IMG/VR virus record: IMGVR_UViG_3300028048_001497
Span: 1 to 64,000 of that record
Direction: 5' to 3' (one strand)
Length of the DNA: 64,000 bases
Origin: a virus
Taxonomy: Duplodnaviria; Caudoviricetes
Positions 1 through 64,000 of this stretch are shown piece after piece (the first letter of the stretch is position 1; the number at the start of each line of letters is the position of its first letter). The notes under the pieces are model-generated. The model was not told the origin of the DNA. It did no database searches and worked only from the letters and a program-made list of their open reading frames with translations. The translations under genes and the position numbers were made by a program.

Positions 1-116
1 ACCGAATTGTACATTCAAAAGTAATTAATGTTGAATATACAGGTAAACAACATGTTTATGATTTAACTGTTGATAAATATCACAACTTTATTGCTAATAA
101 TATTTTTGTTCATAAT
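1..116 (+). mobile_element. Intein C-terminal splicing region within terminase
   Basis: Translation VYDLTVDKYHNFIANNIFVHN|T matches intein blocks F/G, with terminal His-Asn and Thr as the +1 nucleophile. Confidence 0.92.
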
Positions 117-1163
117 ACGAACGCTAAGATAGTTCAAATCGGCACGCCAAAAACAAGAAATCATTTTTATGATGCAGTAGAAGGTAAAGCACATGAAAAA
201 TGGACGGTAGTAAAAAGAGATTGGACACAATGCGAACAACTATGGAGTTTGGACGCAATATATTTGCCTGACCCAAAAACAGGTATTGTTCGTCCTTACT
301 CACGATTTGTTCTTGAACAAGCTATGCCAAAAGTTTTAAAAGAAGAAATGTTTCCTAACAATCCTGAATTATGGACAGAAGGAAACTTGTCTATTGAAGA
401 TTTTAAAACACAATACATGCTTGAATTTATTGATGGTGCAGGTAAATATATTAATAGTGACCAAGTAAAACAAATGACAGATGGACAATTTGATTGGTTA
501 GACCACGGAATTATCGGAGAAACATATGTAGCAGGTATCGACTTTGCCGGTAGTAATCCTGACGGAGATAGTACACAAATTTCTGTTTTACGTATAGCAC
601 GTGATGGAACAAAACAAAAAGTTTTCTCTAAAGAATTTCAAGATACAAGTTATCCACAACAGATGTATTACATATCTAATTTATTTGGTGGCTATCATCC
701 ACGATTTGAATGTAAAAAGATTTTTGCAGATTATACAGGTTGTGGTGCTGCGGTTGTTCAAACTTTGCAAGAAGAATTTGGATTAAGAAATTTAGAAGGA
801 ATTATATTTAATTCTCGTGATAGATTTACTGGTTCAGGTATGAATATGAAAAATATTATGTATGCAAAGTGGAGACAAGAATTAGATAATGGCAAATTCA
901 AGTATATGACAAAAGAAAGATTTGAAAAATCTACTGCGGAAGGTGCAGGAGCAGACAATATCGGTTATTATCATCGTATGGTAAGTGAATGGGCAGATTT
1001 GGAACAAACTGTTACAGGATTTTCTGTTAATAAGAAAATTGAAGCTCCATTAGGTTATCACGATGATGTGTGTGATAGTGATGTATTAGCTAACTTTGCT
1101 GCGGTAGAAGGTCGTAGAGGTCATATGCCAAGAGTTGCTACAGGTAGATATAGATTTAGATAA
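1..1163 (+). CDS. terL: Terminase large subunit, C-terminal part (5' end outside window; frame open from position 3, includes end of an intein)
   Basis: The frame of ORF 249..1163 is open back to base 3. It shows IVQIGTPK (ATPase coupling motif), RNase-H-like nuclease motifs YVAGIDFA, ADYTGCG and HDDVCDS, and lies in a phage head-gene context. Confidence 0.9.
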   Translation, partial: RIVHSKVINVEYTGKQHVYDLTVDKYHNFIANNIFVHNTNAKIVQIGTPKTRNHFYDAVEGKAHEKWTVVKRDWTQCEQLWSLDAIYLPDPKTGIVRPYSRFVLEQAMPKVLKEEMFPNNPELWTEGNLSIEDFKTQYMLEFIDGAGKYINSDQVKQMTDGQFDWLDHGIIGETYVAGIDFAGSNPDGDSTQISVLRIARDGTKQKVFSKEFQDTSYPQQMYYISNLFGGYHPRFECKKIFADYTGCGAAVVQTLQEEFGLRNLEGIIFNSRDRFTGSGMNMKNIMYAKWRQELDNGKFKYMTKERFEKSTAEGAGADNIGYYHRMVSEWADLEQTVTGFSVNKKIEAPLGYHDDVCDSDVLANFAAVEGRRGHMPRVATGRYRFR

Positions 1164-1166
1164 AAT

Positions 1167-1198
1167 AAAGAGTATGGTTAATATTCCATACTCTTTTT
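1167..1198 (+). terminator. Intrinsic terminator after terL
   Basis: AAAGAGTATGG/CCATACTCTTT stem followed by a T-run. Confidence 0.8.
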
Positions 1199-1387
1199 CA
1201 TTGGTTAATGATAATGATACTATCAACATCTAATACATATAATTCTATATATCTCAAATCAACAATCAATCATCTATCTCTACATCTATCAATCTTCTAT
1301 ATTTCATTTCTTACATTACATACTTATCAATAACAGTTCCTTTCTAATATAAAAAACATGAAATCAGAAAGGTTTAACAATTTCCTA

Positions 1388-2623
1388 TTAAAAATTAACA
1401 GAAAATTTGTGTGGCATACTGCACACCTCTATCGGATTAACTATATCATATATGGTTTCTCCGACTACTTTTCTCATTATATTATATGAACCATTTACAT
1501 CTGCATTAAGAAATTTTCCTTCTTTGCTTTGATATAATCCTCGTTTGATTCTTTTACCTAAAAATGAATATTTTTTATCATCATTTGGTTTGTATATAGG
1601 CAAAATATCCTTATCAAGGAATGAAGATTTGGAAGTATAACTTTCTTCTTGTAGAATGAAATTTATTCCATATAATTTACATTTATATTCTAACATTTGA
1701 ACCAACTTTAAATGAGATATATTTGTAAAATTTTGATTATTTACTTTTCCTATTCCAATGTCTTGTTTCCAATTTTTGTTATATCCTACAACTAAAGTTG
1801 AGATATTGTTGAAAACTAATTGATTCATTAAATAAGAAGCAGATTTGTGTAAATAATCATCAATTTTATTAAATCTCTTCAAAGACAATCTTTTTAATCT
1901 TTGACTCGTCTTTTTACTATTGCATTTTTCAACTAAAGAAGTATATTTTGCTTTCTTTTTGTTGTAATACTGATTGATAGATTTTAATGGTCTACCATTG
2001 ATTATTAGTGGTTTGTTGTTTGTAAAAGTTGCAGTCATTAAATTATTTAACCCCAAATCAATACTTGCAATGTTATCATCTTTTGGTTTTAGATTACATT
2101 CTTGAATTTTATATAGAATTTCAATTTTAATATATCCATTACAAGGTACAATTCTTGTCGCTTGTATAGCTTGTCTTGCTATTTTGGTTCTTATAATGAT
2201 ATTTGTACCACTAAGTTTAATTTTGTTATCAGCTAAACCTTTTGTATTTATTGCACCTTTTTCATACTGTACTACTTCTCTACCATTGATTTTATTAAGA
2301 TATTTTGGAATAGAAATTGGCTTATCATATTTGCCTTGATTTTTCTTTTTCAATAAAGCAAAGAAAGATTTAAAATTTTTATCAACCAATTTTTGTGTAT
2401 GTTTTGCCACTTTAGCAGGAAGTGCTCTATAATCAGGTTGATTATTATGAGTAAATTCAAAATTTACTTTATTGTAATTTTTATATTCTCCTGTATTGAA
2501 GTAATGCTGTCTTATATCATACAGAGTTGCATTATAAAGGTTTTTGCTAAGAAAACAAAGATTATCTAATTCTGCATAATATTTGTGTGTTGGTTTGTAA
2601 ATGTGTTTTTCTGCTAAAATCAT
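1388..2623 (-). CDS. tnpB: TnpB RNA-guided nuclease, IS607 type
   Basis: SKNLYN wedge motif, RuvC-I IDLGLNN, EESYTSK, and RuvC-III NADVNGSYNI. Confidence 0.92.
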   Translation of the reverse strand: MILAEKHIYKPTHKYYAELDNLCFLSKNLYNATLYDIRQHYFNTGEYKNYNKVNFEFTHNNQPDYRALPAKVAKHTQKLVDKNFKSFFALLKKKNQGKYDKPISIPKYLNKINGREVVQYEKGAINTKGLADNKIKLSGTNIIIRTKIARQAIQATRIVPCNGYIKIEILYKIQECNLKPKDDNIASIDLGLNNLMTATFTNNKPLIINGRPLKSINQYYNKKKAKYTSLVEKCNSKKTSQRLKRLSLKRFNKIDDYLHKSASYLMNQLVFNNISTLVVGYNKNWKQDIGIGKVNNQNFTNISHLKLVQMLEYKCKLYGINFILQEESYTSKSSFLDKDILPIYKPNDDKKYSFLGKRIKRGLYQSKEGKFLNADVNGSYNIMRKVVGETIYDIVNPIEVCSMPHKFSVNF

Positions 2624-2662
2624 GTGTTGTTTTCACCTCCTTTAGTTAATATTATACAATAA

Positions 2663-3316
2663 TTATTCGCCATCTATATCAATTTTTTGCTTAATAGTTT
2701 TTCTTAATCCATATAATTTTCCACTAAATGAATGAATTATTGCAATAATATCTTCTGCCAATTCTTCTTGAATGGACTTATCTTCTGTTTCATTTGATAC
2801 AACAACTATTTCAACATTATGTTTGTTACATATTGTTTTTAAATAATTAAATCCAAATCTAGTTAGCCTATCTTTATACAATACAAAAATACGATTAACT
2901 TGATTTTCGCAGACCATATCTATTAATTGTAGTAATTGTTTGCGATTGTCGTTTAACCCACTACCTACTTCTTTAAATATTTTTAGATTTTGTGGATTTT
3001 GGCTAATAACAAAAGTTGATATTTTTTCCACTTGCCTATCCAAATCTCCACGAGATTTTTGTTTATTAGTGGAAACTCTAGCATAGATTACATCTTGTCT
3101 TTGAGCTTTTATATCATCAATATAACAATCAATAGATTGCAAAAAATCAATTAATTTATCCTTATCAACCAATCTACGATTTTTAACATTTCTGTAAGAA
3201 ATTATTTTGTTTTCGTCACAATAATTTTGAACAGTTCTTACAGAACAGCCAAGCATTTTTGCAATGTCTTTTGGTTGATAAATATCTTTTGTTAACGAAC
3301 TAGCTTGAATTATCAT
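2663..3316 (-). CDS. tnpA: IS607 transposase (MerR-like HTH + serine recombinase)
   Basis: N-terminal HTH (IAKMLGCSVRTV), YARVST catalytic Ser, EVGSGLN, DRLTRFGF, SFSGKLYG. Start moved to the ATG after a GAGGTG SD. Confidence 0.93.
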   Translation of the reverse strand: MIIQASSLTKDIYQPKDIAKMLGCSVRTVQNYCDENKIISYRNVKNRRLVDKDKLIDFLQSIDCYIDDIKAQRQDVIYARVSTNKQKSRGDLDRQVEKISTFVISQNPQNLKIFKEVGSGLNDNRKQLLQLIDMVCENQVNRIFVLYKDRLTRFGFNYLKTICNKHNVEIVVVSNETEDKSIQEELAEDIIAIIHSFSGKLYGLRKTIKQKIDIDGE

Positions 3317-3903
3317 TTCTATTTTCACCTCTTTCAATATCAAAATATATAAAAAGTATGAAAATATTTGCTACTTTTTATATTTTTGAAAATCTGTTTA
3401 CTACACACATAGAGAGAGGGGGTTTATGATAATGATACTATCTAATATTAATACATACATACTATAATCTATATTTACTATTTATTCATATAACATATTT
3501 ACATTTAAAACCAATCACATAATATTAATTATATACACACAATATTTACAACAAAACAAATTTATTAATAATACTATACTTTATATACCGCTACATTTTA
3601 TATACCTGTAACGCATTAAAATTTATTTATTAATTATCAATCAAAAAAAATAAATTACTATATACTTCATTCACACACGTGAAAATTACTATATAAACAT
3701 ATAACACACATTTTATACATATCATTTTATATAGTACAGTTTGGCGAAAAATTAAAAAACAAATATCGAATTGGATTGAATCTTAAAATAAATCTATTTT
3801 TAATTATAGAATGTTATTTTTTTAATAAGAGAATATATATAATAAATCTAGCGATTAAACTTTAGTTAAAAAATCAAGACAAAGAAAGTGGAGAAATAAA
3901 GAT

Positions 3904-5130
3904 ATGATGAAGAAAACGGTATTAAACAATGGATTAACGGTAATAACAGAGAAAACGGATGAAGATTTTGTATCAGTAGCATACGTAGTAAATAAAGGTA
4001 GTTTTGACGAACCTGAAGATAGTTTAGGGATAGCGCATTTAGCGGAGCATGAAGTATTCAAAGGAACGGCAAACAGGGACAAAGATGAATTATGGTTAGA
4101 CGTACAAGAATATGGTGGAGAAATGAACGCATACACGGCAGAAACTTGCACGGCATTTTTTTGTACGATACTGAAAGAATATTGGAAAAAAGCATTAGAT
4201 GTAATATCGGACATTGTATTTAACAATACGATACCAGAAGAAGAATTTGAATTAGAGAAGAATGTAGTAATAGAAGAACTGAAGATGTATAACGATGATG
4301 CGTTGCATAGAGTATTAGATAATGTAACGAGGACAGTATTCAAGAATTATCCGAATAGATGGAGTAATGGTGGGACACCTGAAACGGTATCAAAGATAAC
4401 GAGAGAGCAACTAATTAAATTTATCAATGACAATTACATTCCTTCTAATATTACATTAATGGCTACAGGAAATGTAGAGCATGAAAAACTGGTTAAATTT
4501 GTAGAAGAATATTTAGAAGGATATGAATTTAATGAAAGCACAACATCGAATCGAGTAGAGCAACCACAATTAAATATAGAAGATAATATAGATACGATAG
4601 AAGGAACGCAATCCACGATGTCAGCTATATGGGAGATAGATGTTAGTACGGCGAAGAAAGGCATAATCAATGAAATTATAGCTCATACATTAGGTGGAGG
4701 ATTTGGTGCTAGGTTCATGGATATAAGGGAAAAGTATGGTTATGCGTATCAGGTAAAAGCAGAAACCATTATTTTTACTACGAAAGAAAAAGCATTAATG
4801 GAATGCTATGTAGCATTAAATAAGAAGAATATAGAAAGGACGAAAGAGCTAATCATTAATGTATTAGATGAATTAGAAGATGGGATTACTGCGGTAGAGT
4901 TAGTTCATGCGAAAGCGTTTTTAAAGAGTGATTTCAAGAAAACGATAAGATGTTGTGAAGATTTAAATGAATTCAAATTAAATCAGTATGGTGTAGGCGA
5001 TACGATAGATGTAAATGAGCTATTAGATATATTAGATAAAGTCACATTGGAAGAAATCAATGCATATATCAAAGAAATGTGTAAGAATATGAAAATAGGG
5101 TTTATTGTAGTAGAGCAGACGGAAGAATGA
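3904..5130 (+). CDS. M16 (pitrilysin/MPP-like) zinc metallopeptidase
   Basis: LNNGLTVI start, GS..E...GIAHLAEH (inverted HxxEH), NAYT, EKNVVIEE, and IREKYGYAY in the C-terminal domain. Confidence 0.92.
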   Translation: MMKKTVLNNGLTVITEKTDEDFVSVAYVVNKGSFDEPEDSLGIAHLAEHEVFKGTANRDKDELWLDVQEYGGEMNAYTAETCTAFFCTILKEYWKKALDVISDIVFNNTIPEEEFELEKNVVIEELKMYNDDALHRVLDNVTRTVFKNYPNRWSNGGTPETVSKITREQLIKFINDNYIPSNITLMATGNVEHEKLVKFVEEYLEGYEFNESTTSNRVEQPQLNIEDNIDTIEGTQSTMSAIWEIDVSTAKKGIINEIIAHTLGGGFGARFMDIREKYGYAYQVKAETIIFTTKEKALMECYVALNKKNIERTKELIINVLDELEDGITAVELVHAKAFLKSDFKKTIRCCEDLNEFKLNQYGVGDTIDVNELLDILDKVTLEEINAYIKEMCKNMKIGFIVVEQTEE

Positions 5131-5162
5131 TTTTTGATATAAAAAAGGAAGTTGTGTAATAA

Positions 5163-5834
5163 ATGTCCAATAATATAGCTATGAGTGAAAAGCAAGAAGA
5201 TTTTGATTCTGTACCACCATTTGAACCGTTGTATGAATACGTTAAAATGGACAGGAACAAAGTATGGTTTATGTACGAAGAAAAGATAAACAAGCTAGTA
5301 GGATGGCTAGGATGGATGAAATCTTTTAATAAAGACGAATTACTTCAGCAAGCGTACATATACTTTGTAGGATTATGTGAAGCGTATGACCCTTATTACG
5401 ATGGAAAGTTTTTTAAATTTGACCGTTATTTATTTAAAAATTTAATCATTAAATTAAGAGCATATATACAGAGATATTATTTCAAAGGAAACAGAGAGAA
5501 GCCGACAGATTGTGATTATTTATTGCAGAATAAAACGATAGATGATATAGGAGATAGTGAATCGAATATGTACGTAGAATACATATTCAGTTTATTAAAC
5601 AAGAGACAAAAAGAAGTTATAGAATTGACATTAGAAGGGTATAAACAACAAGAGATAGGAAAAAAATTAAATATAAGCCAAAGTAGGGTATCAGTCATTA
5701 AGAAAAAAGCATTAAAGGAATTATATATGGTATTAGATGAAAAGCATACCGATGATGAGAAAAGAGAAATGCACGTAGAAGAAATCAAGTCGTATTTATA
5801 TAATAAATTACTTAAAAATCAGGAGGATAAGTAA
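5163..5834 (+). CDS. Phage-encoded sigma-70-family RNA polymerase sigma factor
   Basis: Region-2-like DELLQQAYIYF and region-4 HTH LNKRQKEVIEL...QQEIGKKLNISQSRVS. Confidence 0.8.
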   Translation: MSNNIAMSEKQEDFDSVPPFEPLYEYVKMDRNKVWFMYEEKINKLVGWLGWMKSFNKDELLQQAYIYFVGLCEAYDPYYDGKFFKFDRYLFKNLIIKLRAYIQRYYFKGNREKPTDCDYLLQNKTIDDIGDSESNMYVEYIFSLLNKRQKEVIELTLEGYKQQEIGKKLNISQSRVSVIKKKALKELYMVLDEKHTDDEKREMHVEEIKSYLYNKLLKNQEDK

Positions 5835-5836
5835 AG

Positions 5837-6502
5837 ATGGAAGATATTTTTGTAAGTGGCAACTACAATATTAATGACAAAAATCAATCGGATGGTATGG
5901 ACTTATTGAAGTCATTGAAAGATGAAAGTATTTCTTGTTGCTTTTTTGACCCTCAGTATAGGGGTATTTTAGATAAGCAGAAATATGGGGATGAAGGAAA
6001 GAACAGAGGAAAAGAAAGATGTGCCTTACCACAGATGACAGAAGATATGATTGTTGATTTTCTGTCAGAGATTAGCAGAGTATTAAAGCCTAGCAGATAT
6101 TGTTTTTTATGGGTAGACCATTTCCAGCTTTGTGATGGCAGTTCGCACAAATGGACGAAGGATTTGCCATTAGAAGTAGTAGATATGATTACGTGGAATA
6201 AGATGAAAATAGGAATGGGTTATCGTTCACGTAGGAAAGCGGAATTTTTGGTAGCGTTGCAGAAATTACCGATTAAAGCAAAAGCTACATGGACAGACCA
6301 TAGTATCCCTGACATATGGGAAGAAAAAGTAACGAAGGTGCATCCACATAGCAAACCGATTGAATTACAAAAGAGACTAATACAGGCAACGACAAATGAA
6401 GAAGATTTTGTATTAGACCCATGTGCAGGAGGATATTCTGTATTAACGGCTTGTAAAAATACGAATCGTAATTTTATTGGTTGTGACATATTAAAATTTT
6501 AA
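5837..6502 (+). CDS. N4-C/N6-A DNA methyltransferase (beta class), solitary
   Basis: Motif IV DPQY N-terminal, HPHSKP, and motif I VLDPCAGGYS C-terminal. Confidence 0.9.
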   Translation: MEDIFVSGNYNINDKNQSDGMDLLKSLKDESISCCFFDPQYRGILDKQKYGDEGKNRGKERCALPQMTEDMIVDFLSEISRVLKPSRYCFLWVDHFQLCDGSSHKWTKDLPLEVVDMITWNKMKIGMGYRSRRKAEFLVALQKLPIKAKATWTDHSIPDIWEEKVTKVHPHSKPIELQKRLIQATTNEEDFVLDPCAGGYSVLTACKNTNRNFIGCDILKF

Positions 6503-6507
6503 ATTGC

Positions 6508-6536
6508 TTGACAAAATTTGATAAATTATATATAAT
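6508..6536 (+). promoter_or_regulatory. Consensus sigma-A promoter
   Basis: TTGACA-17 nt-TATAAT. Confidence 0.85.
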
Positions 6537-6672
6537 TTAAAGGAATAAAGTTTCAATGTGATTAATTTGTCGCAGTTAATCACTACACATCTTTTTATAT
6601 TTTTTTATTCAAGCAAAGAATTATAAAAAGACTTTTTGAATAAAAAAAAGTAAAATTTTTTAGAAAAAACAC

Positions 6673-6701
6673 TTGACAAAATTTGATAGATTATATATAA
6701 T
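6673..6701 (+). promoter_or_regulatory. Consensus sigma-A promoter (near-identical copy of 6508..6536)
   Basis: TTGACA-17 nt-TATAAT; the spacer differs from the upstream copy at one base. Confidence 0.85.
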
Positions 6702-6758
6702 ATAAATGAAAAAAGAAATTAACATTTTTTTTTTATTTCTTCAAAACGATTTGCAACG

Positions 6759-6818
6759 AAAAAGACTTCCTGTTATTCATGAAACTTTTGGGGCATGAAT
6801 AATGTGGGAGGTCTTTTT
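6759..6818 (+). terminator. Long hairpin/terminator
   Basis: AAAAAGACTTCC..TTATTCATG / CATGAATAA..GGGAGGTCTTTTT inverted repeat. Confidence 0.7.
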
Positions 6819-6954
6819 CGTTTATATAAAGATAATAAAAAGTAATAATATAAATAGCTCATGTTATTTTTTTAATAGATATAACGTTCTGATACCTATT
6901 AAAACTTTTGGTTTCAGGATTTGTGAAAGAACGGAATATAGGAGTGTGAAAAAC

Positions 6955-7527
6955 GTGATTAAAAGAGTTTCAGATGAAATTTTTGACAACGATACGTTTA
7001 CACGAATTGCGGAATCTATGCACAAGCAGAGTAAGAAATTATTTTCTGTAGTAAATTCTGAAGCAGAAGCGAAACAGGTTCAGCATGATTTAAACGTAAA
7101 TGGTTATCAAGCGAATTATGAAAAGGCAGGAAAATATTATAATGTATATTATTCTCCTACGACACCGAAATTCAAAGTAGATGAAAATGTATTAAAATCA
7201 TTTCAGAACGTAGGTGACAATAAATATCGTGCATATAAAAAGAGTACGGTAGCGGGATTATATGATTATGATTTTGATGATGGTTCTATTTGGACATTAA
7301 AAACATATGAAGATGGTCAGCAATATTTAGTCAAAGAGGTTGAAGATGATAATGAAGATAAAGTAATTCGTAAGAAAGTAGCTAGTAGAAATAATATAAT
7401 AAAGAATGATGAATTTGATGCTAGTTTATCAAAATTCTTACAAAAGAAAAAAATAGTTGTATCATCTAAATTATTGTCAGATATAAAGCAGTTGATTGTA
7501 GATTACGCTTTGAAGGAGAATAAATAA
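6955..7527 (+). CDS. Hypothetical, probable head-associated protein
   Basis: ORF-track frame; likely start GTG 6955 after an AGGAG SD, giving MIKRVS. Contains KKVAS. Confidence 0.7.
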   Translation: MIKRVSDEIFDNDTFTRIAESMHKQSKKLFSVVNSEAEAKQVQHDLNVNGYQANYEKAGKYYNVYYSPTTPKFKVDENVLKSFQNVGDNKYRAYKKSTVAGLYDYDFDDGSIWTLKTYEDGQQYLVKEVEDDNEDKVIRKKVASRNNIIKNDEFDASLSKFLQKKKIVVSSKLLSDIKQLIVDYALKENK

Positions 7528-8414
7528 TGACAAAAGATATTCGACAAAAACCTGAATTGAATAAACAGTATGATTATGATTTAGATTTAAATTGGCGTGA
7601 TGATGGAGACGTTTTAGGTGATGCTTCTATGAATGATTATTTAAAAGGTTATCAGAATGAACCTTATGCTTTCCAACAATGGGCGAAGAATAAGGGAATA
7701 AATACGAAAGTAGCAGGACAAGAAATGATTAATATGCATTTCTATCCTGAATTTTTAGCGGATTACATTCTTACCTTATGGAATGGAACAGATGGTGAAT
7801 TGCAGAATTTTTATGAAGCATTTACACTCCGTTATGATAATAAATTAAAAAAAGCGGTAGCGGATGAAATCGAAAAACTAGGATATAAAGTATACCCGGT
7901 TCTAGTAGATGATAGGGCTTTTTATGCGAAGAAAAGATTTAATAAAATCGTTAAAATGGCAAGTAAAAAAGACGTTCATACAAAATTGAATGTAGCAAAG
8001 AATTTGTTTCAGAATAGTGAAGCATTAAAACTTTGTTTAGGAGAGATTGATGATATAGAAGAAATGGGAATGAAAGTTTCTGCAAAGAGAGTATCAGACC
8101 TATTAGATTATTATCAAGAAATTTTCCCTGAAGATTATGCTATTTGCTTGACACAAGATTTAGTAAATGAAAAGATTAACGATAATGGCTATCAACATTA
8201 TCAAGATTTTGGTATTTCAGATGAAAGTTTAAAAAACATTGAACGTATGATGGATGGAAATCAAGACCCATACGATGCTCCTTATAATGGTGGCAACACC
8301 AATTCAACGGATATGGGATATGATTATATTACAGATATGCGTGGATTTGATGGAGTAAAACCTGAATTGTATGAAGCACCAACGGTTCATTCTAGTTTAA
8401 AAAAAAAAGACTAA
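7527..8414 (+). CDS. Hypothetical, probable head-associated protein (may be extended by a -1 frameshift)
   Basis: TAATG overlap with the upstream gene; ends in an A10 run. Confidence 0.75.
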   Translation: MTKDIRQKPELNKQYDYDLDLNWRDDGDVLGDASMNDYLKGYQNEPYAFQQWAKNKGINTKVAGQEMINMHFYPEFLADYILTLWNGTDGELQNFYEAFTLRYDNKLKKAVADEIEKLGYKVYPVLVDDRAFYAKKRFNKIVKMASKKDVHTKLNVAKNLFQNSEALKLCLGEIDDIEEMGMKVSAKRVSDLLDYYQEIFPEDYAICLTQDLVNEKINDNGYQHYQDFGISDESLKNIERMMDGNQDPYDAPYNGGNTNSTDMGYDYITDMRGFDGVKPELYEAPTVHSSLKKKD

Positions 8415-8794
8415 TCGCTGATGAAATAGGGAATATTCCATTAAGTCAAGTAATGGATGCAGTAGATGAAGCAAGTGATAACATTAGTACATTATTAAAA
8501 AATACATTTGCCAATCCACCTGTACCGATTAGAAGTATTAGAAAACAAACAAATAAATCACGTAGTAATATAGATGATTTTTATACGGTAGTAAATGTAC
8601 CTGATGTATTAGATGTATATGAGGTATGGAAATTTACGTTAAATGATAAAGAATATAAAGAAGTTTTTGTAATAATATCTGCTATTTGTACGTTAGCAGG
8701 ATATAAAAAAGCAAAATGGTCGGATGTACAGTATCGTGGATTTTATAGTACAGTCGATGAAGCAATAGATGAAATCTATGGTCGTTTAGCATAA
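8408..8794 (+). CDS. Hypothetical; probable -1 frameshift extension of 7527..8414
   Basis: Frame is open from the A10 run (KRLIADEIG...) into ORF 8453..8794; no SD before ATG 8453. Confidence 0.6.
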   Translation, partial: RLIADEIGNIPLSQVMDAVDEASDNISTLLKNTFANPPVPIRSIRKQTNKSRSNIDDFYTVVNVPDVLDVYEVWKFTLNDKEYKEVFVIISAICTLAGYKKAKWSDVQYRGFYSTVDEAIDEIYGRLA

Positions 8795-8817
8795 AAAAAG
8801 GAGAGTGTATGTAAATT

Positions 8818-11800
8818 ATGCTCAATGAGGTAAATGGAAAACTACTAACCAATCCGAAGGTAGAAGTTCCTGAATGGATAAATAACATTGAATTTAAAAA
8901 TCCTGTTGAACGTAGAATGAATATTACTTTTGATAATGATGTTATTAATCGTAAGCACGTAATAGCAGAACGTAATAATAATTTAGGTAATGTTCGTGAT
9001 ATGAAATTTTCATTTAATGACAAGCAATTACAAGTGTTTGCTATGAATGAATTAGCTAAATTTTTAAAGAAACAACGTTATACTGCAAAACCAACAGTAG
9101 CAAATAATCAAGTAATTATTAAAGCTAATTTGGAAAATAATCCATTAGAATATACATTCAAGTATATGGATAATAATGGTAAGATTGTTGCAGATAAAAT
9201 GTTTACAACAAAGATTGCTAATATGGTAAATGAATATCCATATAGCGAAGCAGGTTTGGAAGATTCAATAGAAGATAGTCAAACAGTAGATTTGAAGAAA
9301 CCAACGAAAGTAAAAACCGCAACATATCAATATACAGTTATGACACGTTATGAAATTCTTCAACGTTGTAATAATCGTTTAAGCGTTGCAAAAGAATTGA
9401 TTGAAAAGAATATCAAAGAAGGAAATATTGTAGCCATTGGCAGTAATGAATATGCTTCTACGTATGATATTAATTATCTATTTCCTGATACAAAAGAACA
9501 ATTTGCAGGTGAGGTATCACATACCGCAGAATTTGTTAATAATCGCGTATCAAAGGCTAGTTATGAAAATAAATCTGCAAATCGTTTGGCAATTGAAGCT
9601 AGTAATATTATCAATCATACATTCAATGTGTATAAAGTGGTTGATGCTAGTAGAGATAATGACAATCTGTATATTACATCTATCATTAGTCATAATGATA
9701 TGAGAGATAAATTTGGTTTTGTATTTAATATTGAAAACGAAAAAGTAGCCAAATTGCAATATATTGAAGATGAAAAGATGAACCGTTTTACGGTTGCTCA
9801 ATTATTGCAGAAATTTGGTGAAGATGATAAAGAAATTAAAGAATATCTCAATGGTGAAAATAAGCAGATTGCAGGTGGTTATGTATATTCTGCAAAAGAA
9901 TTGAAAGCTCAATTGCATAATTATATTTCTTCTGATAATATTAATCAGATGATTCAAAATTGGGAAGGAAACAATCTAGTAACTAAATTAAATTCAACGA
10001 CATATGCTTCTAATAAATCTTTGTCTGAATTAGTTCGTGGAACGAAATTTAGAAGTAAGAATGAGATTGAAAATATTAAAAAGGCAAAAATTCGTTTTGG
10101 TAATGATGATAAATTTTATTCTTATGAAACAAAAGATAATGATACACGTACACAACAGGCAGTCAGAAATATAGAAGCCTATAAAGAAGCAGTCGTAGCA
10201 CAAGTAAATCACAAATTTAAAAATTGTGATGTAAAAATGCTTAGTAAAGATAAATTCGTATTATCTTTTATGAATAGTAATAATAAAAAGAGAATTGTAT
10301 CAGGATATATTAATAAAGGAAATATTCTTTGCAAAGCAGGAACGAGATACGTGAATTTAGATGAATTAAAATCTATGTTCAAACGTAGCAAATTACTTAG
10401 TGCTTATGTAAATGATGCAGATGAAGATGTTTCTAAAGAACATAAAATGGTGATTAGCCATAAGCAATTCGTTGATAATTTAAAAGATTATTTGACAGAA
10501 GAACAGACAAATCAATTGATTAATGAATTGGTTGATAGCAAAAAGATTGCTAAGATTAATTCTAATACATATGTAGCTAATACATCATTTGAGAATTTAT
10601 TAAATGCTTATACAAAAGATATAGACAAGAATTTAAAGGCATCTAATTTAGAAAAAGCGAATAGAACTACATTGTCTGAATTGGTAAGACATTATATCAC
10701 AGATAATGATACAAGAACGCAAGAAGCATTGGATAAAAAAGAACAACGTTTTGTTAAAGCATATAATCTGATTGGAAAATATTTGAATGATTTTGATTTG
10801 AAGATGTTAGATAGTCAGAATATGGTAATTGCATTTAAAGCCAAAGATAATAAAAAGCGCAATATTGTTGCTAAATTAAGTAATGACAATATTTATTGCA
10901 ATATTAACAATAAAATGATTGAAATTAAAGATTTGGCAAATCGTTTTAAGAATAGCAAAATGTTAAGTGCTTATCTGAAAGAAAATAATTCTGATAGTCA
11001 CAATAAAGTAATTATTTCAAAGAGAAATTTCCACGAAAAATTATTTAATATTCTTTCTAAAGAAGATATAGATACAATGATTGATGAATTGGTTAAGAAT
11101 AATGTAATCAAGAAAATTGCAAGTACATTGTATGCTTCTGAACAATCTTTCGAGGATTTAATGCGTAACAGCAATTTAAATGTAGCAGAAGGATTAAAGG
11201 AAGATAATTTAAATAAGGCAAATAAAGTAGCAGATAAAGAATTAGAAGCAGAATACGTTGATGATGCAGATACTAGAAATGTAGAAAAGAAATTAACGGT
11301 TTCTGAATTTAAATCACAATTTGCTAGTGCATTACCAAAACATTTAGAATGTGTTAAATTTGATTCTATTAAAATGGATGATGATAGTGTACGTTGTACG
11401 GCACAAATTTTTAATAGAAATAATGGTTTAAGCATAACTGCTAAATTTGATATGGGCATTGAAAATGGTTTGGTTAATACAGAAAGCGAAAAAGATTTAG
11501 ATAGCTTATTTAAACTTTCTACAATCAATCAAACATATAACGAATATGCTTCTAATAAGCACGAGAAACACAACATTATTTTATCTAAGCGTGAAATGCT
11601 TAATAAGATGAAGAAAATTGCAAATGAAAAAGATATTCTGAATACTATTAATCAATGGGAAAAGTCAAAGAAGATTAGCAAGATAGATAGTGATAAGTAT
11701 GCTAGTCAGTATAGTTTAGAAGAATTGCTTTCATTGAGTGATTTGAGTGCTTATGATAAAGAAATGATTGATAGTCAATTCAAGAAAGCACAGGTAAATG

Positions 11801-12045
11801 GATTAGCAATACCAAAAGAATATCATATGCAAGATAGCGATAGTAAAGATATTAAAAATATTTCTGATGGAAAAACGAAACAATATTTTGATGATTTACA
11901 TGCAAAAGCACAATATCGTTTGAGTTCATTAATTGGCGCAAACAAAGTATCTAAGACTAGAGTTAGTTTGTTGCAGAATGAATTAAATCAGGCAAATACT
12001 TTTGAACAATTAGATGAATTTAATAAGAAATTAAATCGTTATTAA
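8818..12045 (+). CDS. Large internally repetitive hypothetical protein (probable virion/inner-head protein)
   Basis: AAGGAG SD; five repeats of a K-I-x-S-x-x-Y-A-S-like motif and DNDTR-like spacers. Confidence 0.75.
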   Translation: MLNEVNGKLLTNPKVEVPEWINNIEFKNPVERRMNITFDNDVINRKHVIAERNNNLGNVRDMKFSFNDKQLQVFAMNELAKFLKKQRYTAKPTVANNQVIIKANLENNPLEYTFKYMDNNGKIVADKMFTTKIANMVNEYPYSEAGLEDSIEDSQTVDLKKPTKVKTATYQYTVMTRYEILQRCNNRLSVAKELIEKNIKEGNIVAIGSNEYASTYDINYLFPDTKEQFAGEVSHTAEFVNNRVSKASYENKSANRLAIEASNIINHTFNVYKVVDASRDNDNLYITSIISHNDMRDKFGFVFNIENEKVAKLQYIEDEKMNRFTVAQLLQKFGEDDKEIKEYLNGENKQIAGGYVYSAKELKAQLHNYISSDNINQMIQNWEGNNLVTKLNSTTYASNKSLSELVRGTKFRSKNEIENIKKAKIRFGNDDKFYSYETKDNDTRTQQAVRNIEAYKEAVVAQVNHKFKNCDVKMLSKDKFVLSFMNSNNKKRIVSGYINKGNILCKAGTRYVNLDELKSMFKRSKLLSAYVNDADEDVSKEHKMVISHKQFVDNLKDYLTEEQTNQLINELVDSKKIAKINSNTYVANTSFENLLNAYTKDIDKNLKASNLEKANRTTLSELVRHYITDNDTRTQEALDKKEQRFVKAYNLIGKYLNDFDLKMLDSQNMVIAFKAKDNKKRNIVAKLSNDNIYCNINNKMIEIKDLANRFKNSKMLSAYLKENNSDSHNKVIISKRNFHEKLFNILSKEDIDTMIDELVKNNVIKKIASTLYASEQSFEDLMRNSNLNVAEGLKEDNLNKANKVADKELEAEYVDDADTRNVEKKLTVSEFKSQFASALPKHLECVKFDSIKMDDDSVRCTAQIFNRNNGLSITAKFDMGIENGLVNTESEKDLDSLFKLSTINQTYNEYASNKHEKHNIILSKREMLNKMKKIANEKDILNTINQWEKSKKISKIDSDKYASQYSLEELLSLSDLSAYDKEMIDSQFKKAQVNGLAIPKEYHMQDSDSKDIKNISDGKTKQYFDDLHAKAQYRLSSLIGANKVSKTRVSLLQNELNQANTFEQLDEFNKKLNRY

Positions 12046-12068
12046 AAATTAAATAGGGGAGCTTTGCT

Positions 12069-12332
12069 ATGAAACGTTTAGTGAAATTATCTGAATTGGA
12101 TATGGACGAGCTTGAAAAGGAATATCGCCGTATTATAGAAGATAATGAAAAAGATTTTTATGACAAAGGACATAAAAATTACGAATTAAAAGAACATACA
12201 AATAACGATGCTAAGACGTTTCTTATCAATCCTACCAATTTGGTTGATTATGATGATGACCAAAGAGATACAAGTCCACGTCCTGGTATTCCTGGTCCGT
12301 GGGCTTCTTCTTTACGTTGGATAGGGAGATAA
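12069..12332 (+). CDS. Hypothetical small protein (MKRLVK start)
   Basis: GGGGAG SD; ORF track. Confidence 0.7.
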   Translation: MKRLVKLSELDMDELEKEYRRIIEDNEKDFYDKGHKNYELKEHTNNDAKTFLINPTNLVDYDDDQRDTSPRPGIPGPWASSLRWIGR

Positions 12333-12335
12333 AAA

Positions 12336-12698
12336 ATGAAAAGATTAGCTAAAAATATGTATTCTAAGCCAACAATGGAATTAAATGGATTTATGACAAA
12401 AGGCGGGATATATTATCAATATTCTGTTCGATTGTTAAACAATAAACCAATGTATTCTATCTTGGCTATAGATACTTATGATACTTCTTCTTTATATGAT
12501 GGTAGTTCATTTGAAGAATCTTTTGAATTTTTTTGTGAATTAGCGATTGCTTTAAAAGGCGTTAATTATGCAGAAGATTTTGCAAGAGAAAAACAATTAG
12601 TATTAGATAAAGTAGACTTGTTAAAAGAAAAATCACAGGACATGACATTAAAAATGAAACCATTATCATTAGGTGATTCGGAATTTATAAATGGATAA
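12336..12698 (+). CDS. Hypothetical small protein (MKRLAK start)
   Basis: GGGAG SD; ORF track. Confidence 0.7.
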   Translation: MKRLAKNMYSKPTMELNGFMTKGGIYYQYSVRLLNNKPMYSILAIDTYDTSSLYDGSSFEESFEFFCELAIALKGVNYAEDFAREKQLVLDKVDLLKEKSQDMTLKMKPLSLGDSEFING

Positions 12699-12713
12699 AA
12701 AAAGGTGTGTCTA

Positions 12714-13778
12714 ATGACAAAAAGTGAAATGAGAAAAAAATATTCTATGGAAAATATAGTACGTTCTAAGAACGATTTTTCCTTAGAAGTATATTTTGGT
12801 AATGTTTGTAATTATAATTGTTCCTATTGTTTTGATGCTTATACAAGAAAAGAGCATTGGTCTAATTGGAATAAGGAACAAACAGATAAGTGCTTAAAAT
12901 TTATTGACAGTATAAAAACATTATATGACGTTAATATTTATGGTGGAGAACCTAGTTCATGGAAGTATTGTTTGTATTTTATAGATAATATACGTTCAGA
13001 TGTTCATGTATCTATTATTACCAATGGTTCAAATAAAAAATTCACAAAAGAAGTTTGTGAATTGGCCAAGAAAAACAATAGACAATTGTTATATTGTATG
13101 TCTGTACATTATGAAAAATATTTAGAAGATAAAGAAGCATATATGGATAATTTAAAATATGTATATCATACAATTGAACAATATAAAGATAATGTGGCAT
13201 TAGAGTTCGTTTTATTGTTAGACCAAAAAAATACATATAAATATATGGATTTATTAAATCTCTTATTAAGAGAAGGTAATGAAAATACTTTTTCTGCTAC
13301 GCTTTCTTATATAAGAAGGACTCAAGATGTAGAAGAATGTATTAAAAATTATTGCATGATACCAAAATTAGATAAAGACGTTCAAGAAAAAGCAAAGAAA
13401 TTGTTTTCATTGGATAGATTTAGGATTGCAGAAAAAAATCTTTTTTATCACAGAAAATGCCCACAATTTTATCATCATGCAGAAGTACAGTTTGATGGAA
13501 GATTACTTTCAACAGATTGTCAACAAGGAAGATTATCTAAAAAATCAATATTTGATGATGATTTTGATTTAAAAGATGAACAATTTGTTTGTGAATGTTG
13601 TCAAAAACATGAAAAAAATAATTATTCATGTGAAAAAGTTCATGGTATGTTAAATAATTTTGATAATGTATTTGAATGGTTAAATAGTGATATGTTTGAT
13701 GAAACAATGAATGAAATGAACAAAGAACGCCTGCGTGTGTCTGAATGGGATGATAATAATGAAAAGATTAGTAAGTAA
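12714..13778 (+). CDS. Radical SAM protein with Cys-rich C-terminus
   Basis: CNYNCSYC, YGGEP and ITNG motifs; C-terminal Cys residues. Start at the ATG after AAGGTG. Confidence 0.85.
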   Translation: MTKSEMRKKYSMENIVRSKNDFSLEVYFGNVCNYNCSYCFDAYTRKEHWSNWNKEQTDKCLKFIDSIKTLYDVNIYGGEPSSWKYCLYFIDNIRSDVHVSIITNGSNKKFTKEVCELAKKNNRQLLYCMSVHYEKYLEDKEAYMDNLKYVYHTIEQYKDNVALEFVLLLDQKNTYKYMDLLNLLLREGNENTFSATLSYIRRTQDVEECIKNYCMIPKLDKDVQEKAKKLFSLDRFRIAEKNLFYHRKCPQFYHHAEVQFDGRLLSTDCQQGRLSKKSIFDDDFDLKDEQFVCECCQKHEKNNYSCEKVHGMLNNFDNVFEWLNSDMFDETMNEMNKERLRVSEWDDNNEKISK

Positions 13779-13944
13779 TCCTATAACGCACAGAGAAATA
13801 CCGATGCAAATAGGCTTGGAGAATAATACTTATGAAGATAAAATGATAAATAATGGAGAAATTGAGAATAGCAAATATACTCCTGAATATAAATTTGAAG
13901 AATCTATAGATAATAATGAATGGCGATTGTTAAGCGAAAAATAA
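13759..13944 (+). CDS. Hypothetical small protein (MKRLVS start)
   Basis: In-frame ATG within ORF 13735..13944; shares the KRL motif. Confidence 0.6.
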   Translation: MKRLVSNPITHREIPMQIGLENNTYEDKMINNGEIENSKYTPEYKFEESIDNNEWRLLSEK

Positions 13945-14048
13945 TATAAAATACATTATTTTATCTATTTTGTTTTTAGGTAACAAATAGATTTTAATAT
14001 AATAAAATTGATATATTATTATTTTTTAATAAAGGTTGTGAAGATAAA

Positions 14049-16046
14049 TTGAAGATTGAAACGAATAGTGGTTCACTTCCATCTTGGTTGGATAATTTTG
14101 TTAGTAAAATCCAGACAAAGAAAGTAGCTACAAAGAATGTTAAGAATTTGCCAACAGTTAATTGGAAGAATGAAACATATTATGTAAATCTTACAGATGA
14201 TGGTGCAGTTCTTTATAATGACCAGGCAAATGAAGTTATGCAGTTGAATGGTGTAAAATCCATTGAACAGGTTAATGATGAATTAAATAAAGATTCTGTT
14301 GTTGCTAGTAAAACAAAAGTAGCAGATGATGGAAACGATTCAACCGATTCACAAGCTATTACAAAAGATAATGGCGGTAATGTTGAAGCAAGTAAATCAA
14401 ATTATTTTGATTTAGATAAAACTGCTGAAACAGAAGATGTGAGCGGTGTTGGAGATAGTGGTATGGAAAGCGAAATTGGTGGATTTGGCGTTCCAACAGA
14501 CCAAACTGTAGATGTTAATGCTTCTATTAATCAAGGTGTAGAAGATATTTCAGGTGAACCACATGAAGGTGTACAGGACATCGAAGGTGAACCACACGAA
14601 GGAATTGAAGAAGCAGGCACAGATAAGTATCAAAATAATGCAGGTTCTAATGATGTAGAATTTGATGCTGAATTGGCAAAAGTAGCAGATTTAGAAAATG
14701 GTCAGCCACAGGAAACTGAAGAAGGTCAAGAAAATACTGCTACTGATACTACTAATGAAAATGGTGAAAATAAGGACGAAAATCAGCAGGAACAGGCTAC
14801 AACGGCTTCTATCAATGAAGGCATCGAGGATGTTTCAGGCGAACCTCACGAGGGAATAGAGGACGTTTCAGGTGCTCCACATGAAAGTATTGAAGAAACA
14901 GGAACAGATAAGTATCAAAACAATGCTAGTTCCGCTACTCATGAATTTGATGCAGGTAATTTTGTATCAAAAGCAAGTTATAATCGTCTATTAGCAAAGG
15001 TAAAGCAACTTGAAAAGAAACTTACTGCTATGGATAAGAAAGCAGAAGATTGGTCAGGAGATGCTGGTTCAGTAGGATTCCAAGATTTTGGTAATGCAAT
15101 TGTCGATGGAGTAGAAACATTTGTCGATGGTGCAGGCGCAGTTGGGAATGCAATTGGTAATGCAATTAGTAATGCTTTTTCTTCAAGAGATTCCAAAAAA
15201 GATGTTAGATGTAAACATTTAATTGCCAATATTCCTGAAGGTGGAATAAATATGACAGATTTACCTGGATATGATGAATCTGTTGCAGGTGATGATATGT
15301 CTAATATGCGTATAATGCCATCCGAACCACCGTCAAATGATGCAGATAGCCGTGATTTTAATAATGCAGGACAGTTTGGTGGAATCTTTGGTAAAAAAAA
15401 GAGAAAAGCATATACAGAAGCACAACACGCATATACTTCTCCTGAAAATGATGCTTATGATTTAAATAGTCAAGATGAAGAAGTAAAACATTTTAATGAA
15501 TCTGAAAAAGCTACTCAAAAGGTTATTAATAAAGAACATGAATTAGACCTTTCTAATATGTCAGACCGTGCTAAGTTAAATGAATTTTTCTTAGATGATA
15601 TTGACAAGGATATGGATGTTGTAGAAGATGCTTTGGAAGAAGTACCTTCTCACGATGAACTTGTTGATATGGTAGAACAAGACCCGCAGGGCGCAGATGA
15701 AGAAGTTGCAGATACACCTGATACTGAAGAAGAAGTTGTAAAAGTAGACGATGAAGCACCAACAGATGAAGTAGAAGTAGATGCTCCTGTTGAAGAAGTG
15801 GTTGAAGAACTTCCTTCTGATGAAGATGCAGTAGTTGTTGAAGAAGCACCAACAGATATGCCGGTTATTGTTACATTAGATAGTCCTGATGATGTAGATA
15901 AGTTTGTAAATCAACAATGTCCAATTTGCAATGCTAAAAAATCATTACAAGGTATACAAAAGGTTGCAACTTTGACAGGTGTGGTTTGCAAGCATTGTGG
16001 TCAAGAGTATGCAGTTGGAAAAGACCACATTTATTTAAAAAAATAA
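14049..16046 (+). CDS. Acidic low-complexity protein with internal repeats and C-terminal zinc ribbon (probable scaffold/inner-head protein)
   Basis: Duplicated ~50-aa block (GEPHEG repeats, GTDKYQNNA, EFDA) and CPIC...CKHC at the C-terminus. Confidence 0.7.
   Translation: MKIETNSGSLPSWLDNFVSKIQTKKVATKNVKNLPTVNWKNETYYVNLTDDGAVLYNDQANEVMQLNGVKSIEQVNDELNKDSVVASKTKVADDGNDSTDSQAITKDNGGNVEASKSNYFDLDKTAETEDVSGVGDSGMESEIGGFGVPTDQTVDVNASINQGVEDISGEPHEGVQDIEGEPHEGIEEAGTDKYQNNAGSNDVEFDAELAKVADLENGQPQETEEGQENTATDTTNENGENKDENQQEQATTASINEGIEDVSGEPHEGIEDVSGAPHESIEETGTDKYQNNASSATHEFDAGNFVSKASYNRLLAKVKQLEKKLTAMDKKAEDWSGDAGSVGFQDFGNAIVDGVETFVDGAGAVGNAIGNAISNAFSSRDSKKDVRCKHLIANIPEGGINMTDLPGYDESVAGDDMSNMRIMPSEPPSNDADSRDFNNAGQFGGIFGKKKRKAYTEAQHAYTSPENDAYDLNSQDEEVKHFNESEKATQKVINKEHELDLSNMSDRAKLNEFFLDDIDKDMDVVEDALEEVPSHDELVDMVEQDPQGADEEVADTPDTEEEVVKVDDEAPTDEVEVDAPVEEVVEELPSDEDAVVVEEAPTDMPVIVTLDSPDDVDKFVNQQCPICNAKKSLQGIQKVATLTGVVCKHCGQEYAVGKDHIYLKK
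14520..14953 (+). repeat. Two copies of a ~150-bp coding repeat (about 14520-14668 and 14805-14953)
   Basis: ASINQGVEDISGEPHEGVQDIEGEPHEGIEEAGTDKYQNNA versus ASINEGIEDVSGEPHEGIEDVSGAPHESIEETGTDKYQNNA. Confidence 0.85.
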
Positions 16047-16063
16047 GGATTGGTGAATTATAA

Positions 16064-16306
16064 ATGAGTGATATGAATTTAATTCATGGTCGTAGCATTT
16101 GTGCTATGGTAAATGACAACACTTCTGTTAAGGAAATGTTACAGATGATGGGTGTAGACCCAACAGCGGAAATGGTTAGTGAAGCGATTAATCATTTTGC
16201 TCTTAATGGCGGAAATGTTACAATGGAAACTCTTTATGATTTTCTAAAGGAAAAGAATATTCTTACAGATAATCAGAAAGTTGCTTCTGTTGCAGATGCG
16301 CGTTAA
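16064..16306 (+). CDS. Hypothetical small protein
   Basis: GGTGA SD; ORF track; ends KVASVADAR. Confidence 0.7.
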   Translation: MSDMNLIHGRSICAMVNDNTSVKEMLQMMGVDPTAEMVSEAINHFALNGGNVTMETLYDFLKEKNILTDNQKVASVADAR

Positions 16307-16336
16307 TAAAAAAAGTCTTGTCGGTTGAAAAAATAC

Positions 16337-16365
16337 TTGACAAGACTTTTTGTTTTTGTTATAAT
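16337..16365 (+). promoter_or_regulatory. Consensus sigma-A promoter overlapping the terminator of the upstream operon
   Basis: TTGACA-17 nt-TG-T-TATAAT; the -35 lies in the AAAAAGTCTTGTC/GACAAGACTTTTT hairpin. Confidence 0.8.
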
Positions 16366-16369
16366 AAAG

Positions 16370-16508
16370 ACAGAAAGTAGATGGCAATTCACATTGTCCG
16401 TGATGTCAACGAACGATATTAGACCAATATCATTTCTATTTTTATGTTAGATTTTTCATTTTGAGTTGTCTCTTGAAAAAGGCTAGAATTTTTTCTAGTC
16501 TTTTTTTA
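16370..16508 (+). ncRNA. Candidate small RNA
   Basis: Bounded by a consensus promoter and the AAAAGGCTAGAA/TTCTAGTCTTTT terminator, with no convincing ORF. Confidence 0.45.
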
Positions 16509-16585
16509 TGTTCGCTATTATAAAATGTGTCATATGAATATATTTTTTCGTTGATAAATTAATAAGCCTACGGAGGAATAAAAGT

Positions 16586-16930
16586 ATGTTTTTATCCAAT
16601 GACTATAAAGAAGATGAATATACGGAAGAATCATATTCTTATGATGAAGAAGAACAACAAAATCAATCGTTTAATTTTAATGATGATGAAATTTTAAATA
16701 ATTTAGATAACAATCAAATGCCAACAGTTCAAAAAGCAAAAGCTACCACGATGAAAAAGAAAAAGAAACCTGTAAAACTTTTTGATATTGGCGATGAAGT
16801 GGTATATAGGAAAAAGAGTGCATTTGTTGTTTTTGGACCGTTTGAAAAGAATTATAAACAAGTGTATGAACTTCAAATGGAAGATGGTAGTGTAGTAAGT
16901 GCTATTTCAGATTCTATTAAGAAAAAATAA
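16586..16930 (+). CDS. Hypothetical protein, acidic N-terminus and SH3/KOW-like C-terminus
   Basis: GGAGG SD; FDIGDEVVY beta-barrel-like pattern. Confidence 0.65.
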   Translation: MFLSNDYKEDEYTEESYSYDEEEQQNQSFNFNDDEILNNLDNNQMPTVQKAKATTMKKKKKPVKLFDIGDEVVYRKKSAFVVFGPFEKNYKQVYELQMEDGSVVSAISDSIKKK

Positions 16931-16963
16931 AAATAGAGGTGTTTTTATCACCTCTATTTTTTT
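16931..16963 (+). terminator. Intrinsic terminator
   Basis: AAATAGAGGTG/CACCTCTATTT plus T-run. Confidence 0.8.
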
Positions 16964-17118
16964 ATGTTTATAATCTCTTTGTTAATAAATATAAGAATTA
17001 TTAAAACAAAAAACTATATATTCATAATAGGAACATTGAAATAAATTATCTTTTAGGATAATTTTTACATAAGCAATTATTTCCATTAAAAATTTATAAG
17101 TAGAGGTGGAACAAAACT

Positions 17119-19503
17119 ATGAATAAACCAGTTTCAGGTAGCAATTATCGTAGAACAGGTGCATTTACAGAAGAACTCAAAGTTTCTGCACAATCAGACC
17201 CAAATATGACAGTTGCTATTAACGAAGGTTCTTTTTATACTGAAGGTATGAAAATTGTTGAATATGAAGGTGGAACATCACCTGTCATTAAAGCACCTGC
17301 TATGAACAATGAATGGGTTATTATTTGCTTGAATAAGCAAGGAACGCTTTCTGTTGTTGAAGGTAAGCCAAGTTCAAAACCAGATGTACCTGATGTACCA
17401 AAAGATTATTTACCATTAGCTGCTATTTATTTAAAATCCACGAGTGCAAAAATTACATCAGATATGATTTTTGATATTCGTCCATTTATGGCTAGTGGTT
17501 CTTATCCAGGTGACCATAGCTTGTTGGAAAATACAGATTTGCCAAATTGTCACCCAATTTCTGCAATTACGAATTTGAAAGAAACATTAGCAGACAAAGC
17601 TACATATGCAGACCTTGATAAACTTGATTTAAAACTTGATAATATCAAAGGAACAAATACTGCAACATTTGTTTTAAATCAGGCACAAACAGGTGAACCA
17701 ACTGCAAATGTTGGGATTTCTGTTAATCGTGGCGATGAAAATTCTGTTGGATTACGTTACAATGAAAAGAAAGGCACATGGGAATTTACAAATGATGGTT
17801 CTGTATGGAATGAATTCGTTTCTACTGTCAACCTTGATGGTTCATTAAAAGACGCTACGGCTTCTGCAAAAGGTGTTGTAAAACTTTCTGCTGAACCAGC
17901 AGATGCGTTTAATCCAGTTGCGGTTGGGGATAATGACCCACGTATTTCTGCTATTGCTCTAAAAGCTAATGCAGATGATGTATATAGTAAAGCAGATATT
18001 GATGATTTATTGAAAAATAAAATTGATAATCAATTTACATATTCTCGTAAATCTATTGATGAAATGCTTGCAGGTAAAATGGACATCAATGTTCTTTACA
18101 CAGAAGCACAGATTGATGCTAAATTAATGGGTAAAGCAAATGTTGGTGACGCTTATACAAAGGCAGAAACCGATGTTGCTATGGTTAAAAAAGCTAATGT
18201 TGCAGATGTATATAGCAAAGTTGACGCTGATGCTTTGTTGAATAAAAAGGCAGATGTAACGTCTGTATATGATAAAACAAGTGCTGATACACTTCTTGCG
18301 GATAAAGCAGATAAAGCAACAACTTATACAAAATCTGAAGTAGATGGTCTTTTATTGAATAAAGCAGATATTTCTACTGTTTACACACAGTCAGAAGTGG
18401 ATAATGCTCTTGCACTAAAAGCCAATACATTAGATGTATATAATAAAATAGATGTTGATGGTTTCTTAACATTAAAAGCAGATGTAGCTACGACTTATAC
18501 AAAGACAGAAGCAGATGGTAAATTCGCTCTTGCTTTAAATACGTATAAGAAAGATGAAGTAGATACTGCTCTTAACGATAAGGCAAATGTAGCAGATGTA
18601 TATGATAAGACTAGTGCAGATGGATTATTTGCAACGAAAGCAAATGTAGCAGATGTATATACAAAAGATGATGTTGATATTAAATTAACAAATAAAGCTG
18701 ATTTGAATAAAGTATATACTAAAGTGGAAATGGCTAGTCAGTTATTACCATATGCAAAATCAGATGATGTTGTTGCTACATTGAACAACTATGCAAAATC
18801 TGATAATGTATATACAAAGACTTCTGTTGATACATTGTTAAGCTCTAAAGCTGATACAACCGCAGTTAATACAGCTTTAAATGAAAAAGCAGATAAAGCA
18901 CAATATTATTCTTCCGCAGTTATTGATAGTAAATTAAGTAACTATGTTACAAAAGCAGATTTTAATGTACTTCAAACACAAGCAGTTAAAGTTGCCGATG
19001 TATATACAAAAGATGATATTGATGCTAAATTAGCAGATAAAGGTAACAAAGCAGAATTAATTAATTTACTTTCTACAAAAGCAGATGATACAGATTTAGA
19101 TGCTTATGTTACTAAGACAGATTTAGATACAAAATTAAGTAAATATGCTAAATCTACATTAATTGATTCTAAAGCAAATGTAGCAGATGTTTATGATAAA
19201 GACTTTATTGATACAAATGTAGCTCTTAAAAGTTCTGTTGATACGAAACTTGCTTCTTATGCAAAAACGGCAGATGTGGTTTCAAAAGCAACTCTTACAA
19301 ATACGCTTGTTGATTATGCAAAAGCTACAGATGTATCTGCTTTACAGAGTGCTCAATCTTCATTTGCAACAAAGACGGAATTAGCAAATTATGCTAAAAA
19401 GACAGATAATGCAACTTCTGTTGTACTTACTTCTGCTAATGGTACAAAATATCGTTTAGTAGTAGCAGATGATGGAACACTTTCCACATCCAAAGTAGAA
19501 TAA
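17119..19503 (+). CDS. Fibre-like virion protein with ~19-aa KAxxxDVYTKxExD repeats
   Basis: GAGGTG SD; many tandem KA..DVY.K repeats; ATASAKGVVKLS fibre motif; C-terminal LTSANGTKYRLVVADDGTL motif typical of phage fibres. Confidence 0.75.
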   Translation: MNKPVSGSNYRRTGAFTEELKVSAQSDPNMTVAINEGSFYTEGMKIVEYEGGTSPVIKAPAMNNEWVIICLNKQGTLSVVEGKPSSKPDVPDVPKDYLPLAAIYLKSTSAKITSDMIFDIRPFMASGSYPGDHSLLENTDLPNCHPISAITNLKETLADKATYADLDKLDLKLDNIKGTNTATFVLNQAQTGEPTANVGISVNRGDENSVGLRYNEKKGTWEFTNDGSVWNEFVSTVNLDGSLKDATASAKGVVKLSAEPADAFNPVAVGDNDPRISAIALKANADDVYSKADIDDLLKNKIDNQFTYSRKSIDEMLAGKMDINVLYTEAQIDAKLMGKANVGDAYTKAETDVAMVKKANVADVYSKVDADALLNKKADVTSVYDKTSADTLLADKADKATTYTKSEVDGLLLNKADISTVYTQSEVDNALALKANTLDVYNKIDVDGFLTLKADVATTYTKTEADGKFALALNTYKKDEVDTALNDKANVADVYDKTSADGLFATKANVADVYTKDDVDIKLTNKADLNKVYTKVEMASQLLPYAKSDDVVATLNNYAKSDNVYTKTSVDTLLSSKADTTAVNTALNEKADKAQYYSSAVIDSKLSNYVTKADFNVLQTQAVKVADVYTKDDIDAKLADKGNKAELINLLSTKADDTDLDAYVTKTDLDTKLSKYAKSTLIDSKANVADVYDKDFIDTNVALKSSVDTKLASYAKTADVVSKATLTNTLVDYAKATDVSALQSAQSSFATKTELANYAKKTDNATSVVLTSANGTKYRLVVADDGTLSTSKVE

Positions 19504-19523
19504 TTTTATTTTAGAATATATAG

Positions 19524-19555
19524 ACAAGCTGTTCTTCATTGAATAGCTTGTTTTT
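19524..19555 (+). terminator. Intrinsic terminator
   Basis: ACAAGCTGTTC/GAATAGCTTGT plus T-run. Confidence 0.75.
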
Positions 19556-19652
19556 GTATATAATAAAAGATAGGGACAATATAAAATATACCATAGTTTA
19601 TATATCTTTTTTAGATGAAAAATCTTTCTTGGTGAAAGTTTGGTGAAAAATT

Positions 19653-21395
19653 TTGAGAAAGAATCATAGAACTGTAAAAGCAGGATATGATGGAAATCTT
19701 GCTAAAAATAGCATTGTAAATAAATCAGATTTGCCAAAAAAAGTACAGGCAAGAATGAAACGTAAAACGGTTCGTGCTGCTACTGGCGCAGTTAGAATGG
19801 GTAATCCAACTTTCTATCAGCCACTATTTCAAACAACAAATATGTTGTTGCCTAGAGATAGACGTGAACGTAATGAATGGTGCAGACATTTTTATCGTAC
19901 AGAACCAATTATTGCAACGGCATTAGATTTACATACGGAATTTCCAATTTCTGATTTAAGCAATATTTGTAGCGACCCATATATTAAAAGATTTTTTGAT
20001 TATATGGCTTTTGATAAATTGGATTTAATTAATTTATTATTAGATATTGGACTGGAATATTGGAAAATTGGTGATGTTTTTCCATTTGGTCAATTTAATG
20101 AATCAGAAGGAATATGGGAAAATTTCACTTTATTAAATCCTGATTATGTAAATGTTACTTCTTCTATTTTTGCAGGGGAACAACAGATTGAATTAATTCC
20201 TGATGACCAGATAACGAATATTATTTCAGGTGGGCCGTCAGGGGAATTTGGTGATTTGTATCGTCAATTTCCTGATGATATAATTACACAAGTTAAAATG
20301 GGAAAGAATATTCAATTAGATAATCGTTTGGTTTCTCATATTGCTCATAAAGCAAGTCCTTATGAGACATGGGGAACTCCATTAATGATGCGTTGTTTTA
20401 AAACGTTAATTTATAAAGATAAATTACGTCAAGCGCAGGACGCAATTGCAAATCGTCACATTATGCCTTTACGTGTAGCTAAAATTGGTACACCAGGTGA
20501 ACCAATGCCAACAACAGAGGATATTGAAAGTTTCCGTGATACTTTGTTGGAAGTCGAAGATGACCCAAATTCATTTATTGTATATCATTATGGCTTATCT
20601 TTTGAATATGTTGGTTCTACAGGAAAAATTCTTCCATTAAATACAGAATTTGATTTTATTCAAAATGAATTAATGACAGGATTAGGTATTACACAAGCTA
20701 TGCTAAATGGTGATGGTTCTGCATATTCCGCAGCAAATGTTGGTGCAGAAGCATTAGCTAGAAGATATATGGCCTATAGACTGCGTTTGGAATCGTGGAT
20801 TAGAAATAAAGTATATAAACCTATTGCAGAAACGCAAGGATTTTATAAGCCTATAAATGGTTCTATTGCGCGTAGATATATGTCTCCAAAAGAAATTAAA
20901 CGTGCTGCTGCAAACAAGGAAATGGAATTAATTGTTCCAAAGATTTTGTGGCAACATCAAGATTTAACTTCAAATCAAACGGTTATGTCTTTTATTCAAA
21001 GTTTAAGGGATAAAGGATTAGTATCTATGACAACAGTATTGCCATTACTTAGTCTTGACCCTGAAACAGAAAAACGTAATTTGGAGAAAGAACGTGGAAC
21101 TGTATTCGATGAAAACCGTCCTAAAACGGGGCCTCTTCCGAATGAAGGTAAGCCAATTGTTAATGAATATGAGACAGGTGATACAATTAGAGAGAATAAA
21201 CCGTCTCGTGATGAAGAAGATAATGAAAATTCATTTGATAGACCAAATACACCAGGAGGAACTCCTAGTGTTGGTAATAATCCTGAAGATTTTGGATTGG
21301 AAACTCATAATGATGTAAAAACATCGTTAGATTTAGATAAATTCTTTAATCGAAGAAGAAACACTATGGTGAATACACGTATAAAAAATGAGTAA
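19653..21395 (+). CDS. Portal protein
   Basis: WCRHFYRTEPIIATALDLHTEFP, WGTPLMMRCFKTL and PLRVAKIG, as in Bxz1-type portals; size and position before the protease also fit. Confidence 0.85.
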   Translation: MRKNHRTVKAGYDGNLAKNSIVNKSDLPKKVQARMKRKTVRAATGAVRMGNPTFYQPLFQTTNMLLPRDRRERNEWCRHFYRTEPIIATALDLHTEFPISDLSNICSDPYIKRFFDYMAFDKLDLINLLLDIGLEYWKIGDVFPFGQFNESEGIWENFTLLNPDYVNVTSSIFAGEQQIELIPDDQITNIISGGPSGEFGDLYRQFPDDIITQVKMGKNIQLDNRLVSHIAHKASPYETWGTPLMMRCFKTLIYKDKLRQAQDAIANRHIMPLRVAKIGTPGEPMPTTEDIESFRDTLLEVEDDPNSFIVYHYGLSFEYVGSTGKILPLNTEFDFIQNELMTGLGITQAMLNGDGSAYSAANVGAEALARRYMAYRLRLESWIRNKVYKPIAETQGFYKPINGSIARRYMSPKEIKRAAANKEMELIVPKILWQHQDLTSNQTVMSFIQSLRDKGLVSMTTVLPLLSLDPETEKRNLEKERGTVFDENRPKTGPLPNEGKPIVNEYETGDTIRENKPSRDEEDNENSFDRPNTPGGTPSVGNNPEDFGLETHNDVKTSLDLDKFFNRRRNTMVNTRIKNE

Positions 21396-21410
21396 AGAAA
21401 GGTTGATATA

Positions 21411-22433
21411 ATGGAACAGGTTGTTAAAAACATTTCAAAAGATTTAATGATACAAATAAATGAAATTTTAAATAATGACTATTTAGACGCTCCATTATAT
21501 GAAAAAGCAGAAGCTATTACACAAGAGTTAGAGAAGAACATAGGAGCTATTAGTCAACGTGCTATAAAATCTATGGACAGGACATATGATATTCCATCAA
21601 AAGCATATAAAGATTTTATTGAACAATATAAAGATTCACTTGACGAATGGACAAAAGAAGTATATTTAGTGTTAGAAAAAATAAATAACTCTTATCACGA
21701 ATTTAATCAACAATTTCTTTTTTCATTTGAAAAGATTGTAAATAAAGAAATACAGTTTTTGTATAAAAATTTACAATGGATTATTATAAGAGAAAAAAAT
21801 ATTGACGTGGAATTTATAGCACACAATTCTTCTTGCCTTGCTTGTCATTTTATGTCTGATAACGATATGACGTTTCAAGGTGACGTAATACAAGACGATT
21901 GTGATTCTTATTTTATTAAAAAACCTGATACACTAGAAGTAGATAATTTAATTTCCAATGGAATACATATTTATGATGTTCCCAAGAAATATAAACATCA
22001 AGTAGCTTCATTTTATAAAATGTTGTCTTTTAAATATAAAAGATTTATTAAAGATAAAATTAAAATTAAATTTGTTCAAGAGTTTAATTTAGATAATAAA
22101 TACAAAGATATAACAGATTTGATTGAATATCTTTATAATAATGATGAAAACATGTATTTAATTAAATTCGATATAAAAACTTTTCGTTATTACATATTAA
22201 AATCTTTATTGAGTTTAGAAACAATTCCTGATGAAGTGAAAAACAATTATTATGACAAACTACACAAAGACGTGATTTTTTCAGGTGACAAATTTATTAA
22301 TTATTTAGCAGGACAAAGCGATGAAGATTATTATCAAGAAACATTTATCGCATATGTTTTATCTCCAGACAAACTAAAACAAGTAGATAGAGGAATGTTC
22401 ATGTATTGGACAAATGAAATCGAAAGGAGATAA
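21411..22433 (+). CDS. Putative minor head (MuF-like) protein with degenerate zincin-like C-terminus
   Basis: Directly after the portal; SCLAC motif; C-terminal EDYYQETFIAYVLSPDKLK pattern. Confidence 0.45.
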   Translation: MEQVVKNISKDLMIQINEILNNDYLDAPLYEKAEAITQELEKNIGAISQRAIKSMDRTYDIPSKAYKDFIEQYKDSLDEWTKEVYLVLEKINNSYHEFNQQFLFSFEKIVNKEIQFLYKNLQWIIIREKNIDVEFIAHNSSCLACHFMSDNDMTFQGDVIQDDCDSYFIKKPDTLEVDNLISNGIHIYDVPKKYKHQVASFYKMLSFKYKRFIKDKIKIKFVQEFNLDNKYKDITDLIEYLYNNDENMYLIKFDIKTFRYYILKSLLSLETIPDEVKNNYYDKLHKDVIFSGDKFINYLAGQSDEDYYQETFIAYVLSPDKLKQVDRGMFMYWTNEIERR

Positions 22434-22436
22434 AAT

Positions 22437-22754
22437 ATGTATACTTTTAATATTTTGAAAAATAATGAAGTCCTAGCTAAAATTGTAATTGATGAAAAAA
22501 CAGAAAATATGGGTTTCGTCAATGATAAAGATATAGAACTAAATAATATATTGAATATTTTAACCGATATTCCTTATTTAACAACAAGAACAGGGGATAA
22601 GGTTGGTTCATCCTATGTACAGATGAAAGAAAAAATATCATTAAAAGACAGTAGATTTTATGATGTTTTAAAATCACAATTACTTGATTATGATTTTTCA
22701 CCTGTAGTAAAAATTGAAAATAAAACAATTAAACAAGTATTAGATGAAAACTGA
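22437..22754 (+). CDS. Hypothetical protein
   Basis: AAGGAG SD; ORF track. Confidence 0.7.
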   Translation: MYTFNILKNNEVLAKIVIDEKTENMGFVNDKDIELNNILNILTDIPYLTTRTGDKVGSSYVQMKEKISLKDSRFYDVLKSQLLDYDFSPVVKIENKTIKQVLDEN

Positions 22755-22790
22755 TTTTATCTCCGTTTATATAAAGGGAGAGAAAATTAA

Positions 22791-23090
22791 ATGTTTAAAA
22801 GATTAAGTAATCATGTATCTCCGTATACGCATGATGTGGTTACTACTTTAGTTAAAAAACAGGCTACGGATAAAATGAATAGTAGTAATGCATTATTAAT
22901 TGCGAAAAAAATTCTTGCAGATTTACCACTTGTTCCCACAGGTGGATTAACGTATAATTTAGCACAATCTATTCAGTTTGGCTTATTAGATGAAGTTTGC
23001 CCTATTGAAGAAGTAGATAGTCATTGGCAAGAATGTTTGGATGTAGCTAGTCGCTATTTACATGAAATGAAAATTTGGGAAACTTTTTAA
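22791..23090 (+). CDS. Hypothetical small protein (MFKRLS start)
   Basis: GGGAG SD; ORF track. Confidence 0.7.
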   Translation: MFKRLSNHVSPYTHDVVTTLVKKQATDKMNSSNALLIAKKILADLPLVPTGGLTYNLAQSIQFGLLDEVCPIEEVDSHWQECLDVASRYLHEMKIWETF

Positions 23091-23107
23091 TAAGTGTGGT
23101 GAATTAA

Positions 23108-24007
23108 ATGTTTGTTATTAATAATACGAGAGGACGCATAGAAGATTATACAGTAGAACAAAATGGTAATGTAACATTATTCGGCAATAGAAAAGCGGAT
23201 TTGACTTTATTGAAAGATAGTAATACATTAAAGAATATTACTAAAACTGCAAAGGTAGTTAAGATTGTTCCAAAGGAAAAAGATTTTCTTTATATTCGCA
23301 ATCGTGCAGTTTCAGCAGGCAATGTTATTGAACATAAAGGTGGTTCAGTAGAATTAGTTCCAATAGATGAATATTATAATAATTTTGCAAAGTATTCGCA
23401 AATTTGTAGAAATGCAAATCTTAATGGAGACTTTTTCTCGCATGAAGAATTGTTAAAAACATATAAAACGTTCATTGGTAAATCTGTTTTCGTAGACCAT
23501 GTAGATGAAAATGTTGAGGATGCTCGTGGTATTATTTTAGATGCAATTTATAATACAGATGGATATTTTGTTGAATTGTTAGAAGCAATTGATAAAAAGG
23601 CTTTTCCACAATTAGCTTCAGGTATTGAAAAACGTTATGTAACAGATACTTCTATGGGATGCCATTGTGAATACGCTATTTGTTCAATTTGTGGACATGA
23701 AGCTAGAACGAACGATGATGTTTGCGAACATATTTTAAATTATAAAGGATTAACATATAACGGACTTCCTGTTTTTGAAGATAATCGTGGGGTTGAGTTT
23801 TTTGAAGATTCTTTGGTGACTACTGGTGCTGACCCTGATGCAAAAATTCTTGAAAGAGTTGCTTCAAAACAAAATCGTTCAGGTGTTTTTGTACCAAAAT
23901 ATTATCATAAAGAAGATAATGTTTATAGGAATGAGAAAAATCAAAGAACGTTTAATGGGAAAGTACAATCATTAAGTGATAAATTAAGTAATCTTCCTTG
24001 GTCATAA
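23108..24007 (+). CDS. Prohead (capsid maturation) protease
   Basis: NLNGDFFSHEEL..YKTFIGKSVFVDH, ARGIILDA, TSMGC...CSICGH, FFEDSLV..GADPDAKI; position after the portal. Confidence 0.85.
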   Translation: MFVINNTRGRIEDYTVEQNGNVTLFGNRKADLTLLKDSNTLKNITKTAKVVKIVPKEKDFLYIRNRAVSAGNVIEHKGGSVELVPIDEYYNNFAKYSQICRNANLNGDFFSHEELLKTYKTFIGKSVFVDHVDENVEDARGIILDAIYNTDGYFVELLEAIDKKAFPQLASGIEKRYVTDTSMGCHCEYAICSICGHEARTNDDVCEHILNYKGLTYNGLPVFEDNRGVEFFEDSLVTTGADPDAKILERVASKQNRSGVFVPKYYHKEDNVYRNEKNQRTFNGKVQSLSDKLSNLPWS

Positions 24008-24041
24008 AAAAGAAGTGGAAAAAAATACTCCACTTCTTTTT
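24006..24041 (+). terminator. Intrinsic terminator
   Basis: AAAAGAAGTGGA/TCCACTTCTTTT. Confidence 0.75.
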
Positions 24042-24147
24042 GTTTTGGTAATAAAATGAGTATAATAATATATAACGTGATTAAACTTTTATTTTTAAAA
24101 TAGAAGATGAAATCGTTTTAATATAAAAGTGAGTTGAAATATAAATT

Positions 24148-24642
24148 ATGAATAAAAGATTAATTAAAGCAGATAATTCCGAAGCTATTGAAAGCGTTGT
24201 TAAAGGCGTAGCAAAGGACGGTCGTAAAATTCTAAAAGACTTAGAAAATTTCAAATTTAAAATGGAACAATGTACAAATGTTTCTGCAAATAGTGATTTG
24301 CGTGATAAAATCCATCAACAATATGATATGGTTGATAAAGTTATGGATGGCTTGTTTAGTGTTTGCTATGATTTGGAAAACTTTAGTTTAGTTCCACAAT
24401 ACAATGTAGACCAGATTGATATGAGTAATCAAGACAATCCTGATTCTGATAATAACAATTATGATTTGAACGAAGAAATTCCTGCTGATACAACTCCTGA
24501 AGAAGAACCTGCGGAAGAAGAAACCACAGATGAAAATAAAAATGAAGAAGGTTCAGATGAAGGTGGATTAGATTTCGATTTAGATAACGAAGGCAATAAA
24601 GAGGAAAGCGGTTCGGAAGAAGAAAATAATTCCGAAGAATAA
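24148..24642 (+). CDS. Hypothetical protein, helical N-terminus and acidic tail (MNKRLIKA start)
   Basis: ORF track; KRL motif. Confidence 0.7.
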   Translation: MNKRLIKADNSEAIESVVKGVAKDGRKILKDLENFKFKMEQCTNVSANSDLRDKIHQQYDMVDKVMDGLFSVCYDLENFSLVPQYNVDQIDMSNQDNPDSDNNNYDLNEEIPADTTPEEEPAEEETTDENKNEEGSDEGGLDFDLDNEGNKEESGSEEENNSEE

Positions 24643-24652
24643 TTAACGAAAG

Positions 24653-25375
24653 GTGGTAAATTTTTTGAAACTAAAAATTGTAAAACCAAAACCAAAGTTT
24701 TATCGTATTAGTTATGCTATGTTAGACAATTTACTACAGAAAGAAAAACCATTAAAAAAGGAAACGATAGAGCCTAAAAAAACTGTTTTAAATAAATCTG
24801 TTAGTAAATTTGCAGATAAATATGATAAAATTGTTGATGAAGCTATACAGAAACATTTAATTGATGAATCTGATAGAGAAATGAAACTATTAGAATTGAA
24901 AAGTTTATCAGATGAAGAATTTGATAATTATGTTAATGAAGTGCATAATGAAGAAAGTATCAATGTAACAAATGTTGCAGAAGATAGTAAGCAAGAAGAA
25001 ACGGAACATTTAACTGAAGCAGAATTGGCATTGAAACGCATTAAACAATCTGGGCCTATTATTGGTGATTTTAGTCAAGATACTCCAACTACTATGAATG
25101 CAGGTAGTATTGGAGGTAGCAATTCTCGTTCGTTAAGTGATATTCAAGCAGATAGAAAATTAGATATGGCAGGATATAGTGAAGAAAAGTCTATGGATGA
25201 TATAATGTCTAATTTAAGTAATAGTTTCAATACAAAGAAAAAAACTGTTGCTAATAAGAAACCTATGTCAGATTTTAAAGGATTAACAAAGCCTATTGTG
25301 CATGAAAGTAAACAGTTTACTCAATCTATGAGTGATATATTTAGCAATTTAGATTGGACGATGGGGAGCAGGTAA
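24653..25375 (+). CDS. Putative scaffolding-like protein (likely start TTG 24665)
   Basis: Charged helical protein between the protease and the capsid genes, with a hydrophobic C-terminal tip (IFSNLDWT). Confidence 0.45.
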   Translation: MVNFLKLKIVKPKPKFYRISYAMLDNLLQKEKPLKKETIEPKKTVLNKSVSKFADKYDKIVDEAIQKHLIDESDREMKLLELKSLSDEEFDNYVNEVHNEESINVTNVAEDSKQEETEHLTEAELALKRIKQSGPIIGDFSQDTPTTMNAGSIGGSNSRSLSDIQADRKLDMAGYSEEKSMDDIMSNLSNSFNTKKKTVANKKPMSDFKGLTKPIVHESKQFTQSMSDIFSNLDWTMGSR

Positions 25376-25378
25376 ACA

Positions 25379-27058
25379 ATGCTAAAATATCTGGATAGTT
25401 ATCAAGGTTTAGATTCTTTAAAAAATATGAATTTTGATGATTTAAATGGATTAATAAAAGATATAAAAATTTTAATATTAAAACGATGTTCAACAATTGG
25501 CGGTCATTTGGCAACAAATATTGGTAATGTTGAAAGTGTTGTAGTTTTATATCGTCATTTTAATCCTAAGAATGGATATATTGTGTATGATACCGCTCAT
25601 GAAGGTTATACACATAAAATTTTAACAGATAGAAAAAATACTTTTTTAGATAAATTAAAAGTCGGAACGTTGGTAACGCCGAGAGAATCAAAATATGATT
25701 ATGTTGGTTGTTCGCATGGTGGAGTTGGAGCTTCATATTTATGTGGATTTGCCAAAGTAACAGACAAACCATGTGTATTATATGTTGGTGATGGTACATT
25801 AACAAATGGAACAGAATTAGAAGGATTAAACCAAATTGCTATGTTGAAAAGGAATGTTGTTATTGTGGTTAATGATAACGGAATAACAATTATGCCTAGT
25901 TCTGGTGGAATCTATAAACACTTAAATCAAGAATTTTTTAATTCTTTTGGCTTGGATTATATTGAAGTAAAAGATGGATATAATTTAAAAGAATTGGATG
26001 AAGCGTATGCTAAAGCGTTTTTTGCTAACCATCCAATTGTTGTACATATACATACTGTAAAAGGTAAAGGCTATATTTATTCAGAAAAAAATCCTACAAA
26101 ATGGCATTTTTGTGATGAAGGATTTAATGTATTAAATGGTGATAATCATTATGCTGAAGGAAAATTATTGGATGCATTAGACGATACTGTTTCTGATATA
26201 ATGAAACAAAATAAGAATGTGTATGCAATTTCTACTTCTATGCCAGATTTGGGATTTGGAAAAAAAGTACAGTCATTTAAAGATAGATATTTTGATGTTG
26301 GTATGGCAGAAGAACATGCATTTGTGGAGTCTTGTGGAATTTCTCTGGCAGGTAAGTACACTATATTAGGAACATATTCTACGTTTTTTCAAAGAATGTA
26401 TGATATGATAATGACTTGTGGAGCATTTGATAAAATAAATATGACTATTTTGTTACATGAAAGTGGAATAAAAGAAAATAACATATTTCAAAATGGAATG
26501 TATGATATTTCTATTATCAACCAGTCACCACAAATTGTAGAATTGTGTCCAATTACAATAAATGATATTGTATCAATGTTATCTTATACAGTATCCCATG
26601 ATGGTATTTACGTTATTCGTATTCCAAATGGAATTGAAGAAATAAACGATGAAAAAATATATTTTGATAAAAATAATTCTATGAAAATTCTTTCATCGGA
26701 TAATACAGATTTGGTTTTTATTGGGGTTGGAAAATCTATTTATGAGGCTAAAAAGTATTCTGAAAAATATAAATCAACATTGATTTGTAGTACATCAAAT
26801 CAATTAGATAAAGAAATATTGGATAAATTTAAAAATTCAGAATTAATTGTTGTATTTGAAGATGGAATTGTTAGCGGTGGATTTGGAGATAAAATTAATA
26901 GATATTTTTCTTTAGATGATGTTAAAGTTTTGCCTGTAGGAATATCAAATTATAATTATTTTGGCAATCCAAATGATAAGAATATAGAAGATATTTATAA
27001 AGAAAATGATATTGATTTTGACTCTATTTGTAAAAAAATTGATAGTGTGATAAAATGA
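25379..27058 (+). CDS. dxs: 1-deoxy-D-xylulose-5-phosphate synthase-like ThDP enzyme (divergent)
   Basis: GGHL, YTHKILTDR, GDG...NDN ThDP motif, HTVKGKGY, DVGMAEEHA, YSTFFQRMYD. Confidence 0.85.
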   Translation: MLKYLDSYQGLDSLKNMNFDDLNGLIKDIKILILKRCSTIGGHLATNIGNVESVVVLYRHFNPKNGYIVYDTAHEGYTHKILTDRKNTFLDKLKVGTLVTPRESKYDYVGCSHGGVGASYLCGFAKVTDKPCVLYVGDGTLTNGTELEGLNQIAMLKRNVVIVVNDNGITIMPSSGGIYKHLNQEFFNSFGLDYIEVKDGYNLKELDEAYAKAFFANHPIVVHIHTVKGKGYIYSEKNPTKWHFCDEGFNVLNGDNHYAEGKLLDALDDTVSDIMKQNKNVYAISTSMPDLGFGKKVQSFKDRYFDVGMAEEHAFVESCGISLAGKYTILGTYSTFFQRMYDMIMTCGAFDKINMTILLHESGIKENNIFQNGMYDISIINQSPQIVELCPITINDIVSMLSYTVSHDGIYVIRIPNGIEEINDEKIYFDKNNSMKILSSDNTDLVFIGVGKSIYEAKKYSEKYKSTLICSTSNQLDKEILDKFKNSELIVVFEDGIVSGGFGDKINRYFSLDDVKVLPVGISNYNYFGNPNDKNIEDIYKENDIDFDSICKKIDSVIK

Positions 27059-27837
27059 AAATTCCTAAAATGACTTTTTATATAAATTCTAATTGTAATT
27101 TAAATTGCAAAGGTTGTGCTCACTTTGCTCCATTAGCTAAACCTTGGAAAATAAAATTAAAAGATTTTAAAAATGAGGTAAATTTAATATATAATTTATG
27201 TGAACCTGAACAGATTTCAATATTAGGTGGAGAACCATTATTACATGATGAATTGGATGAGATATTGAAATATGCAAGAAAAATATTTACAAAGCAAAAA
27301 ATTTCATTTGTAACGAATGGTATTTTGTTGAATAAGTATTTTGATAAAGATTTGTTTAAATGTATTAAAGAAAATAATATTAATATCCGATTTTCTGTAT
27401 ATCCTATTGATGTAAATTATAATTTGATTTTTAAAAAATTAGATTTATTAAAAATTTCATATGATACAGAAAATGATTTTGTAAATAATAAAAATGAGCC
27501 GTGGTTTCATTATCATTATCACAAAAAAGATAATAAAGTAGCTGAGTATTGTTATATACGCGATGCTTTAGATAGTCCACAGGTTTATAATTATAAAGTT
27601 TTTGGATGTGCTACGACTGCATATATTTGTCATTTTAATCAATATTTTAATGAAAATTTTCCATTAGAAAAAGATGATTATTTGGATTTGAAAAATTGTT
27701 CTATTGAAAATTTTGATAGGTTTATTAATAACTTACATGAGAATGGAACATCTTTTTGTAAAAATTATTGTAGTTATGAGACTAATGATAAATGGAAATG
27801 GGGATTAACAGAAAGGAATAAAAAAGAATGGACATAA
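27055..27837 (+). CDS. Radical SAM protein
   Basis: CNLNCKGC, LGGEPLLH, VTNG; ATGA overlap with the dxs-like gene. Confidence 0.88.
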   Translation: MKIPKMTFYINSNCNLNCKGCAHFAPLAKPWKIKLKDFKNEVNLIYNLCEPEQISILGGEPLLHDELDEILKYARKIFTKQKISFVTNGILLNKYFDKDLFKCIKENNINIRFSVYPIDVNYNLIFKKLDLLKISYDTENDFVNNKNEPWFHYHYHKKDNKVAEYCYIRDALDSPQVYNYKVFGCATTAYICHFNQYFNENFPLEKDDYLDLKNCSIENFDRFINNLHENGTSFCKNYCSYETNDKWKWGLTERNKKEWT

Positions 27838-28799
27838 AATTTTCAATTATTATACCAACTCATAATAGACCAGATAAATTGAGAACGAATTTATTATCTA
27901 TAATTAATCAATCATATAAAAATTTTGAAGCTATTGTTGTTGATGATAATTCATCAGATGACAATAAGGTTAAAAACGAGCGAATCATAAACAATTTAAA
28001 TGATAATAGAATTAAATATTTTTATTTAAATAAAAATATTTTCGCTAGAAAAGTTAGAAATTATGGAATAGAACAGTCTAGTGGTAATTGGTTTCTTTAT
28101 TTAGATGATGATAATTTTTTGTTGGATAATGTTTTGGAAATTTTTGTTAAAAATATAAATACATTTAATAATGTTAAGGTATTTACAACAAAATATAAAT
28201 TTTATGAAAATGATGAGTGGTATGAAGAAGGAAATGACTTGTCTTTGTTAAAAAACCCGTTTAATTTATGGAATATTGATACGTGTTGTATTTTACATCA
28301 TTATGATTGCATTAAAAAATGTGGTACATGGAATGAAAATTATATTGTGTTAGATGATTTTGAATTTATAATTAGATATTATTTGGCATATCATAATAAT
28401 TATAAATTTATTAATTATATTTGTGTGCAAAAAGAGCCTGATACATATGTTAGTTCAAAAATATCAATAAACGATAAATTGAAATGTTTTGAGCGGTTTT
28501 ATTGCGATTATAATAAAAAATATGGATATGAATTAATGAAAATGTTAATTATAAGTGATGACCGTAATTGTTTGAATTATATATTGCCACATTTGTTTTC
28601 TTTTTTTTGTATTAGTATTCAAAATAAATTAAAAAAAGATGATTTAAAAAAATATGATGTTGTTTATCAATATAAAAATGGAACTTTGTTAAGTAATATT
28701 GATAATTTTTGTGAGGGACATAATAATATACCTTTGAGTTGTTCGTATAAGAATGATGATGAATGGATTTATGTTAAAAAAAATAAATTTGATTATTGA
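27828..28799 (+). CDS. Glycosyltransferase family 2
   Basis: FSIIIPTHNR, VVDDNSSD, RNYGI, YLDDDN (DxD motif), DDFEF. Confidence 0.9.
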   Translation: MDIKFSIIIPTHNRPDKLRTNLLSIINQSYKNFEAIVVDDNSSDDNKVKNERIINNLNDNRIKYFYLNKNIFARKVRNYGIEQSSGNWFLYLDDDNFLLDNVLEIFVKNINTFNNVKVFTTKYKFYENDEWYEEGNDLSLLKNPFNLWNIDTCCILHHYDCIKKCGTWNENYIVLDDFEFIIRYYLAYHNNYKFINYICVQKEPDTYVSSKISINDKLKCFERFYCDYNKKYGYELMKMLIISDDRNCLNYILPHLFSFFCISIQNKLKKDDLKKYDVVYQYKNGTLLSNIDNFCEGHNNIPLSCSYKNDDEWIYVKKNKFDY

Positions 28800-28816
28800 A
28801 AATAAGGAATAGATTT

Positions 28817-29929
28817 ATGATAAAAAAATTTACTAATGTTATAGAATGGGAATTATTAAAAAAAGATTTTTATAAAGAAATGAATAAATCATGTAGAAAA
28901 GATTTATTAATTAATAAAAAATCAGAACATAATGATATAATTTATTATTATATAGATAGTATAATTTGTACATTAAAAAAGTTTTTAAATGTAAAACATA
29001 TTATTTTAACAGAGAATGGTACACAGGCGTTAATGATTTCATTAAAAAGTTTAGGAATAGGTAATAGTGATGAAGTAATTACTACGCCATATTCTTTTAT
29101 CGCTTCAGCTAATGCGATTCGTTTAGTTGGAGCAACTCCTGTATTTGTGGATATAAAAAAAGATACATGGAATATAGATGAAAATAAAATAGAAGAAAAA
29201 ATTACTAACAAAACAAAAGCCATTTTGTCTGTTGATTGGTTTGGCAATCCATGTAATTATGATAAGATTTTAGAAATAGCAAAAAAATATAATTTAAAAG
29301 TAATTGATGATGCATGTCAAGCATTTACAGCTATATATCATGGGAAAAAAATAGGAAGTATAGCAGATATAACTTGTTTTTCATTTTCTAATGATAAAAG
29401 TTTTGGAAATTTCGGTAGAGGTGGTGCTATAGTAACTAATGATGATAATTTAGCCCCGATATTAAATGCTATGGCTGACCACGGAACAAATAATAATAAT
29501 GAATATGTTATGGTTGGAGATAATGGATTTTGGGAATATATGGAGTATATATATTTTTATGTGAAATTAAAATATTTATATAATAATTTATCATTTCGTA
29601 ATAATATTGCAAGAGTATATAAACAAATGAAAAATATTATATATCAAAAACAAGAATATAATTCTATTAGCTCATGGTGTAGATTCCAAGTTATGTTCTT
29701 AAATAAAAAATCAGAAGAAATAGCAAAACGTTTTTTTGAATTAGATTATTTGTATTTGAAAGATATACCTAATAATTCTTATTATAATTCATATAGAAAA
29801 GACACATTAATATCTAAAAATATATCAGAAAGATGTATAGGATTACCAATATATCCATTTATTGATTTTAATCTTGTTAAATCGTCTGTTGACAAATATA
29901 ATGAAGCAATAATAGAAGGAAAATTATGA
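28817..29929 (+). CDS. DegT/DnrJ/EryC1/StrS PLP aminotransferase, paralog 1
   Basis: NGTQAL, GATPVFVDI, DDACQA, CFSFSNDKSFG (PLP Lys). Start aligned to the MIKxF of the paralogs. Confidence 0.88.
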   Translation: MIKKFTNVIEWELLKKDFYKEMNKSCRKDLLINKKSEHNDIIYYYIDSIICTLKKFLNVKHIILTENGTQALMISLKSLGIGNSDEVITTPYSFIASANAIRLVGATPVFVDIKKDTWNIDENKIEEKITNKTKAILSVDWFGNPCNYDKILEIAKKYNLKVIDDACQAFTAIYHGKKIGSIADITCFSFSNDKSFGNFGRGGAIVTNDDNLAPILNAMADHGTNNNNEYVMVGDNGFWEYMEYIYFYVKLKYLYNNLSFRNNIARVYKQMKNIIYQKQEYNSISSWCRFQVMFLNKKSEEIAKRFFELDYLYLKDIPNNSYYNSYRKDTLISKNISERCIGLPIYPFIDFNLVKSSVDKYNEAIIEGKL

Positions 29930-31041
29930 TTAAAAATTTTACTACTACATTTGAATGGTTAAGATTACGAAAAGATTTTATGTCCAATATGGATAGAATA
30001 CAAAGAAAAATGGCGGTACAATTTAACACTTATGAATGTGATTTGGAACTGTCAAATTGTTATAATTCAATTATAAACGATATAAAAAAGTTTTTAGATA
30101 TAAAATATGCTTTTTTGGTTGTTTCAGGCACACAATCATTAATAGTTTCATTGAAAAGTTTAGGAATAGGTAATGATGATGAGGTAATTACAACAGTATA
30201 TACAGGAATACCTACAATTAATGCAATTCGTTTAGTTGGAGCAACACCTGTATTTGTTGATATAAAAGGAGATACATGGAATATAGATGAAAATAAAATA
30301 GAAGAAAAAATTACCAACAAGACAAAAGCTATTATGCCTGTTGATATTTTTGGCAATCCATGTAATTATGATAAGATTTTAGAAATAGCAAAAAAATATA
30401 ATATTCCGGTTATTGAAGATGCATGTCATGCATTTACAGCTATATATCATGGGAAACATACTTGTAATGTTGGATGTGATATAGCATGTACATCTTTTGG
30501 AAGTGAAAAAGCATTCGGTACTTTAGGTCAAGGTGGATTAATTTGTACTAATAATGAGATTTTAGCAAAGAAAATTGAAGCACTTTTAAATTATGGTTCA
30601 TTGGATGAAAAAGAAGATTGTATTTGCGCGGGATTAAATGGAAATTTCGACATTATGGGTATGGTATATTTATTTGTAAAAATGAAATTATTGAATTATA
30701 ATTTAGATTATAGGAACAAAGTCGTTTCTATTTATAAACAAATGAAAAATGTTATATGGCAAAAACAAGAACAAAATTCTATTAGTGCATGGTGTAAACC
30801 ACAAATAATTTTTAAAGATGAAAAATTTAAAAAAATCGCTTCCAATATTTTTGAATTAGATTATTTTTTTAGTAGAGATATATGCGATATAAAAATGTAT
30901 CATTCAGGAAGAAAATCTACTCCAATATCAAATCAAATTTCTCATAAAACAGTTTCTTTGCCAATATATTCATTTATGAACTTAGAAGAATTAGAAAATG
31001 CAGTAAAAATATATAATCAAAAGGTTAGTACATATGATTGA
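29926..31041 (+). CDS. DegT-family aminotransferase, paralog 2
   Basis: SGTQSL, GATPVFVDI, EDACHA, TSFGSEKAFG, SLPIY. Confidence 0.88.
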   Translation: MIKNFTTTFEWLRLRKDFMSNMDRIQRKMAVQFNTYECDLELSNCYNSIINDIKKFLDIKYAFLVVSGTQSLIVSLKSLGIGNDDEVITTVYTGIPTINAIRLVGATPVFVDIKGDTWNIDENKIEEKITNKTKAIMPVDIFGNPCNYDKILEIAKKYNIPVIEDACHAFTAIYHGKHTCNVGCDIACTSFGSEKAFGTLGQGGLICTNNEILAKKIEALLNYGSLDEKEDCICAGLNGNFDIMGMVYLFVKMKLLNYNLDYRNKVVSIYKQMKNVIWQKQEQNSISAWCKPQIIFKDEKFKKIASNIFELDYFFSRDICDIKMYHSGRKSTPISNQISHKTVSLPIYSFMNLEELENAVKIYNQKVSTYD

Positions 31042-31678
31042 GAATAATATTGATTGGAATAAAATTAAAACTATATTTAATGATTGCATAAATAAAATTA
31101 TGCGTATGGAAATGTTAATTAACAAAAAAACATTATTTAGAGATGACTTTGAACATAAATTGATGGAATATATAAAAAAAATATGTAATATAAAATATAT
31201 TGTTGTTTCTAAAAGTAAACATCAAGCATTATATACCATATTAAAATGTTTTAACATAAATGAAAACGAGATAAAAAAAATAAAAATTATAGATTCGATA
31301 AAATATTGTGAAAATGAATCTATAATTTTATTAGATAATATTTCTATTAACTTGTCAACATATAAAGAATTAAAACATAAAGCACAAAATTTAATAGTTG
31401 TAAGTGTTCTAAATAATTTTTCTTTAGAGACCTTAAAAAATAATAAAAATTTTGATATTTCCCTCATGCCTTTTGGATTTAATAACAAAAGTTGTTTAAT
31501 TTTTTTAAAAGATGAAAAATATTATAATGTTATTGATAGTTTTTTAAATCACGGTTCAGATGGAAAAGATAATTGTGTAAGAATTGGAACGAATGGATAT
31601 ATTGATTTTTTTGAAATAATTTATTTATATTCTGTTTTAAAATATATGAATAATAATTTATCTATAAAGGAAATATGA
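31034..31678 (+). CDS. Truncated/degenerate DegT paralog 3
   Basis: Shares HGSDGKDNCVRIGTNG with paralog 5 and the N-terminal pattern, but lacks the central and C-terminal parts and the PLP-Lys motif. Confidence 0.7.
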   Translation: MIENNIDWNKIKTIFNDCINKIMRMEMLINKKTLFRDDFEHKLMEYIKKICNIKYIVVSKSKHQALYTILKCFNINENEIKKIKIIDSIKYCENESIILLDNISINLSTYKELKHKAQNLIVVSVLNNFSLETLKNNKNFDISLMPFGFNNKSCLIFLKDEKYYNVIDSFLNHGSDGKDNCVRIGTNGYIDFFEIIYLYSVLKYMNNNLSIKEI

Positions 31679-32733
31679 TGATTAAAAATTTTACTAGTAC
31701 TATTGATTGGCTAAAACATAAAGATTTATTTTTTAAAAATTTTGAAAGTTTTAATAAAAACAAAGCAATGATATTTGATTATCAAAATAAAATTGAAGAA
31801 ATATTGTCAAAACATACAAATACAAAATATTGTATATTAACATCTTGCGGAACGAAATCGTTAGTATTAGCTTTAAAATGTATTGGAGTAAAAAAAAATG
31901 ATGAAGTCATTACTACTCCATTAACTTTTATTGCCACGGTTAATGCAATCCGTTTAGTTGGAGCAACCCCTGTATTTGTTGATATAAAAAAAGATACATG
32001 GAATATAGATGAAAATAAAATAGAAGAAAAAATTACTAACAAAACAAAAGCTATTATGCCTGTTGATATTTTTGGTAATCCATGTAATTATGATAAAATT
32101 TTAGAAATTGCTAAAAAGCATAATTTAAAAATTGTCAATGATTGTTGTCAATCGTTTTTGTCTAAATATAATGATATTCCAATTGGTAGTTTTGGAGATA
32201 TATCGTGTTTTTCAGTTGGGGGGACGAAACCATTTTGTAGTATTAGTGAGGGTGGATTTCTTGTTACTAATAATAAAGAGTATATTAATAAAATTAAAAG
32301 TTTCTCAAATATAAATGATGCTTTTGATATAAATGTAATATATGAGAATATGAGTATTTTTGAAATTGTTTATTTATATTCAAAAATAAATGAAATAGAT
32401 AATATATTACAATGGAAAAATAATATTGCAAATATTTACAAAAAAATGAAAAATGTTGTGTGGCAAGAACAAGAACCTAATTCAACTAGTGTATGGTGTT
32501 ACATGCAAGGTTTATTTACTGATAAACGAAATGTTGAAATAGCAAAAAAATATTTCCAATTATCAACTTTATATCAAAAAACTATTTGCGACAATACATT
32601 ATACAAAAATTATCAAGATGATGTTCCTATTGCAGAATATATATCTCACAATTCTTTTGGATTACCAATATATCCATATATTAATGAAAAAATATTACAA
32701 GATGCGGTGAATAAATATAATAATGAGGTGTAA
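31675..32733 (+). CDS. DegT-family aminotransferase, paralog 4
   Basis: CGTKSL, GATPVFVDI, NDCCQS, CFSVGGTKPF..SEGG, GLPIYP. Confidence 0.88.
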   Translation: MMIKNFTSTIDWLKHKDLFFKNFESFNKNKAMIFDYQNKIEEILSKHTNTKYCILTSCGTKSLVLALKCIGVKKNDEVITTPLTFIATVNAIRLVGATPVFVDIKKDTWNIDENKIEEKITNKTKAIMPVDIFGNPCNYDKILEIAKKHNLKIVNDCCQSFLSKYNDIPIGSFGDISCFSVGGTKPFCSISEGGFLVTNNKEYINKIKSFSNINDAFDINVIYENMSIFEIVYLYSKINEIDNILQWKNNIANIYKKMKNVVWQEQEPNSTSVWCYMQGLFTDKRNVEIAKKYFQLSTLYQKTICDNTLYKNYQDDVPIAEYISHNSFGLPIYPYINEKILQDAVNKYNNEV

Positions 32734-32761
32734 TAGTATAGTATAATGAAAGGATAAAAAT

Positions 32762-33832
32762 ATGATTAAATATTTTTCTAATGAATTTGATTGGTTAATG
32801 ACAAAACGCGAAGCATCTAAAATTATAGACGAGCAAAGTAAAACTAGAGATTTTCTTTGGGGGAAATCACTTAATTCTTTTATAAAAAAATTGAGCAATT
32901 TTATTGGAGTAAAATATGTTGTTCTTTCAAAATCCGGCACACAAACATTAGCAGTTGCATTAAAGTGCTATGGTATTGGTGAAGGTGATAAAGTAATTAC
33001 AACTCCTTTAACATTTATTGCTACGGTTAATGCAATTCGTTTAGTAGGAGCAGAACCAGTTTTTGTAGATGTAAAAAACGATACATGGAATATAGATGAA
33101 AATAAAATAGAAGAAAAAATAGACGATACTGTAAAAGCTATTATGCCTGTTGATATTTTTGGTAATCCATGTAATTATGAAAAGATTAATGGAATAGCTA
33201 AAAAATACAATATTCCTGTAATTGATGATATGTGTCAAGCGATGACATCAATGTATCATAATAAAAAACTTGGTAATATTTGTGATGTATCGTGTACTTC
33301 TTTTTATCCAACGAAGCCATTTGGAGGATTTGGTGAAGGTGGGGCTTTATTTACAAATGATGAAAAAGTTTATGAATTAGCAAAATCTATTTTAGACCAC
33401 GGTTCTGATGGTAATGATAATTGTACTAGAGTTGGAACAAATGGTGGTTTTGATATGCTTCATGGAGTATTTTTGGATGTAAAAGCAAAATATCTGCCAA
33501 CCATTTTAGAAAAACGTAATACAATTGCAAATATTTACAAACAAATGAAAAATGTTACTTGGCAACAACAAGAACCAAATGCTATTAGTTCTTGGGCTAG
33601 GATGCAGGGAATTGTAACAGATGAAAAATCTAAAGAAATAATAAATAAATTATTTGAAACGGACGATTTGTATTCTAAAGACATTTGTGATAATACTTTG
33701 TATAAACAATATCGTAAAGACACACCAAATTCAGAATATATTACTCATAATTCAATTAGTTTCCCGATTTATACATATATGAATATAAAAGAATTGCAAA
33801 ACGCAGTAAATGAGTATAATTCATTGGTCTAA
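32762..33832 (+). CDS. DegT-family aminotransferase, paralog 5 (most canonical)
   Basis: SGTQTL, TSFYPTKPFGGFGEGGALFTND. Confidence 0.92.
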   Translation: MIKYFSNEFDWLMTKREASKIIDEQSKTRDFLWGKSLNSFIKKLSNFIGVKYVVLSKSGTQTLAVALKCYGIGEGDKVITTPLTFIATVNAIRLVGAEPVFVDVKNDTWNIDENKIEEKIDDTVKAIMPVDIFGNPCNYEKINGIAKKYNIPVIDDMCQAMTSMYHNKKLGNICDVSCTSFYPTKPFGGFGEGGALFTNDEKVYELAKSILDHGSDGNDNCTRVGTNGGFDMLHGVFLDVKAKYLPTILEKRNTIANIYKQMKNVTWQQQEPNAISSWARMQGIVTDEKSKEIINKLFETDDLYSKDICDNTLYKQYRKDTPNSEYITHNSISFPIYTYMNIKELQNAVNEYNSLV

Positions 33833-33874
33833 TTTTATATAATTTGTAGAGTTTATTCTAAGAAAAAAAAGGAA

Positions 33875-33985
33875 ATGATGAAATTGAATATAGTTCTTAA
33901 TAAGATTCGTGAAAAAGAATTGCAAAATAGATATGCTTTTGGTTTTGGTGATTTAAAAAATAAAGTAAAAAAACATTTTCCATAA
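33875..33985 (+). CDS. Possible 36-aa basic peptide
   Basis: Read manually: MMKLNIVLNKIREKELQNRYAFGFGDLKNKVKKHFP, after AAGGA. Confidence 0.35.
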   Translation: MMKLNIVLNKIREKELQNRYAFGFGDLKNKVKKHFP

Positions 33986-34318
33986 AAACAAAATTGAACA
34001 AATTTAACAAATAATAATAAAATTAGGATATATTTAATGGATAGTAATAACTATCCATTTTTTGTATAAATATTATTTATGAATTTTAAAATGGGGTTAT
34101 ATTTATTGAAAAAATGTATATTTTTTTAATGTAAAAGTAAAAAACAGATTGTGTTTGTAGAACAAAACATTTTTTCATAAATTGATTTATCTTGAATAAA
34201 TCGTACTCGCAAATATGTATGGTTTGCAAAAAACGCTATTATCCCGTTTTGTTTGCGAACACGCTCTTGTAATAATAACATTTAAATTTGATAAAATTAT
34301 TTCGGAGGTGTTTATTCG

Positions 34319-34837
34319 ATGGCAACAAATAATGCAGGTGGACATTTTGTTTTTGGTCCTACATTTAACTCTACGCAGTATGTGCGTGCAGCTATCGAAG
34401 GTGCTATCAATGGTTTCTATGACATTGATGCAGAAAAAGCAGAAGCTCTTGACGGAAAGTTAGCAGGTCATTTTGCTGCTATTTCCTCTGATGGTAAAGT
34501 TGTACCAGCAGGTGCAAAGGGCGCAGGTGCAGTTGGTCTTATTCGTGAAGATTTGAAGGATATGATTAACGCTAGTGGTAAGGCTTCATTCTACATGCTC
34601 GGCATGGGTGGCGAATATCACGTTGCAGAGTCCCGTCTCGGCAAGGAAATTAGTGCTTTTACAGTTGGTAAGGAAATTACAACTGATGCAAATGGTGCTA
34701 TCGTTCCTGCTACTGATGGTGATAAGGTTCTCGGTACTGTTGTTTCTATCGGTGAGTTCCGTCAGGGCAACATGTATGAATGGGCTGGCGAAGCCGCTAA
34801 TGGTGGCAAGTTCCTCGGCTTTATTATGCACGTTTAA
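34319..34837 (+). CDS. Capsid decoration/minor capsid protein
   Basis: GGAGGTG SD; highly-expressed codon bias; beta-rich Gly/Ala protein directly before the MCP. Confidence 0.7.
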   Translation: MATNNAGGHFVFGPTFNSTQYVRAAIEGAINGFYDIDAEKAEALDGKLAGHFAAISSDGKVVPAGAKGAGAVGLIREDLKDMINASGKASFYMLGMGGEYHVAESRLGKEISAFTVGKEITTDANGAIVPATDGDKVLGTVVSIGEFRQGNMYEWAGEAANGGKFLGFIMHV

Positions 34838-34854
34838 TTGGAGGTTGATTAGTT

Positions 34855-35700
34855 ATGTCTATGACACAAGAAGAAAAAGAATATTTAATCTCCAATGCTC
34901 TTGAAACAAGCGAAGGACGCGCAGCTCTTGCTAGTGCTATGGCTAACCCAATTCGTACTTCCCTTGATTATCAGGGTATTGGACGTAAGTTACTCGTTGT
35001 TGACCCACTACCACAGGGCGCACTTCCTGTTTACGACCGCGATGTTGATGCAAAGGCATTTGTCGTTTCTAAACGTGGACAGGCTCCAGACCAGCTCGTT
35101 GAGGGTGAACGTATCCAGGTTCCAACTTTTGAAGTTGTAGCTTATCCACAGGTTCGTTTCTCTCAGATTAAGGAACGTCGTTTCAATATTATTGACCGTG
35201 CTCAGCAACGTGCTAAGTCAGATATTATGGCAGTAGAAGATGAAACTTGCTTCTCACTTCTCGATGCTGCTGCAACATCTGTAAACCCAGAAACAATTTC
35301 TGCTGGTGGTCTTACTCGTGATGCTCTTGCTACTGCTTTCCGTGAAGTCGAAAAGCATGACCTCGCAGCTACGAAGATTGTTATGAACGCACAGGCTTTT
35401 GCTGATATTCGTAAGTGGGGACAGAATGAATTTGACCCAGTAACACAACACGAAGTTCTTCAGACAGGTACATTTGGACATCTTTGGACTGCTGAAATTC
35501 TCATTTCAAAGAAAGTCCCACTCAATACAGTTTATGTACTTGCTGACCCAGAGTTTGTTGGTGTTATGCCAATTCGTCAGGATATCCAAGTTATTCCAGC
35601 AGATATTCCTGAAAGACTTCGCATTGGTTGGGTTGTTTACGAAGAAATTGGTATGTCCGTTGTCAACGGTATGTCCGTTGCTAAGATTACAATTAAGTAA
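34855..35700 (+). CDS. Major capsid protein (HK97 fold, Bxz1-like)
   Basis: PIRTSLDYQGIGRKLLVVDPLPQGALPVYD, EGERIQVPTFEVVAYPQV, MAVEDETCFSLLDAAA; GGAGG SD, optimal codons, terminator after. Confidence 0.9.
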   Translation: MSMTQEEKEYLISNALETSEGRAALASAMANPIRTSLDYQGIGRKLLVVDPLPQGALPVYDRDVDAKAFVVSKRGQAPDQLVEGERIQVPTFEVVAYPQVRFSQIKERRFNIIDRAQQRAKSDIMAVEDETCFSLLDAAATSVNPETISAGGLTRDALATAFREVEKHDLAATKIVMNAQAFADIRKWGQNEFDPVTQHEVLQTGTFGHLWTAEILISKKVPLNTVYVLADPEFVGVMPIRQDIQVIPADIPERLRIGWVVYEEIGMSVVNGMSVAKITIK

Positions 35701-35722
35701 TTTAAACAAAATTAAATATAAT

Positions 35723-35752
35723 AAAAGAGATACAATATGTATCTCTTTTTTT
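35723..35752 (+). terminator. Intrinsic terminator after MCP
   Basis: AAAAGAGATACA/TGTATCTCTTTT. Confidence 0.85.
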
Positions 35753-35774
35753 GTTTGTTGTTGGGAGCAAAATA

Positions 35775-36638
35775 ATGTTTTTAGAACAATTCGTCATAAT
35801 TACATGGAATGGCAAAAATAAACAGTATTATATGTCAAAAGGATATAAATTTACAAAAATGTTTGATAAATTTAGATGTAATATTAATGATTTAATTAAA
35901 GGTAGTCGTGCAATTGTAAAATTGAAATGTGATAATTGTGGGAAAGATTTTGAAAAACCATATGGAAATTTGAGAGATAAAACGAAGCATTATTGTAAAG
36001 AATGTAGAATAACAATGATTAAACATACTATTAAAGAAAAATATAATGTCTCATGTGTATCAAAATTAAAGAATGTTCAAGATAAAATAAAGAAAACGAA
36101 TTTAGAAAAATATGGTTGCAAACACCCTATGCAAAATAAAGATGTGTTAAAGAAACAACAAATGACAAATAAAAAACGTTATGGATATATAACTCCATTG
36201 TTAAATACGCAAGTTAATCCACATACTTATCAAAAATTTTCATATATGCAGAAACATATTTGTGAATTAGTTTATGGAATATTAAATTATTATGAGCATG
36301 GATTTTATATTGATGTGGCTTTAGTAAAAGAACATATTGCCATTGAATATGATGGTGGTGGGCATAATTTATCAGTTAAATTGGGTTTTATAACAGAAGA
36401 AGAATTTAAGAAAAAAGAAATACAACGCAGTATAATACTTCAAAGAAATGGATGGAAAATAATACGTATTATTAATACATATGATAAATTGTTGTTGGAT
36501 AAAGATATTCTAGCATATATCAATATATCAAAAAAATATTTATTAACCACAATTCATCATTGGATTTATATAAATTTTGATAATCAACAAATCATAACAA
36601 GTGTTTTTAGAAAGGATTTTAAAGAATATGGAGTATAA
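35775..36638 (+). CDS. Putative homing endonuclease (zinc ribbon + KYG repeats + DUF559/Vsr-like nuclease)
   Basis: CDNCG...CKEC, TNLEKYG repeats, YIDVA...IAIEYDGGGH, GWKIIRI. Confidence 0.75.
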   Translation: MFLEQFVIITWNGKNKQYYMSKGYKFTKMFDKFRCNINDLIKGSRAIVKLKCDNCGKDFEKPYGNLRDKTKHYCKECRITMIKHTIKEKYNVSCVSKLKNVQDKIKKTNLEKYGCKHPMQNKDVLKKQQMTNKKRYGYITPLLNTQVNPHTYQKFSYMQKHICELVYGILNYYEHGFYIDVALVKEHIAIEYDGGGHNLSVKLGFITEEEFKKKEIQRSIILQRNGWKIIRIINTYDKLLLDKDILAYINISKKYLLTTIHHWIYINFDNQQIITSVFRKDFKEYGV

Positions 36639-37617
36639 AACAAAAGAATGTCCAATTTGTCATAATCAATATAAAATGCTTTCTTCTCATATACAAAAAG
36701 CACATAAAGATTTTTATTTGGAACAGGTTAAATTGGTAGAACAACAAATTAACAATTTAGATATAGATAAAAAAACAGACTTATTATCATATAATATTTA
36801 TTTAAGTTATAATGTTTGTTGCAAAATATGGAAAGACTTTGATATAGAGTTATACGATAAAAGAGTAAAAAATTTAACGTCAAAAAACATTTCAAAAGCA
36901 AAAAAAGGAATGAAAATGTCAGATGAATGGAAACAACATTTATCTGAAGCACATAAAGGGCAAAAAGTGTGGAATTGTGGATTAGATATGTCAGATAAAC
37001 GTGTGCATGATAATATTATGAAACGAAATCATACAATTGCAGAACAAAATAAATTAAAATATAAAACTGGAGAAATGGTTGCTTGGAAAACAGGATTAAC
37101 AAATGAAAATTCTGAAAAAGTAAGAAAAATATCAGAAAAAACATCGAAAACAATGTCACAAAAAGAACAATACAATAGTAGAGGGATTGCAGGAATACGA
37201 CCTGATTTGGGTTTCTTTTGTGCTTCAACATATGAAGCAAATATATATAGAATATATCAATACTATAACAAGAAAGATAATATAGATTATAAAAGGGAAT
37301 ATAACAACATATTTCCTATTCATATTCAAGGGCAAATACATTATTATCGAATAGATATTCAAGATGTATGCGGATTATTTGGAGACAAAAATCAATATAT
37401 TGAAGTTAAAGGATACATGAATGAAGAATCAATTGAAAAAATTAATGCGTTTCGTAAAGAATATCCAAATTATAAATTGATTGTTATTGGTGGAAAAGAT
37501 ACAAATCCTGATATTGATTATTTTCAGTTGCAAGAAAAATATCAGCCTTTAATTTCATTGTGGGAAACAAAAAAGAAAAATATACGTGTAACTCCGTGGT
37601 TATACAACAAAATTTAA
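36628..37617 (+). CDS. Putative homing endonuclease (Zn finger + NUMOD3 + PD-(D/E)xK)
   Basis: CPIC..H..H, NUMOD3-like MSDEWKQHLSEAHKG, STYEAN, YIEVKGYM. Confidence 0.75.
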   Translation: MEYKTKECPICHNQYKMLSSHIQKAHKDFYLEQVKLVEQQINNLDIDKKTDLLSYNIYLSYNVCCKIWKDFDIELYDKRVKNLTSKNISKAKKGMKMSDEWKQHLSEAHKGQKVWNCGLDMSDKRVHDNIMKRNHTIAEQNKLKYKTGEMVAWKTGLTNENSEKVRKISEKTSKTMSQKEQYNSRGIAGIRPDLGFFCASTYEANIYRIYQYYNKKDNIDYKREYNNIFPIHIQGQIHYYRIDIQDVCGLFGDKNQYIEVKGYMNEESIEKINAFRKEYPNYKLIVIGGKDTNPDIDYFQLQEKYQPLISLWETKKKNIRVTPWLYNKI

Positions 37618-37655
37618 TATATGTGTTATATAATTAACCATAGGGAGGAGTTTGT

Positions 37656-39341
37656 ATGTTAAAAAGACATGAAGTTAGCGGACAAAAACAATTAAATATG
37701 GATGTTTACCAAGCGTTTCAAAAACGTATGGATTTTGTCGTGAAAGAATTTGATGTCATTAGTATTTCATTTTCAGGTGGTAAAGATAGTGGTGTTCTTT
37801 TAAATTTGGTTATGGACTATTTAAAAGAGCATAATATTAATGATAAAAAAATATGTATTTTTCATCAAGACATGGAATGTCAGTATCAAGAGACGTCTGA
37901 TTATGTGGAAAGGACATTTAAAGAATTTGCAGATAAAGCAGAATGTTATTGGTTTTGTCAACCCATTGAATCAAGAAATGCGTTAAGCGTGTTTCAACAT
38001 TATTGGTATCCGTGGGATGATGAATGTCCTGAAAAATGGACTAGACCAATGCCAAATTATCCGTATGTATATACATTAAAAAATAATCCATTTTCTTTAT
38101 ATAAATATAAAATGGAATATCATGAACATGCAGAAAAATTTGAAATTTGGCTAAAACAAAAATATGGTGGAAGAGTAATTTCTCTTACAGGTATGCGTGC
38201 AAGCGAATCACTAAATCGTTATCGTGCGGTTGTAAATAAAGTATGTTGTTACAAGGGCAAAAAATGGACAAAAGAAATTGATAAAGATGTATATGTAGCA
38301 TATCCAATTTATGATTGGACAGTTGATGATGTATGGATAGCAAATGCAAAATTTGGATATAAGTACAATCATTTATATGATTTGTTCTATAAAGCAGGAG
38401 TTCCATTAACACAGATGCGCGTTGCCTCACCGTTTCATGATGATGCAAAAAATGATTTAAATATGTATCGTGTAATTGACCCACAAATTTGGTCGAAACT
38501 TCTTTGTCGTGTAGAAGGAGTAAATTTTGCGGCAATTTACGGAAGAACAAAAGCGATGGGATGGAATAAAGTTACCATGCCAAAAGGAAAAACGTGGAAA
38601 GAGTATAATAAATTTATTGTTTTAACATTACCTGCTGAAACACGACAAAATTTTATAGATAAATTTGATTTTTCTATTCAATTTTGGCTAACAAAAGGTG
38701 CAGGACTAAATCAAGATATTGTTCAAAAATTACATGATACAATGTGTTCAGTAACGAACACACCATTTATGGATAAAGACGAAATTTATCATACGAATTA
38801 TAGCATTACAAAAAATGAAAATGGAGAATATATTTTAAATTTACCAAGTAATTTTAAAAACAATATTTTTCATTATACATTCTTTGATAAGGTAAAAGTA
38901 AGAGCAAAAGGAATTTTAAAGGATTTAAATGGAAAACCAATTCATCGTATCAATGCGTTAGGAGAAGAAATAGAGGATGAATATCTTCCTGATATTTATG
39001 GTGAATATGAATACGTATTAGATAAAAATAGTAAAATTTATACAGTAGAGCAAGGAATTAAAGATTCAAAAACAGAAGAAGAAAAAATGTTATATGATGG
39101 CAAAGACAGTAACGATATTTGTCCAAAAATATCTCATTTTGGGAAACATATGAATTTACAAGTTATTTGTTCTGTTATTGCTGATGAAACAGATGTATTG
39201 AAGGAAACACAATCTGTTGCTTCATGGAAACGAATGACAATTTGCTTGTTAAAGAATGATTATCTTTGCAAATATATGGGATTTGGATTAACGAAAGAGC
39301 AACAGAAAAAGGTTAATTATATTAAGAATATGAATAAATAA
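37656..39341 (+). CDS. PAPS-reductase/DUF3440 protein (IbrA/YbdN-like)
   Basis: SFSGGKDS PP-loop, GMRASESLNRY, YPIYDW, MRVASPF, C-terminal SWKRM..CLLKNDYLCKYMGFGLTK. Confidence 0.88.
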   Translation: MLKRHEVSGQKQLNMDVYQAFQKRMDFVVKEFDVISISFSGGKDSGVLLNLVMDYLKEHNINDKKICIFHQDMECQYQETSDYVERTFKEFADKAECYWFCQPIESRNALSVFQHYWYPWDDECPEKWTRPMPNYPYVYTLKNNPFSLYKYKMEYHEHAEKFEIWLKQKYGGRVISLTGMRASESLNRYRAVVNKVCCYKGKKWTKEIDKDVYVAYPIYDWTVDDVWIANAKFGYKYNHLYDLFYKAGVPLTQMRVASPFHDDAKNDLNMYRVIDPQIWSKLLCRVEGVNFAAIYGRTKAMGWNKVTMPKGKTWKEYNKFIVLTLPAETRQNFIDKFDFSIQFWLTKGAGLNQDIVQKLHDTMCSVTNTPFMDKDEIYHTNYSITKNENGEYILNLPSNFKNNIFHYTFFDKVKVRAKGILKDLNGKPIHRINALGEEIEDEYLPDIYGEYEYVLDKNSKIYTVEQGIKDSKTEEEKMLYDGKDSNDICPKISHFGKHMNLQVICSVIADETDVLKETQSVASWKRMTICLLKNDYLCKYMGFGLTKEQQKKVNYIKNMNK

Positions 39342-39342
39342 T

Positions 39343-39378
39343 AAAAATGCTAGGCGTAAATTTGCACCTAGCATTTTT
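39343..39378 (+). terminator. Intrinsic terminator
   Basis: AAAAATGCTAGG/CCTAGCATTTTT. Confidence 0.8.
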
Positions 39379-39403
39379 ATACTATATAATATATGTGGTG
39401 ATA

Positions 39404-39600
39404 GTCAACTACTCCCACTTAACGCCTACGGCGTTTGAAGTGGGAGCTTGAACCTACCCTGTAACAGCAAAAACTGTCCTAAGAGGTTGTAACGGCAAAG
39501 CCTTCCTCAAGAGTGGTTCTACTCAACACGAAAAATCCGTGTTCGGACGGTTGACAACGCCCGCATGACAGCGACGCAATGCGTACTATCTGTTAGCTAA
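39404..39600 (-). ncRNA. Predicted TnpB omegaRNA/reRNA scaffold
   Basis: Structured GC-rich sequence between the tnpB stop and the element right end, where TnpB guide RNAs are encoded. Confidence 0.6.
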
Positions 39601-40810
39601 GTTTTTCATAATGAGGGTTTTCAACGCCAGCAATCCAGTCGGTGCCGAGACGGTAGATGTTGAACGCCCCGACAGCGTCATCGTTCATCTGATGCCCGCA
39701 ACAGTCGCAAACATAAAGATGTTTTTCGTGTTTGCGGTTTTCTTTATGGATACGCCCGCACTTCGGACAACGCTGGCTGGTATACGCAGCCGAAACTTCC
39801 AGAACAAGGGACTGATTTTCTAAAGCCTTGTAGACCATCTTTTGCTGAAAATCATAGAAAGCCCATGAATGGAGTTCCCGTTTATGGTCTTTCTTTCGCT
39901 TATTGTTTTTTTCGTCAAAAGAAATATCGGTCAGGTCTTCCAAAACAAAGAGAGTATTCGGGCCATAGTATTCAACGAGTGCCTTGGAAATCTGATGGTT
40001 AACGTCAACCATCCAACGGTTCTCTCGCTGTTCAATGGTGCGGATTCTGCGTTTTGATGACTTCGTATTCTTCATTTGAAGATGTCTGCGAAGCTCATAG
40101 AAATGTCTTCGTCTGCGGGCAATCTGCTTGCCAGAAGCGAAGTGGAACTTACCACGCTCGTCGCAAACAGTCACAATCTGGCGAAGCCCTCGGTCGATAC
40201 CAACGACGTGCTTGACGGTATCCTTGGAAAATTCCCCGACTTCTTTCTGCATGGCAATATGAAGATAAAATTTACCACGGCGTTCGTGCAGGGTAGCCGA
40301 AGTCTGTTCCCACCCACCTTTGTAGAACTTATCAAAGTAGCCGACTTTCCACTGTGCCGTAGCCTTTTCCCTGCCATGAAGCGTAAGTATGGATACCGAA
40401 CCATTGGGAAGGACGCTATAAGAATATTTGCGGGCATATTGAACAAACAGCGTCTTGAATTTAATTGGTTGCCACAGATATTCAAAGACAGTCTTCGGGT
40501 CAAACTCCCATCCTTGCTTCTTTGCTTGTTTGAACAACTTTTGGATATTCTGCGTTTTAACCGTTTTGTATTTTGCAAGGACGGTCTTGATGACGGACTG
40601 TGCTAGGAATGAAGGCATATCAAACTCAGAACGAATCTGTCGGTACAGCCTGTCCTGAAGAACACGCTGTTGCATAATAAAGCCGTGGTCGAAAATGTAT
40701 TGGCTGACCATATTGCAGGCAGTCACAAACTGACGCTGTGTTTCCATAAGGTCGTCGGCTTGTTTTTGTGACACGTTGATTTTGAGTTTCAGGACTTCTG
40801 TAATAATCAT
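39593..40810 (-). CDS. tnpB: TnpB RNA-guided nuclease
   Basis: RuvC GIDRG, VLEDL and NDDAVGAFNI; YTSQRCPKCG...CDCCG zinc finger; AGGAGG SD. Confidence 0.93.
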   Translation of the reverse strand: MIITEVLKLKINVSQKQADDLMETQRQFVTACNMVSQYIFDHGFIMQQRVLQDRLYRQIRSEFDMPSFLAQSVIKTVLAKYKTVKTQNIQKLFKQAKKQGWEFDPKTVFEYLWQPIKFKTLFVQYARKYSYSVLPNGSVSILTLHGREKATAQWKVGYFDKFYKGGWEQTSATLHERRGKFYLHIAMQKEVGEFSKDTVKHVVGIDRGLRQIVTVCDERGKFHFASGKQIARRRRHFYELRRHLQMKNTKSSKRRIRTIEQRENRWMVDVNHQISKALVEYYGPNTLFVLEDLTDISFDEKNNKRKKDHKRELHSWAFYDFQQKMVYKALENQSLVLEVSAAYTSQRCPKCGRIHKENRKHEKHLYVCDCCGHQMNDDAVGAFNIYRLGTDWIAGVENPHYEKLS

Positions 40811-40952
40811 TTGTTTTCACCTCCTTATTATTTTGCTAAAATTATTATACCATATATTTTAGTAAAAGTATAGATGATTTATATGTGAAAAGACCGCCAA
40901 TTCATCTCACCGCCTATAGAGGCGGGAGACTTCTTGGCGGATTGGGTTAAAT

Positions 40953-41450
40953 ATGTTAAAACAAATTCCAAATACAAACAATATATATTATGCAGATGCA
41001 GATGGTAACATTTATAATTATAAAAAAGAAAAGAAAAAATGCCATTCAGATAAAGATGGATATTTGATTACTTCCATTGATGGGAAAAGCAAAAAAGTAC
41101 ATCGTTTAATTTTGGAAACTTTTATTATAAATAAAAACAATTATCCAATGGTAAATCATATTAATGGAATAAAAAACGATAATCGGCTTTGTAATTTAGA
41201 ATGGGTATCTGCTTCGCAAAATGTATACAAAGCGCATCATGAAACAAAAACTAGAGTTGCAGGTGTTAATACAGGGATGAAAGCTATTCCTGTGATTTGT
41301 ATTGAAATTTTAACAAATGCCATGTATAATTATAATAGTATTTCAGAAGCAAGTAGAGCCTTGAAAATACCTGAATATATGATAAGTCGTTGTGTAAATG
41401 GAAAACGTAAATCAGCGAAAGGTTTTATGTTTAAAAAAAAGGAGAATTAA
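40953..41450 (+). CDS. HNH homing endonuclease (HNH_3 + NUMOD1)
   Basis: VHRLI, VNHINGIKNDNRLCNLEWVS..N, YNSISEASRAL. Confidence 0.88.
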   Translation: MLKQIPNTNNIYYADADGNIYNYKKEKKKCHSDKDGYLITSIDGKSKKVHRLILETFIINKNNYPMVNHINGIKNDNRLCNLEWVSASQNVYKAHHETKTRVAGVNTGMKAIPVICIEILTNAMYNYNSISEASRALKIPEYMISRCVNGKRKSAKGFMFKKKEN

Positions 41451-41452
41451 TT

Positions 41453-42028
41453 ATGGAAAAGAAAAATGAAACTGAAGGACAAGAATTTGTTTCGCCTGTT
41501 TATCATGTTCGTCGTGTACCTGTTGAAAAATTAGTTGCAAATGAATACAATCCTAACCACGTAGCTCCCGAAGAATTTAAGCTTCTGTACGATTCAATTA
41601 AATGTGATGGTTATACTATGCCAATTGTTACATATTATCGTAAAGAAGATGACATGTATGAAATTGTTGACGGGTTTCATCGTTATACTATTTTAAAAAC
41701 GCATAAGGATATTTATGAACGAGAACATGGTTGTTTGCCTGTTGTTGTAATTGATAAGCCATTAGAAGAACGCATGGCATCAACTGTAAGGCATAATCGA
41801 GCTAGGGGCACGCATGATGTAGACCTAATGAGTAATATTGTTGGAGAACTTCATAAACTTGGTCGTGAAGATGCTTGGATTGAAAAGCATTTAGGCATGT
41901 CAGAAGATGAAGTACTTCGTTTAAAACAGATTACAGGACTTGCAGAATTGTTTAAAGATAAAGAATTTTCTCAGGCGTGGACAACAGAAGATAATATCTC
42001 TGTAAATGGGGAGGAAGTTGAAGAATGA
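41453..42028 (+). CDS. ParB/Srx-domain protein (IbrB/YbdM-like)
   Basis: NEYNPNHVAP, DGYTMPIV, EIVDGFHR, RMASTVRHNRARGTH, LGMSEDEVLRLKQITGL. Confidence 0.9.
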   Translation: MEKKNETEGQEFVSPVYHVRRVPVEKLVANEYNPNHVAPEEFKLLYDSIKCDGYTMPIVTYYRKEDDMYEIVDGFHRYTILKTHKDIYEREHGCLPVVVIDKPLEERMASTVRHNRARGTHDVDLMSNIVGELHKLGREDAWIEKHLGMSEDEVLRLKQITGLAELFKDKEFSQAWTTEDNISVNGEEVEE

Positions 42029-43200
42029 AAATTTTTACAGACGATATGAAAATTGATGATGAAGAATGGAAAGATATTGATAAAACATACAAAATTAGTA
42101 ATTTTGGGAGAGTAATATTTTTCCGAAATAAAAAATGGTATTTATCTAGCATAAAGGATAATCAAGTGTCTATTCATGCAAAACAAATACAAGTATGTGC
42201 TTTGGTATTAAAAATATTTAAAAACATTGAATTGACAAACAAAGAATATATCAAACACTTAGATGGAAATGAAGAAAATAATTATATAGAAAATTTAATT
42301 GTTGATACAAAATCTAATAAATACAAACAGTTTGCAAAAGAAGGTAAATTCGATAATTTTATTCATTCTACAATAAAGAATGACATATTAGTAGAATGCT
42401 ATGAATATATAGATGAAAACAATGTCAAATGGAAATCTATTTATGGATATGAAGGATTATATGAAATAGGAACAAATGGGCATATTAAATATTTAACAAA
42501 AGATGGTAAAAAACATGATATGTCTATTAATGATAATGGTAGAAAAGGATATTTAATTGTTCAACTAAGAAAAAATGGAAAACGTTCGAGCAAACTTGTG
42601 CATCGTTTAGTTATGGAAAATTTTAAACCGCTTGAAAATATGAATGATTTGCAAGTAAATCATATTGATGGAAATAACAAAAATAATGATATTTCTAATT
42701 TAGAATGGGTAACGGCAAAAGAGAATATGAAACATGCAAATGATAATGGATTGGTTAATAATCAATCTGTGTTTTTTAAATATAATGGAAAAAAATATTT
42801 TCATATTCACGAGATAATGAAAGAATATGATTTATCCGTTCAAGAAGCGCAAAACGTTGTAGAACGAGTCCCAATTCGTGAAGCTACGTATGTAAAACGA
42901 TGGAAAGAAAAAAATGGCTTGCCAAATGAAAAATGGGAAATCGTAGAAGGATATAATTGTGAAATATCTAATTATGGAAGATGTTTAACATATATTGATA
43001 ATCATCGTTTTCAATGCACTTTAAAACAGATTAGAAAAAATAAATACTATAATTTAACAGATATGTATGGACATCGTAAAGATTATATGATTGCAAAATT
43101 GGTACTTCATGCATTTACTGATTATAATAATGAAAAGATTCAATATAAAGATGGTAATTGTTTAAATTTTAAATTAGAGGATTTAATATGGAAAAAATGA
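42025..43200 (+). CDS. HNH endonuclease with three tandem NUMOD4-HNH units
   Basis: Repeated W..I..Y.ISN.GR motif; central intact VHRLV...VNHIDGNNKNNDISNLEW; the flanking copies are degenerate. Confidence 0.82.
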   Translation: MKIFTDDMKIDDEEWKDIDKTYKISNFGRVIFFRNKKWYLSSIKDNQVSIHAKQIQVCALVLKIFKNIELTNKEYIKHLDGNEENNYIENLIVDTKSNKYKQFAKEGKFDNFIHSTIKNDILVECYEYIDENNVKWKSIYGYEGLYEIGTNGHIKYLTKDGKKHDMSINDNGRKGYLIVQLRKNGKRSSKLVHRLVMENFKPLENMNDLQVNHIDGNNKNNDISNLEWVTAKENMKHANDNGLVNNQSVFFKYNGKKYFHIHEIMKEYDLSVQEAQNVVERVPIREATYVKRWKEKNGLPNEKWEIVEGYNCEISNYGRCLTYIDNHRFQCTLKQIRKNKYYNLTDMYGHRKDYMIAKLVLHAFTDYNNEKIQYKDGNCLNFKLEDLIWKK

Positions 43201-43892
43201 TATATAAAAAATTTAATTTAGATTTTATAGAAGTAAAGGATAAGTATAATTGTTGTTTTACAGAAAAAGATTTTAAAACAGAAAAATATGACTTTTTATT
43301 TATTAAGAATCAAAAAATGTGTGACACATTTATGTTAAAATATAATTTTATTTGTAAATTTAAAAATGGATTGCTAATTTCAAACAAATATGCGATTTAT
43401 AATGAATCTGTATATGACATTGTAAGATTAAATGAAAATGATGGTCATAAGTATGCAAAAATATATTTAAAACAATGTGGATTGGTCATAAGGTTTTATG
43501 ATAAGCAAACAAGAAATACTATATTAAACAATTATATTAATATTCCAAAAGGCAATAGAGTACCAATTATTAAGTTTACAGAATATTTTTGTATAACAAA
43601 ATATATACATAAAGGTTTTTTGGATAATTTTAGTATAATAAAATTTTTATTTGTTATGTATCTTTTATTGTATAAGAATAAATTGATTTTTGATTTGCAA
43701 CAAGATAATATTATAATTGATAAAAAATTAAACATTTATGTTGTTGATATGGAAGCTAAAAATATTTTTACAAAAAATGAATTAATGCGCTTTTATATCA
43801 TGTCTTATTTTTTTTATTGGTTAAATGTAATAGATAATAGAATGGATAAAGAGTTTTTTGATAAATTATATCAATATGATTTAAAACATTAA
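43188..43892 (+). CDS. Hypothetical, possible kinase-fold protein
   Basis: YAKIY, DLQQDNII (catalytic-loop-like DxxxxN) and VVDME (DFG-like). Confidence 0.45.
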   Translation: MEKMIYKKFNLDFIEVKDKYNCCFTEKDFKTEKYDFLFIKNQKMCDTFMLKYNFICKFKNGLLISNKYAIYNESVYDIVRLNENDGHKYAKIYLKQCGLVIRFYDKQTRNTILNNYINIPKGNRVPIIKFTEYFCITKYIHKGFLDNFSIIKFLFVMYLLLYKNKLIFDLQQDNIIIDKKLNIYVVDMEAKNIFTKNELMRFYIMSYFFYWLNVIDNRMDKEFFDKLYQYDLKH

Positions 43893-44017
43893 CAATTTGT
43901 TATTAAATGAGGATGATAATGAATTATGATTCGTGAGAATTTTACACTAGATGGTAAAAAAATGTTTTAAAAGGTAATATAATAAAAGCAATAGACAATA
44001 TAAAGGAGAAAAGTAAT

Positions 44018-45322
44018 ATGAATTATAATATATGCATTGTTGGATTAGGATATGTTGGAATCCAATTAGCTTGTGAATTTGTTAAAAAAGTTCCTGTATA
44101 TGGATATGATACAAATATAAAAAAAGTGGATAATTATGAAAACGGATATGATGTAACGCAATCGGTAGATACAGAATTGCTATCAGAAATTAATTTCGTT
44201 ACAGATGAAAATCAATTTACATTAGATAAAAACAAACCTAATGTATGGATTGTTTGTGTTCCGACACCTATAGATGATAAACATATTCCTGATATTAGTA
44301 TGTTAAAATCTGCGACAAAAATGGTTGCTAAATATTTAGCAGTTGGAGATACTGTTATTTTTGAATCAACGGTAGCACCAAAAACGACTAGAAATGTTTG
44401 TATTCCTATTTTGGAAACGAATAGTAATTTAGTTTGTGATGAAGATTTTTATGTTGGCTTTTCTCCTGAAAGATTACAACCAGGTAAAGGAGGTAAAACT
44501 ATTAGACAAATTACAAAATTGGTTTCAGGTTCATCAGATAAAGCATTAGAAAAAGTTTATGATATATATCATTTAATTCTTCCAAAGAATAAGATATATA
44601 AATGCAGTTCATTAGAAGTGGCAGAAACATCAAAGATAATGGAAAATGTTAAACGTGATGTGAATATTGCTTTAATGAATGAATTTCAGATGATTTGTTC
44701 TATGAGTGGAATTAATTTTGACGATGTATTAAATTCTGCAAGAACAAAATTTAATTTTAATAATGCTTCATATAATCCTGGTATGGTTGGTGGGCATTGT
44801 ATTGGTGTAGACCCATATTATTTCATTGATTTTGAAAATAAGTATAATAAAGATTGGTATGGTTTAGTAGATTCTGCTAGAGCAATTAATGAAACTGTTC
44901 CATTTTTCTTAGCAAATCAGATTTTAGATGAAATAAATAAAAAACATCCACGTATCACAATATTGGGATTTTCTTTTAAGGAAAATTGTAATGATATTCG
45001 TAATACAAAAATTTATGATTTATATAAATATTTAACTGATGCAGGAGCAGAAGTTTATATTGTAGATAATAAATGTGATAAACAATTAGTTAAAGAACAG
45101 TATGGAATAGATTTATTGGATGAAATTCTTATTGGGAATGATTGTATTTTTATCGCATTGAAAGAACCAGATTTAATTCCACAAGATATAGAAAGTAAAT
45201 TGTTTGATGATGGATTTATTTTTGACTATAAGGGGTTATTTAAAGATTATTTAGATGATATAACAAATAACAATTTAATGGATAAAAACAAAATTCCATT
45301 TGATAGAGTTGTTACATTATAA
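44018..45322 (+). CDS. Nucleotide-sugar dehydrogenase (UDP-glucose/GDP-mannose/UDP-GlcNAc 6-dehydrogenase family)
   Basis: GLGYVG, VCVPTP, FESTVAP, FSPER, KIMEN, GGHCIGVDPYY, LGFSFKENCNDIRN. Confidence 0.93.
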   Translation: MNYNICIVGLGYVGIQLACEFVKKVPVYGYDTNIKKVDNYENGYDVTQSVDTELLSEINFVTDENQFTLDKNKPNVWIVCVPTPIDDKHIPDISMLKSATKMVAKYLAVGDTVIFESTVAPKTTRNVCIPILETNSNLVCDEDFYVGFSPERLQPGKGGKTIRQITKLVSGSSDKALEKVYDIYHLILPKNKIYKCSSLEVAETSKIMENVKRDVNIALMNEFQMICSMSGINFDDVLNSARTKFNFNNASYNPGMVGGHCIGVDPYYFIDFENKYNKDWYGLVDSARAINETVPFFLANQILDEINKKHPRITILGFSFKENCNDIRNTKIYDLYKYLTDAGAEVYIVDNKCDKQLVKEQYGIDLLDEILIGNDCIFIALKEPDLIPQDIESKLFDDGFIFDYKGLFKDYLDDITNNNLMDKNKIPFDRVVTL

Positions 45323-45392
45323 AGTTGTGATAGGCATATGTTTTCAATCTATTTCATTTAGAGAAAGAATTTGAATGAGGTGGTGAAAATAT

Positions 45393-45932
45393 ATGCCTAT
45401 AATTTTACAATCGGCAGATGATAATACAATTTCTCCTTTAACAGATAAAGAAAGAGATTTGGTACATAAATTAAGAGCTATGTTAAAAGATGTTCCTGAT
45501 GAACAATTTCGTAGTTTGAATACATTAGTAGAAAAACAAAGAGGACAAAGATGGTCTGATGAATTGTTATTAATCTATTTGCAAATAGCTATGGCAGATA
45601 TTAATGCAGAGCCACCACTTACAATTTATACATTATATGATGTTCCTATTAGTTGGGAAGGCTGTGTTTTAACCGGAAGTTTCATTCTTGCCTTACTAGG
45701 GGAATCAGTAGTACAGAATGGTGAAGCATTTAGTTATTCTGATAACGGCATTTCGTTAAATATCAATCAAGCTGCTGGTTATCAATCTATAGCACAATCT
45801 ATGCAAAGTGCTTATCAACAACAAAAACAGAATATAAAGAAGTCTTTGCGTCCAAATGCTGCGGTACTAAAGAGTAACCCCGCACCAGTCAGGATTCGTT
45901 CTTACGCTCAAAGGATGTGGGTGTACAGATGA
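45393..45932 (+). CDS. Putative head-tail adaptor/neck protein
   Basis: KLRAMLKD...WSDELLLIYL helical pattern and FSYSDNGISL beta hairpin typical of head-completion proteins. Confidence 0.6.
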   Translation: MPIILQSADDNTISPLTDKERDLVHKLRAMLKDVPDEQFRSLNTLVEKQRGQRWSDELLLIYLQIAMADINAEPPLTIYTLYDVPISWEGCVLTGSFILALLGESVVQNGEAFSYSDNGISLNINQAAGYQSIAQSMQSAYQQQKQNIKKSLRPNAAVLKSNPAPVRIRSYAQRMWVYR

Positions 45933-45947
45933 TAAACTCACACATAT

Positions 45948-45978
45948 AAGAGATTTGATTTTCAAATCTCTTTTTTTT
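45948..45978 (+). terminator. Intrinsic terminator
   Basis: AAGAGATTTGA/TCAAATCTCTT plus T-run. Confidence 0.8.
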
Positions 45979-46012
45979 ATAATAAAAAATATGAATAAAA
46001 AGGAGGAAATAT

Positions 46013-47884
46013 TTGTTGAAAGATGCGATTTATAAAATGAAAATTACAAATGCAATTAAAAAAAATAAATCAAAAGAAGCAGATGAATTAAGAAAATATG
46101 CGAAAAGAGAAATTTCAAAAACATTAATTGAAAAAAATGGAATATATGCAAGGGATGAATCTTATTTTAATAATCCGTTATATCATCAAACAAAATGTGT
46201 AGAATGTAATAAAACGTTTTTATATAAACACAAAAATGGAAAAGAACCTCCGAAATTTTGTTCAACAAATTGTAGACATAAACATAATCGAAAGAAAGTA
46301 ATAAAAAAATGTATCATTTGTGGGAAAGAATATATAACAAATAATTGTGATGAAAAGTATGCTCAATTCTGTTCTGACGAATGTTATCAGGAAGGATTAA
46401 AACAGGCTAGAATTAATGAAATACCCATTCTAACGTGCGTTAATTGTGGAAAAGAATATCCTTTATATACAAATACAAGTGGATTTTATGATTCATATCA
46501 ATGTGAATGTGAAATGGACGTAAAGCGCAATCAAAAAATTCATATTTGCCACTATTGTGGAAAAGAATATTTAACAAGTTCTAAAAAATCAAAATTTTGT
46601 TCTTTTCAATGTTCATCAAAACAAACGCGAAAAGATGTTGTGTGGAAAAATTTAAGTGAACATAAAAAAGAATACGAACAAATTACAAAAAGAAAATTAC
46701 CATTAAATAATGAAGATAATTTTGAATGGATAGAAAGAAATGGTATATATGGAAAATCGGAAGAAGATTTTGATTATTTAAGCTATAATCCAAATGCTTT
46801 AAAAACTTGTAAACAATGCGGAAGAAAATATATATCATCGAATAATGAAGATGGATATTGTAGTAGAAAATGTTTCTATGAATCTAAAAAGTCTCATACG
46901 ATTAAAAAATGTTTAAATTGTAATAAAGAATATTCTATATCTGTTACAGATGAACCATATTCACAATTTTGTTCTGATGAATGTGAACAAAATTATTATG
47001 AACATATAAAAGAAAAATGCAAAGTCTATGATAGATTGCATAAATGTACGTGTATAAATTGTGGAAAAGTATTTTATGATATAACAAATACTAGTGTAGA
47101 ATTTTGTTCTTATCAATGTTCTGTTGATTTTAATCATAAACAAAAATTAATAACTAAAAAATGTAAACAATGTGGTAAAGAATTTCAAACATATAATGAT
47201 AGTGATTTTTGTTCTACTAGTTGTTCGTCAAAATATAATATGAAACATGGAAAACGACCACCAAAACAACATTGTCCTTGGAATAAAGGCTTAACTGCGA
47301 AAAATTGTAAAATTATTAAACATAATGCAAAAAAGAAATCTATTACTATGAAAAAAGGTATTGCTTCAGGAAAAATAAAAATGTACTTTAAAGGGAAACA
47401 TTTAACAGAAGAACATAAAAAGCATTGCGCTATTGCTCAATCTAAAGCAATTCGAGAAGGAAGGAAACCTGCTTCACCACAATATATTCATGGATTTTTT
47501 AAAGGTATAGGACATTATGTTCGTAGTGGATGGGAATATAATTTTGCTAAAATATTAATTTATCTACATCGTGATTATGAATATGAATCAAAAACATTTT
47601 TAATAGATGGTGGCAAACAAACATATACACCAGATTTTTATGATAAGGATAGAGATTTGTATTATGAAATAAAAGGTTGGTTTCCAAAAGAAGAACGAGA
47701 AAAATTTAAAAAATTTCGAGAGCAATATCCAAATATAAAGATACATTTATTGCAAGTCAAAAAATTCAAAAATATATATTTATCTTTTAAGGATAAAATA
47801 AAAATGTTAGGCTTGTTTGGTGTAAAAAAATCAAAAGTTGGAATATTAATAACAAAAGATTTAATTAAAATAAAAAGAGATTAA
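46013..47884 (+). CDS. Multi-zinc-finger protein with C-terminal PD-(D/E)xK nuclease (putative homing endonuclease)
   Basis: About eight CxxCGK...FCSxxC repeats, a NUMOD3-like segment, RSGWE, YTPDF...YEIKG. Confidence 0.8.
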   Translation: MLKDAIYKMKITNAIKKNKSKEADELRKYAKREISKTLIEKNGIYARDESYFNNPLYHQTKCVECNKTFLYKHKNGKEPPKFCSTNCRHKHNRKKVIKKCIICGKEYITNNCDEKYAQFCSDECYQEGLKQARINEIPILTCVNCGKEYPLYTNTSGFYDSYQCECEMDVKRNQKIHICHYCGKEYLTSSKKSKFCSFQCSSKQTRKDVVWKNLSEHKKEYEQITKRKLPLNNEDNFEWIERNGIYGKSEEDFDYLSYNPNALKTCKQCGRKYISSNNEDGYCSRKCFYESKKSHTIKKCLNCNKEYSISVTDEPYSQFCSDECEQNYYEHIKEKCKVYDRLHKCTCINCGKVFYDITNTSVEFCSYQCSVDFNHKQKLITKKCKQCGKEFQTYNDSDFCSTSCSSKYNMKHGKRPPKQHCPWNKGLTAKNCKIIKHNAKKKSITMKKGIASGKIKMYFKGKHLTEEHKKHCAIAQSKAIREGRKPASPQYIHGFFKGIGHYVRSGWEYNFAKILIYLHRDYEYESKTFLIDGGKQTYTPDFYDKDRDLYYEIKGWFPKEEREKFKKFREQYPNIKIHLLQVKKFKNIYLSFKDKIKMLGLFGVKKSKVGILITKDLIKIKRD

Positions 47885-47957
47885 ACATCATAAAAAGATT
47901 AAACATAATAAAATGTTTAATCCTTTTTTTTATATTTCTTAAATAGGTGATAGAGTA

Positions 47958-48794
47958 ATGATTGATATTGTAATATACTATCCTTATTTGGATGGTACTA
48001 CAACTTCTTTAATTGACCTATGGTTTAATTTAAAACATTTTACGAATGATGTAAGGTGTTCTATAGTTGTAGATACAAATGATATGAAAAGAAATATAGA
48101 TTTTTTTGTTGCATTACAAAAAAGCGTTCCGAAAACATTTGAATATCGGATTATTCCATTATCTGATTTATATCAAATGAAATTTGATAAATTGGTTCTT
48201 TCATTTGGTATTTTCCGTTTTTTACATAAGATACCAACAAATTATAATTATTTGTATGTGTTGGACGCAGGAAGAATTATCTATGATTTTTTTGTAAACA
48301 ATTGTACTTATATTAATTACATGAAATCATTGGTTAATTATACTATCTACACCAACTACACAAATACACAATATATACAAGGATTAAACTATAAAATATA
48401 TTATCACAAATTTAGTCATGAAAGAATCAATTATTTAAAGAAATTAAATAAGATACACAAAACAACAAAAGTAGAAGATAGAGAAAAGACAGGAAACATT
48501 CATTTTGAATATTTAAAGAATGATGTATTAAACTATCATAGATGGAGAAAGGTAATAGATGGTGTGTATGCAGAGAATATAGGTAAGATGATATTTGAAT
48601 TTTCTGCATTAGGAAAACAAGTACATTATAGTAATGAAAATAAAACACAGGATGATGGTTTAACGTGTTATCTAAAACTATTTGGAATAGATGACAATAA
48701 AAATCAAGATATACATATTACAGAAGAAGAACTGTTTGATAAATTAGGTATGAAGGAGAATGATGTATTATTGAATGATATAACACAAAATTAA
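47958..48794 (+). CDS. Hypothetical, possibly divergent GT-B glycosyltransferase
   Basis: N-terminal beta strand plus DGTTTSLIDL, and ENIGKMIFEFSALGKQV resembling the GT4 ExFGxxxxEAxxxGxPV motif. Confidence 0.45.
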   Translation: MIDIVIYYPYLDGTTTSLIDLWFNLKHFTNDVRCSIVVDTNDMKRNIDFFVALQKSVPKTFEYRIIPLSDLYQMKFDKLVLSFGIFRFLHKIPTNYNYLYVLDAGRIIYDFFVNNCTYINYMKSLVNYTIYTNYTNTQYIQGLNYKIYYHKFSHERINYLKKLNKIHKTTKVEDREKTGNIHFEYLKNDVLNYHRWRKVIDGVYAENIGKMIFEFSALGKQVHYSNENKTQDDGLTCYLKLFGIDDNKNQDIHITEEELFDKLGMKENDVLLNDITQN

Positions 48795-48808
48795 AAGGAG
48801 GTGTAATA

Positions 48809-49264
48809 GTGGTAGATAATGTAAGATTAAATGACAGGACGAAAAGAGTAATGAATCAAGTATTAGATTTCATTCATATCAACAATGTTTCTTTTTATAT
48901 TTACAAATCAATGGATTTTCCGTATATGAAAACGATTGTTGATGAATTAAGTAAATATATGAATGACTATGCACATATCAATACACGTCATGTAATCAGA
49001 TTGAAAACATATCGAAAGAATACGAGATTAATTATGTTTACTTTATTGTTAAATGATAAAGGAATAAATGATATAACATGTCAGTATGAGAATTTAAATA
49101 ATTTTGTAAAGACAATTTTTAATGATGTAGAAATTTTGCAAATTAAATTGAATTGTCAGTACACAGAATATCATGAATTTTTATCGAATGTACGGACATC
49201 AATAAAAAATTATTTAGAAGATAGATATAACAATCGTTTGGAAGGAATGGATTCAAATGAATGA
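48809..49264 (+). CDS. Hypothetical protein
   Basis: AGGAGG SD; ORF track. Confidence 0.7.
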   Translation: MVDNVRLNDRTKRVMNQVLDFIHINNVSFYIYKSMDFPYMKTIVDELSKYMNDYAHINTRHVIRLKTYRKNTRLIMFTLLLNDKGINDITCQYENLNNFVKTIFNDVEILQIKLNCQYTEYHEFLSNVRTSIKNYLEDRYNNRLEGMDSNE

Positions 49265-49436
49265 GTTAGCGATTCTGTTTATTTTATTAATGGTAGCCTA
49301 TAGTGTTGGACAAGTTGTGCAACTGATTATATCAGTTGCATGTGTTTGTTTTATTACATTATTCTTTTTATGTTCGATTAATGGAGATAAAAATATTTAT
49401 TATTGGTATAAATATATGAGAGCGAAAAGGGGATAA
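49257..49436 (+). CDS. Small membrane protein (59 aa)
   Basis: Read manually: MNELAILFILLMVAYSVGQVVQLIISVACVCFITLFFLCS...; hydrophobic, fills the gap and overlaps the upstream stop. Confidence 0.55.
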   Translation: MNELAILFILLMVAYSVGQVVQLIISVACVCFITLFFLCSINGDKNIYYWYKYMRAKRG

Positions 49437-49442
49437 TGTGGG

Positions 49443-50363
49443 ATGGAATTTCATTCATTAAGTGAGATAAAGAAAATATATGAAGAAGAAGATAACTTAG
49501 GTGCACTTGATGATTTATTATATAGTGCAGTAGATGCCATAGTTACGAATTCAAAATATGCAAAGTTTTTTTATGAAGAATATCCATTTGAAGATGGTAG
49601 AGAAGCGATTAATCGGTGTAATTATGATGATTTAAAAGAATGTACCATAGATACTTATGCTCAATATGTAGCATATTCAAAAGATGATGAGATAATAAAA
49701 GAATATGAATATTCTATTTATGGTTCAACGAATGTAGAAGATTTAGTAGAATTTTCACCATATTGTTTATATGAATTAATTAAATCTGTAGATAAAGACT
49801 TCAATAATGATTTTGAAAAAAAAACCTATTCTGATTATTTTGAACGAAGATTATTTAGAAATAAATATAAAACGATACAAAATGATAGTGATGAAAATAT
49901 AGATAGTGCAAAAGAATTAGATAAAATAAAAGATAATATAGGGGATAAACATAATATCAATTTTGATTATGATTATGAAGATAGAGATTATGCATTTATC
50001 TATTTAGATGGTAAAATTATAGAAGGTAAAAGTGGGTAGACACACGCACAGGTATTGGAAGATTATATGAAAAAAATAAATAGAGAAGAAGATATACCTG
50101 AAGATTATAAAGATGGTGGAGATATAGAAGGAAGTAGACCTTCTAATGACCGCATTAATAGATTATTAGGAACGGAAAACAATGCTTATGGAAATGTGAT
50201 AGATAATATGGCATTAATAGAAGTATTAGAAAATGTATCCGAACAAGAAATAGCGGATGCGTGTAAAAAGCAGTTAAAAGTAGATAAAGTATATATGGTA
50301 AATAGAAATACGAATACAGATGTAGTAAAAAGATTAGCAAAGATAATAAGGATGGATGTATAA
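49443..50363 (+). pseudogene. Acidic paralog 1 interrupted by in-frame TAG at 50037-50039 (pseudogene or readthrough)
   Basis: ORFs 49443..50039 and 50055..50363 are in the same frame; EGKSG*THAQVLE aligns with EGKEGQTHAQILE of the next paralog. Confidence 0.85.
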
Positions 50364-51316
50364 TGAATATAGAATTTCAATCACTACAACAAATAGAAGA
50401 TTTTTTTAAAGAAAATAATAACAATTATTTTAATTCATTTAAATATACAGTAGACTTTTTATTTGATGAAGATAATTTTGAAAAATTTTTTGAAGATGAA
50501 TATATGATAGACATATATGATGAACAAAATGAAGATATATGGGAAGATTTACAAAATGCAGATATATCAGAATTTGTTGATTGGCTAGTAAATACGAGTA
50601 AATATAGTGATGGAAAACTTTCGGATGAATATGCTTATGTATTAGAAGAAGAAATACCTGATAATGAATATTCTTTTACATATGAATGTTTAGAAGAATT
50701 GATTGATAGTTTTGCGCATGAAAATTCGTATGTAGCAGATTTTAATAAAGCGAAAAAATCATATATGGATTTTTTTGAACGCAATGCACTTCATGATGAA
50801 TATAATATGGTAGATGATTATGATGAAGATAAAAAATCCATTAATAGTGCAGAAGAATTAGATGAAATAAATGATAGTGTTGGAGATACGCATAAAATAG
50901 ATTTTAAGTATGATTATAAAGACAGAGATTATGCGTTTATTTATGTAGATGGTGAATTAATTGAAGGAAAAGAAGGACAAACACACGCACAAATATTGGA
51001 AAACTATTTAATAGATAATGATAGGGAAGATGAAATTCCTGAAGATTATAAAACAGATGATGGAGATATAGGTGGTAGTAGACCTAGTAAAAAGCGTGTA
51101 GAAAGATTAGTAGGGAAAGAAGATGCTGATGTAGCTTTTGGTCATGTAATAGATAATGTAGCATTAGTAGAAATTGTAAATGGCGTTTCAGAAGATACAG
51201 TAGCAAAAACGTGTATGAAAGAATTAAATATAGATAAAGTATATTTTGTAAATCATCAGAATGAAGTAGTCAAGAGATTAGCAAAAGTTGTTTTATATAC
51301 AAAGGAGAATGTTTAA
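50363..51316 (+). CDS. Acidic paralog 2 (unknown function)
   Basis: Shared C-terminal domain RDYAFIYVDG..THAQIL..GSRPS..AFGH..DKVY..KRLAK. Confidence 0.8.
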   Translation: MNIEFQSLQQIEDFFKENNNNYFNSFKYTVDFLFDEDNFEKFFEDEYMIDIYDEQNEDIWEDLQNADISEFVDWLVNTSKYSDGKLSDEYAYVLEEEIPDNEYSFTYECLEELIDSFAHENSYVADFNKAKKSYMDFFERNALHDEYNMVDDYDEDKKSINSAEELDEINDSVGDTHKIDFKYDYKDRDYAFIYVDGELIEGKEGQTHAQILENYLIDNDREDEIPEDYKTDDGDIGGSRPSKKRVERLVGKEDADVAFGHVIDNVALVEIVNGVSEDTVAKTCMKELNIDKVYFVNHQNEVVKRLAKVVLYTKENV

Positions 51317-52249
51317 ATGGCAAAGATTGTTTTTAATACAATGAGCGAAGCGAAAGATTATTTAGATTCAGATTTTAATGAATTTTTAAATTCACCTTAT
51401 TGCATTACAGAAGGAGGTATTCGTGATGAATTAGAAGAAAATTATCCAACATGTAGAGGTGACGATATAATGAACGAAATCGCTTATGAAGGATTAAGTA
51501 ATTTAGATGTCAATGATTATATTGATGATATTACAAATAATGACTTGTTATTAGATGAATACAAAAATTGGCTATCTGATTATAATACAGAAGATGAATT
51601 AGATGTTTCTAGCGACTGCGTTTCTGAAATGGCAGAGGAACTAACAAGCAAAACGGATATTGAAGAAAATTTTGATAAAGCATTGAATAGTTATGTATCT
51701 TATTGTGAGCGTAATTATTCAGGTTTTGGTGAAGAAGATGACGATATAACCCTAGATTTAGAGTATAATGAAGAAGATAATTCTGTTGATGATTGGTCAG
51801 ATTTGGCAAAAGTAGATGATAAAATAGGGGAACAAACAAACGTTGAATTTGGAACAAGGTTAGATTATGATACTCGCGATGGTGCGTTTGTATATATAGA
51901 TGGTGATGTAGCCTATGGCGAAGAAGGAAAAACACATGGGCAGATTTTAGCGGATTACATGGAAGAACATGGAAATGAAGATATGATACCAGAGGATTTA
52001 AAAGGTGATGATATAGCAGGAAGTAGACCATCGCAGTCACGTATGAGACGTTTGGTAGATACAGATAATGTAGCGTTTGGGCATATTGTAGATAATATGG
52101 CGTTTGTTGAAGTTTTGGCAACAGGAGCAAATGAAGATGATGTAGCCAAGGCTTGTAAGAAACAATTAAAAGTAGATAAGGTTTATTTCTTAGATAATTA
52201 CAATGATGCAGTTAAACGTTTGGCTAAATGGAAAGTTTATACGAAATAA
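51317..52249 (+). CDS. Acidic paralog 3 (unknown function)
   Basis: Same conserved C-terminal domain; AAGGAG SD. Confidence 0.8.
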   Translation: MAKIVFNTMSEAKDYLDSDFNEFLNSPYCITEGGIRDELEENYPTCRGDDIMNEIAYEGLSNLDVNDYIDDITNNDLLLDEYKNWLSDYNTEDELDVSSDCVSEMAEELTSKTDIEENFDKALNSYVSYCERNYSGFGEEDDDITLDLEYNEEDNSVDDWSDLAKVDDKIGEQTNVEFGTRLDYDTRDGAFVYIDGDVAYGEEGKTHGQILADYMEEHGNEDMIPEDLKGDDIAGSRPSQSRMRRLVDTDNVAFGHIVDNMAFVEVLATGANEDDVAKACKKQLKVDKVYFLDNYNDAVKRLAKWKVYTK

Positions 52250-52304
52250 AAAAAGATAATATTTTAAGAAAAGGAATAGTAGAATATTTGTTATATCAAT
52301 AAAA

Positions 52305-52336
52305 AAAAGAGGTAAGCATGAAAACTTACCTCTTTT
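52305..52336 (+). terminator. Intrinsic terminator
   Basis: AAAAGAGGTAAG/CTTACCTCTTTT. Confidence 0.75.
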
Positions 52337-52553
52337 GTATTTCTTTTGTAGATGTTCATAAAGGTCGTGAAATAATGAATGAAGATATTTACATTATGGA
52401 TATAGATGAATTAAAGGAATTGTTAGGCGATAATTTTAATAATTGTTTAAATGATATTAATAAAGAATCTAATTAAAGTGTATTATTATGATTATAGTGA
52501 TAAACAAGTAACGCGACTTGCTAAATTAAAAAGTGTATGAAAGGAAAGATTTA

Positions 52554-53732
52554 ATGAAACGTTTAGGAACTGATAAAATGACAGTTGTATATTCACAAGA
52601 GCCTTTTCCAAAAGATGAAATGAAATCTATATTTTTAGCTGGGCCAGTACCTAGAAAAGAATATGAATTATCATGGAAAAATGAAGCATTAAAAATTTTG
52701 GATTCAATGGGATATAATGGTGTTGTATATATTCCTGAAAATAGAAATCCTGAACAAAAAGAAGGAAGCTTTGATTTGCAAGCGCAATTGGATTGGGAAT
52801 ATACTTGTATGTGTGCTTGCGATGCTATTGTATTTTGGATTCCTAGAGAAATGCGTTCGGATTTTGAAATGATTGGATTAACAACAAATGTAGAATTTGG
52901 TCGTTTTCTTAATTCAAATAAACTGTTTTGTGGTTGCCCTGATGAAGCACCAAGAATGGAATATTTGAAATTAATTTCAAGAGATAAGTATGAGTGGCAT
53001 AATACACTTGAAGATACTTTGAAATCTGTGGTACAATATTTAGGTAGAGGAATATATCGAGAAGATGAAGAAATAAAAATTCCTTTGCATATATACAAAT
53101 CAAAACAATTTCAGAATTGGTATAAACAACAATTAAATGTAGGAAATTATTTAACTGGTTTTAATATGGAATATGAATTTGTTATGCCAAAAGCAAAACA
53201 AATGTTTTTAGAGATTTTTCATCCATCGGTTTATATAGCAAAAGAAGATAGAGTAAAAGATAATGAATTTGTAGTGGCAAGAACAGATATGAGTTATATT
53301 CTTGCCTATTATAAAAAAGATGATATAATGGATTCAGAAGTTGTTTTATGCGAAGAATTTCGTAGCCCAATAAATAATAATGAAGAAATGGTTTTTGAAT
53401 TGCCTGGTGGTAGTTCTCTTAATCCAAACGATGATGTTCTTTCGACTGCTTCTAAAGAATTAGAAGAAGAAACAGGGTTAAAATTAGATAAAAATCGTTT
53501 TAAACAGGTAGCATTGAAACAAAGCGCTGCTACATTGTGTTCTCATAAGATAGCTTTGTTTAAGGTAGAATTAACAGAAGAAGAAATCAATTCGCTTAAA
53601 AAAGATAATAGTATTCATGGCGTAATCGAAGATACAGAACAAATTCATTTACATGTAATGAAGGTATCTGAAGCATTGAATATGGTAGATTGGACAAATA
53701 CAGGTATGATATTAAATGGAATAAAGGAATGA
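52554..53732 (+). CDS. Nucleoside 2-deoxyribosyltransferase-like domain fused to Nudix hydrolase
   Basis: SIFLAGP..SW, WE....DAIVFWIPR, TTNVEFG; Nudix box ELPGG...ASKELEEETG. Start at the ATG after AAGGA. Confidence 0.85.
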   Translation: MKRLGTDKMTVVYSQEPFPKDEMKSIFLAGPVPRKEYELSWKNEALKILDSMGYNGVVYIPENRNPEQKEGSFDLQAQLDWEYTCMCACDAIVFWIPREMRSDFEMIGLTTNVEFGRFLNSNKLFCGCPDEAPRMEYLKLISRDKYEWHNTLEDTLKSVVQYLGRGIYREDEEIKIPLHIYKSKQFQNWYKQQLNVGNYLTGFNMEYEFVMPKAKQMFLEIFHPSVYIAKEDRVKDNEFVVARTDMSYILAYYKKDDIMDSEVVLCEEFRSPINNNEEMVFELPGGSSLNPNDDVLSTASKELEEETGLKLDKNRFKQVALKQSAATLCSHKIALFKVELTEEEINSLKKDNSIHGVIEDTEQIHLHVMKVSEALNMVDWTNTGMILNGIKE

Positions 53733-53736
53733 AATT

Positions 53737-54846
53737 ATGTTAAAACATTTAAATTTTCATATTAATCAGATTTATTTAATGATGGGGTATCAATGTAATT
53801 TAAAATGTAAATATTGTATTGAACACGATGTAGTAAATCATGCGATGCCAAAGGAAATTAATCCGCAGATTATTGATTGGATGATAGATATTGCTCAAAA
53901 TATAGGTGGTTTTAATGTATTATTTTGGGGTGGTGAACCACTTGTATATTTTGATACTATGAAAAAAGTAGTTGAAATGATAAAAGAAAAAGACAAAGAT
54001 GGTTTGATTACTTTTTCTATGGTAACGAATGGCAAATTGATTAATGATAAAACAATTCCGTGGATAAAAGAAAATTTAAAAGGATTTGGTTTGTCATGGG
54101 ATGGAAGAAATTCTGAAATCACACGTGGATATGATGTAATGAAATCCAATAAAGAAAATATATTTAAATTAGATGATTGGGGTTTTGATGGAGTTTTTTC
54201 TTCCTATACTTATCCGAAAGATTATTTGGATGATTGTTGGGAAATAGAAAAAGAATATGGAAAACCGATTAATATTCATGTGGAAAATTTAATGCAGTAT
54301 GATACACTACCAAATCCTAAGTTAAAAGAGTTTGATGAAGGTAAGTTCTTTCAACAAATGAGAGATATGTGTGATGAGTACGCATATTGTTTTAGGAATC
54401 ATGCTACAATTAGTAATCCAAAATATGCTGAATGGATAAAAACAGAAATATCTTATGTTAGTGTGGATAACAAAAAACCAATGCGTTTGTTCTGCGGTAA
54501 TGGTGGAGAAAATGTAAATTTGGATTTACAAGGTAATTTGTATTGTTGTCACGGTGATACAGAATCAATGGGGACAATTAATGATAATTACTTTGATGTA
54601 TTAAAAAACATTAATGACCATGATAAGACAGTTCAACATGGTATAGATGGATGTAATGAATGTCCTGTACAACCATTGTGTAAAAATGCTTGCCCAAAGA
54701 TGCCACAAAGTTCACGTGATGAATTTTATTGTAGAATGGCTACATTGAGATATTATCCAATTATGGAATTAATGAATGAAATAAATGAGATTAAAAACGC
54801 AGAAATGCAAAAAGACTTTGAATTTATGAAAAACGCAAATATTTAA
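53737..54846 (+). CDS. Radical SAM/SPASM-domain protein A
   Basis: CNLKCKYC, WGGEPL, VTNG; SPASM CGNG...GNLYCCH...CNECPVQPLCKNACP...YC. Confidence 0.92.
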   Translation: MLKHLNFHINQIYLMMGYQCNLKCKYCIEHDVVNHAMPKEINPQIIDWMIDIAQNIGGFNVLFWGGEPLVYFDTMKKVVEMIKEKDKDGLITFSMVTNGKLINDKTIPWIKENLKGFGLSWDGRNSEITRGYDVMKSNKENIFKLDDWGFDGVFSSYTYPKDYLDDCWEIEKEYGKPINIHVENLMQYDTLPNPKLKEFDEGKFFQQMRDMCDEYAYCFRNHATISNPKYAEWIKTEISYVSVDNKKPMRLFCGNGGENVNLDLQGNLYCCHGDTESMGTINDNYFDVLKNINDHDKTVQHGIDGCNECPVQPLCKNACPKMPQSSRDEFYCRMATLRYYPIMELMNEINEIKNAEMQKDFEFMKNANI

Positions 54847-54860
54847 AGGGGATAAATAAT

Positions 54861-55439
54861 ATGCTAAAAAAGGTTGCAGAAGAATTGAAACAGATTGATA
54901 CAGTAGAGCAATTAAAAAAAGTTTTATCTGATAATGATTGGACTACGGATGAATTAATGGATTATATTGATGACACATGGAAAGCTGATAGTGCGCTTAA
55001 AGATTGGTTTATGACTTTTAAAGGTTTGGACGATTTTTGTGATGAAGCGACAGTTAAAGGTTATATCAATTTTTTGCTCTCTGATAGTGAAAATTATGGA
55101 TATGTAAAAGATGCCATCGAACAGGTTGGATTACCACAAGTTCTTACAACAGGTGATGATATTAATGTATCTGATGAAGTGGCTAAATATTTGATTGGTT
55201 GTATTGATAATGGTAAGTGTTATGATTATCTATCAGATGATATAGATTTTTATGTAGAAAAAACATCAAAAATTATGGATGATATGTATCAGTATGTTAG
55301 TGAATATGATGCGCAAATAGATGATGGTTCTACAAAATATACAAATGAAGAATGGGATAATAAAGTAAATGAAGATTATCAAGATACAATTTGTTCAAGT
55401 GATACAATGATGGGAGTCGCAAAAGAATTGTTTGGTTAA
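54861..55439 (+). CDS. Acidic hypothetical protein (MLKKVA start)
   Basis: AAGGGG SD; D/E-rich; N-terminus loosely resembles the acidic paralogs. Confidence 0.7.
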   Translation: MLKKVAEELKQIDTVEQLKKVLSDNDWTTDELMDYIDDTWKADSALKDWFMTFKGLDDFCDEATVKGYINFLLSDSENYGYVKDAIEQVGLPQVLTTGDDINVSDEVAKYLIGCIDNGKCYDYLSDDIDFYVEKTSKIMDDMYQYVSEYDAQIDDGSTKYTNEEWDNKVNEDYQDTICSSDTMMGVAKELFG

Positions 55440-55446
55440 TATAGAG

Positions 55447-55478
55447 AAAAAGAGAAGTTGAAAGTGCTTCTCTTTTTT
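55447..55478 (+). terminator. Intrinsic terminator
   Basis: AAAAGAGAAG/CTTCTCTTTT. Confidence 0.7.
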
Positions 55479-55518
55479 GATATAATATGAATATATAGCA
55501 TTTTGAAAGGATAAAAAT

Positions 55519-56610
55519 ATGCGTAATTATTTAAAAACAGATATATCTACAATTTTTATTATGTTGGGACATGAATGTAATATGAATTGTAAATATTGTT
55601 TGCAACATGATGTTGTAAACGTGGCTTTAGGAAAAGAAATTAATCCTGATATATATAATTTTATTAATGATATTGCAAGAAATCAAAATACAGATTTAGG
55701 ATTACAATTTTATGGTGGCGAACCATTAGTGTTTTTTGAAAAGATAAAAAAATTTATTGATGGTTTAAAATCACGTAATATGTCTAACAACGTATACTTT
55801 ACTATGATTACAAATGGAAAATTGTTAAATGAAGAAAAAGTAAAGTATTTAAATGACAATTTTTCTCATGTAACAATTAGTTGGGATGGAAGAAATTCTA
55901 AAATTACACGTGGGTATGATGTTATTAAAGAAAATAAAGAAAATGTTTTCAAATTAAAGAATTTTTCTTTTTCAGGTGTATTATCTTCTTATAATTATAT
56001 AAAGGATTATTTGGAAGATTGTGAAGAAGTAAATCGAGATTATGTAGAGAATTATCATGGTCATACATTGTATTTTAATGTTGATGAACTATTAGATGTT
56101 AATCTGCAAAATCAGGATTTGAAAAATTTCGATTATAGCAAAGTACAAGAACAAATGGTATCATTATGTGAAGAATATCGGTTATATTTTCAAGAGAATG
56201 AACAAATATCTGTAATAAGAAAAAAGTTTATTGAAGAAAAAATTGGATATTTAAGAAATGCTATCAAAACAAAATCATTTGCACCAACTAGAGATAGATG
56301 TGGTAATGGCTGCGAAGTATTAAATATGGATTTACAAGGGAATTTATATAAATGTCATAATACAGATACAAAAGTTGGATGTATTATAGATAATTATTTT
56401 GATATATTAAAAAATGTATTTGCTTTGGATATGGCAGAAAAAAATTCTAGTAAATGTGATGATTGTATTGTACAAATTATGTGTAGAAATGGTTGTCCTT
56501 TGGTTAAAGATAAAGCTAGAGAAGAATACTATTGCAAAATGGCTATGAGTATGAACTATCCGATAATGCAGTTAATTAAAATCTTGGGTGGTGTTGTAGT
56601 AAATGAGTGA
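55519..56610 (+). CDS. Radical SAM/SPASM-domain protein B (paralog of A)
   Basis: CNMNCKYC, YGGEPL, ITNG, SWDGRNS; SPASM CGNG...GNLYKCH...CDDC...CRNGCP...YC. Confidence 0.92.
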   Translation: MRNYLKTDISTIFIMLGHECNMNCKYCLQHDVVNVALGKEINPDIYNFINDIARNQNTDLGLQFYGGEPLVFFEKIKKFIDGLKSRNMSNNVYFTMITNGKLLNEEKVKYLNDNFSHVTISWDGRNSKITRGYDVIKENKENVFKLKNFSFSGVLSSYNYIKDYLEDCEEVNRDYVENYHGHTLYFNVDELLDVNLQNQDLKNFDYSKVQEQMVSLCEEYRLYFQENEQISVIRKKFIEEKIGYLRNAIKTKSFAPTRDRCGNGCEVLNMDLQGNLYKCHNTDTKVGCIIDNYFDILKNVFALDMAEKNSSKCDDCIVQIMCRNGCPLVKDKAREEYYCKMAMSMNYPIMQLIKILGGVVVNE

Positions 56611-57496
56611 AAAAGATGTAAAGTTTAGATGTGAAATAACAAATAAACCAAATGGCATTATTACTCCAACAAAATTTAGAGATATAAGAACAGAAAAACC
56701 TGAAAATAAAACTATGAAACGCCAAGATTTGCTAGATATAGCAAATGCTTTGGCTAAATTAGAGAATTACAAAACCCATGTTAGTAATTGTAATTGTACT
56801 CCAATTATTGATTGTCAAACGATTAGATGTCAACAGTTGTTTAAAGGTGCATATGACGAAGAAAGATTAAGTCATGACTTATTAAGTTATGCTCGTTGGA
56901 ATGGTGATAATTCTTTTCCTTATCCGAGAGGCCCAGTACAAAAATATTTGCCAAATGGTAAAAAAAATCCAGAACATAGGTTGAATACAGAAAATGGTAA
57001 ATATAATGATTTTGAATATAAAGTAAACATAGAATTGTGTAGGAAAAATGGTGCAAATTGGGTATACCCAGAAAATCCGTTTACAAAAGAAGTAACGTAT
57101 GGTGTAACGGCTTATGTAAAACAATATATTAAAGATAGAGATTATAAATATGATACGACACCAAAACCGTGGAAACCGTGTCAAAAGATAAAGTCAATTA
57201 GTGATATTTTAAGTTGTGAGAAAATATCTTGTGAATTAACAACATGTCAATTGGTTTTATGTCAAAACAGTAATGCTTGTCAAACATGTCAATCGGTTAA
57301 AGCATGTCAAATATGTCAAACATGTGAAGCACAATGCGTATGTCAATCTTGTCAGTTATGTCAAGAACAAGATATGTATAATAACTGTTGCCAAAAAATA
57401 TCTTGTCAATCACAATGCACTTGTCAGTCTTGTCAATCTTGTGAAAATATTTCTTGTCAAGCATATGTAGATGATGGTAAAGACCTTACGAATTAA
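56603..57496 (+). CDS. Cys-Gln repeat protein, candidate radical SAM substrate
   Basis: Overlaps the rSAM B stop; NCNC and CQ near the N-terminus; 22 Cys, mostly CQ/CE, in the last ~105 aa. Confidence 0.75.
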   Translation: MSEKDVKFRCEITNKPNGIITPTKFRDIRTEKPENKTMKRQDLLDIANALAKLENYKTHVSNCNCTPIIDCQTIRCQQLFKGAYDEERLSHDLLSYARWNGDNSFPYPRGPVQKYLPNGKKNPEHRLNTENGKYNDFEYKVNIELCRKNGANWVYPENPFTKEVTYGVTAYVKQYIKDRDYKYDTTPKPWKPCQKIKSISDILSCEKISCELTTCQLVLCQNSNACQTCQSVKACQICQTCEAQCVCQSCQLCQEQDMYNNCCQKISCQSQCTCQSCQSCENISCQAYVDDGKDLTN

Positions 57497-57554
57497 ATAA
57501 TGAGATAAATGTAAGTCATAGACAATATTTTATCGTTGTAGAGGTGACTTACAC

Positions 57555-57869
57555 ATGGAACAACAAGAACAATCAAAAGTATCAAGATTTTTTCATAATG
57601 TAATGTCTGTTGATGAAACCAGAGTTTCTGTTTTAATGATAGGCTTTATGGTTTCATTAATTTTTGGTGGATATATGTACTTAACTACAGGTGCTTTAAG
57701 TCAAGTTTGGGCAGATATTGTTGAAACATTGATTTTTGCAGTAGCAGGTATTAATGCAGTTAATAGTTTAGTTGGTGGTAATAACAAATTAGGTCAGATG
57801 TTAAGAAGTTCTCAAAATTCTGTTCCGCCAGTTCCACCTGCAATTCCTCCAAGAGAAGAAAAGAAATAA
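57555..57869 (+). CDS. Small two-TM membrane protein, holin-like
   Basis: GAGGTG SD; two hydrophobic segments and a charged C-terminus. Confidence 0.5.
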   Translation: MEQQEQSKVSRFFHNVMSVDETRVSVLMIGFMVSLIFGGYMYLTTGALSQVWADIVETLIFAVAGINAVNSLVGGNNKLGQMLRSSQNSVPPVPPAIPPREEKK

Positions 57870-57880
57870 GATTAAATTTG

Positions 57881-57907
57881 AGGGAATTTTAAATAAATTC
57901 CCTTTTT
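57881..57907 (+). terminator. Intrinsic terminator
   Basis: AGGGAATTT/AAATTCCCT plus T-run. Confidence 0.75.
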
Positions 57908-57935
57908 ATTTTTTTTTGTAGAAGAAGGTTTTTTA

Positions 57936-58736
57936 ATGAATACGAAATGTCCTTATTTAGAAATTCAATGTGAAAATTTAAAGTGTGATTGTGTTAAATA
58001 TAAAGCATATGTAGATGCTAAAAATTCTGAAATCTTTCAAAAAGTTATGGAAGAAAATGGTTTTGATACATCACTTCCTGATTTTGATTTAATGATGTCT
58101 ATGCAAAAATCATTTGCTAGTCGCATGAGAAAAATGGAAGGATTAACAAAAAGAGAAATAGATAAATGGATAGACCAATATTTAGTTTGTATTGAGGACG
58201 AAATTAGAGAAGTCAGGGAACATTTAGATTTGTACGGTGGAGAACCAAAGTATAAATCAGATGTGGATAAAAACTTAGAGTTAAAAAAAGAAGTTATAGA
58301 TATACTTCATTTTATGATGGAACTGTTTATTGTTGGAGACGCAGATAAAGATATAATTAAGAAAAACTATTGTGACGAATATCATATTGGTTGGATTAAA
58401 AACGATAAAGATTTGATTGCAGAAGCATATGATAGACAAATTATTACACTACCTAAATATTTGAATACATATGAAGATTCTAGAAAGGATATTACAGTAT
58501 TAAAAGCAAGTTGTCGTTTATCTGATGCTTGTGCACTAGTAAGACAACAAATTTCATGGAAACATTGGAAAAAACCGAGCGATGTACTTGATTACGATAA
58601 GTTATATCATGCTTATGCAGTTGTTTTTCATGAATTTATAAATCTTTGTATTCTTACAATGGATGAAAAAGAAATTAAGGATATTTATGTAAATAAGAAC
58701 GTTGAAAATATTCTTCGTCAGAAGTATGGATATTGA
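57936..58736 (+). CDS. Dimeric (all-alpha) dUTPase-like NTP pyrophosphatase
   Basis: EDEIRE, KEVIDILHF, WKHWK, YVNKNVENILRQKYGY. Confidence 0.82.
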   Translation: MNTKCPYLEIQCENLKCDCVKYKAYVDAKNSEIFQKVMEENGFDTSLPDFDLMMSMQKSFASRMRKMEGLTKREIDKWIDQYLVCIEDEIREVREHLDLYGGEPKYKSDVDKNLELKKEVIDILHFMMELFIVGDADKDIIKKNYCDEYHIGWIKNDKDLIAEAYDRQIITLPKYLNTYEDSRKDITVLKASCRLSDACALVRQQISWKHWKKPSDVLDYDKLYHAYAVVFHEFINLCILTMDEKEIKDIYVNKNVENILRQKYGY

Positions 58737-58751
58737 TTTTTAAAAATGTTG

Positions 58752-58780
58752 TTGACAAAAAAATGAAAGTGTGATAGCAT
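58752..58780 (+). promoter_or_regulatory. Sigma-A-type promoter for the helicase
   Basis: TTGACA-17 nt-TAGCAT with an extended TG. Confidence 0.65.
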
Positions 58781-58829
58781 ATAAGTAAGATTTAGAGAGA
58801 GACAAACAAAACGAAAGAGGTAATATATA

Positions 58830-60563
58830 ATGTCAGGTGCATACAAGATGTTGCAAGGCGGATTAGTTTCTAATTACTTCCCATATAACTCAAAGAGAGC
58901 GGAACAGAAGGATATTTTATCTTCGTTGGATAAAATCTATTCATATGGAAATAAGTACCGTTATATCGTCATAGAAGCCGGTACAGGCATTGGTAAATCG
59001 GCTATTGCTAAATCTATTTCAGGCAAAGAAGGTAATTGCTATCTTTTGACTGCAACGAAACAATTGCAAGACCAGTATATTACTGATTTTGGCGATATGG
59101 GTGCAAAAGCAGTAAAAGGTGCAGTCAATTATGAGTGTTCTCGTGATGAAGGTATGCCATGCTCGAATGGTGAGTGCAAATTCACAAAGGGTATTTATAA
59201 TGAGTGTACATTGTCAGGTCAATGCCCATATTATAATGCAAAGAAAGAAGCAGAATCGTCAGAAATGTATGTGACTTCTTATGCTTATTTTCTTCGTGTG
59301 TCTCGTAAATTTTTGCCTGGTGGTGATTATCGAGCAAAATTCTCTAAACGTAATGCAATTATTGTAGATGAATGTCATATGTTAGAGGACCAGCTTCTTA
59401 ATTGTGCAGGTTTTACTCTTTCTGCAAAAAAGATGAATGAACGTTACATGATGAATCATGGGTTGGATTTCAAAGAGCTTTGTCTTTATAATCGTAGATT
59501 GAATGATGGTGAAGAAGAAAAGAATTTGGAATGGGTTCATTTGGTTGATAGTATTATCATGCGTAAAATTATGACGATTGATAAGCAGATTCAATGCGTA
59601 AAAACAGGCAATCGTAGTTTGATGACTGCGGATGAATTGAGTGAGCTTGAAGATGTGGATTTGATGAAATTATCAAATCGGAAAGAAGAACTTGTTCGTC
59701 TGCATGAAAAAATTCAAGGATATTTCCTTTCTGAAAATAAAGATAATTGGATTATGTCTGTGAAAGATAATGTTTTGTCTTTAAAACCAATTGATATAGA
59801 TGGTTTGTTTAAAAAATTGATTGATGGATGGTCTAATAGAAAAGTTGTATTTATGTCTGCAACAATTCTAGATAAGGTTGGTTTTTGTAAAGATATGGGG
59901 ATTAAACCAGATGAAACGTGTTTTATTACACGTGATGGCACGTTTGACCCTGAAAAATCTCCTATTGTGTATGACCCTATTGGTTCTATGAGTTATAAAA
60001 ACCTTCCTGCTACTATGCCATATATTATCGAAGAAATTAAAAAAATTATGGCTATGCATCCGAATGAGAAAGGTATTATTCATACTTCTACGTACAATAT
60101 TGCCAAACAGATTACAGAAGCTATTCATAGTGATAGATTTGTAGTGCGTACTGTTGGAGAATCGAATGAATCCTTGTTTAAATATCATGCAACGTCAGAA
60201 AAACCAACTATTTTAGTTAGTCCTTCGTTAATGGCAGGTGTTGATTTACATGATGATTTGAGCAGATTTCAGATTATTGTTAAATTGCCATATATTTCTC
60301 TTGCAGATGAACGTGTAAAACGTAAAATGCAGAAAGATAAGAAATGGTATATATGCAAAATGCTTAGAAATTTGGTTCAGGAGTGCGGTCGTAGCACTAG
60401 AAATGAAGCAGATTGGTCTGTTACGTATATTTTGGATAATGCATTTGAAACGGTTATGAGATATAATCAAAAAATGTTACCACAATCATTCAAAAAGCGC
60501 ATTGTTAATGTAAATGATTTTGATGTAGAAGAATATGAAAGCAGGATGAAGAATGCTAGATAA
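58830..60563 (+). CDS. DinG/XPD-family Fe-S DNA helicase
   Basis: EAGTGIGKS, LQDQY, KG..NYEC and Fe-S cysteines, VDECH, MSAT, GVDL, QECGRSTRNEAD. Confidence 0.9.
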   Translation: MSGAYKMLQGGLVSNYFPYNSKRAEQKDILSSLDKIYSYGNKYRYIVIEAGTGIGKSAIAKSISGKEGNCYLLTATKQLQDQYITDFGDMGAKAVKGAVNYECSRDEGMPCSNGECKFTKGIYNECTLSGQCPYYNAKKEAESSEMYVTSYAYFLRVSRKFLPGGDYRAKFSKRNAIIVDECHMLEDQLLNCAGFTLSAKKMNERYMMNHGLDFKELCLYNRRLNDGEEEKNLEWVHLVDSIIMRKIMTIDKQIQCVKTGNRSLMTADELSELEDVDLMKLSNRKEELVRLHEKIQGYFLSENKDNWIMSVKDNVLSLKPIDIDGLFKKLIDGWSNRKVVFMSATILDKVGFCKDMGIKPDETCFITRDGTFDPEKSPIVYDPIGSMSYKNLPATMPYIIEEIKKIMAMHPNEKGIIHTSTYNIAKQITEAIHSDRFVVRTVGESNESLFKYHATSEKPTILVSPSLMAGVDLHDDLSRFQIIVKLPYISLADERVKRKMQKDKKWYICKMLRNLVQECGRSTRNEADWSVTYILDNAFETVMRYNQKMLPQSFKKRIVNVNDFDVEEYESRMKNAR

Positions 60564-60813
60564 AATATTCTTTTGTTCAATTAATCAGATAGATGGTAAA
60601 ATGAATATATCAATAAAAGAATTTGATTATTTAAATGGTGTAAATCCGAATCATGAATTAAATGTTTCTTTAAAGGGAGATAACATTTCATGGGAGAAAA
60701 AACAAATTGAACATTATTTTGAATATGAATTAAATAAACCAAAAATTTTCTGTAATAATTATGATGAATTGAACAAATTATATCGTAATTATGAACGAGT
60801 GTATTTTGATTAA
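60553..60813 (+). CDS. Hypothetical protein (frame stays open to 60969 after the TAA)
   Basis: Overlaps the helicase stop; ORF track. Confidence 0.55.
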   Translation: MLDKIFFCSINQIDGKMNISIKEFDYLNGVNPNHELNVSLKGDNISWEKKQIEHYFEYELNKPKIFCNNYDELNKLYRNYERVYFD

Positions 60814-61311
60814 AAATGGATAAACACGGTTGCAATGGAAGGTACTATTGTTTTCCTAAGTAAAGACATGGAGGAAATTGAAAATACTCCTAGTGAGAAT
60901 CTGGAAGTTCTTTCTGTTAAGAATTCTTCAGAATTTCATGTATCTGAAATTATTGTCAATGCTTTTTAATTGTTTTTTGAAAGGAGTTTAATTAATTTAT
61001 GGAACAAACAATTAAAAAGAAATATAAAGATTTATTTCAGCATAAAGAATATCAAATCTATTTTCTAACAAAAGCCACCTTCTGGTGGTTTTTCGTTTTT
61101 GTTGAAGTTTTGTTTGATATAATGAAAGAAAAAATGGAGATTGTTTTGTGATTGCTCGTAAGGGACAAGGCTATGTAGACAAATACATCAAACCCAAGAA
61201 AAGGAAAACCAAAAAATTTGCTACGATTTTATTTTACGGTAATGTTTTAAACGCATTATCCTATTTTTTATTTAGAATAAATAGAAAAATATCATTTTAT
61301 ATATAAAAAGG

Positions 61312-62796
61312 TTGTGTAAATATATGAATATTGTTTTAAAACAACTTAATACAATGTTTCCGAAACGCCAAAAGAATATTGTATTATCCATGATTCAAAG
61401 AATTGGAAGATGGTCAGATAGTACAAAAACTTCAATGATACCAGAAGGGGAAGAAGTTACAGATTATATTGCTTTAAATACAATTGTTTCGCAAGGTGGG
61501 TATACTCCATTATCAGGAAATTTTGGTAGTACATATTTGGCAATACATCCATGTGATATTGAAAAAGTTGATATTGGAGATTTACCAACATTGTTTGATA
61601 AAGATTTGGCTTTTTTTATTGACCAAATTCCAAAATTAAAGCAGTTATCTAAAAAAATTCATGATGATATTCAAGACATTTTGAAAAAGCATAAAAGGTT
61701 TAAAGACTGGAAAGTTACTGATGAAAAATTAGTTCCACTTGATGTTAATAACGCAAAAAAAGGGATTGGTTTTCATATTGATTCTCCAAAAAATGATTTA
61801 GAGATACCTGATGATAGGCGTGTTGTTTTTTGTTATGGTAACGTAAAAGTATATACTTTTCAACTTTTAAAAAATGAAGGGACTGCCCAAGATAAACAAT
61901 TAAAGGCAACAAATGATACAATTAAGATTATTGATAATCAAAGTTTGAACCTTCGTATTGATAATAAAGATAAAGAAGAAATGGAAACAGAGGAATCTGA
62001 TGACGAAAATAGATTGCAGAAAAATCGTGGGTATAATGTAAGTCATGATAATGTGCCAAAAGTTGGAGACGGAAGGGTAACTGGAGTTCTTCAATATGTA
62101 TTCGGAAATGAAAAAAATCCATATTCAAATGGAAATGCTGATAAACAATTTGAAAAATTGGAAAAAGAATGTAAATATGTTGCTGATATACCTCAACATA
62201 TAGATGAATGTTTCCCTGATGTCGGTGTTGATGCATTTGTTAATACATTGAAAAGAAATAAAACAAATAACAAAGTTTCAAAAGCAACAAGAGATTTTCT
62301 TTTTAAAGAATTAAATGAAGATAAAGAGATTCAAAAAGATAGTGCTGAGTATAAGAAAATGAAAGAAAAAATTAATAAGGTACTAGATGGATTTAATAGA
62401 GATGCACAAGCATATATGTTCGCAATTAAAAATGGATATTCATCTGCAAATGAAATGCAAGAAAAAGCAGTTGAAAAAACAGAACAAATAGAAAATATTA
62501 TTAATCAAGTGCTGGATGGATTACAAAATCATACAATTAAATGGTATACTCCAGGTGTAGAATCTGCATTTAATTGTTTGGAACAATTTAAGAGAATTAA
62601 TAAAAATAATGGCGCAAATGATACAATAGATAAAGAATTAAAAGAAACAGTTAAAGGTACTGCAAAAGCAGCAGGAGTGTATATGACTTGTTATTTTGTA
62701 GGACTAATAGATAGTGTACCAAATTTCGTTTCTATATCAGCAGATGAATTACAAAAGAACTTTGAAAATGCTTTGGCAACGGCAAACAAAGAATAA
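61312..62796 (+). CDS. Hypothetical protein
   Basis: 494-codon ORF followed by a terminator; no motif recognised; exact start uncertain. Confidence 0.75.
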   Translation: MCKYMNIVLKQLNTMFPKRQKNIVLSMIQRIGRWSDSTKTSMIPEGEEVTDYIALNTIVSQGGYTPLSGNFGSTYLAIHPCDIEKVDIGDLPTLFDKDLAFFIDQIPKLKQLSKKIHDDIQDILKKHKRFKDWKVTDEKLVPLDVNNAKKGIGFHIDSPKNDLEIPDDRRVVFCYGNVKVYTFQLLKNEGTAQDKQLKATNDTIKIIDNQSLNLRIDNKDKEEMETEESDDENRLQKNRGYNVSHDNVPKVGDGRVTGVLQYVFGNEKNPYSNGNADKQFEKLEKECKYVADIPQHIDECFPDVGVDAFVNTLKRNKTNNKVSKATRDFLFKELNEDKEIQKDSAEYKKMKEKINKVLDGFNRDAQAYMFAIKNGYSSANEMQEKAVEKTEQIENIINQVLDGLQNHTIKWYTPGVESAFNCLEQFKRINKNNGANDTIDKELKETVKGTAKAAGVYMTCYFVGLIDSVPNFVSISADELQKNFENALATANKE

Positions 62797-62798
62797 TT

Positions 62799-62832
62799 AA
62801 AAAAGACTTTAGGAAAAACCTAAAGTCTTTTT
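62799..62832. terminator. Bidirectional terminator between convergent genes
   Basis: AAAAAGACTTTAGG/CCTAAAGTCTTTTT. Confidence 0.85.
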
Positions 62833-63548
62833 TAATTCAATAATTTATTTAAAGTATCTGAATTGACACGTGGATAATAAATTAAGTGCCATGAACCTGT
62901 TTTTACATCTTTTACAGATACTAATTCGTCTTTTTCATAATCAAATTCATAATTATCATCATCTTGAATTTGGTGTAGAATCTCATTTAAGCAATCGGTA
63001 TAGTCTGCTTCTAAATCTGAAATTCTTTGTTTCATATAATTGTGTTTTTCTTCTACGTTTAAGCAAGAACGAATGATATTGTTTAATGAATTTTTTTGTT
63101 TGGCATTAATCTGGCATTTATATTCTGGTTTCCCTAAATTTTTAATTAGAAAATTAACCATTTTATGATAGTTTTTACTATCTTGTTGTGCTAATTCATC
63201 TATATCCATAAAATCCATATTATACATTTCTTCAAATTCTTGGTCAAAATCGTATGTATCGTTTACATAATCCTCGTATCTTTGTTTCGCTCGTTTTAAA
63301 TCTTTTTCTTTATAGAAATAAATGGTGTCTTTTTCTATAATGAAAGAATGTTTTTTTGAAGAATACTTATTGAAAAATTCGTTTTTGCAATATAGAGTTA
63401 AACGGTTATATAGAATATCTAATTCGCCTTTAATTTCCTCGATTTTTTTACTAGCTTTAGAATGTTGTCGTACAAGTTCTGCAAAATCCCTTGCCATATC
63501 ATCATAAGAAGAGTCCAATTTTATATATTCAACGTCTTTTTCTTTCAT
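62832..63548 (-). CDS. Hypothetical coiled-coil protein with two similar halves
   Basis: GAAGGA SD on the minus strand; ORF track. Confidence 0.75.
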   Translation of the reverse strand: MKEKDVEYIKLDSSYDDMARDFAELVRQHSKASKKIEEIKGELDILYNRLTLYCKNEFFNKYSSKKHSFIIEKDTIYFYKEKDLKRAKQRYEDYVNDTYDFDQEFEEMYNMDFMDIDELAQQDSKNYHKMVNFLIKNLGKPEYKCQINAKQKNSLNNIIRSCLNVEEKHNYMKQRISDLEADYTDCLNEILHQIQDDDNYEFDYEKDELVSVKDVKTGSWHLIYYPRVNSDTLNKLLN

Positions 63549-63700
63549 AATTATTTATCCTTCCGAAAATTTTTAACAATTTATTATAGAAAATCGTTAT
63601 TATTTACATCAAGGTGTTTATTTTTTTAGTAGAGTTATAAAATATTTGTTCTAAAAACAAAATAATTTTAGTATAAAAAAATAGAAGGATGTGACTTCCA

Positions 63701-64000
63701 TTGAAACGAATGGAAAAAGTTAATAAACTTTTGGATGTAATGGAACAAAAATATCCTGAAATCTATAAACATTCTGAACGTGTAGCCATGTTATGTTATG
63801 AATTTGGCAAAAAGTTTGATATAGATGGAGTGGATAGGGAAACATTATATATTGCAGGTTTTCTGCATGAAGTAGGTAAATGTAATTTTGATAAAGAAAT
63901 TACAATAGGAAAAGAAAAATATGATTTGGATAACGTCTATCCATTGTTTTCAAAAGCGGTTATTTGTAATTTAGGTGATTATGATAGAATTGCAGATATT
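63701..64000 (+). CDS. HD-domain-like protein (partial; HD replaced by HE)
   Basis: Read manually: ...YKHSERVAMLCYEFGKKF...LYIAGFLHEVGK; runs off the window end. Confidence 0.7.
   Translation, partial: MKRMEKVNKLLDVMEQKYPEIYKHSERVAMLCYEFGKKFDIDGVDRETLYIAGFLHEVGKCNFDKEITIGKEKYDLDNVYPLFSKAVICNLGDYDRIADI

Follow-up and report, generated by a model that had tools for sequence, protein, structure and literature searches.

Background

Virus-encoded glycosyltransferases that adjoin capsid genes have been described in several systems. Glycosylating mycobacteriophages are not known to carry more than glycosyltransferases, and they use the sugars of their hosts. The locus described here shares the placement of glycosyltransferases next to capsid genes both with mycobacteriophage virion glycosylation (Freeman et al. 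2023, Cell Host Microbe, as cited in PMC12801897 and PMC11256854) and with the fibril glycosylation of giant viruses (PMC9614988, PMC10117803), which also encode their own amino-sugar enzymes. Unlike the mycobacteriophages, it has a multi-enzyme sugar-building set with radical SAM and ThDP chemistry, and attachment to the virion is putative here.

For the chemistry, two bacterial systems are closest. In butirosin biosynthesis, the ketone produced by BtrN is aminated by BtrS, an enzyme of the DegT family. BtrN itself oxidises an aminocyclitol alcohol to the ketone (PMC10337720), and "twitch" enzymes of the SpeY/BtrN type can also be epimerases, according to the title of Besandre et al. 2021 (cited in PMC10991966). 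The second system is the WbpA/WbpB/WbpE (Wlb) route to UDP-2,3-diamino-uronic acid, with which the locus shares a UDP-HexNAc-type 6-dehydrogenase and a WbpE-like DegT enzyme. However, the phage has no WbpB-type Gfo/Idh/MocA oxidoreductase, whose role would fall to a radical SAM enzyme, and it adds a ThDP enzyme and four DegT paralogues.

The window, that is, the whole analysed stretch of 64,000 nucleotides, comes from an uncultured giant gut phage, a megaphage related to Bacillus phage G. Newly found in this work are the twitch type of the radical SAM enzyme, the arginine losses of the DXS-like enzyme, the downstream dehydrogenase, the conserved core, the second cluster and the purifying selection.

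Layout and composition

The cassette consists of eight ORFs called on the plus strand at 25379-33832 (Table 1), with successive gene junctions of -4, -10, -4, -4, -8, -4 and +28 nt. The sequence supports co-orientation and translational coupling with the portal, protease and scaffold genes. In Pfam, with every score above the curated cut-off, the products are one DXS-like ThDP enzyme, one radical SAM enzyme, one GT2 and four members of DegT. The preliminary description had listed these families in coupled order with five DegT genes; families and coupling hold, but the DegT count becomes four intact genes and one remnant. It had also placed the cassette 3 bp after a scaffold-like gene and before the decoration and major capsid protein (MCP) genes. 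The cassette does start 3 nt past the stop codon of the upstream gene, and the gene order is right, but this 240-aa gene has neither a family match (Pfam, PHROG) nor a phage G homologue, and 486 nt separate DegT4 from the decoration gene. The 164-aa gene, whose product has an acidic C-terminal tail and 27% identity to gp20, is the better scaffold candidate.

Table 1. Features of the cassette and neighbouring genes (positions in the window)
Feature	Position	Strand	Basis
164-aa acidic-tailed protein, probable scaffold	24148..24642	+	weak homologue of phage G gp20
240-aa head-module protein	24653..25375	+	no Pfam or PHROG match
DXS-derived ThDP-dependent enzyme, 559 aa	25379..27058	+	Pfam DXP_synthase_N 7.7e-44
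SpeY/BtrN-like twitch radical SAM enzyme, 260 aa	27055..27837	+	CNLNCKGC motif, structure model
Soluble GT-A (GT2) glycosyltransferase, 323 aa	27828..28799	+	Pfam Glycos_transf_2 3.8e-25
DegT1 aminotransferase	28817..29929	+	Pfam DegT 3.9e-73, catalytic Lys
DegT2 aminotransferase	29926..31041	+	Pfam DegT 1.8e-68, catalytic Lys
DegT remnant, 214 aa	31034..31678	+	27% alignment to paralogues
DegT3 aminotransferase	31675..32733	+	Pfam DegT 2e-68, catalytic Lys
DegT4 aminotransferase	32762..33832	+	Pfam DegT 2.9e-76; orthologues at same site in relatives
23-codon gene remnant	33884..33952	+	tblastn 83% identity over 23 aa
Terminator-like hairpin with T-run	34036..34059	+	pattern scan, consensus match only
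Capsid decoration protein, candidate acceptor	34319..34837	+	49% identity to phage G gp26
Major capsid protein (MCP), candidate acceptor	34855..35700	+	80% identity to phage G gp27
234-aa protein adjoining dehydrogenase	43188..43892	+	no family match; weak APH-kinase lead only
Nucleotide-sugar 6-dehydrogenase, UDP-HexNAc type	44018..45322	+	three UDPG_MGDP_dh Pfam domains

The spacer contains the 23-codon remnant, which derives from a 249-aa gene located 3' of DegT in the relative G001, and the hairpin, which on its consensus match only is terminator-like and may close the portal-to-cassette unit. The same pattern scan places another such consensus match by the MCP gene, at 35723-35749. The decoration gene has a GGAGG ribosome-binding site, and the MCP matches phrog_2522 (1.5e-100).

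Most of the cassette had been described as more AT-rich than its flanks, and the GC comparison confirms the AT-richness: the cassette genes have a GC content of 0.18-0.29, compared with 0.29-0.33 in the head genes upstream, 0.43-0.45 in the decoration (0.45) and MCP genes, and 0.294 in the genome as a whole. The low GC is located at codon positions 1 and 2, and the difference in GC3 is small (0.12-0.16 versus 0.15-0.21 in the flanks). The source of the AT-richness is amino-acid composition and not foreign codon usage. A second glycan cluster in this genome is just as AT-rich, so the property is no sign of recent import.

Enzymes of the cassette

The DXS-like enzyme shares with canonical DXS its three domains, the ThDP and Mg motifs, the activating Glu370, His49 and His299, and is 31-33% identical to Firmicute DXS; GDG, N181 and R398 are also retained. 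Unlike canonical DXS, it carries R420E, D427N, H431Q and R478N, as do the DXS-like enzymes of the whole phage clade. Arg420 and Arg478 bind D-GAP, and Asp427 and His431 are network residues (bioRxiv 10.1101/2025.03.03.641193), so both glyceraldehyde-phosphate-binding arginines are gone. The enzyme scores below every NCBIfam DXS cut-off and matches no PHROG family. Judged from these residues and scores, it is not a canonical DXS, and it is probably a carboligase with an acceptor other than GAP. C2 branching of NDP-sugars, which the preliminary description had mentioned for ThDP enzymes, would be a candidate reaction.

The small radical SAM protein is, by its structure model (pLDDT 86), a twitch enzyme of the SpeY/BtrN type. 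The model matches SpeY (7wzv) with a VIA Z of 21.6 and an rmsd of 2.6 A over 234 residues, and BtrN with a Z of 15.1, while other radical SAM structures reach at most 14.8 and mostly about 13. In addition to fold and size, it shares with SpeY (spectinomycin) and BtrN (butirosin) the CX3CX2C motif and the C-terminal cysteines for an auxiliary cluster (C185, C235 and C239 are invariant, the fourth mostly conserved), as well as the adjoining DegT and glycosyltransferase genes and the logic of oxidising and then transaminating. However, sequence identity is only 14-18%, the gene is phage-encoded in a head operon, and in place of an aminocyclitol it probably acts on a nucleotide sugar or a glycoside. 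The enzyme is a probable sugar C-OH dehydrogenase that would make a ketone for DegT, and possibly an epimerase. Its family is uncharacterised and mostly viral. Among bacterial members, GT2 is the commonest identifiable neighbour (11 of 88 neighbours), and the link to DegT is not general: of 80 loci, only 4 have a DegT gene no more than 8 kb away.

Each of the four intact DegT proteins has the SFxxxK lysine and the D..Q motif. The start of DegT1 is probably the ATG at 28817, which agrees with the paralogue starts, and not the ORF-opening TTG at 28796. The closest solved structures to DegT1 are 7b0d, WbpE and QdtB; the paralogues as a group most closely resemble WbpE and QdtB, which are C3-aminotransferases, and relatives of BtrR/BtrS also occur among the PDB matches. 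The fifth DegT was rejected as a working enzyme: it has no catalytic-lysine or D..Q segment and no Pfam or NCBIfam match, and aligns to its paralogues with internal deletions in an open frame of GC 0.18. By sequence, this remnant is presumably non-catalytic.

In the cassette GT2, D39/D40 and a DDD motif are conserved, and the C-terminal 90 aa are poorly modelled. Its fold matches WrtF, SpsA, heparosan synthase, TarS/TarP and RmlT in a tie (Z 21-24). Another GT2, encoded at genome position 78158-79093, is 35% identical to it. It belongs to a cluster directly 3' of a fibre-like gene, which comprises paralogues of the radical SAM enzyme and GT2, a GT8, a GT4 that scores against the SdgA/SdgB protein O-glycosyltransferases, and a carbamoyltransferase of the NodU/CmcH family, to which TobZ also belongs. 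The four glycosyltransferases overall are of soluble GT-A, GT4 and GT8 types.

Downstream dehydrogenase, relatives and selection

The TviB/WbpA-type dehydrogenase, 10 kb downstream of the cassette, scores 303.9 bits against TIGR03026 (cut-off 189.8), with TviB as the top equivalog, and is the probable entry enzyme of the pathway. Its orthologues lie right after the MCP in G001 (78%) and G002 (52%); the search found none in the complete genome G003, nor in G004 and G005, which are fragments. The adjoining 234-aa protein has two tandem copies at the same place in G001.

The core conserved in relatives consists of DegT, decoration, capsid and UDP-HexNAc-type 6-dehydrogenase genes; in three diverged genomes, DegT and the dehydrogenase bracket decoration and MCP. 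DegT4, the conserved DegT member, shares 85% identity with its counterpart at the same locus in G001 and 52% with that in G002, and it clusters with both in the tree (supports 100/99 and 89/96). In the window the DegT site is enlarged to eight genes, the largest version among those found. A comparison of relatives between scaffold and MCP had been proposed: DegT is present there in G001 and G002, but phage G has an endolysin and most relatives have nothing. G000, G001 and G002 each have full-length genes for a twitch radical SAM enzyme, DegT, the dehydrogenase and a GT2, and the complete genome G003 (504 kb) yielded none of them. In phage G, both the twitch family and the DXS-like gene are missing, and there is no match to DegT. 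Cassette content and capsid protein do not co-vary: the MCP is 99.6% identical in G001, which has no GT2, DXS-like gene or intact cassette radical SAM gene.

The DXS-like gene (dN/dS 0.15 versus the locus L002) and DegT4 (0.14) are under purifying selection. These values are close to those of portal and protease (0.07-0.11) and not near 1, the value that the preliminary description had associated with decay. The 240-aa gene, which precedes a DegT or DXS-like gene in L002, L007, L008 and L009, has a dN/dS of 0.27-0.34.

Alternative explanations

It is unlikely that, during infection, the cassette and the fibre-adjacent cluster instead alter a polymer of the host cell wall (teichoic acid, capsule or S-layer glycan); such a change might serve to prevent superinfection or to keep progeny off cell debris. 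Prophage TarP does modify wall teichoic acid, and the GT2 fold fits the wall teichoic acid enzymes TarP, TarS and RmlT equally (Z 21-22); NCBIfam matches include TuaG and other cell-wall glycosyltransferases, and bacterial radical SAM relatives adjoin GT2, GT4, GT8 and polysaccharide genes. The variation of the cassette among near-identical capsids is also as for a host-tracking trait. However, every glycosyltransferase is soluble, the scanned ORFs contain no flippase, polyprenyl-phosphate glycosyltransferase, polymerase or ligase, and the coupling is to late structural operons, not early genes.

The four glycosyltransferases and the nucleotide-sugar dehydrogenase suggest glycan assembly from NDP-sugars, and no cyclitol-forming enzyme was noticed incidentally. 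A free aminoglycoside-, aminocyclitol-like or polyamino compound, not attached to a macromolecule, is quite unlikely, although the BtrN/SpeY-type dehydrogenase, DegT, GT4 and NodU/CmcH carbamoyltransferase form an aminoglycoside-like set and, in a cyanophage, a similar pair of DegT and radical SAM genes carries the annotation "antibiotic synthesis genes" (PMC12801897). Such a molecule might serve as an effector in the manner of an antibiotic, or it might be a polycation that is packaged along with the very large phage genome.

Hypermodification of phage DNA by a glycosyl or amine, for example through an amide link to 5-carboxymethylcytosine, a proven handle for such ligation of an amine (PMC12783734), is very unlikely. 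Both GT2s have weak, sub-threshold matches to the TET-associated glycosyltransferase family and to a T4-type HMC glucosyltransferase PHROG, but the closest glycosyltransferase folds are glycan-elongating enzymes. DNA glycosylation is less likely because ThyA-family hydroxymethylases are absent from G000, G001 and G002; a search without a working control gave no Tet/JBP match, no CmoY-type ligase is reported here, and the genes lie in structural operons away from replication genes.

Finally, it is highly improbable that the scaffold-decoration site is a dump for mobile or accessory genes with a cassette mostly being lost: the locus is variable (the phage G endolysin, empty relatives, a fused radical SAM-SDR fossil in G001), one DegT copy is already dead and a gene remnant lies 3' of DegT4, but catalytic residues and overlapping start/stop codons are kept in seven of the eight ORFs, many contigs encode relatives of the DXS-like, radical SAM and GT2 proteins at 88-99% identity, and the dN/dS of 0.14-0.15, where measurable, largely refutes decay of the DXS-like gene and of DegT4.

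Proposed pathway

We give about an even chance to the reading of the cassette as a functioning, late-expressed amino-sugar pathway with virion proteins as its target, a target most likely on the basis of gene position only. Of the late amino- or branched-sugar pathway proposed earlier, the amino sugars, the functional look (catalytic motifs kept, low dN/dS) and the coupling to head genes stand; further backing comes from the SpeY-like radical SAM enzyme, the UDP-HexNAc-type dehydrogenase, the bracketing genes in relatives and the second glycosyltransferase cluster.

In this pathway, the dehydrogenase would oxidise host UDP-HexNAc to a uronic acid. The twitch enzyme, standing in for WbpB or a 4,6-dehydratase, would convert a ring hydroxyl to a ketone, and the WbpE/QdtB-like DegT enzymes would convert ketones to amines. 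No SDR, NTP-transferase or Gfo/Idh/MocA oxidoreductase was found in G000, G001 and G002 except one SDR fragment, so the radical SAM enzymes are the sole phage-encoded oxidants; no nucleotidyltransferase or N-acetyltransferase was found in the ~35% of the genome covered. The ThDP enzyme would couple a 2-oxoacid-derived unit to a carbonyl acceptor other than glyceraldehyde-3-phosphate, and its product would offer one more ketone for amination. The soluble GT2 would transfer a sugar, together with the GT8, GT4, GT2, carbamoyltransferase and two further twitch enzymes of the fibre-adjacent cluster. A search for Ser/Thr-rich tracts found none in a real coding frame. Most likely the products of the cassette enzymes are unusual amino sugars, formed with neither oxygen nor NAD, and the decoration protein, capsid protein or fibres may be the acceptors, which would be glycosylated directly in the cytoplasm.

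Layout of the cassette

The window covers the initial 64 kb of an IMG/VR virus contig of 174.5 kb, the completeness of which is about 35% according to CheckV. The major capsid protein (MCP) shares 80% identity with gp27 of Bacillus phage G, and gp14, gp19 and gp26 of that phage are the matches of the portal, the protease and the decoration protein; on the basis of these matches, we regard the window as a fragment of a phage-G-like megaphage, with a G+C content of 29%.

The cassette of eight same-strand ORFs described earlier in the head operon was confirmed, and Pfam and NCBIfam models identify in it a DXS-like ThDP enzyme, a radical SAM protein, a family 2 glycosyltransferase (GT2) and DegT aminotransferases. 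The preliminary description counted five DegT genes; four are DegT aminotransferases, but the fifth ORF is a remnant without a family match. The proposed translational coupling is visible as ATGA-type overlaps or short gaps at the cassette junctions, and the first ORF begins 3 nt past the end of the 240-aa gene of the head module. The cassette does end before the decoration and MCP genes, as was stated, although a 486-nt spacer separates it from the former. This spacer contains a terminator-like hairpin and 23 codons left over from a gene that a relative has in intact form; GGAGG ribosome-binding sites serve the decoration and MCP genes, which have a terminator-like hairpin of their own downstream. 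Because of this arrangement of signals, the cassette appears to extend the portal-protease-scaffold unit at its 3' end and to lie outside the capsid-shell unit. Coordinates are collected in the table.

Coordinates of the cassette and of other features mentioned in the text (window positions unless a genome or locus is named)
Feature	Position	Strand	Remark
TnpB, second copy	1388-2623	minus	
M16-family peptidase, sigma-70 region-4 protein, N6/N4 DNA methylase	3904-6502		in a row
Further radical SAM gene	12705-13778		357 aa
ORF	17119-19503		794 aa
240-aa gene	24653-25375		head module
Cassette	25379-33832		eight same-strand ORFs
DXS-like ThDP enzyme			559 aa
Radical SAM protein	27055-27837		260 aa
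GT2			323 aa
Region of the shared DegT core	28987-33305		300-nt core
DegT remnant	31034-31678		214 aa
Terminator-like hairpin in spacer	34036-34059		
Decoration and MCP genes	34319-35700		
Insertions between MCP and dehydrogenase	35751-43200		
HNH homing endonuclease	35751-36638		
Phage G gp28-like endonuclease	36601-37617		
PAPS-reductase-like/ParB_N pair	37656-39341 and 41453-42028		
TnpB	39593-40810	minus	
HNH/NUMOD genes	40953-41450 and 42025-43200		
Nucleotide-sugar 6-dehydrogenase	44018-45322		passes TIGR03026 subfamily model
Second glycan cluster	G000 72128-79093 (L027:8128-15093)		whole record, outside the window
Gene fossil of G001	L007:6610-7285		
MCP gene in five pieces	L017:9401-12392		
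MCP gene in two pieces	L016:776-2899		HNH-like match between

The AT-richness noted earlier for the cassette is real but resides in codon positions 1 and 2, whereas GC3 is like that of the flanks. For this reason we reject the idea that the cassette is a foreign island; a second glycan cluster of the same genome is as AT-rich. A megablast search of the cassette against GenBank phages gave no match. The decoration and MCP genes have a GC content of 0.43-0.45, versus 0.29 for the genome, and their dS relative to the related genome G001 is only 0.25, with 0.6-0.8 in neighbouring genes; either codon bias is strong in these genes as the most highly expressed ones, or the pair was exchanged recently. 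Near the start of the window, a row of genes encodes an M16-family peptidase, a sigma-70 region-4 protein and an N6/N4 DNA methylase, and a second TnpB gene is also present.

Comparison with related phages

We compared the cassette site across 12 related loci. Between scaffold and MCP, where presence or absence in relatives had been suggested as a check, a DegT gene is found in the related genomes G001 and G002, whose MCPs are 99.6% and 95% identical to that of the window, and a DXS-like gene (81%) stands at the same position in locus L002; however, DegT is absent there from six more distant relatives and from phage G. An endolysin occupies the site in phage G, in which no twitch radical SAM family member, DXS-like gene or DegT match was found. 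In G002, the site holds a lone DegT with 52% identity to DegT4. In G001, it holds a 103-aa radical SAM N-terminus that is overlapped in a different frame by 147 C-terminal residues of a short-chain dehydrogenase (SDR) of the NDP-sugar 4,6-dehydratase/decarboxylase/UXS/ArnA type, of which this is the C-terminal half. This fossil resembles the outcome of a deletion by which two sugar genes became joined; 3' of it come an intact DegT4 orthologue (85%) and then a 249-aa gene.

A nucleotide-sugar 6-dehydrogenase gene lies 0.5-1.5 kb past the MCP gene in G001 and G002 (474 nt in G002), so that DegT, decoration protein, MCP and dehydrogenase constitute a conserved module. In the window, mobile elements and a PAPS-reductase-like/ParB pair are inserted between the last two. 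In addition, the MCP gene itself is found in several pieces in two relatives, L017 and L016, which suggests introns, inteins or endonuclease insertions inside it.

The second glycan cluster, which is kept in G001 and G002, lies directly 3' of a fibre-like gene and encodes GT8, GT4, a 303-aa protein of which G001 and G002 have additional paralogues, a NodU/CmcH-type carbamoyltransferase, two SpeY-like twitch radical SAM proteins and GT2. The radical SAM protein and GT2 of the cassette are 38% and 35% identical, respectively, to the pair in this cluster. Full-length twitch radical SAM, DegT, dehydrogenase and GT2 genes all occur in the whole record (G000), G001 and G002, and none of the four was found in the complete 504-kb genome G003. 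Relatives of the cassette proteins at 88-91% occur on ENA and Logan contigs, and more distant DXS-like and GT2 homologues on contigs of 300 kb and 500 kb. The contigs with relatives at 83-91% measure 177, 129 and 223 kb, the 300-kb contig has one at 56%, and a single contig of 500,645 bp encodes a DXS-like homologue at 37% as well as a GT2 homologue at 28%.

Enzymes of the cassette

The four intact DegT genes are tandem paralogues that score 231-257 bits against the DegT profile of Pfam (cut-off 19.8). All four retain the SFxxxK lysine and the D..Q motif; the remnant aligns to its paralogues at 27%, with deletions that remove both, and for this reason we take it to be dead. A 300-nt core is shared by the four genes at 74-83% DNA identity, with nearly identical amino acids. 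Among DegT1-3, dS is 0.33-0.53 in the core versus 0.79-0.96 in the flanks, a pattern that suggests gene conversion in the core and fits substrate regions that have diversified at the N and C termini. The nearest solved relatives of all four are 7b0d, WbpE and QdtB, mostly C3-aminotransferases. In the DegT tree, six phage proteins form one clade (96/100), in which DegT4 groups with the G001 and G002 orthologues; DegT1-3 fall outside this group, without a resolved order.

The DXS-like protein was aligned with E. coli Dxs. The ThDP/Mg motif (GDG...NDN), the activating Glu370, and His49, Arg398, His299 and Tyr392 are kept, and the window protein carries R420E, R478N, D427N and H431Q; these last four positions are non-canonical in all eight aligned sequences of the phage clade. 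In DXS, Arg420 and Arg478 bind D-GAP, and Asp427 and His431 belong to an active-site network (bioRxiv 10.1101/2025.03.03.641193). The protein misses all three DXS equivalog models of NCBIfam (354.9, 304.3 and 257.1 bits against cut-offs of 510, 395 and 466). Its closest relatives form a clade known from metagenomic contigs only (up to 500 kb; 91, 79, 56, 54, 47 and 37% identity), after which come cellular DXS proteins at 31-33%. A PHROG search assigned it to no family, and tblastn against phages matched only short or probably bacterial records. We read the protein as probably a ThDP carboligase with an acceptor other than D-GAP. A true DXS feeding an isoprenoid carrier lipid is unlikely because the GAP-binding residues are lost.

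The radical SAM protein is one of a mostly viral, unnamed family (250-270 aa), in which the cluster cysteines of the CX3CX2C motif (C14, C18 and C21) are invariant in 37 of 37 members, as are C185, C235 and C239 in the C-terminal part. For the Cys4 auxiliary cluster of a C-terminal twitch domain, a candidate fourth Cys occupies one alignment column in 27 of the 37, and the window protein has C166 two residues off. The predicted model (pLDDT 86) has its best fold match in SpeY, which is the twitch radical SAM dehydrogenase in the spectinomycin pathway (Z 21.6, rmsd 2.6 Å over 234 of 260 residues; Foldseek E 1e-12); BtrN is second at Z 15.1, and no other radical SAM structure exceeds 14.8. Viperin-, MoaA- and QueE-like identities were rejected, since their matches are confined to the N-terminal cluster region and their fold scores are far below that of SpeY.

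Judged from this model, the protein is likely a dehydrogenase. The assignment is unproven because close relatives of such twitch enzymes can be epimerases, as the title of Besandre et al. 2021 (cited in PMC10991966) states. The window copy shows no conserved extra Cys, which is no more than suggestive of oxidation rather than epimerisation. For HygY, one Cys is said, going by the title of a paper, to decide between epimerase and dehydrogenase. At alignment column 233, 27 of the 37 members have Cys; the others, the window copy (S174) among them, have Ser, and this split may mark two activities.

An IMG/VR scan with the radical SAM protein returned nothing. Its bacterial and MAG homologues (loci L038-L117, some of them possibly prophages) come almost all from gut and termite anaerobes, such as Gastranaerophilales, Treponema, Muribaculaceae, Lachnospiraceae and Synergistaceae, and among the same-strand neighbours that could be identified, GT2 genes and additional radical SAM genes are the most frequent, with GT2 in first place. 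The family is not in general a neighbour of DegT, which lies within 8 kb in only 4 of 80 bacterial loci. The window contains a further radical SAM gene, with a weak match to the twitch-domain subfamily NF033640, located 5' of a 794-aa ORF and the portal gene.

The cassette GT2 (89.2 bits in Pfam), in which D93 and D95 of the DxD motif are invariant, is by its sequence soluble and of the GT-A type, the motif being intact. In fold it ties, at Z 21-24, with WrtF, SpsA, heparosan synthase, TarS/TarP and RmlT, all glycan- or polymer-elongating enzymes. These ties give no clue to the acceptor, and neither do the C-terminal 90 residues, which are poorly modelled and in which no membrane-length hydrophobic stretch was seen by eye. 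A GtrB/ArnC-like enzyme acting on a lipid carrier was rejected: that type has two C-terminal transmembrane helices, whereas no transmembrane segment was seen by eye here, and the ArnC model gives 19.4 versus 529 bits. IMG/VR scans with GT2 and with its 83% relative found nothing, and a JGI metagenome scan with GT2 gave one irrelevant 1.4-kb match.

Proposed pathway and its target

The dehydrogenase downstream of the MCP gene, whose best equivalog is the UDP-GlcNAc 6-dehydrogenase TviB (266 versus a 592-bit cut-off), would make a UDP-HexNAc uronic acid. The ketone for DegT would be supplied by the twitch radical SAM enzyme, since such enzymes are the sole phage-encoded candidates among the oxidoreductase families searched, a phage-encoded origin being the simplest assumption. 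The ThDP enzyme would add a further carbonyl by carboligation, and each DegT paralogue would aminate a different position or intermediate. The scheme differs from the Wbp/Wlb diamino-uronic pathway in that the WbpB-type 3-dehydrogenase used there has no counterpart found in G000, G001 or G002: PF01408 (Gfo/Idh/MocA) has no match in these three, of which G000 is about 35% complete, and a control was positive in 14 of 14 genomes. No intact SDR was found in the three genomes, G001 having a fragment only, and no NTP-transferase in G000, the sole record searched for it.

Soluble glycosyltransferases in the cytoplasm would then assemble the glycan on a late-made acceptor. Several observations point to the virion as the target. 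The sugar genes show coupling with structural operons; in three diverged genomes, the capsid-shell genes lie between DegT and the dehydrogenase; the second cluster is next to fibre genes, and its GT4 resembles the SdgA/SdgB protein O-glycosyltransferases; and there are precedents in mycobacteriophages and giant viruses. As in virion glycosylation of the mycobacteriophage type, glycosyltransferase genes lie beside structural genes (GT2 in the head block; GT8, GT4 and GT2 past the fibre-like gene). Against this target, the MCP is near-identical in G001, which is without most of the cassette, and no acceptor motif was found, but the best Ser/Thr-rich matches were antisense artefacts or a single tail-like protein, so that this search says little. 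In addition, the bacterial members of the radical SAM family stand beside GT2 far more often than beside DegT, and so the link with DegT is perhaps particular to these phages.

Remodelling of the host envelope is a less probable reading that agrees with the TarP-like fold of GT2, and a free aminoglycoside-like or polycationic product is another, which agrees with the enzyme set. Hypermodification of the phage DNA is weakened because no ThyA-family hydroxymethylase genes were found in G000, G001 or G002, although 5-carboxymethylcytosine can accept an amine through amide ligation (PMC12783734). That the cassette is merely decaying is largely refuted by dN/dS values of 0.15 for the DXS-like gene (window versus L002) and 0.14 for DegT4 (window versus G001); portal and protease have values of 0.07-0.11, and the 240-aa gene has 0.27-0.34.

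The virion reading can be extended to a broader proposal, which we consider rather unlikely as a whole: that megaphages of the anaerobic gut possess an undescribed rare-sugar route independent of NAD and oxygen. Both the twitch radical SAM enzymes and the DXS-derived carboligase would create ketones, either on a UDP-uronic sugar or on the glycan as it grows, and a dedicated DegT paralogue would aminate each of them. The product, a multiply aminated, C-branched and carbamoylated glycan, would coat the capsid or fibres, or would be ligated through an amine to 5-carboxymethylcytosine of the phage DNA.

Implications

Phage-encoded glycosylation adjoining capsid genes is of a known kind; to our knowledge, phage-encoded virion glycosylation is proven only for a few mycobacteriophages, which use host sugars. 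Twitch radical SAM, DegT and carbamoyltransferase enzymes are kinds known from aminoglycoside biosynthesis, and they stand here beside a re-purposed DXS. Our literature search found no description of a twitch radical SAM enzyme, an amplified DegT array, a DXS-derived carboligase and a uronic-acid dehydrogenase together in a phage-G-like megaphage. If the chemistry is as proposed, the radical SAM enzyme would stand in for the WbpB or 4,6-dehydratase step, and a new ThDP carboligase and four diverged aminotransferases would be available for direct expression and assay.

The relatives offer a natural series of gain and loss, from the lone DegT through the fossilised form to the eight-gene form. 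A giant gut phage appears to devote more than 8 kb of its head operon and a second cluster of about 7 kb to amino sugars of its own, and if the particle is their target, this would bear on the protease resistance, mucus adhesion and immune avoidance of gut megaphages.

Follow-up and report, generated by a model that had tools for sequence, protein, structure and literature searches.

A radical SAM/SPASM enzyme and a Cys-Gln-rich protein encoded by overlapping phage genes: a candidate system for thioether stapling of a full-size protein

Introduction

Crosslinking of proteins by radical SAM (rSAM) enzymes has been described for archaeal and bacterial proteins, and in the literature we found no description of it in phages. 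The classical precedent at protein scale is the rSAM/SPASM enzyme QhpD, which staples a real protein subunit, the gamma subunit (QhpC) of quinohemoprotein amine dehydrogenase, by Cys-to-Asp/Glu thioethers including a link between Cys and the gamma-carbon of Glu. PapB makes many repeated Cys-to-Asp/Glu side-chain thioethers in the CX3D repeats of its substrate PapA (freyrasin), a short peptide. CteB of Clostridium thermocellum (PDB 5WGG/5WHY; TIGR03974) forms thioethers on a Cys-rich substrate, the SCIFF ranthipeptide CteA (~45 aa, six Cys), and substrate Cys is bound to an open auxiliary cluster. Two further SPASM enzymes perform other chemistries: anSME (PDB 4K36-4K39; TIGR03942) oxidises one Cys/Ser within a C/S-x-P/A-x-R motif of a full-length protein and has eight fully ligating SPASM Cys, and the multiple cyclophane synthase ChlB (PDB 9GM3), an RRE-less enzyme of ~372 aa that was crystallised with the precursor leader, forms C-C cyclophanes on aromatic residues. 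In 2026, the rSAM/SPASM enzyme CrpC of Methanococcus voltae (TIGR04463) was shown by mass spectrometry to put ranthionine links into CrpA, a 28.8-kDa Cys-rich protein that has no Cys in its N-terminus and carries C-x-x-Q/D motifs in its repetitive, Cys-rich C-terminal part; in CrpC, seven SPASM Cys leave auxiliary cluster I with one iron site open (PMC13692751).

Here, we describe a locus in a 64,000-nt stretch (the window) of the IMG/VR record IMGVR_UViG_3300028048_001497, which comes from a giant phage of gut type, a relative of Bacillus phage G. As in CrpC/CrpA, a gene of a SPASM rSAM enzyme stands beside that of a full-size Cys-rich protein, but the phage enzymes lack the N-terminal RRE of CrpC, the 17-residue repeat of CrpA is replaced by C[Q/E] motifs in periods of 3 and 5, and the archaeal pair is cellular, not viral. 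The sequence-only reading of this DNA knew of no such phage system; for phages this agrees with our literature search, whereas protein-scale thioether stapling by an rSAM enzyme does have a precedent in CrpA/CrpC (PMC13692751).

Results

All open reading frames of the locus were confirmed where the sequence-only reading had placed them, on the plus strand. The gene of rSAM1 (53,737-54,846; 369 aa) is followed by that of an acidic 192-aa protein of no known family (54,861-55,439), the gene of rSAM2 (55,519-56,610; 363 aa), the gene of a 297-aa Cys-Gln-rich protein (CQ protein) and that of a 104-aa protein with two TM segments (57,555-57,869). The rSAM2 stop and the start of the CQ gene overlap by 8 nt (ATGAGTGA), in line with the overlap described before. 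The stop codons of all locus genes are TAA or TGA, and possible TAG recoding elsewhere in the window is thus without effect on them. The cassette is flanked by a nucleoside-deoxyribosyltransferase/NUDIX gene and dUTPase_2/helicase genes, with no tail module here. Pfam, NCBIfam and PHROG profile searches detected no transporter, peptidase or RRE near the locus, as had been read from the sequence, and neither at this locus nor at those of relatives was a signal peptide, transporter, immunity gene or leader peptidase found linked to the cassette. A second cassette on the same contig combines rSAMs with a 470-aa S/T/N/G-rich protein that has a terminal Cys knot.

Both enzymes match PF04055 (39.6-51.1 bits; cut-off 29.5) and Fer4_12 above the cut-offs and share 43% identity across 356 residues (E 2e-105), which bears out the paralogous rSAM/SPASM pair of the earlier reading. 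Together with PF04055, the CX3CX2C motif and the fold match to rSAM structures place them in the radical SAM superfamily. In rSAM2 this motif consists of C20, C24 and C27, invariant in 62 relatives. The SPASM pattern CX9-15GX4C ... CX2CX5CX3C ... C, indicative of two auxiliary [4Fe-4S] clusters, is also present, with C261...G274...C279, C313-x2-C316-x5-C322-x3-C326 and C339 all invariant; these seven Cys are predicted to hold the clusters. The Pfam SPASM model itself matched none of the window's proteins. The AF2 model of rSAM2 (pLDDT 92.9) has CteB (5WGG) and anSME (4K36) as its best fold matches (TM 0.62-0.65).

For both enzymes the top NCBIfam match was PapB (NF047865; 103.5 bits, and 107.8 bits or ~108 for rSAM1), and the highest matches, PapB (1e-29), CcpM, the SCIFF maturase and QhpD (TIGR03906; E 1e-18 to 4e-20), are all thioether formers on Cys-rich substrates, although all curated NCBIfam scores of rSAM1 and rSAM2 lie far under their cut-offs. 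Membership of the PapB family was accordingly rejected (cut-off 340 bits), even though it is the best-matching family and the phage enzymes align nearly end to end on its 330-position RRE-less profile. The CrpC family (TIGR04463; 33.5-37.7 bits against 525, no RRE) and the anaerobic sulfatase maturases (TIGR03942; 49.7-58.1 bits against 349, with the substrate motif missing from the 297-aa protein) were rejected likewise. CteB is the best match in the PDB by sequence (7.5e-19), yet its family profile is reached with only 75-79 bits against 425, and its residues 1-94, the RRE, have no phage counterpart. In alignments to families that bear an RRE, only the profile positions from ~75-95 onwards are covered (CteB from residue 95), so the phage enzymes lack an RRE; their CX3CX2C motif lies only 15-20 residues from the N-terminus. 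The RRE-dependent type of RiPP maturase (CteB, SuiB, CrpC), with its N-terminal RRE of ~80-95 aa, was therefore rejected.

The CQ protein contains 28 Cys (9.4%, compared with 2.0% across the 58 long ORFs of the window, among which it ranks highest), and Q or E follows 22 of them, where 14% would be expected (binomial P 3e-14). Its Cys-poor, leader-like N-terminal module (residues 1-62; 56,603-56,788) contains a conserved helix, DLLDIANALAKLENY, immediately ahead of NCNC (residues 62-65), with N17, A49, L53 and N62 nearly invariant. The first Cys block, CNCTPIIDCQTIRCQ (residues 63-77; 56,789-56,833), directly after N62, is kept in all family members, with C63, C65, C71, Q72 and C76 invariant. 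A Cys-poor insertion of ~110 aa with a single Cys (residues 78-192; 56,834-57,178) is confined to the long-form lineage, and a C[Q/E] ladder (residues 193-297; 57,179-57,496), the presumed site of modification, carries 22 Cys within residues 193-285, spaced mainly by 3 and 5, and closes with a conserved CENISCQA..DGKDL end. This architecture corresponds to the NCNC near the N-terminus, the Cys-poor middle and the 22 C-terminal Cys reported from the sequence; "nearly all CQ/CE" became 19 of 22. Tandem repeats in the DNA of the tract are weak and four orthologs use different synonymous codons at 21 of the 38 invariant Cys/Gln columns, so the tract is not a DNA microsatellite, and purifying selection evidently acts on Cys and Gln.

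Family members range from 67 aa with 4 Cys to 297 aa. The N-terminal module is common to the 67-aa and 106-aa relatives, and in hhalign it matched the N-terminus of a CQ-Hint protein (L018) with 97% probability. The insertion is missing from the relatives P0004-P0008 and P0129, and P0130 has an unrelated one at another site. The family resembles RiPP precursors in its conserved helical N-terminus, variable Cys/Gln core and adjacency to a maturase gene; searches detected neither a protease nor a cleavage motif, and the megaphage members are 190-300 aa long. No Pfam or PHROG structural family matched the CQ protein, and AF2 gave no usable model of it.

The sequence-only reading had proposed a linkage test, and in that test the rSAM family and CQ-repeat proteins very clearly co-occur. 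Among 75 IMG/VR loci of the rSAM family, CQ ORFs lie directly downstream in 53 (two in tandem in 51) and upstream in 2, whereas six-frame translation of ~967 kb gave only 2 ORFs of the CQ type at other places. Each CQ homolog whose upstream flank is long enough has an rSAM2 ortholog (62-85% identity) immediately before it, overlapping it or separated by up to 6 nt, and across the G-like megaphages the gene pair is conserved and translationally coupled. The cassette is accessory among these phages; it is missing from phage G, whose host is aerobic, and L017, a syntenic 500-kb phage, keeps the rSAM gene with no adjacent CQ gene. Prophage copies reside in strict anaerobes, including Acidaminococcus and Megasphaera, and 436 IMG/VR stretches encode this rSAM family. 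In complex prediction, rSAM2 with CQ residues 1-100 scored 0.45, with 0.00 for the best of 3 controls, which weakly supports an interaction: of 80 solved complexes 58 attain 0.45, as do 2 of 110 mismatched pairs, and scores of 0.60 or below come from only 7 of those 80 complexes plus both mismatches. At least 39% of contacts agreed among the runs, and the partner pLDDT was at least 42. Taken at the level of genes and sequences, it is strongly supported that rSAM2 and the CQ protein are a conserved functional, enzyme-substrate pair.

Of the "twin" system proposed earlier, the two paralogs are real here, but only rSAM2 is universal. Orthologs of rSAM1 occur only in the long-form loci (L010-12 and L019), and rSAM1 sits on a long branch within the megaphage rSAM clade; as judged by these sequences, it is a lineage-specific paralog of rSAM2. 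The 192-aa protein (23% D+E) has orthologs (72% identical) only where rSAM1 is present, so that both are limited to the sub-lineage with the insertion-bearing substrate. Searches of Pfam, NCBIfam and PHROG gave no match to it, no significant similarity to the acidic paralogs at 49,443-52,249 was detected, and the L010 ortholog does not retain its Cys residues; a function as Cys substrate is improbable. The 104-aa ORF has hydrophobic segments at residues 24-44 and 51-73 and a charged C-terminal tail, is 49-81% identical between distant megaphages and follows the CQ gene in all G-like loci, and also occurs in L017; it may belong to the system. The earlier "holin-like" label holds for topology only, because Pfam, NCBIfam and PHROG gave no family match, holins included; no endolysin is nearby.

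Discussion

Our best explanation, which we hold with slightly better than even confidence, is that rSAM2 is a maturase dedicated to the CQ protein, the product of the downstream gene that it overlaps, and staples it by thioethers. Because the pair recurs in many phages of anaerobic bacteria, rSAM2 very probably crosslinks the CQ protein, and we infer thioether chemistry by analogy, since the top sequence matches are thioether formers and the seven SPASM Cys are as in CteB and CrpC. In the proposed mechanism, rSAM2, lacking an RRE, would dock on the conserved N-terminal helix of the CQ protein in the way ChlB binds its leader, a precedent for RRE-free leader recognition, and the C[Q/E] ladder would thread through the active site, where 5'-deoxyadenosyl radicals would link the Cys sulfur with a carbon atom of some residue close by. 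The acceptor would most simply be the conserved Gln/Glu, in the style of QhpD or PapB (ranthionine), and an alpha-carbon (sactionine) link may also be formed. The 33-kDa protein would thereby gain as many as about 20-28 thioether staples that cannot be reduced. QhpD, in comparison with the ~20 links proposed for the phage protein, makes three, has an N-terminal extension and works in a pathway of enzyme maturation to which a dedicated protease and a flavoprotein also belong. The diverged duplicate rSAM1, found only with the ~110-aa substrate insertion, probably serves a subset of sites or the altered substrate. Against thioethers count the unusually small ring that would arise if Gln +1 were the acceptor of its own Cys, and the absence of a fixed Cys-acceptor spacing through both the period-3 and period-5 blocks; the PapB spacing CX3[D/E] also fails through the latter.

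That the two genes are coincidental neighbours, a low-complexity ORF after an rSAM gene, is effectively refuted by the 53 of 75 loci against the sparse background, by the synonymous variation at Cys/Gln codons and by the gene overlap. The same pair might instead carry out Cys oxidation or editing (formylglycine formation as by anSME, epimerisation or another radical edit), which we consider improbable. The fold and size do fit anSME as well as CteB, with the same RRE-less architecture of ~365 aa (TM 0.65 both ways) and a profile that aligns end to end, and rSAM2 orthologs have an eighth Cys, C265, in a CGNGC motif, presumably spaced like the fully ligated auxiliary cluster I of anSME. However, this Cys is kept neither in the wider rSAM family nor in rSAM1, which has CGNGG, the anSME motif is missing from the CQ protein, and the best sequence matches are thioether formers. 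Cyclophane chemistry as in ChlB is unlikely because the 105-residue ladder tract contains only 2 aromatic residues. A similarly low probability is given to an unmodified metal or iron-sulfur module, resembling metallothioneins or polyferredoxins (compare the metal-lined needles of some phage fibres), with the rSAM enzyme linked for another reason, such as a different substrate or use of the protein as a cluster or electron donor. CxxC and CxC spacings, the classical patterns of metal ligands, dominate in the CQ protein, L017 has an rSAM gene with no adjacent CQ gene, and the CrpA authors suspect a metal-related role for their modified protein (PMC13692751). On the other side, the adjacent, overlapping rSAM and CQ genes in phages that diverge widely, and the near absence of CQ ORFs from other places, are the pattern of a maturase and its precursor, and the leader-like N-terminus and the small size of some members (down to 67 aa with 4 Cys) also speak against a metal module. 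Gln after Cys is, to our knowledge, no feature of known metal sites, and stapling and metal binding are not mutually exclusive.

If the protein is stapled, its role can be considered separately. It may form part of a virion appendage or fibre and be rigid and resistant to both reduction and proteases. To this role, the weakest step of the explanation, we give a little less than an even chance; such an appendage would suit phages of strict anaerobes, since disulfides are unreliable there. The fibre role is plausible from genomic context and rests on small relatives, in two of which (L047 and L016) the cassette follows a gene with a PHROG tail-fibre match, whereas in the present phage it lies among nucleotide-metabolism genes; the tail-gene context that the sequence-only reading had proposed to test was found in the relatives but not here. 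In small phages the cassette lies between the tail fibre and the lysis genes, a position often taken by morons. Less probable is a stapled cargo instead of a virion part, acting as a lysis-released bacteriocin-like agent or as an intracellular effector against hosts or competing phages, which is compatible with thioethers. The position here, among nucleotide-metabolism and replication genes and beside a small 2-TM protein, the moron-prone slot in small phages, the RiPP-like size of the short members and the accessory nature of the cassette in G-like phages agree with cargo. In contrast, the cassette has no signal peptide and no linked gene for export, immunity or leader removal, a tail-module protein of small phages shares the C-terminal CNCDCGDDG tag with their two CQ proteins, and in the other cassette on this contig the partner of the rSAMs is the Cys-knot-ended protein. 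More speculatively, the appendage of these anaerobe phages may be welded by rSAM enzymes along the Cys-Gln ladder, perhaps also between chains, with a Hint-type autoprocessing domain attached or adjacent, as a non-reducible substitute for disulfides; inter-chain welds are conceivable because of the shared CNCDCGDDG end, but we think this reading as a whole rather unlikely.

If the pairing works as inferred, viruses use RiPP-type radical chemistry on full-size proteins, and not rarely, given the number of IMG/VR stretches. Prophage copies in cultivable gut anaerobes make the system directly testable. The thioether reading, if true, would place a second enzyme family, one that lacks the RRE, beside the recently discovered CrpA/CrpC in protein-scale ranthionine formation, with C-Q as a much denser and simpler substrate code, and would offer a compact enzyme/tag pair for protein stapling. 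If the stapled appendage is real, it would be the first viral structural protein crosslinked by an enzymatic radical reaction and, with about 20-30 links, would carry more staples than any other known protein, and it would suggest a route to disulfide-like stability for the virions of anaerobe-infecting phages in reducing environments.

Results

The sequence-only reading, which had described twin radical SAM (rSAM) paralogs and a Cys-Gln-repeat protein at 53737-57496, was confirmed in its observations. The two rSAM/SPASM genes, rSAM1 (53737-54846) and rSAM2 (55519-56610), are paralogous as claimed (43% identity, E 2e-105), the rSAM2 gene overlaps that of the 297-aa Cys-Gln (CQ) protein (56603-57496) by 8 nt (ATGAGTGA), and the Cys-rich C-terminal part with its CQ/CE pairs holds 22 Cys within residues 193-285. 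All genes of the locus lie on the + strand. A nucleoside 2-deoxyribosyltransferase-like and NUDIX protein (52533-53732) precedes rSAM1, an acidic 192-aa protein without family (54861-55439) separates the two enzymes, and the CQ gene is followed by a 104-aa protein with two hydrophobic segments (57555-57869), a dUTPase_2/MazG-like protein (57936-58736) and a helicase (58830-60563).

Conserved linkage of the rSAM and CQ genes, which the same reading had proposed as a check, was found to recur across loci. The rSAM2 family is large: it counts at least 276 clusters of proteins, 436 stretches of IMG/VR and 312 of species genomes. An rSAM2 ortholog (62-85% identical) lies directly upstream of every CQ relative with sufficient upstream flank, and the order downstream is a two-transmembrane (2-TM) protein, a dUTPase_2-like gene and the helicase, on contigs of up to 333-404 kb. 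When 79 IMG/VR loci were scanned in six frames, a Cys-dense C[Q/E]-repeat ORF was found immediately 3' of the rSAM gene on the same strand in 53 of the 75 loci with sufficient downstream sequence, as a tandem pair in 51 of these 53; two further loci carried such ORFs just upstream, and just two ORFs of this type lay elsewhere in ~967 kb. The loci without a C[Q/E] ORF mostly hold more distant enzymes, some with acidic Cys-Asp-repeat proteins instead. Acidic Cys-Asp repeats (CDCSSDCDC…GDDGDGDG) were seen upstream of distant rSAM members at three loci (L015:4865-5350, from a Sporomusaceae genome; L070:5309-5977; L075:5386-5979).

Cys accounts for 28 residues (9.4%) of the CQ protein, the highest share among the long ORFs of the window (mean 2.0%), and Gln or Glu directly follows 22 of them (binomial P ~3e-14), with spacings of chiefly 3 and 5. 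A microsatellite or chance-ORF origin of this tract was ruled out, as no recent DNA repeat is present and synonymous codons differ at 21 of the 38 invariant Cys/Gln columns among four CQ orthologs, which indicates selection at the protein level. The relatives of the window protein span 181-297 aa, and the smallest member of the wider family has 67 aa and 4 Cys, the largest 297 aa and 28 Cys. The nearly invariant columns sit in the N-terminal ~60 residues, where a conserved helix of the type L-x-E-L-x-x-A-x-x-K-L-E-x-Y stops ~5 residues before N-C-(G/N/D)-x-C. Large Cys-poor insertions have arisen in two lineages at two different sites, so the ladder of C[Q/E] pairs tolerates interruption; in one relative, P0130 (244 aa), ~55 residues free of Cys have been inserted independently, at another ladder point than in the window protein, which points to a modular ladder. 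From its sequence features, the family looks like that of an oversized RiPP precursor. A profile search with the CQ family gave 6 hits only among 1.84 billion representatives, so the megaphage family is narrow as seen by HMMER. Small-phage CQ proteins are linked to it only through hhalign, which aligns the N-terminal module with the N-terminal part of one of them (97% probability). A similar helix-then-CxC layout was observed at the C-terminal ends of a small-phage tail-module protein and of a 470-aa protein of a second cassette of the contig. With the CQ protein as query, a pattern-based search of viral contigs gave zero matches. Structure prediction with AF2 from an 8-row alignment was unusable (pLDDT 36), and the Atlas model was as poor, with zero feature hits.

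Both enzymes carry the CX3CX2C motif and seven more Cys in the canonical SPASM arrangement, invariant over 62 relatives; at one motif rSAM1 has CGNGG, rSAM2 orthologs have CGNGC and the wider family has Tyr at the differing position. They start just ~15-20 residues ahead of the cluster motif, and the profiles of maturases bearing a RiPP recognition element (RRE), as well as CteB, align with them only from position ~75-95, so both lack an RRE. Leader recognition without an RRE has a precedent in ChlB, likewise an RRE-less SPASM enzyme, which was crystallized with the leader of its own substrate bound. The top curated matches were PapB, CcpM, the SCIFF maturase and QhpD, all thioether formers on Cys-rich substrates, at scores so far under the family cut-offs that the phage enzymes belong to none of these families. 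The confident AF2 model of rSAM2 (pLDDT 92.9) superposes equally well on CteB and anSME (TM 0.62-0.65); this fold identifies a SPASM peptide- or protein-modifying enzyme rather than a particular chemistry. Among 50,697 phage records, rSAM2 had no match below 1e-20 (the sole matches were ~25% identical at 1e-6), and neither the cassette DNA nor the CQ protein had any match.

A complex of rSAM2 with CQ residues 1-100 was predicted with a score of 0.45, against 0.00 for the best of three controls. Of 80 solved complexes, 58 attained this mark, as did 2 of 110 mismatched pairs, but scores up to 0.60 were given to just 7 of the 80 and to both mismatches. The runs shared at least 39% of contacts, with a partner pLDDT of at least 42, and the predicted complex lends weak support to the pairing.

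Discussion

The linkage pattern is, in terms of gene order, the signature of a putative maturase-substrate pair, and we consider it highly probable that rSAM2 and the CQ protein are enzyme and substrate. The main loose end for this pairing is locus L017, from a syntenic 500-kb phage of higher GC, which keeps an rSAM gene (47% identical) and the 2-TM protein, with an additional 255-aa rSAM upstream, and has no CQ gene in the 116-nt gap between the two (L017:6001-7571); its substrate may lie elsewhere or may have been lost. Given the enzyme-substrate pairing, thioether chemistry is modestly favored. Cyclophane chemistry was ruled out, the aromatics in the CQ tract being too few. The nearest described counterpart in concept is the CrpC/CrpA system of Methanococcus voltae, where the SPASM rSAM enzyme CrpC installs ranthionine links into the 28.8-kDa Cys-rich CrpA with C-x-x-Q/D repeats (September 2026; PMC13692751). 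In contrast to that system, the present one is viral, its enzymes lack an RRE and belong to a different enzyme family, missing all cut-offs, and its substrate code is C-[Q/E] with periods of 3 and 5. Full-text literature searches found no paper on a comparable rSAM-modified phage protein.

rSAM1 and the 192-aa ORF are confined to one sub-lineage. Both co-occur with the ~110-aa CQ insertion in the window and at L010-12 and L019, and the short-form loci L002, L006 and L020 have none of the three. A quick IQ-TREE tree groups the L017-type enzyme with rSAM1 and rSAM2 in a single clade (SH-aLRT 100) with a long rSAM1 stem, which fits a putative duplication within the megaphage lineage; since only this clade is involved, the joint occurrence of the three features amounts to one evolutionary event and supports a functional tie only weakly. 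The 192-aa protein is probably not a Cys substrate, since its Cys residues are not conserved, and it was rejected as kin of the upstream acidic paralogs, to which no relationship could be detected (BLASTP E 0.68). Those paralogs stand in tandem at 49443-52249 with one in-frame TAG (50037-50039), which, read as Gln, fuses ORFs 49443-50039 and 50055-50363 into a single protein whose …EGKSG-Q-THAQVLE… matches …EGKEG-Q-THAQILE… of the adjacent paralog. TAG ends just 2 of the 49 long + strand frames in the window, and this codon is either a nonsense mutation or a case of TAG suppression or recoding. Recoding that affects the locus genes (52533-60563) was ruled out, all of them ending in TAA or TGA.

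The window covers the opening 64 kb of an IMG/VR contig of 174.5 kb (completeness ~35% by CheckV; GC ~28%). Its portal (19653-21395) and DEAD_2 helicase (58830-60563) share 67% and 40% identity with their counterparts in the 497-kb Bacillus phage G, the largest cultured phage, which marks the contig as a low-GC relative of phage G, of gut/rumen type. Neither the rSAM enzymes nor the CQ substrate was found in phage G, which has an aerobic host, so the cassette is not a core gene set of G-like phages. In some related megaphage contigs, TnpB/IS605 OrfB (Cas12f-like) insertions (L008:10699-11767, L007:16144-16612) break the conserved order 3' of the cassette. A second cassette, organized along the same lines, lies past the window end (L014:3644-7242, contig 67644-71242). 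Its two rSAM/SPASM genes are divergent, encode 350 and 354 aa and match PapB best among the NCBIfam families, with matches also to the CXXX-repeat maturase family. They have a 910-aa protein without family on their 5' side and, on their 3' side, the S/T/N/G-rich 470-aa protein ending KCVCNCNFCSC..ACAC..WC. The phage is unusually rich in rSAM genes, with eight in 174 kb, namely the four cassette enzymes and four shorter non-SPASM ones (window 12705-13778 and 27055-27837 among the rSAM coordinates), which have weak viperin/MoaA/HxsC-like matches only and lie partly within glycan-type gene clusters.

In small phages and prophages (~40 kb), the tape-measure gene is followed by Dit, by a ~207-aa protein with the C-terminus ...NCNCDCGDD and by the tail fibre. 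Next come rSAM, CQ-A (end ...CNCDCGDDGG), CQ-B (end ...CNCSNCDCGDDGG), a Hint-like ORF and more ORFs including a second rSAM, then endolysin. In one such phage the common tag …CNCDCGDDG(G) ends three proteins, the tail-module protein, CQ-A and CQ-B (L047:3601-4224, 7103-7402 and 7412-7816; also L016:3579-4214). The three tagged chains, encoded beside the fibre gene, suggest a common assembly to which all may belong; alternatively, the tag may be a shared recognition signal. The slot beside the fibre gene is, however, often home to moron genes. In the present megaphage the cassette sits amid nucleotide-metabolism genes, because of which we regard a virion role of the CQ protein as possible but somewhat doubtful. 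A Hint-type (intein/Hedgehog-like) domain is fused in frame to the CQ tract at L018:7119-7970 or follows it (L047:7813-8208, L016:7780-8148), with a junction of …CNCSYNCGGT-CFVKGTLVLMADN… and Pfam hits under the cut-off, which hints at autoprocessing, or at transfer of the C-terminus of the predicted stapled peptide. The prophages occur in Acidaminococcus, Megasphaera, Phascolarctobacterium, Succiniclasticum, Selenomonadaceae and similar anaerobes. Two cultivable carriers of the small-phage cassette are Acidaminococcus fermentans WCA-389-WT-5B and Megasphaera sueciensis TMW 2.2488. Such anaerobic hosts fit both the oxygen sensitivity of the enzymes and a demand for crosslinks that resist reduction.
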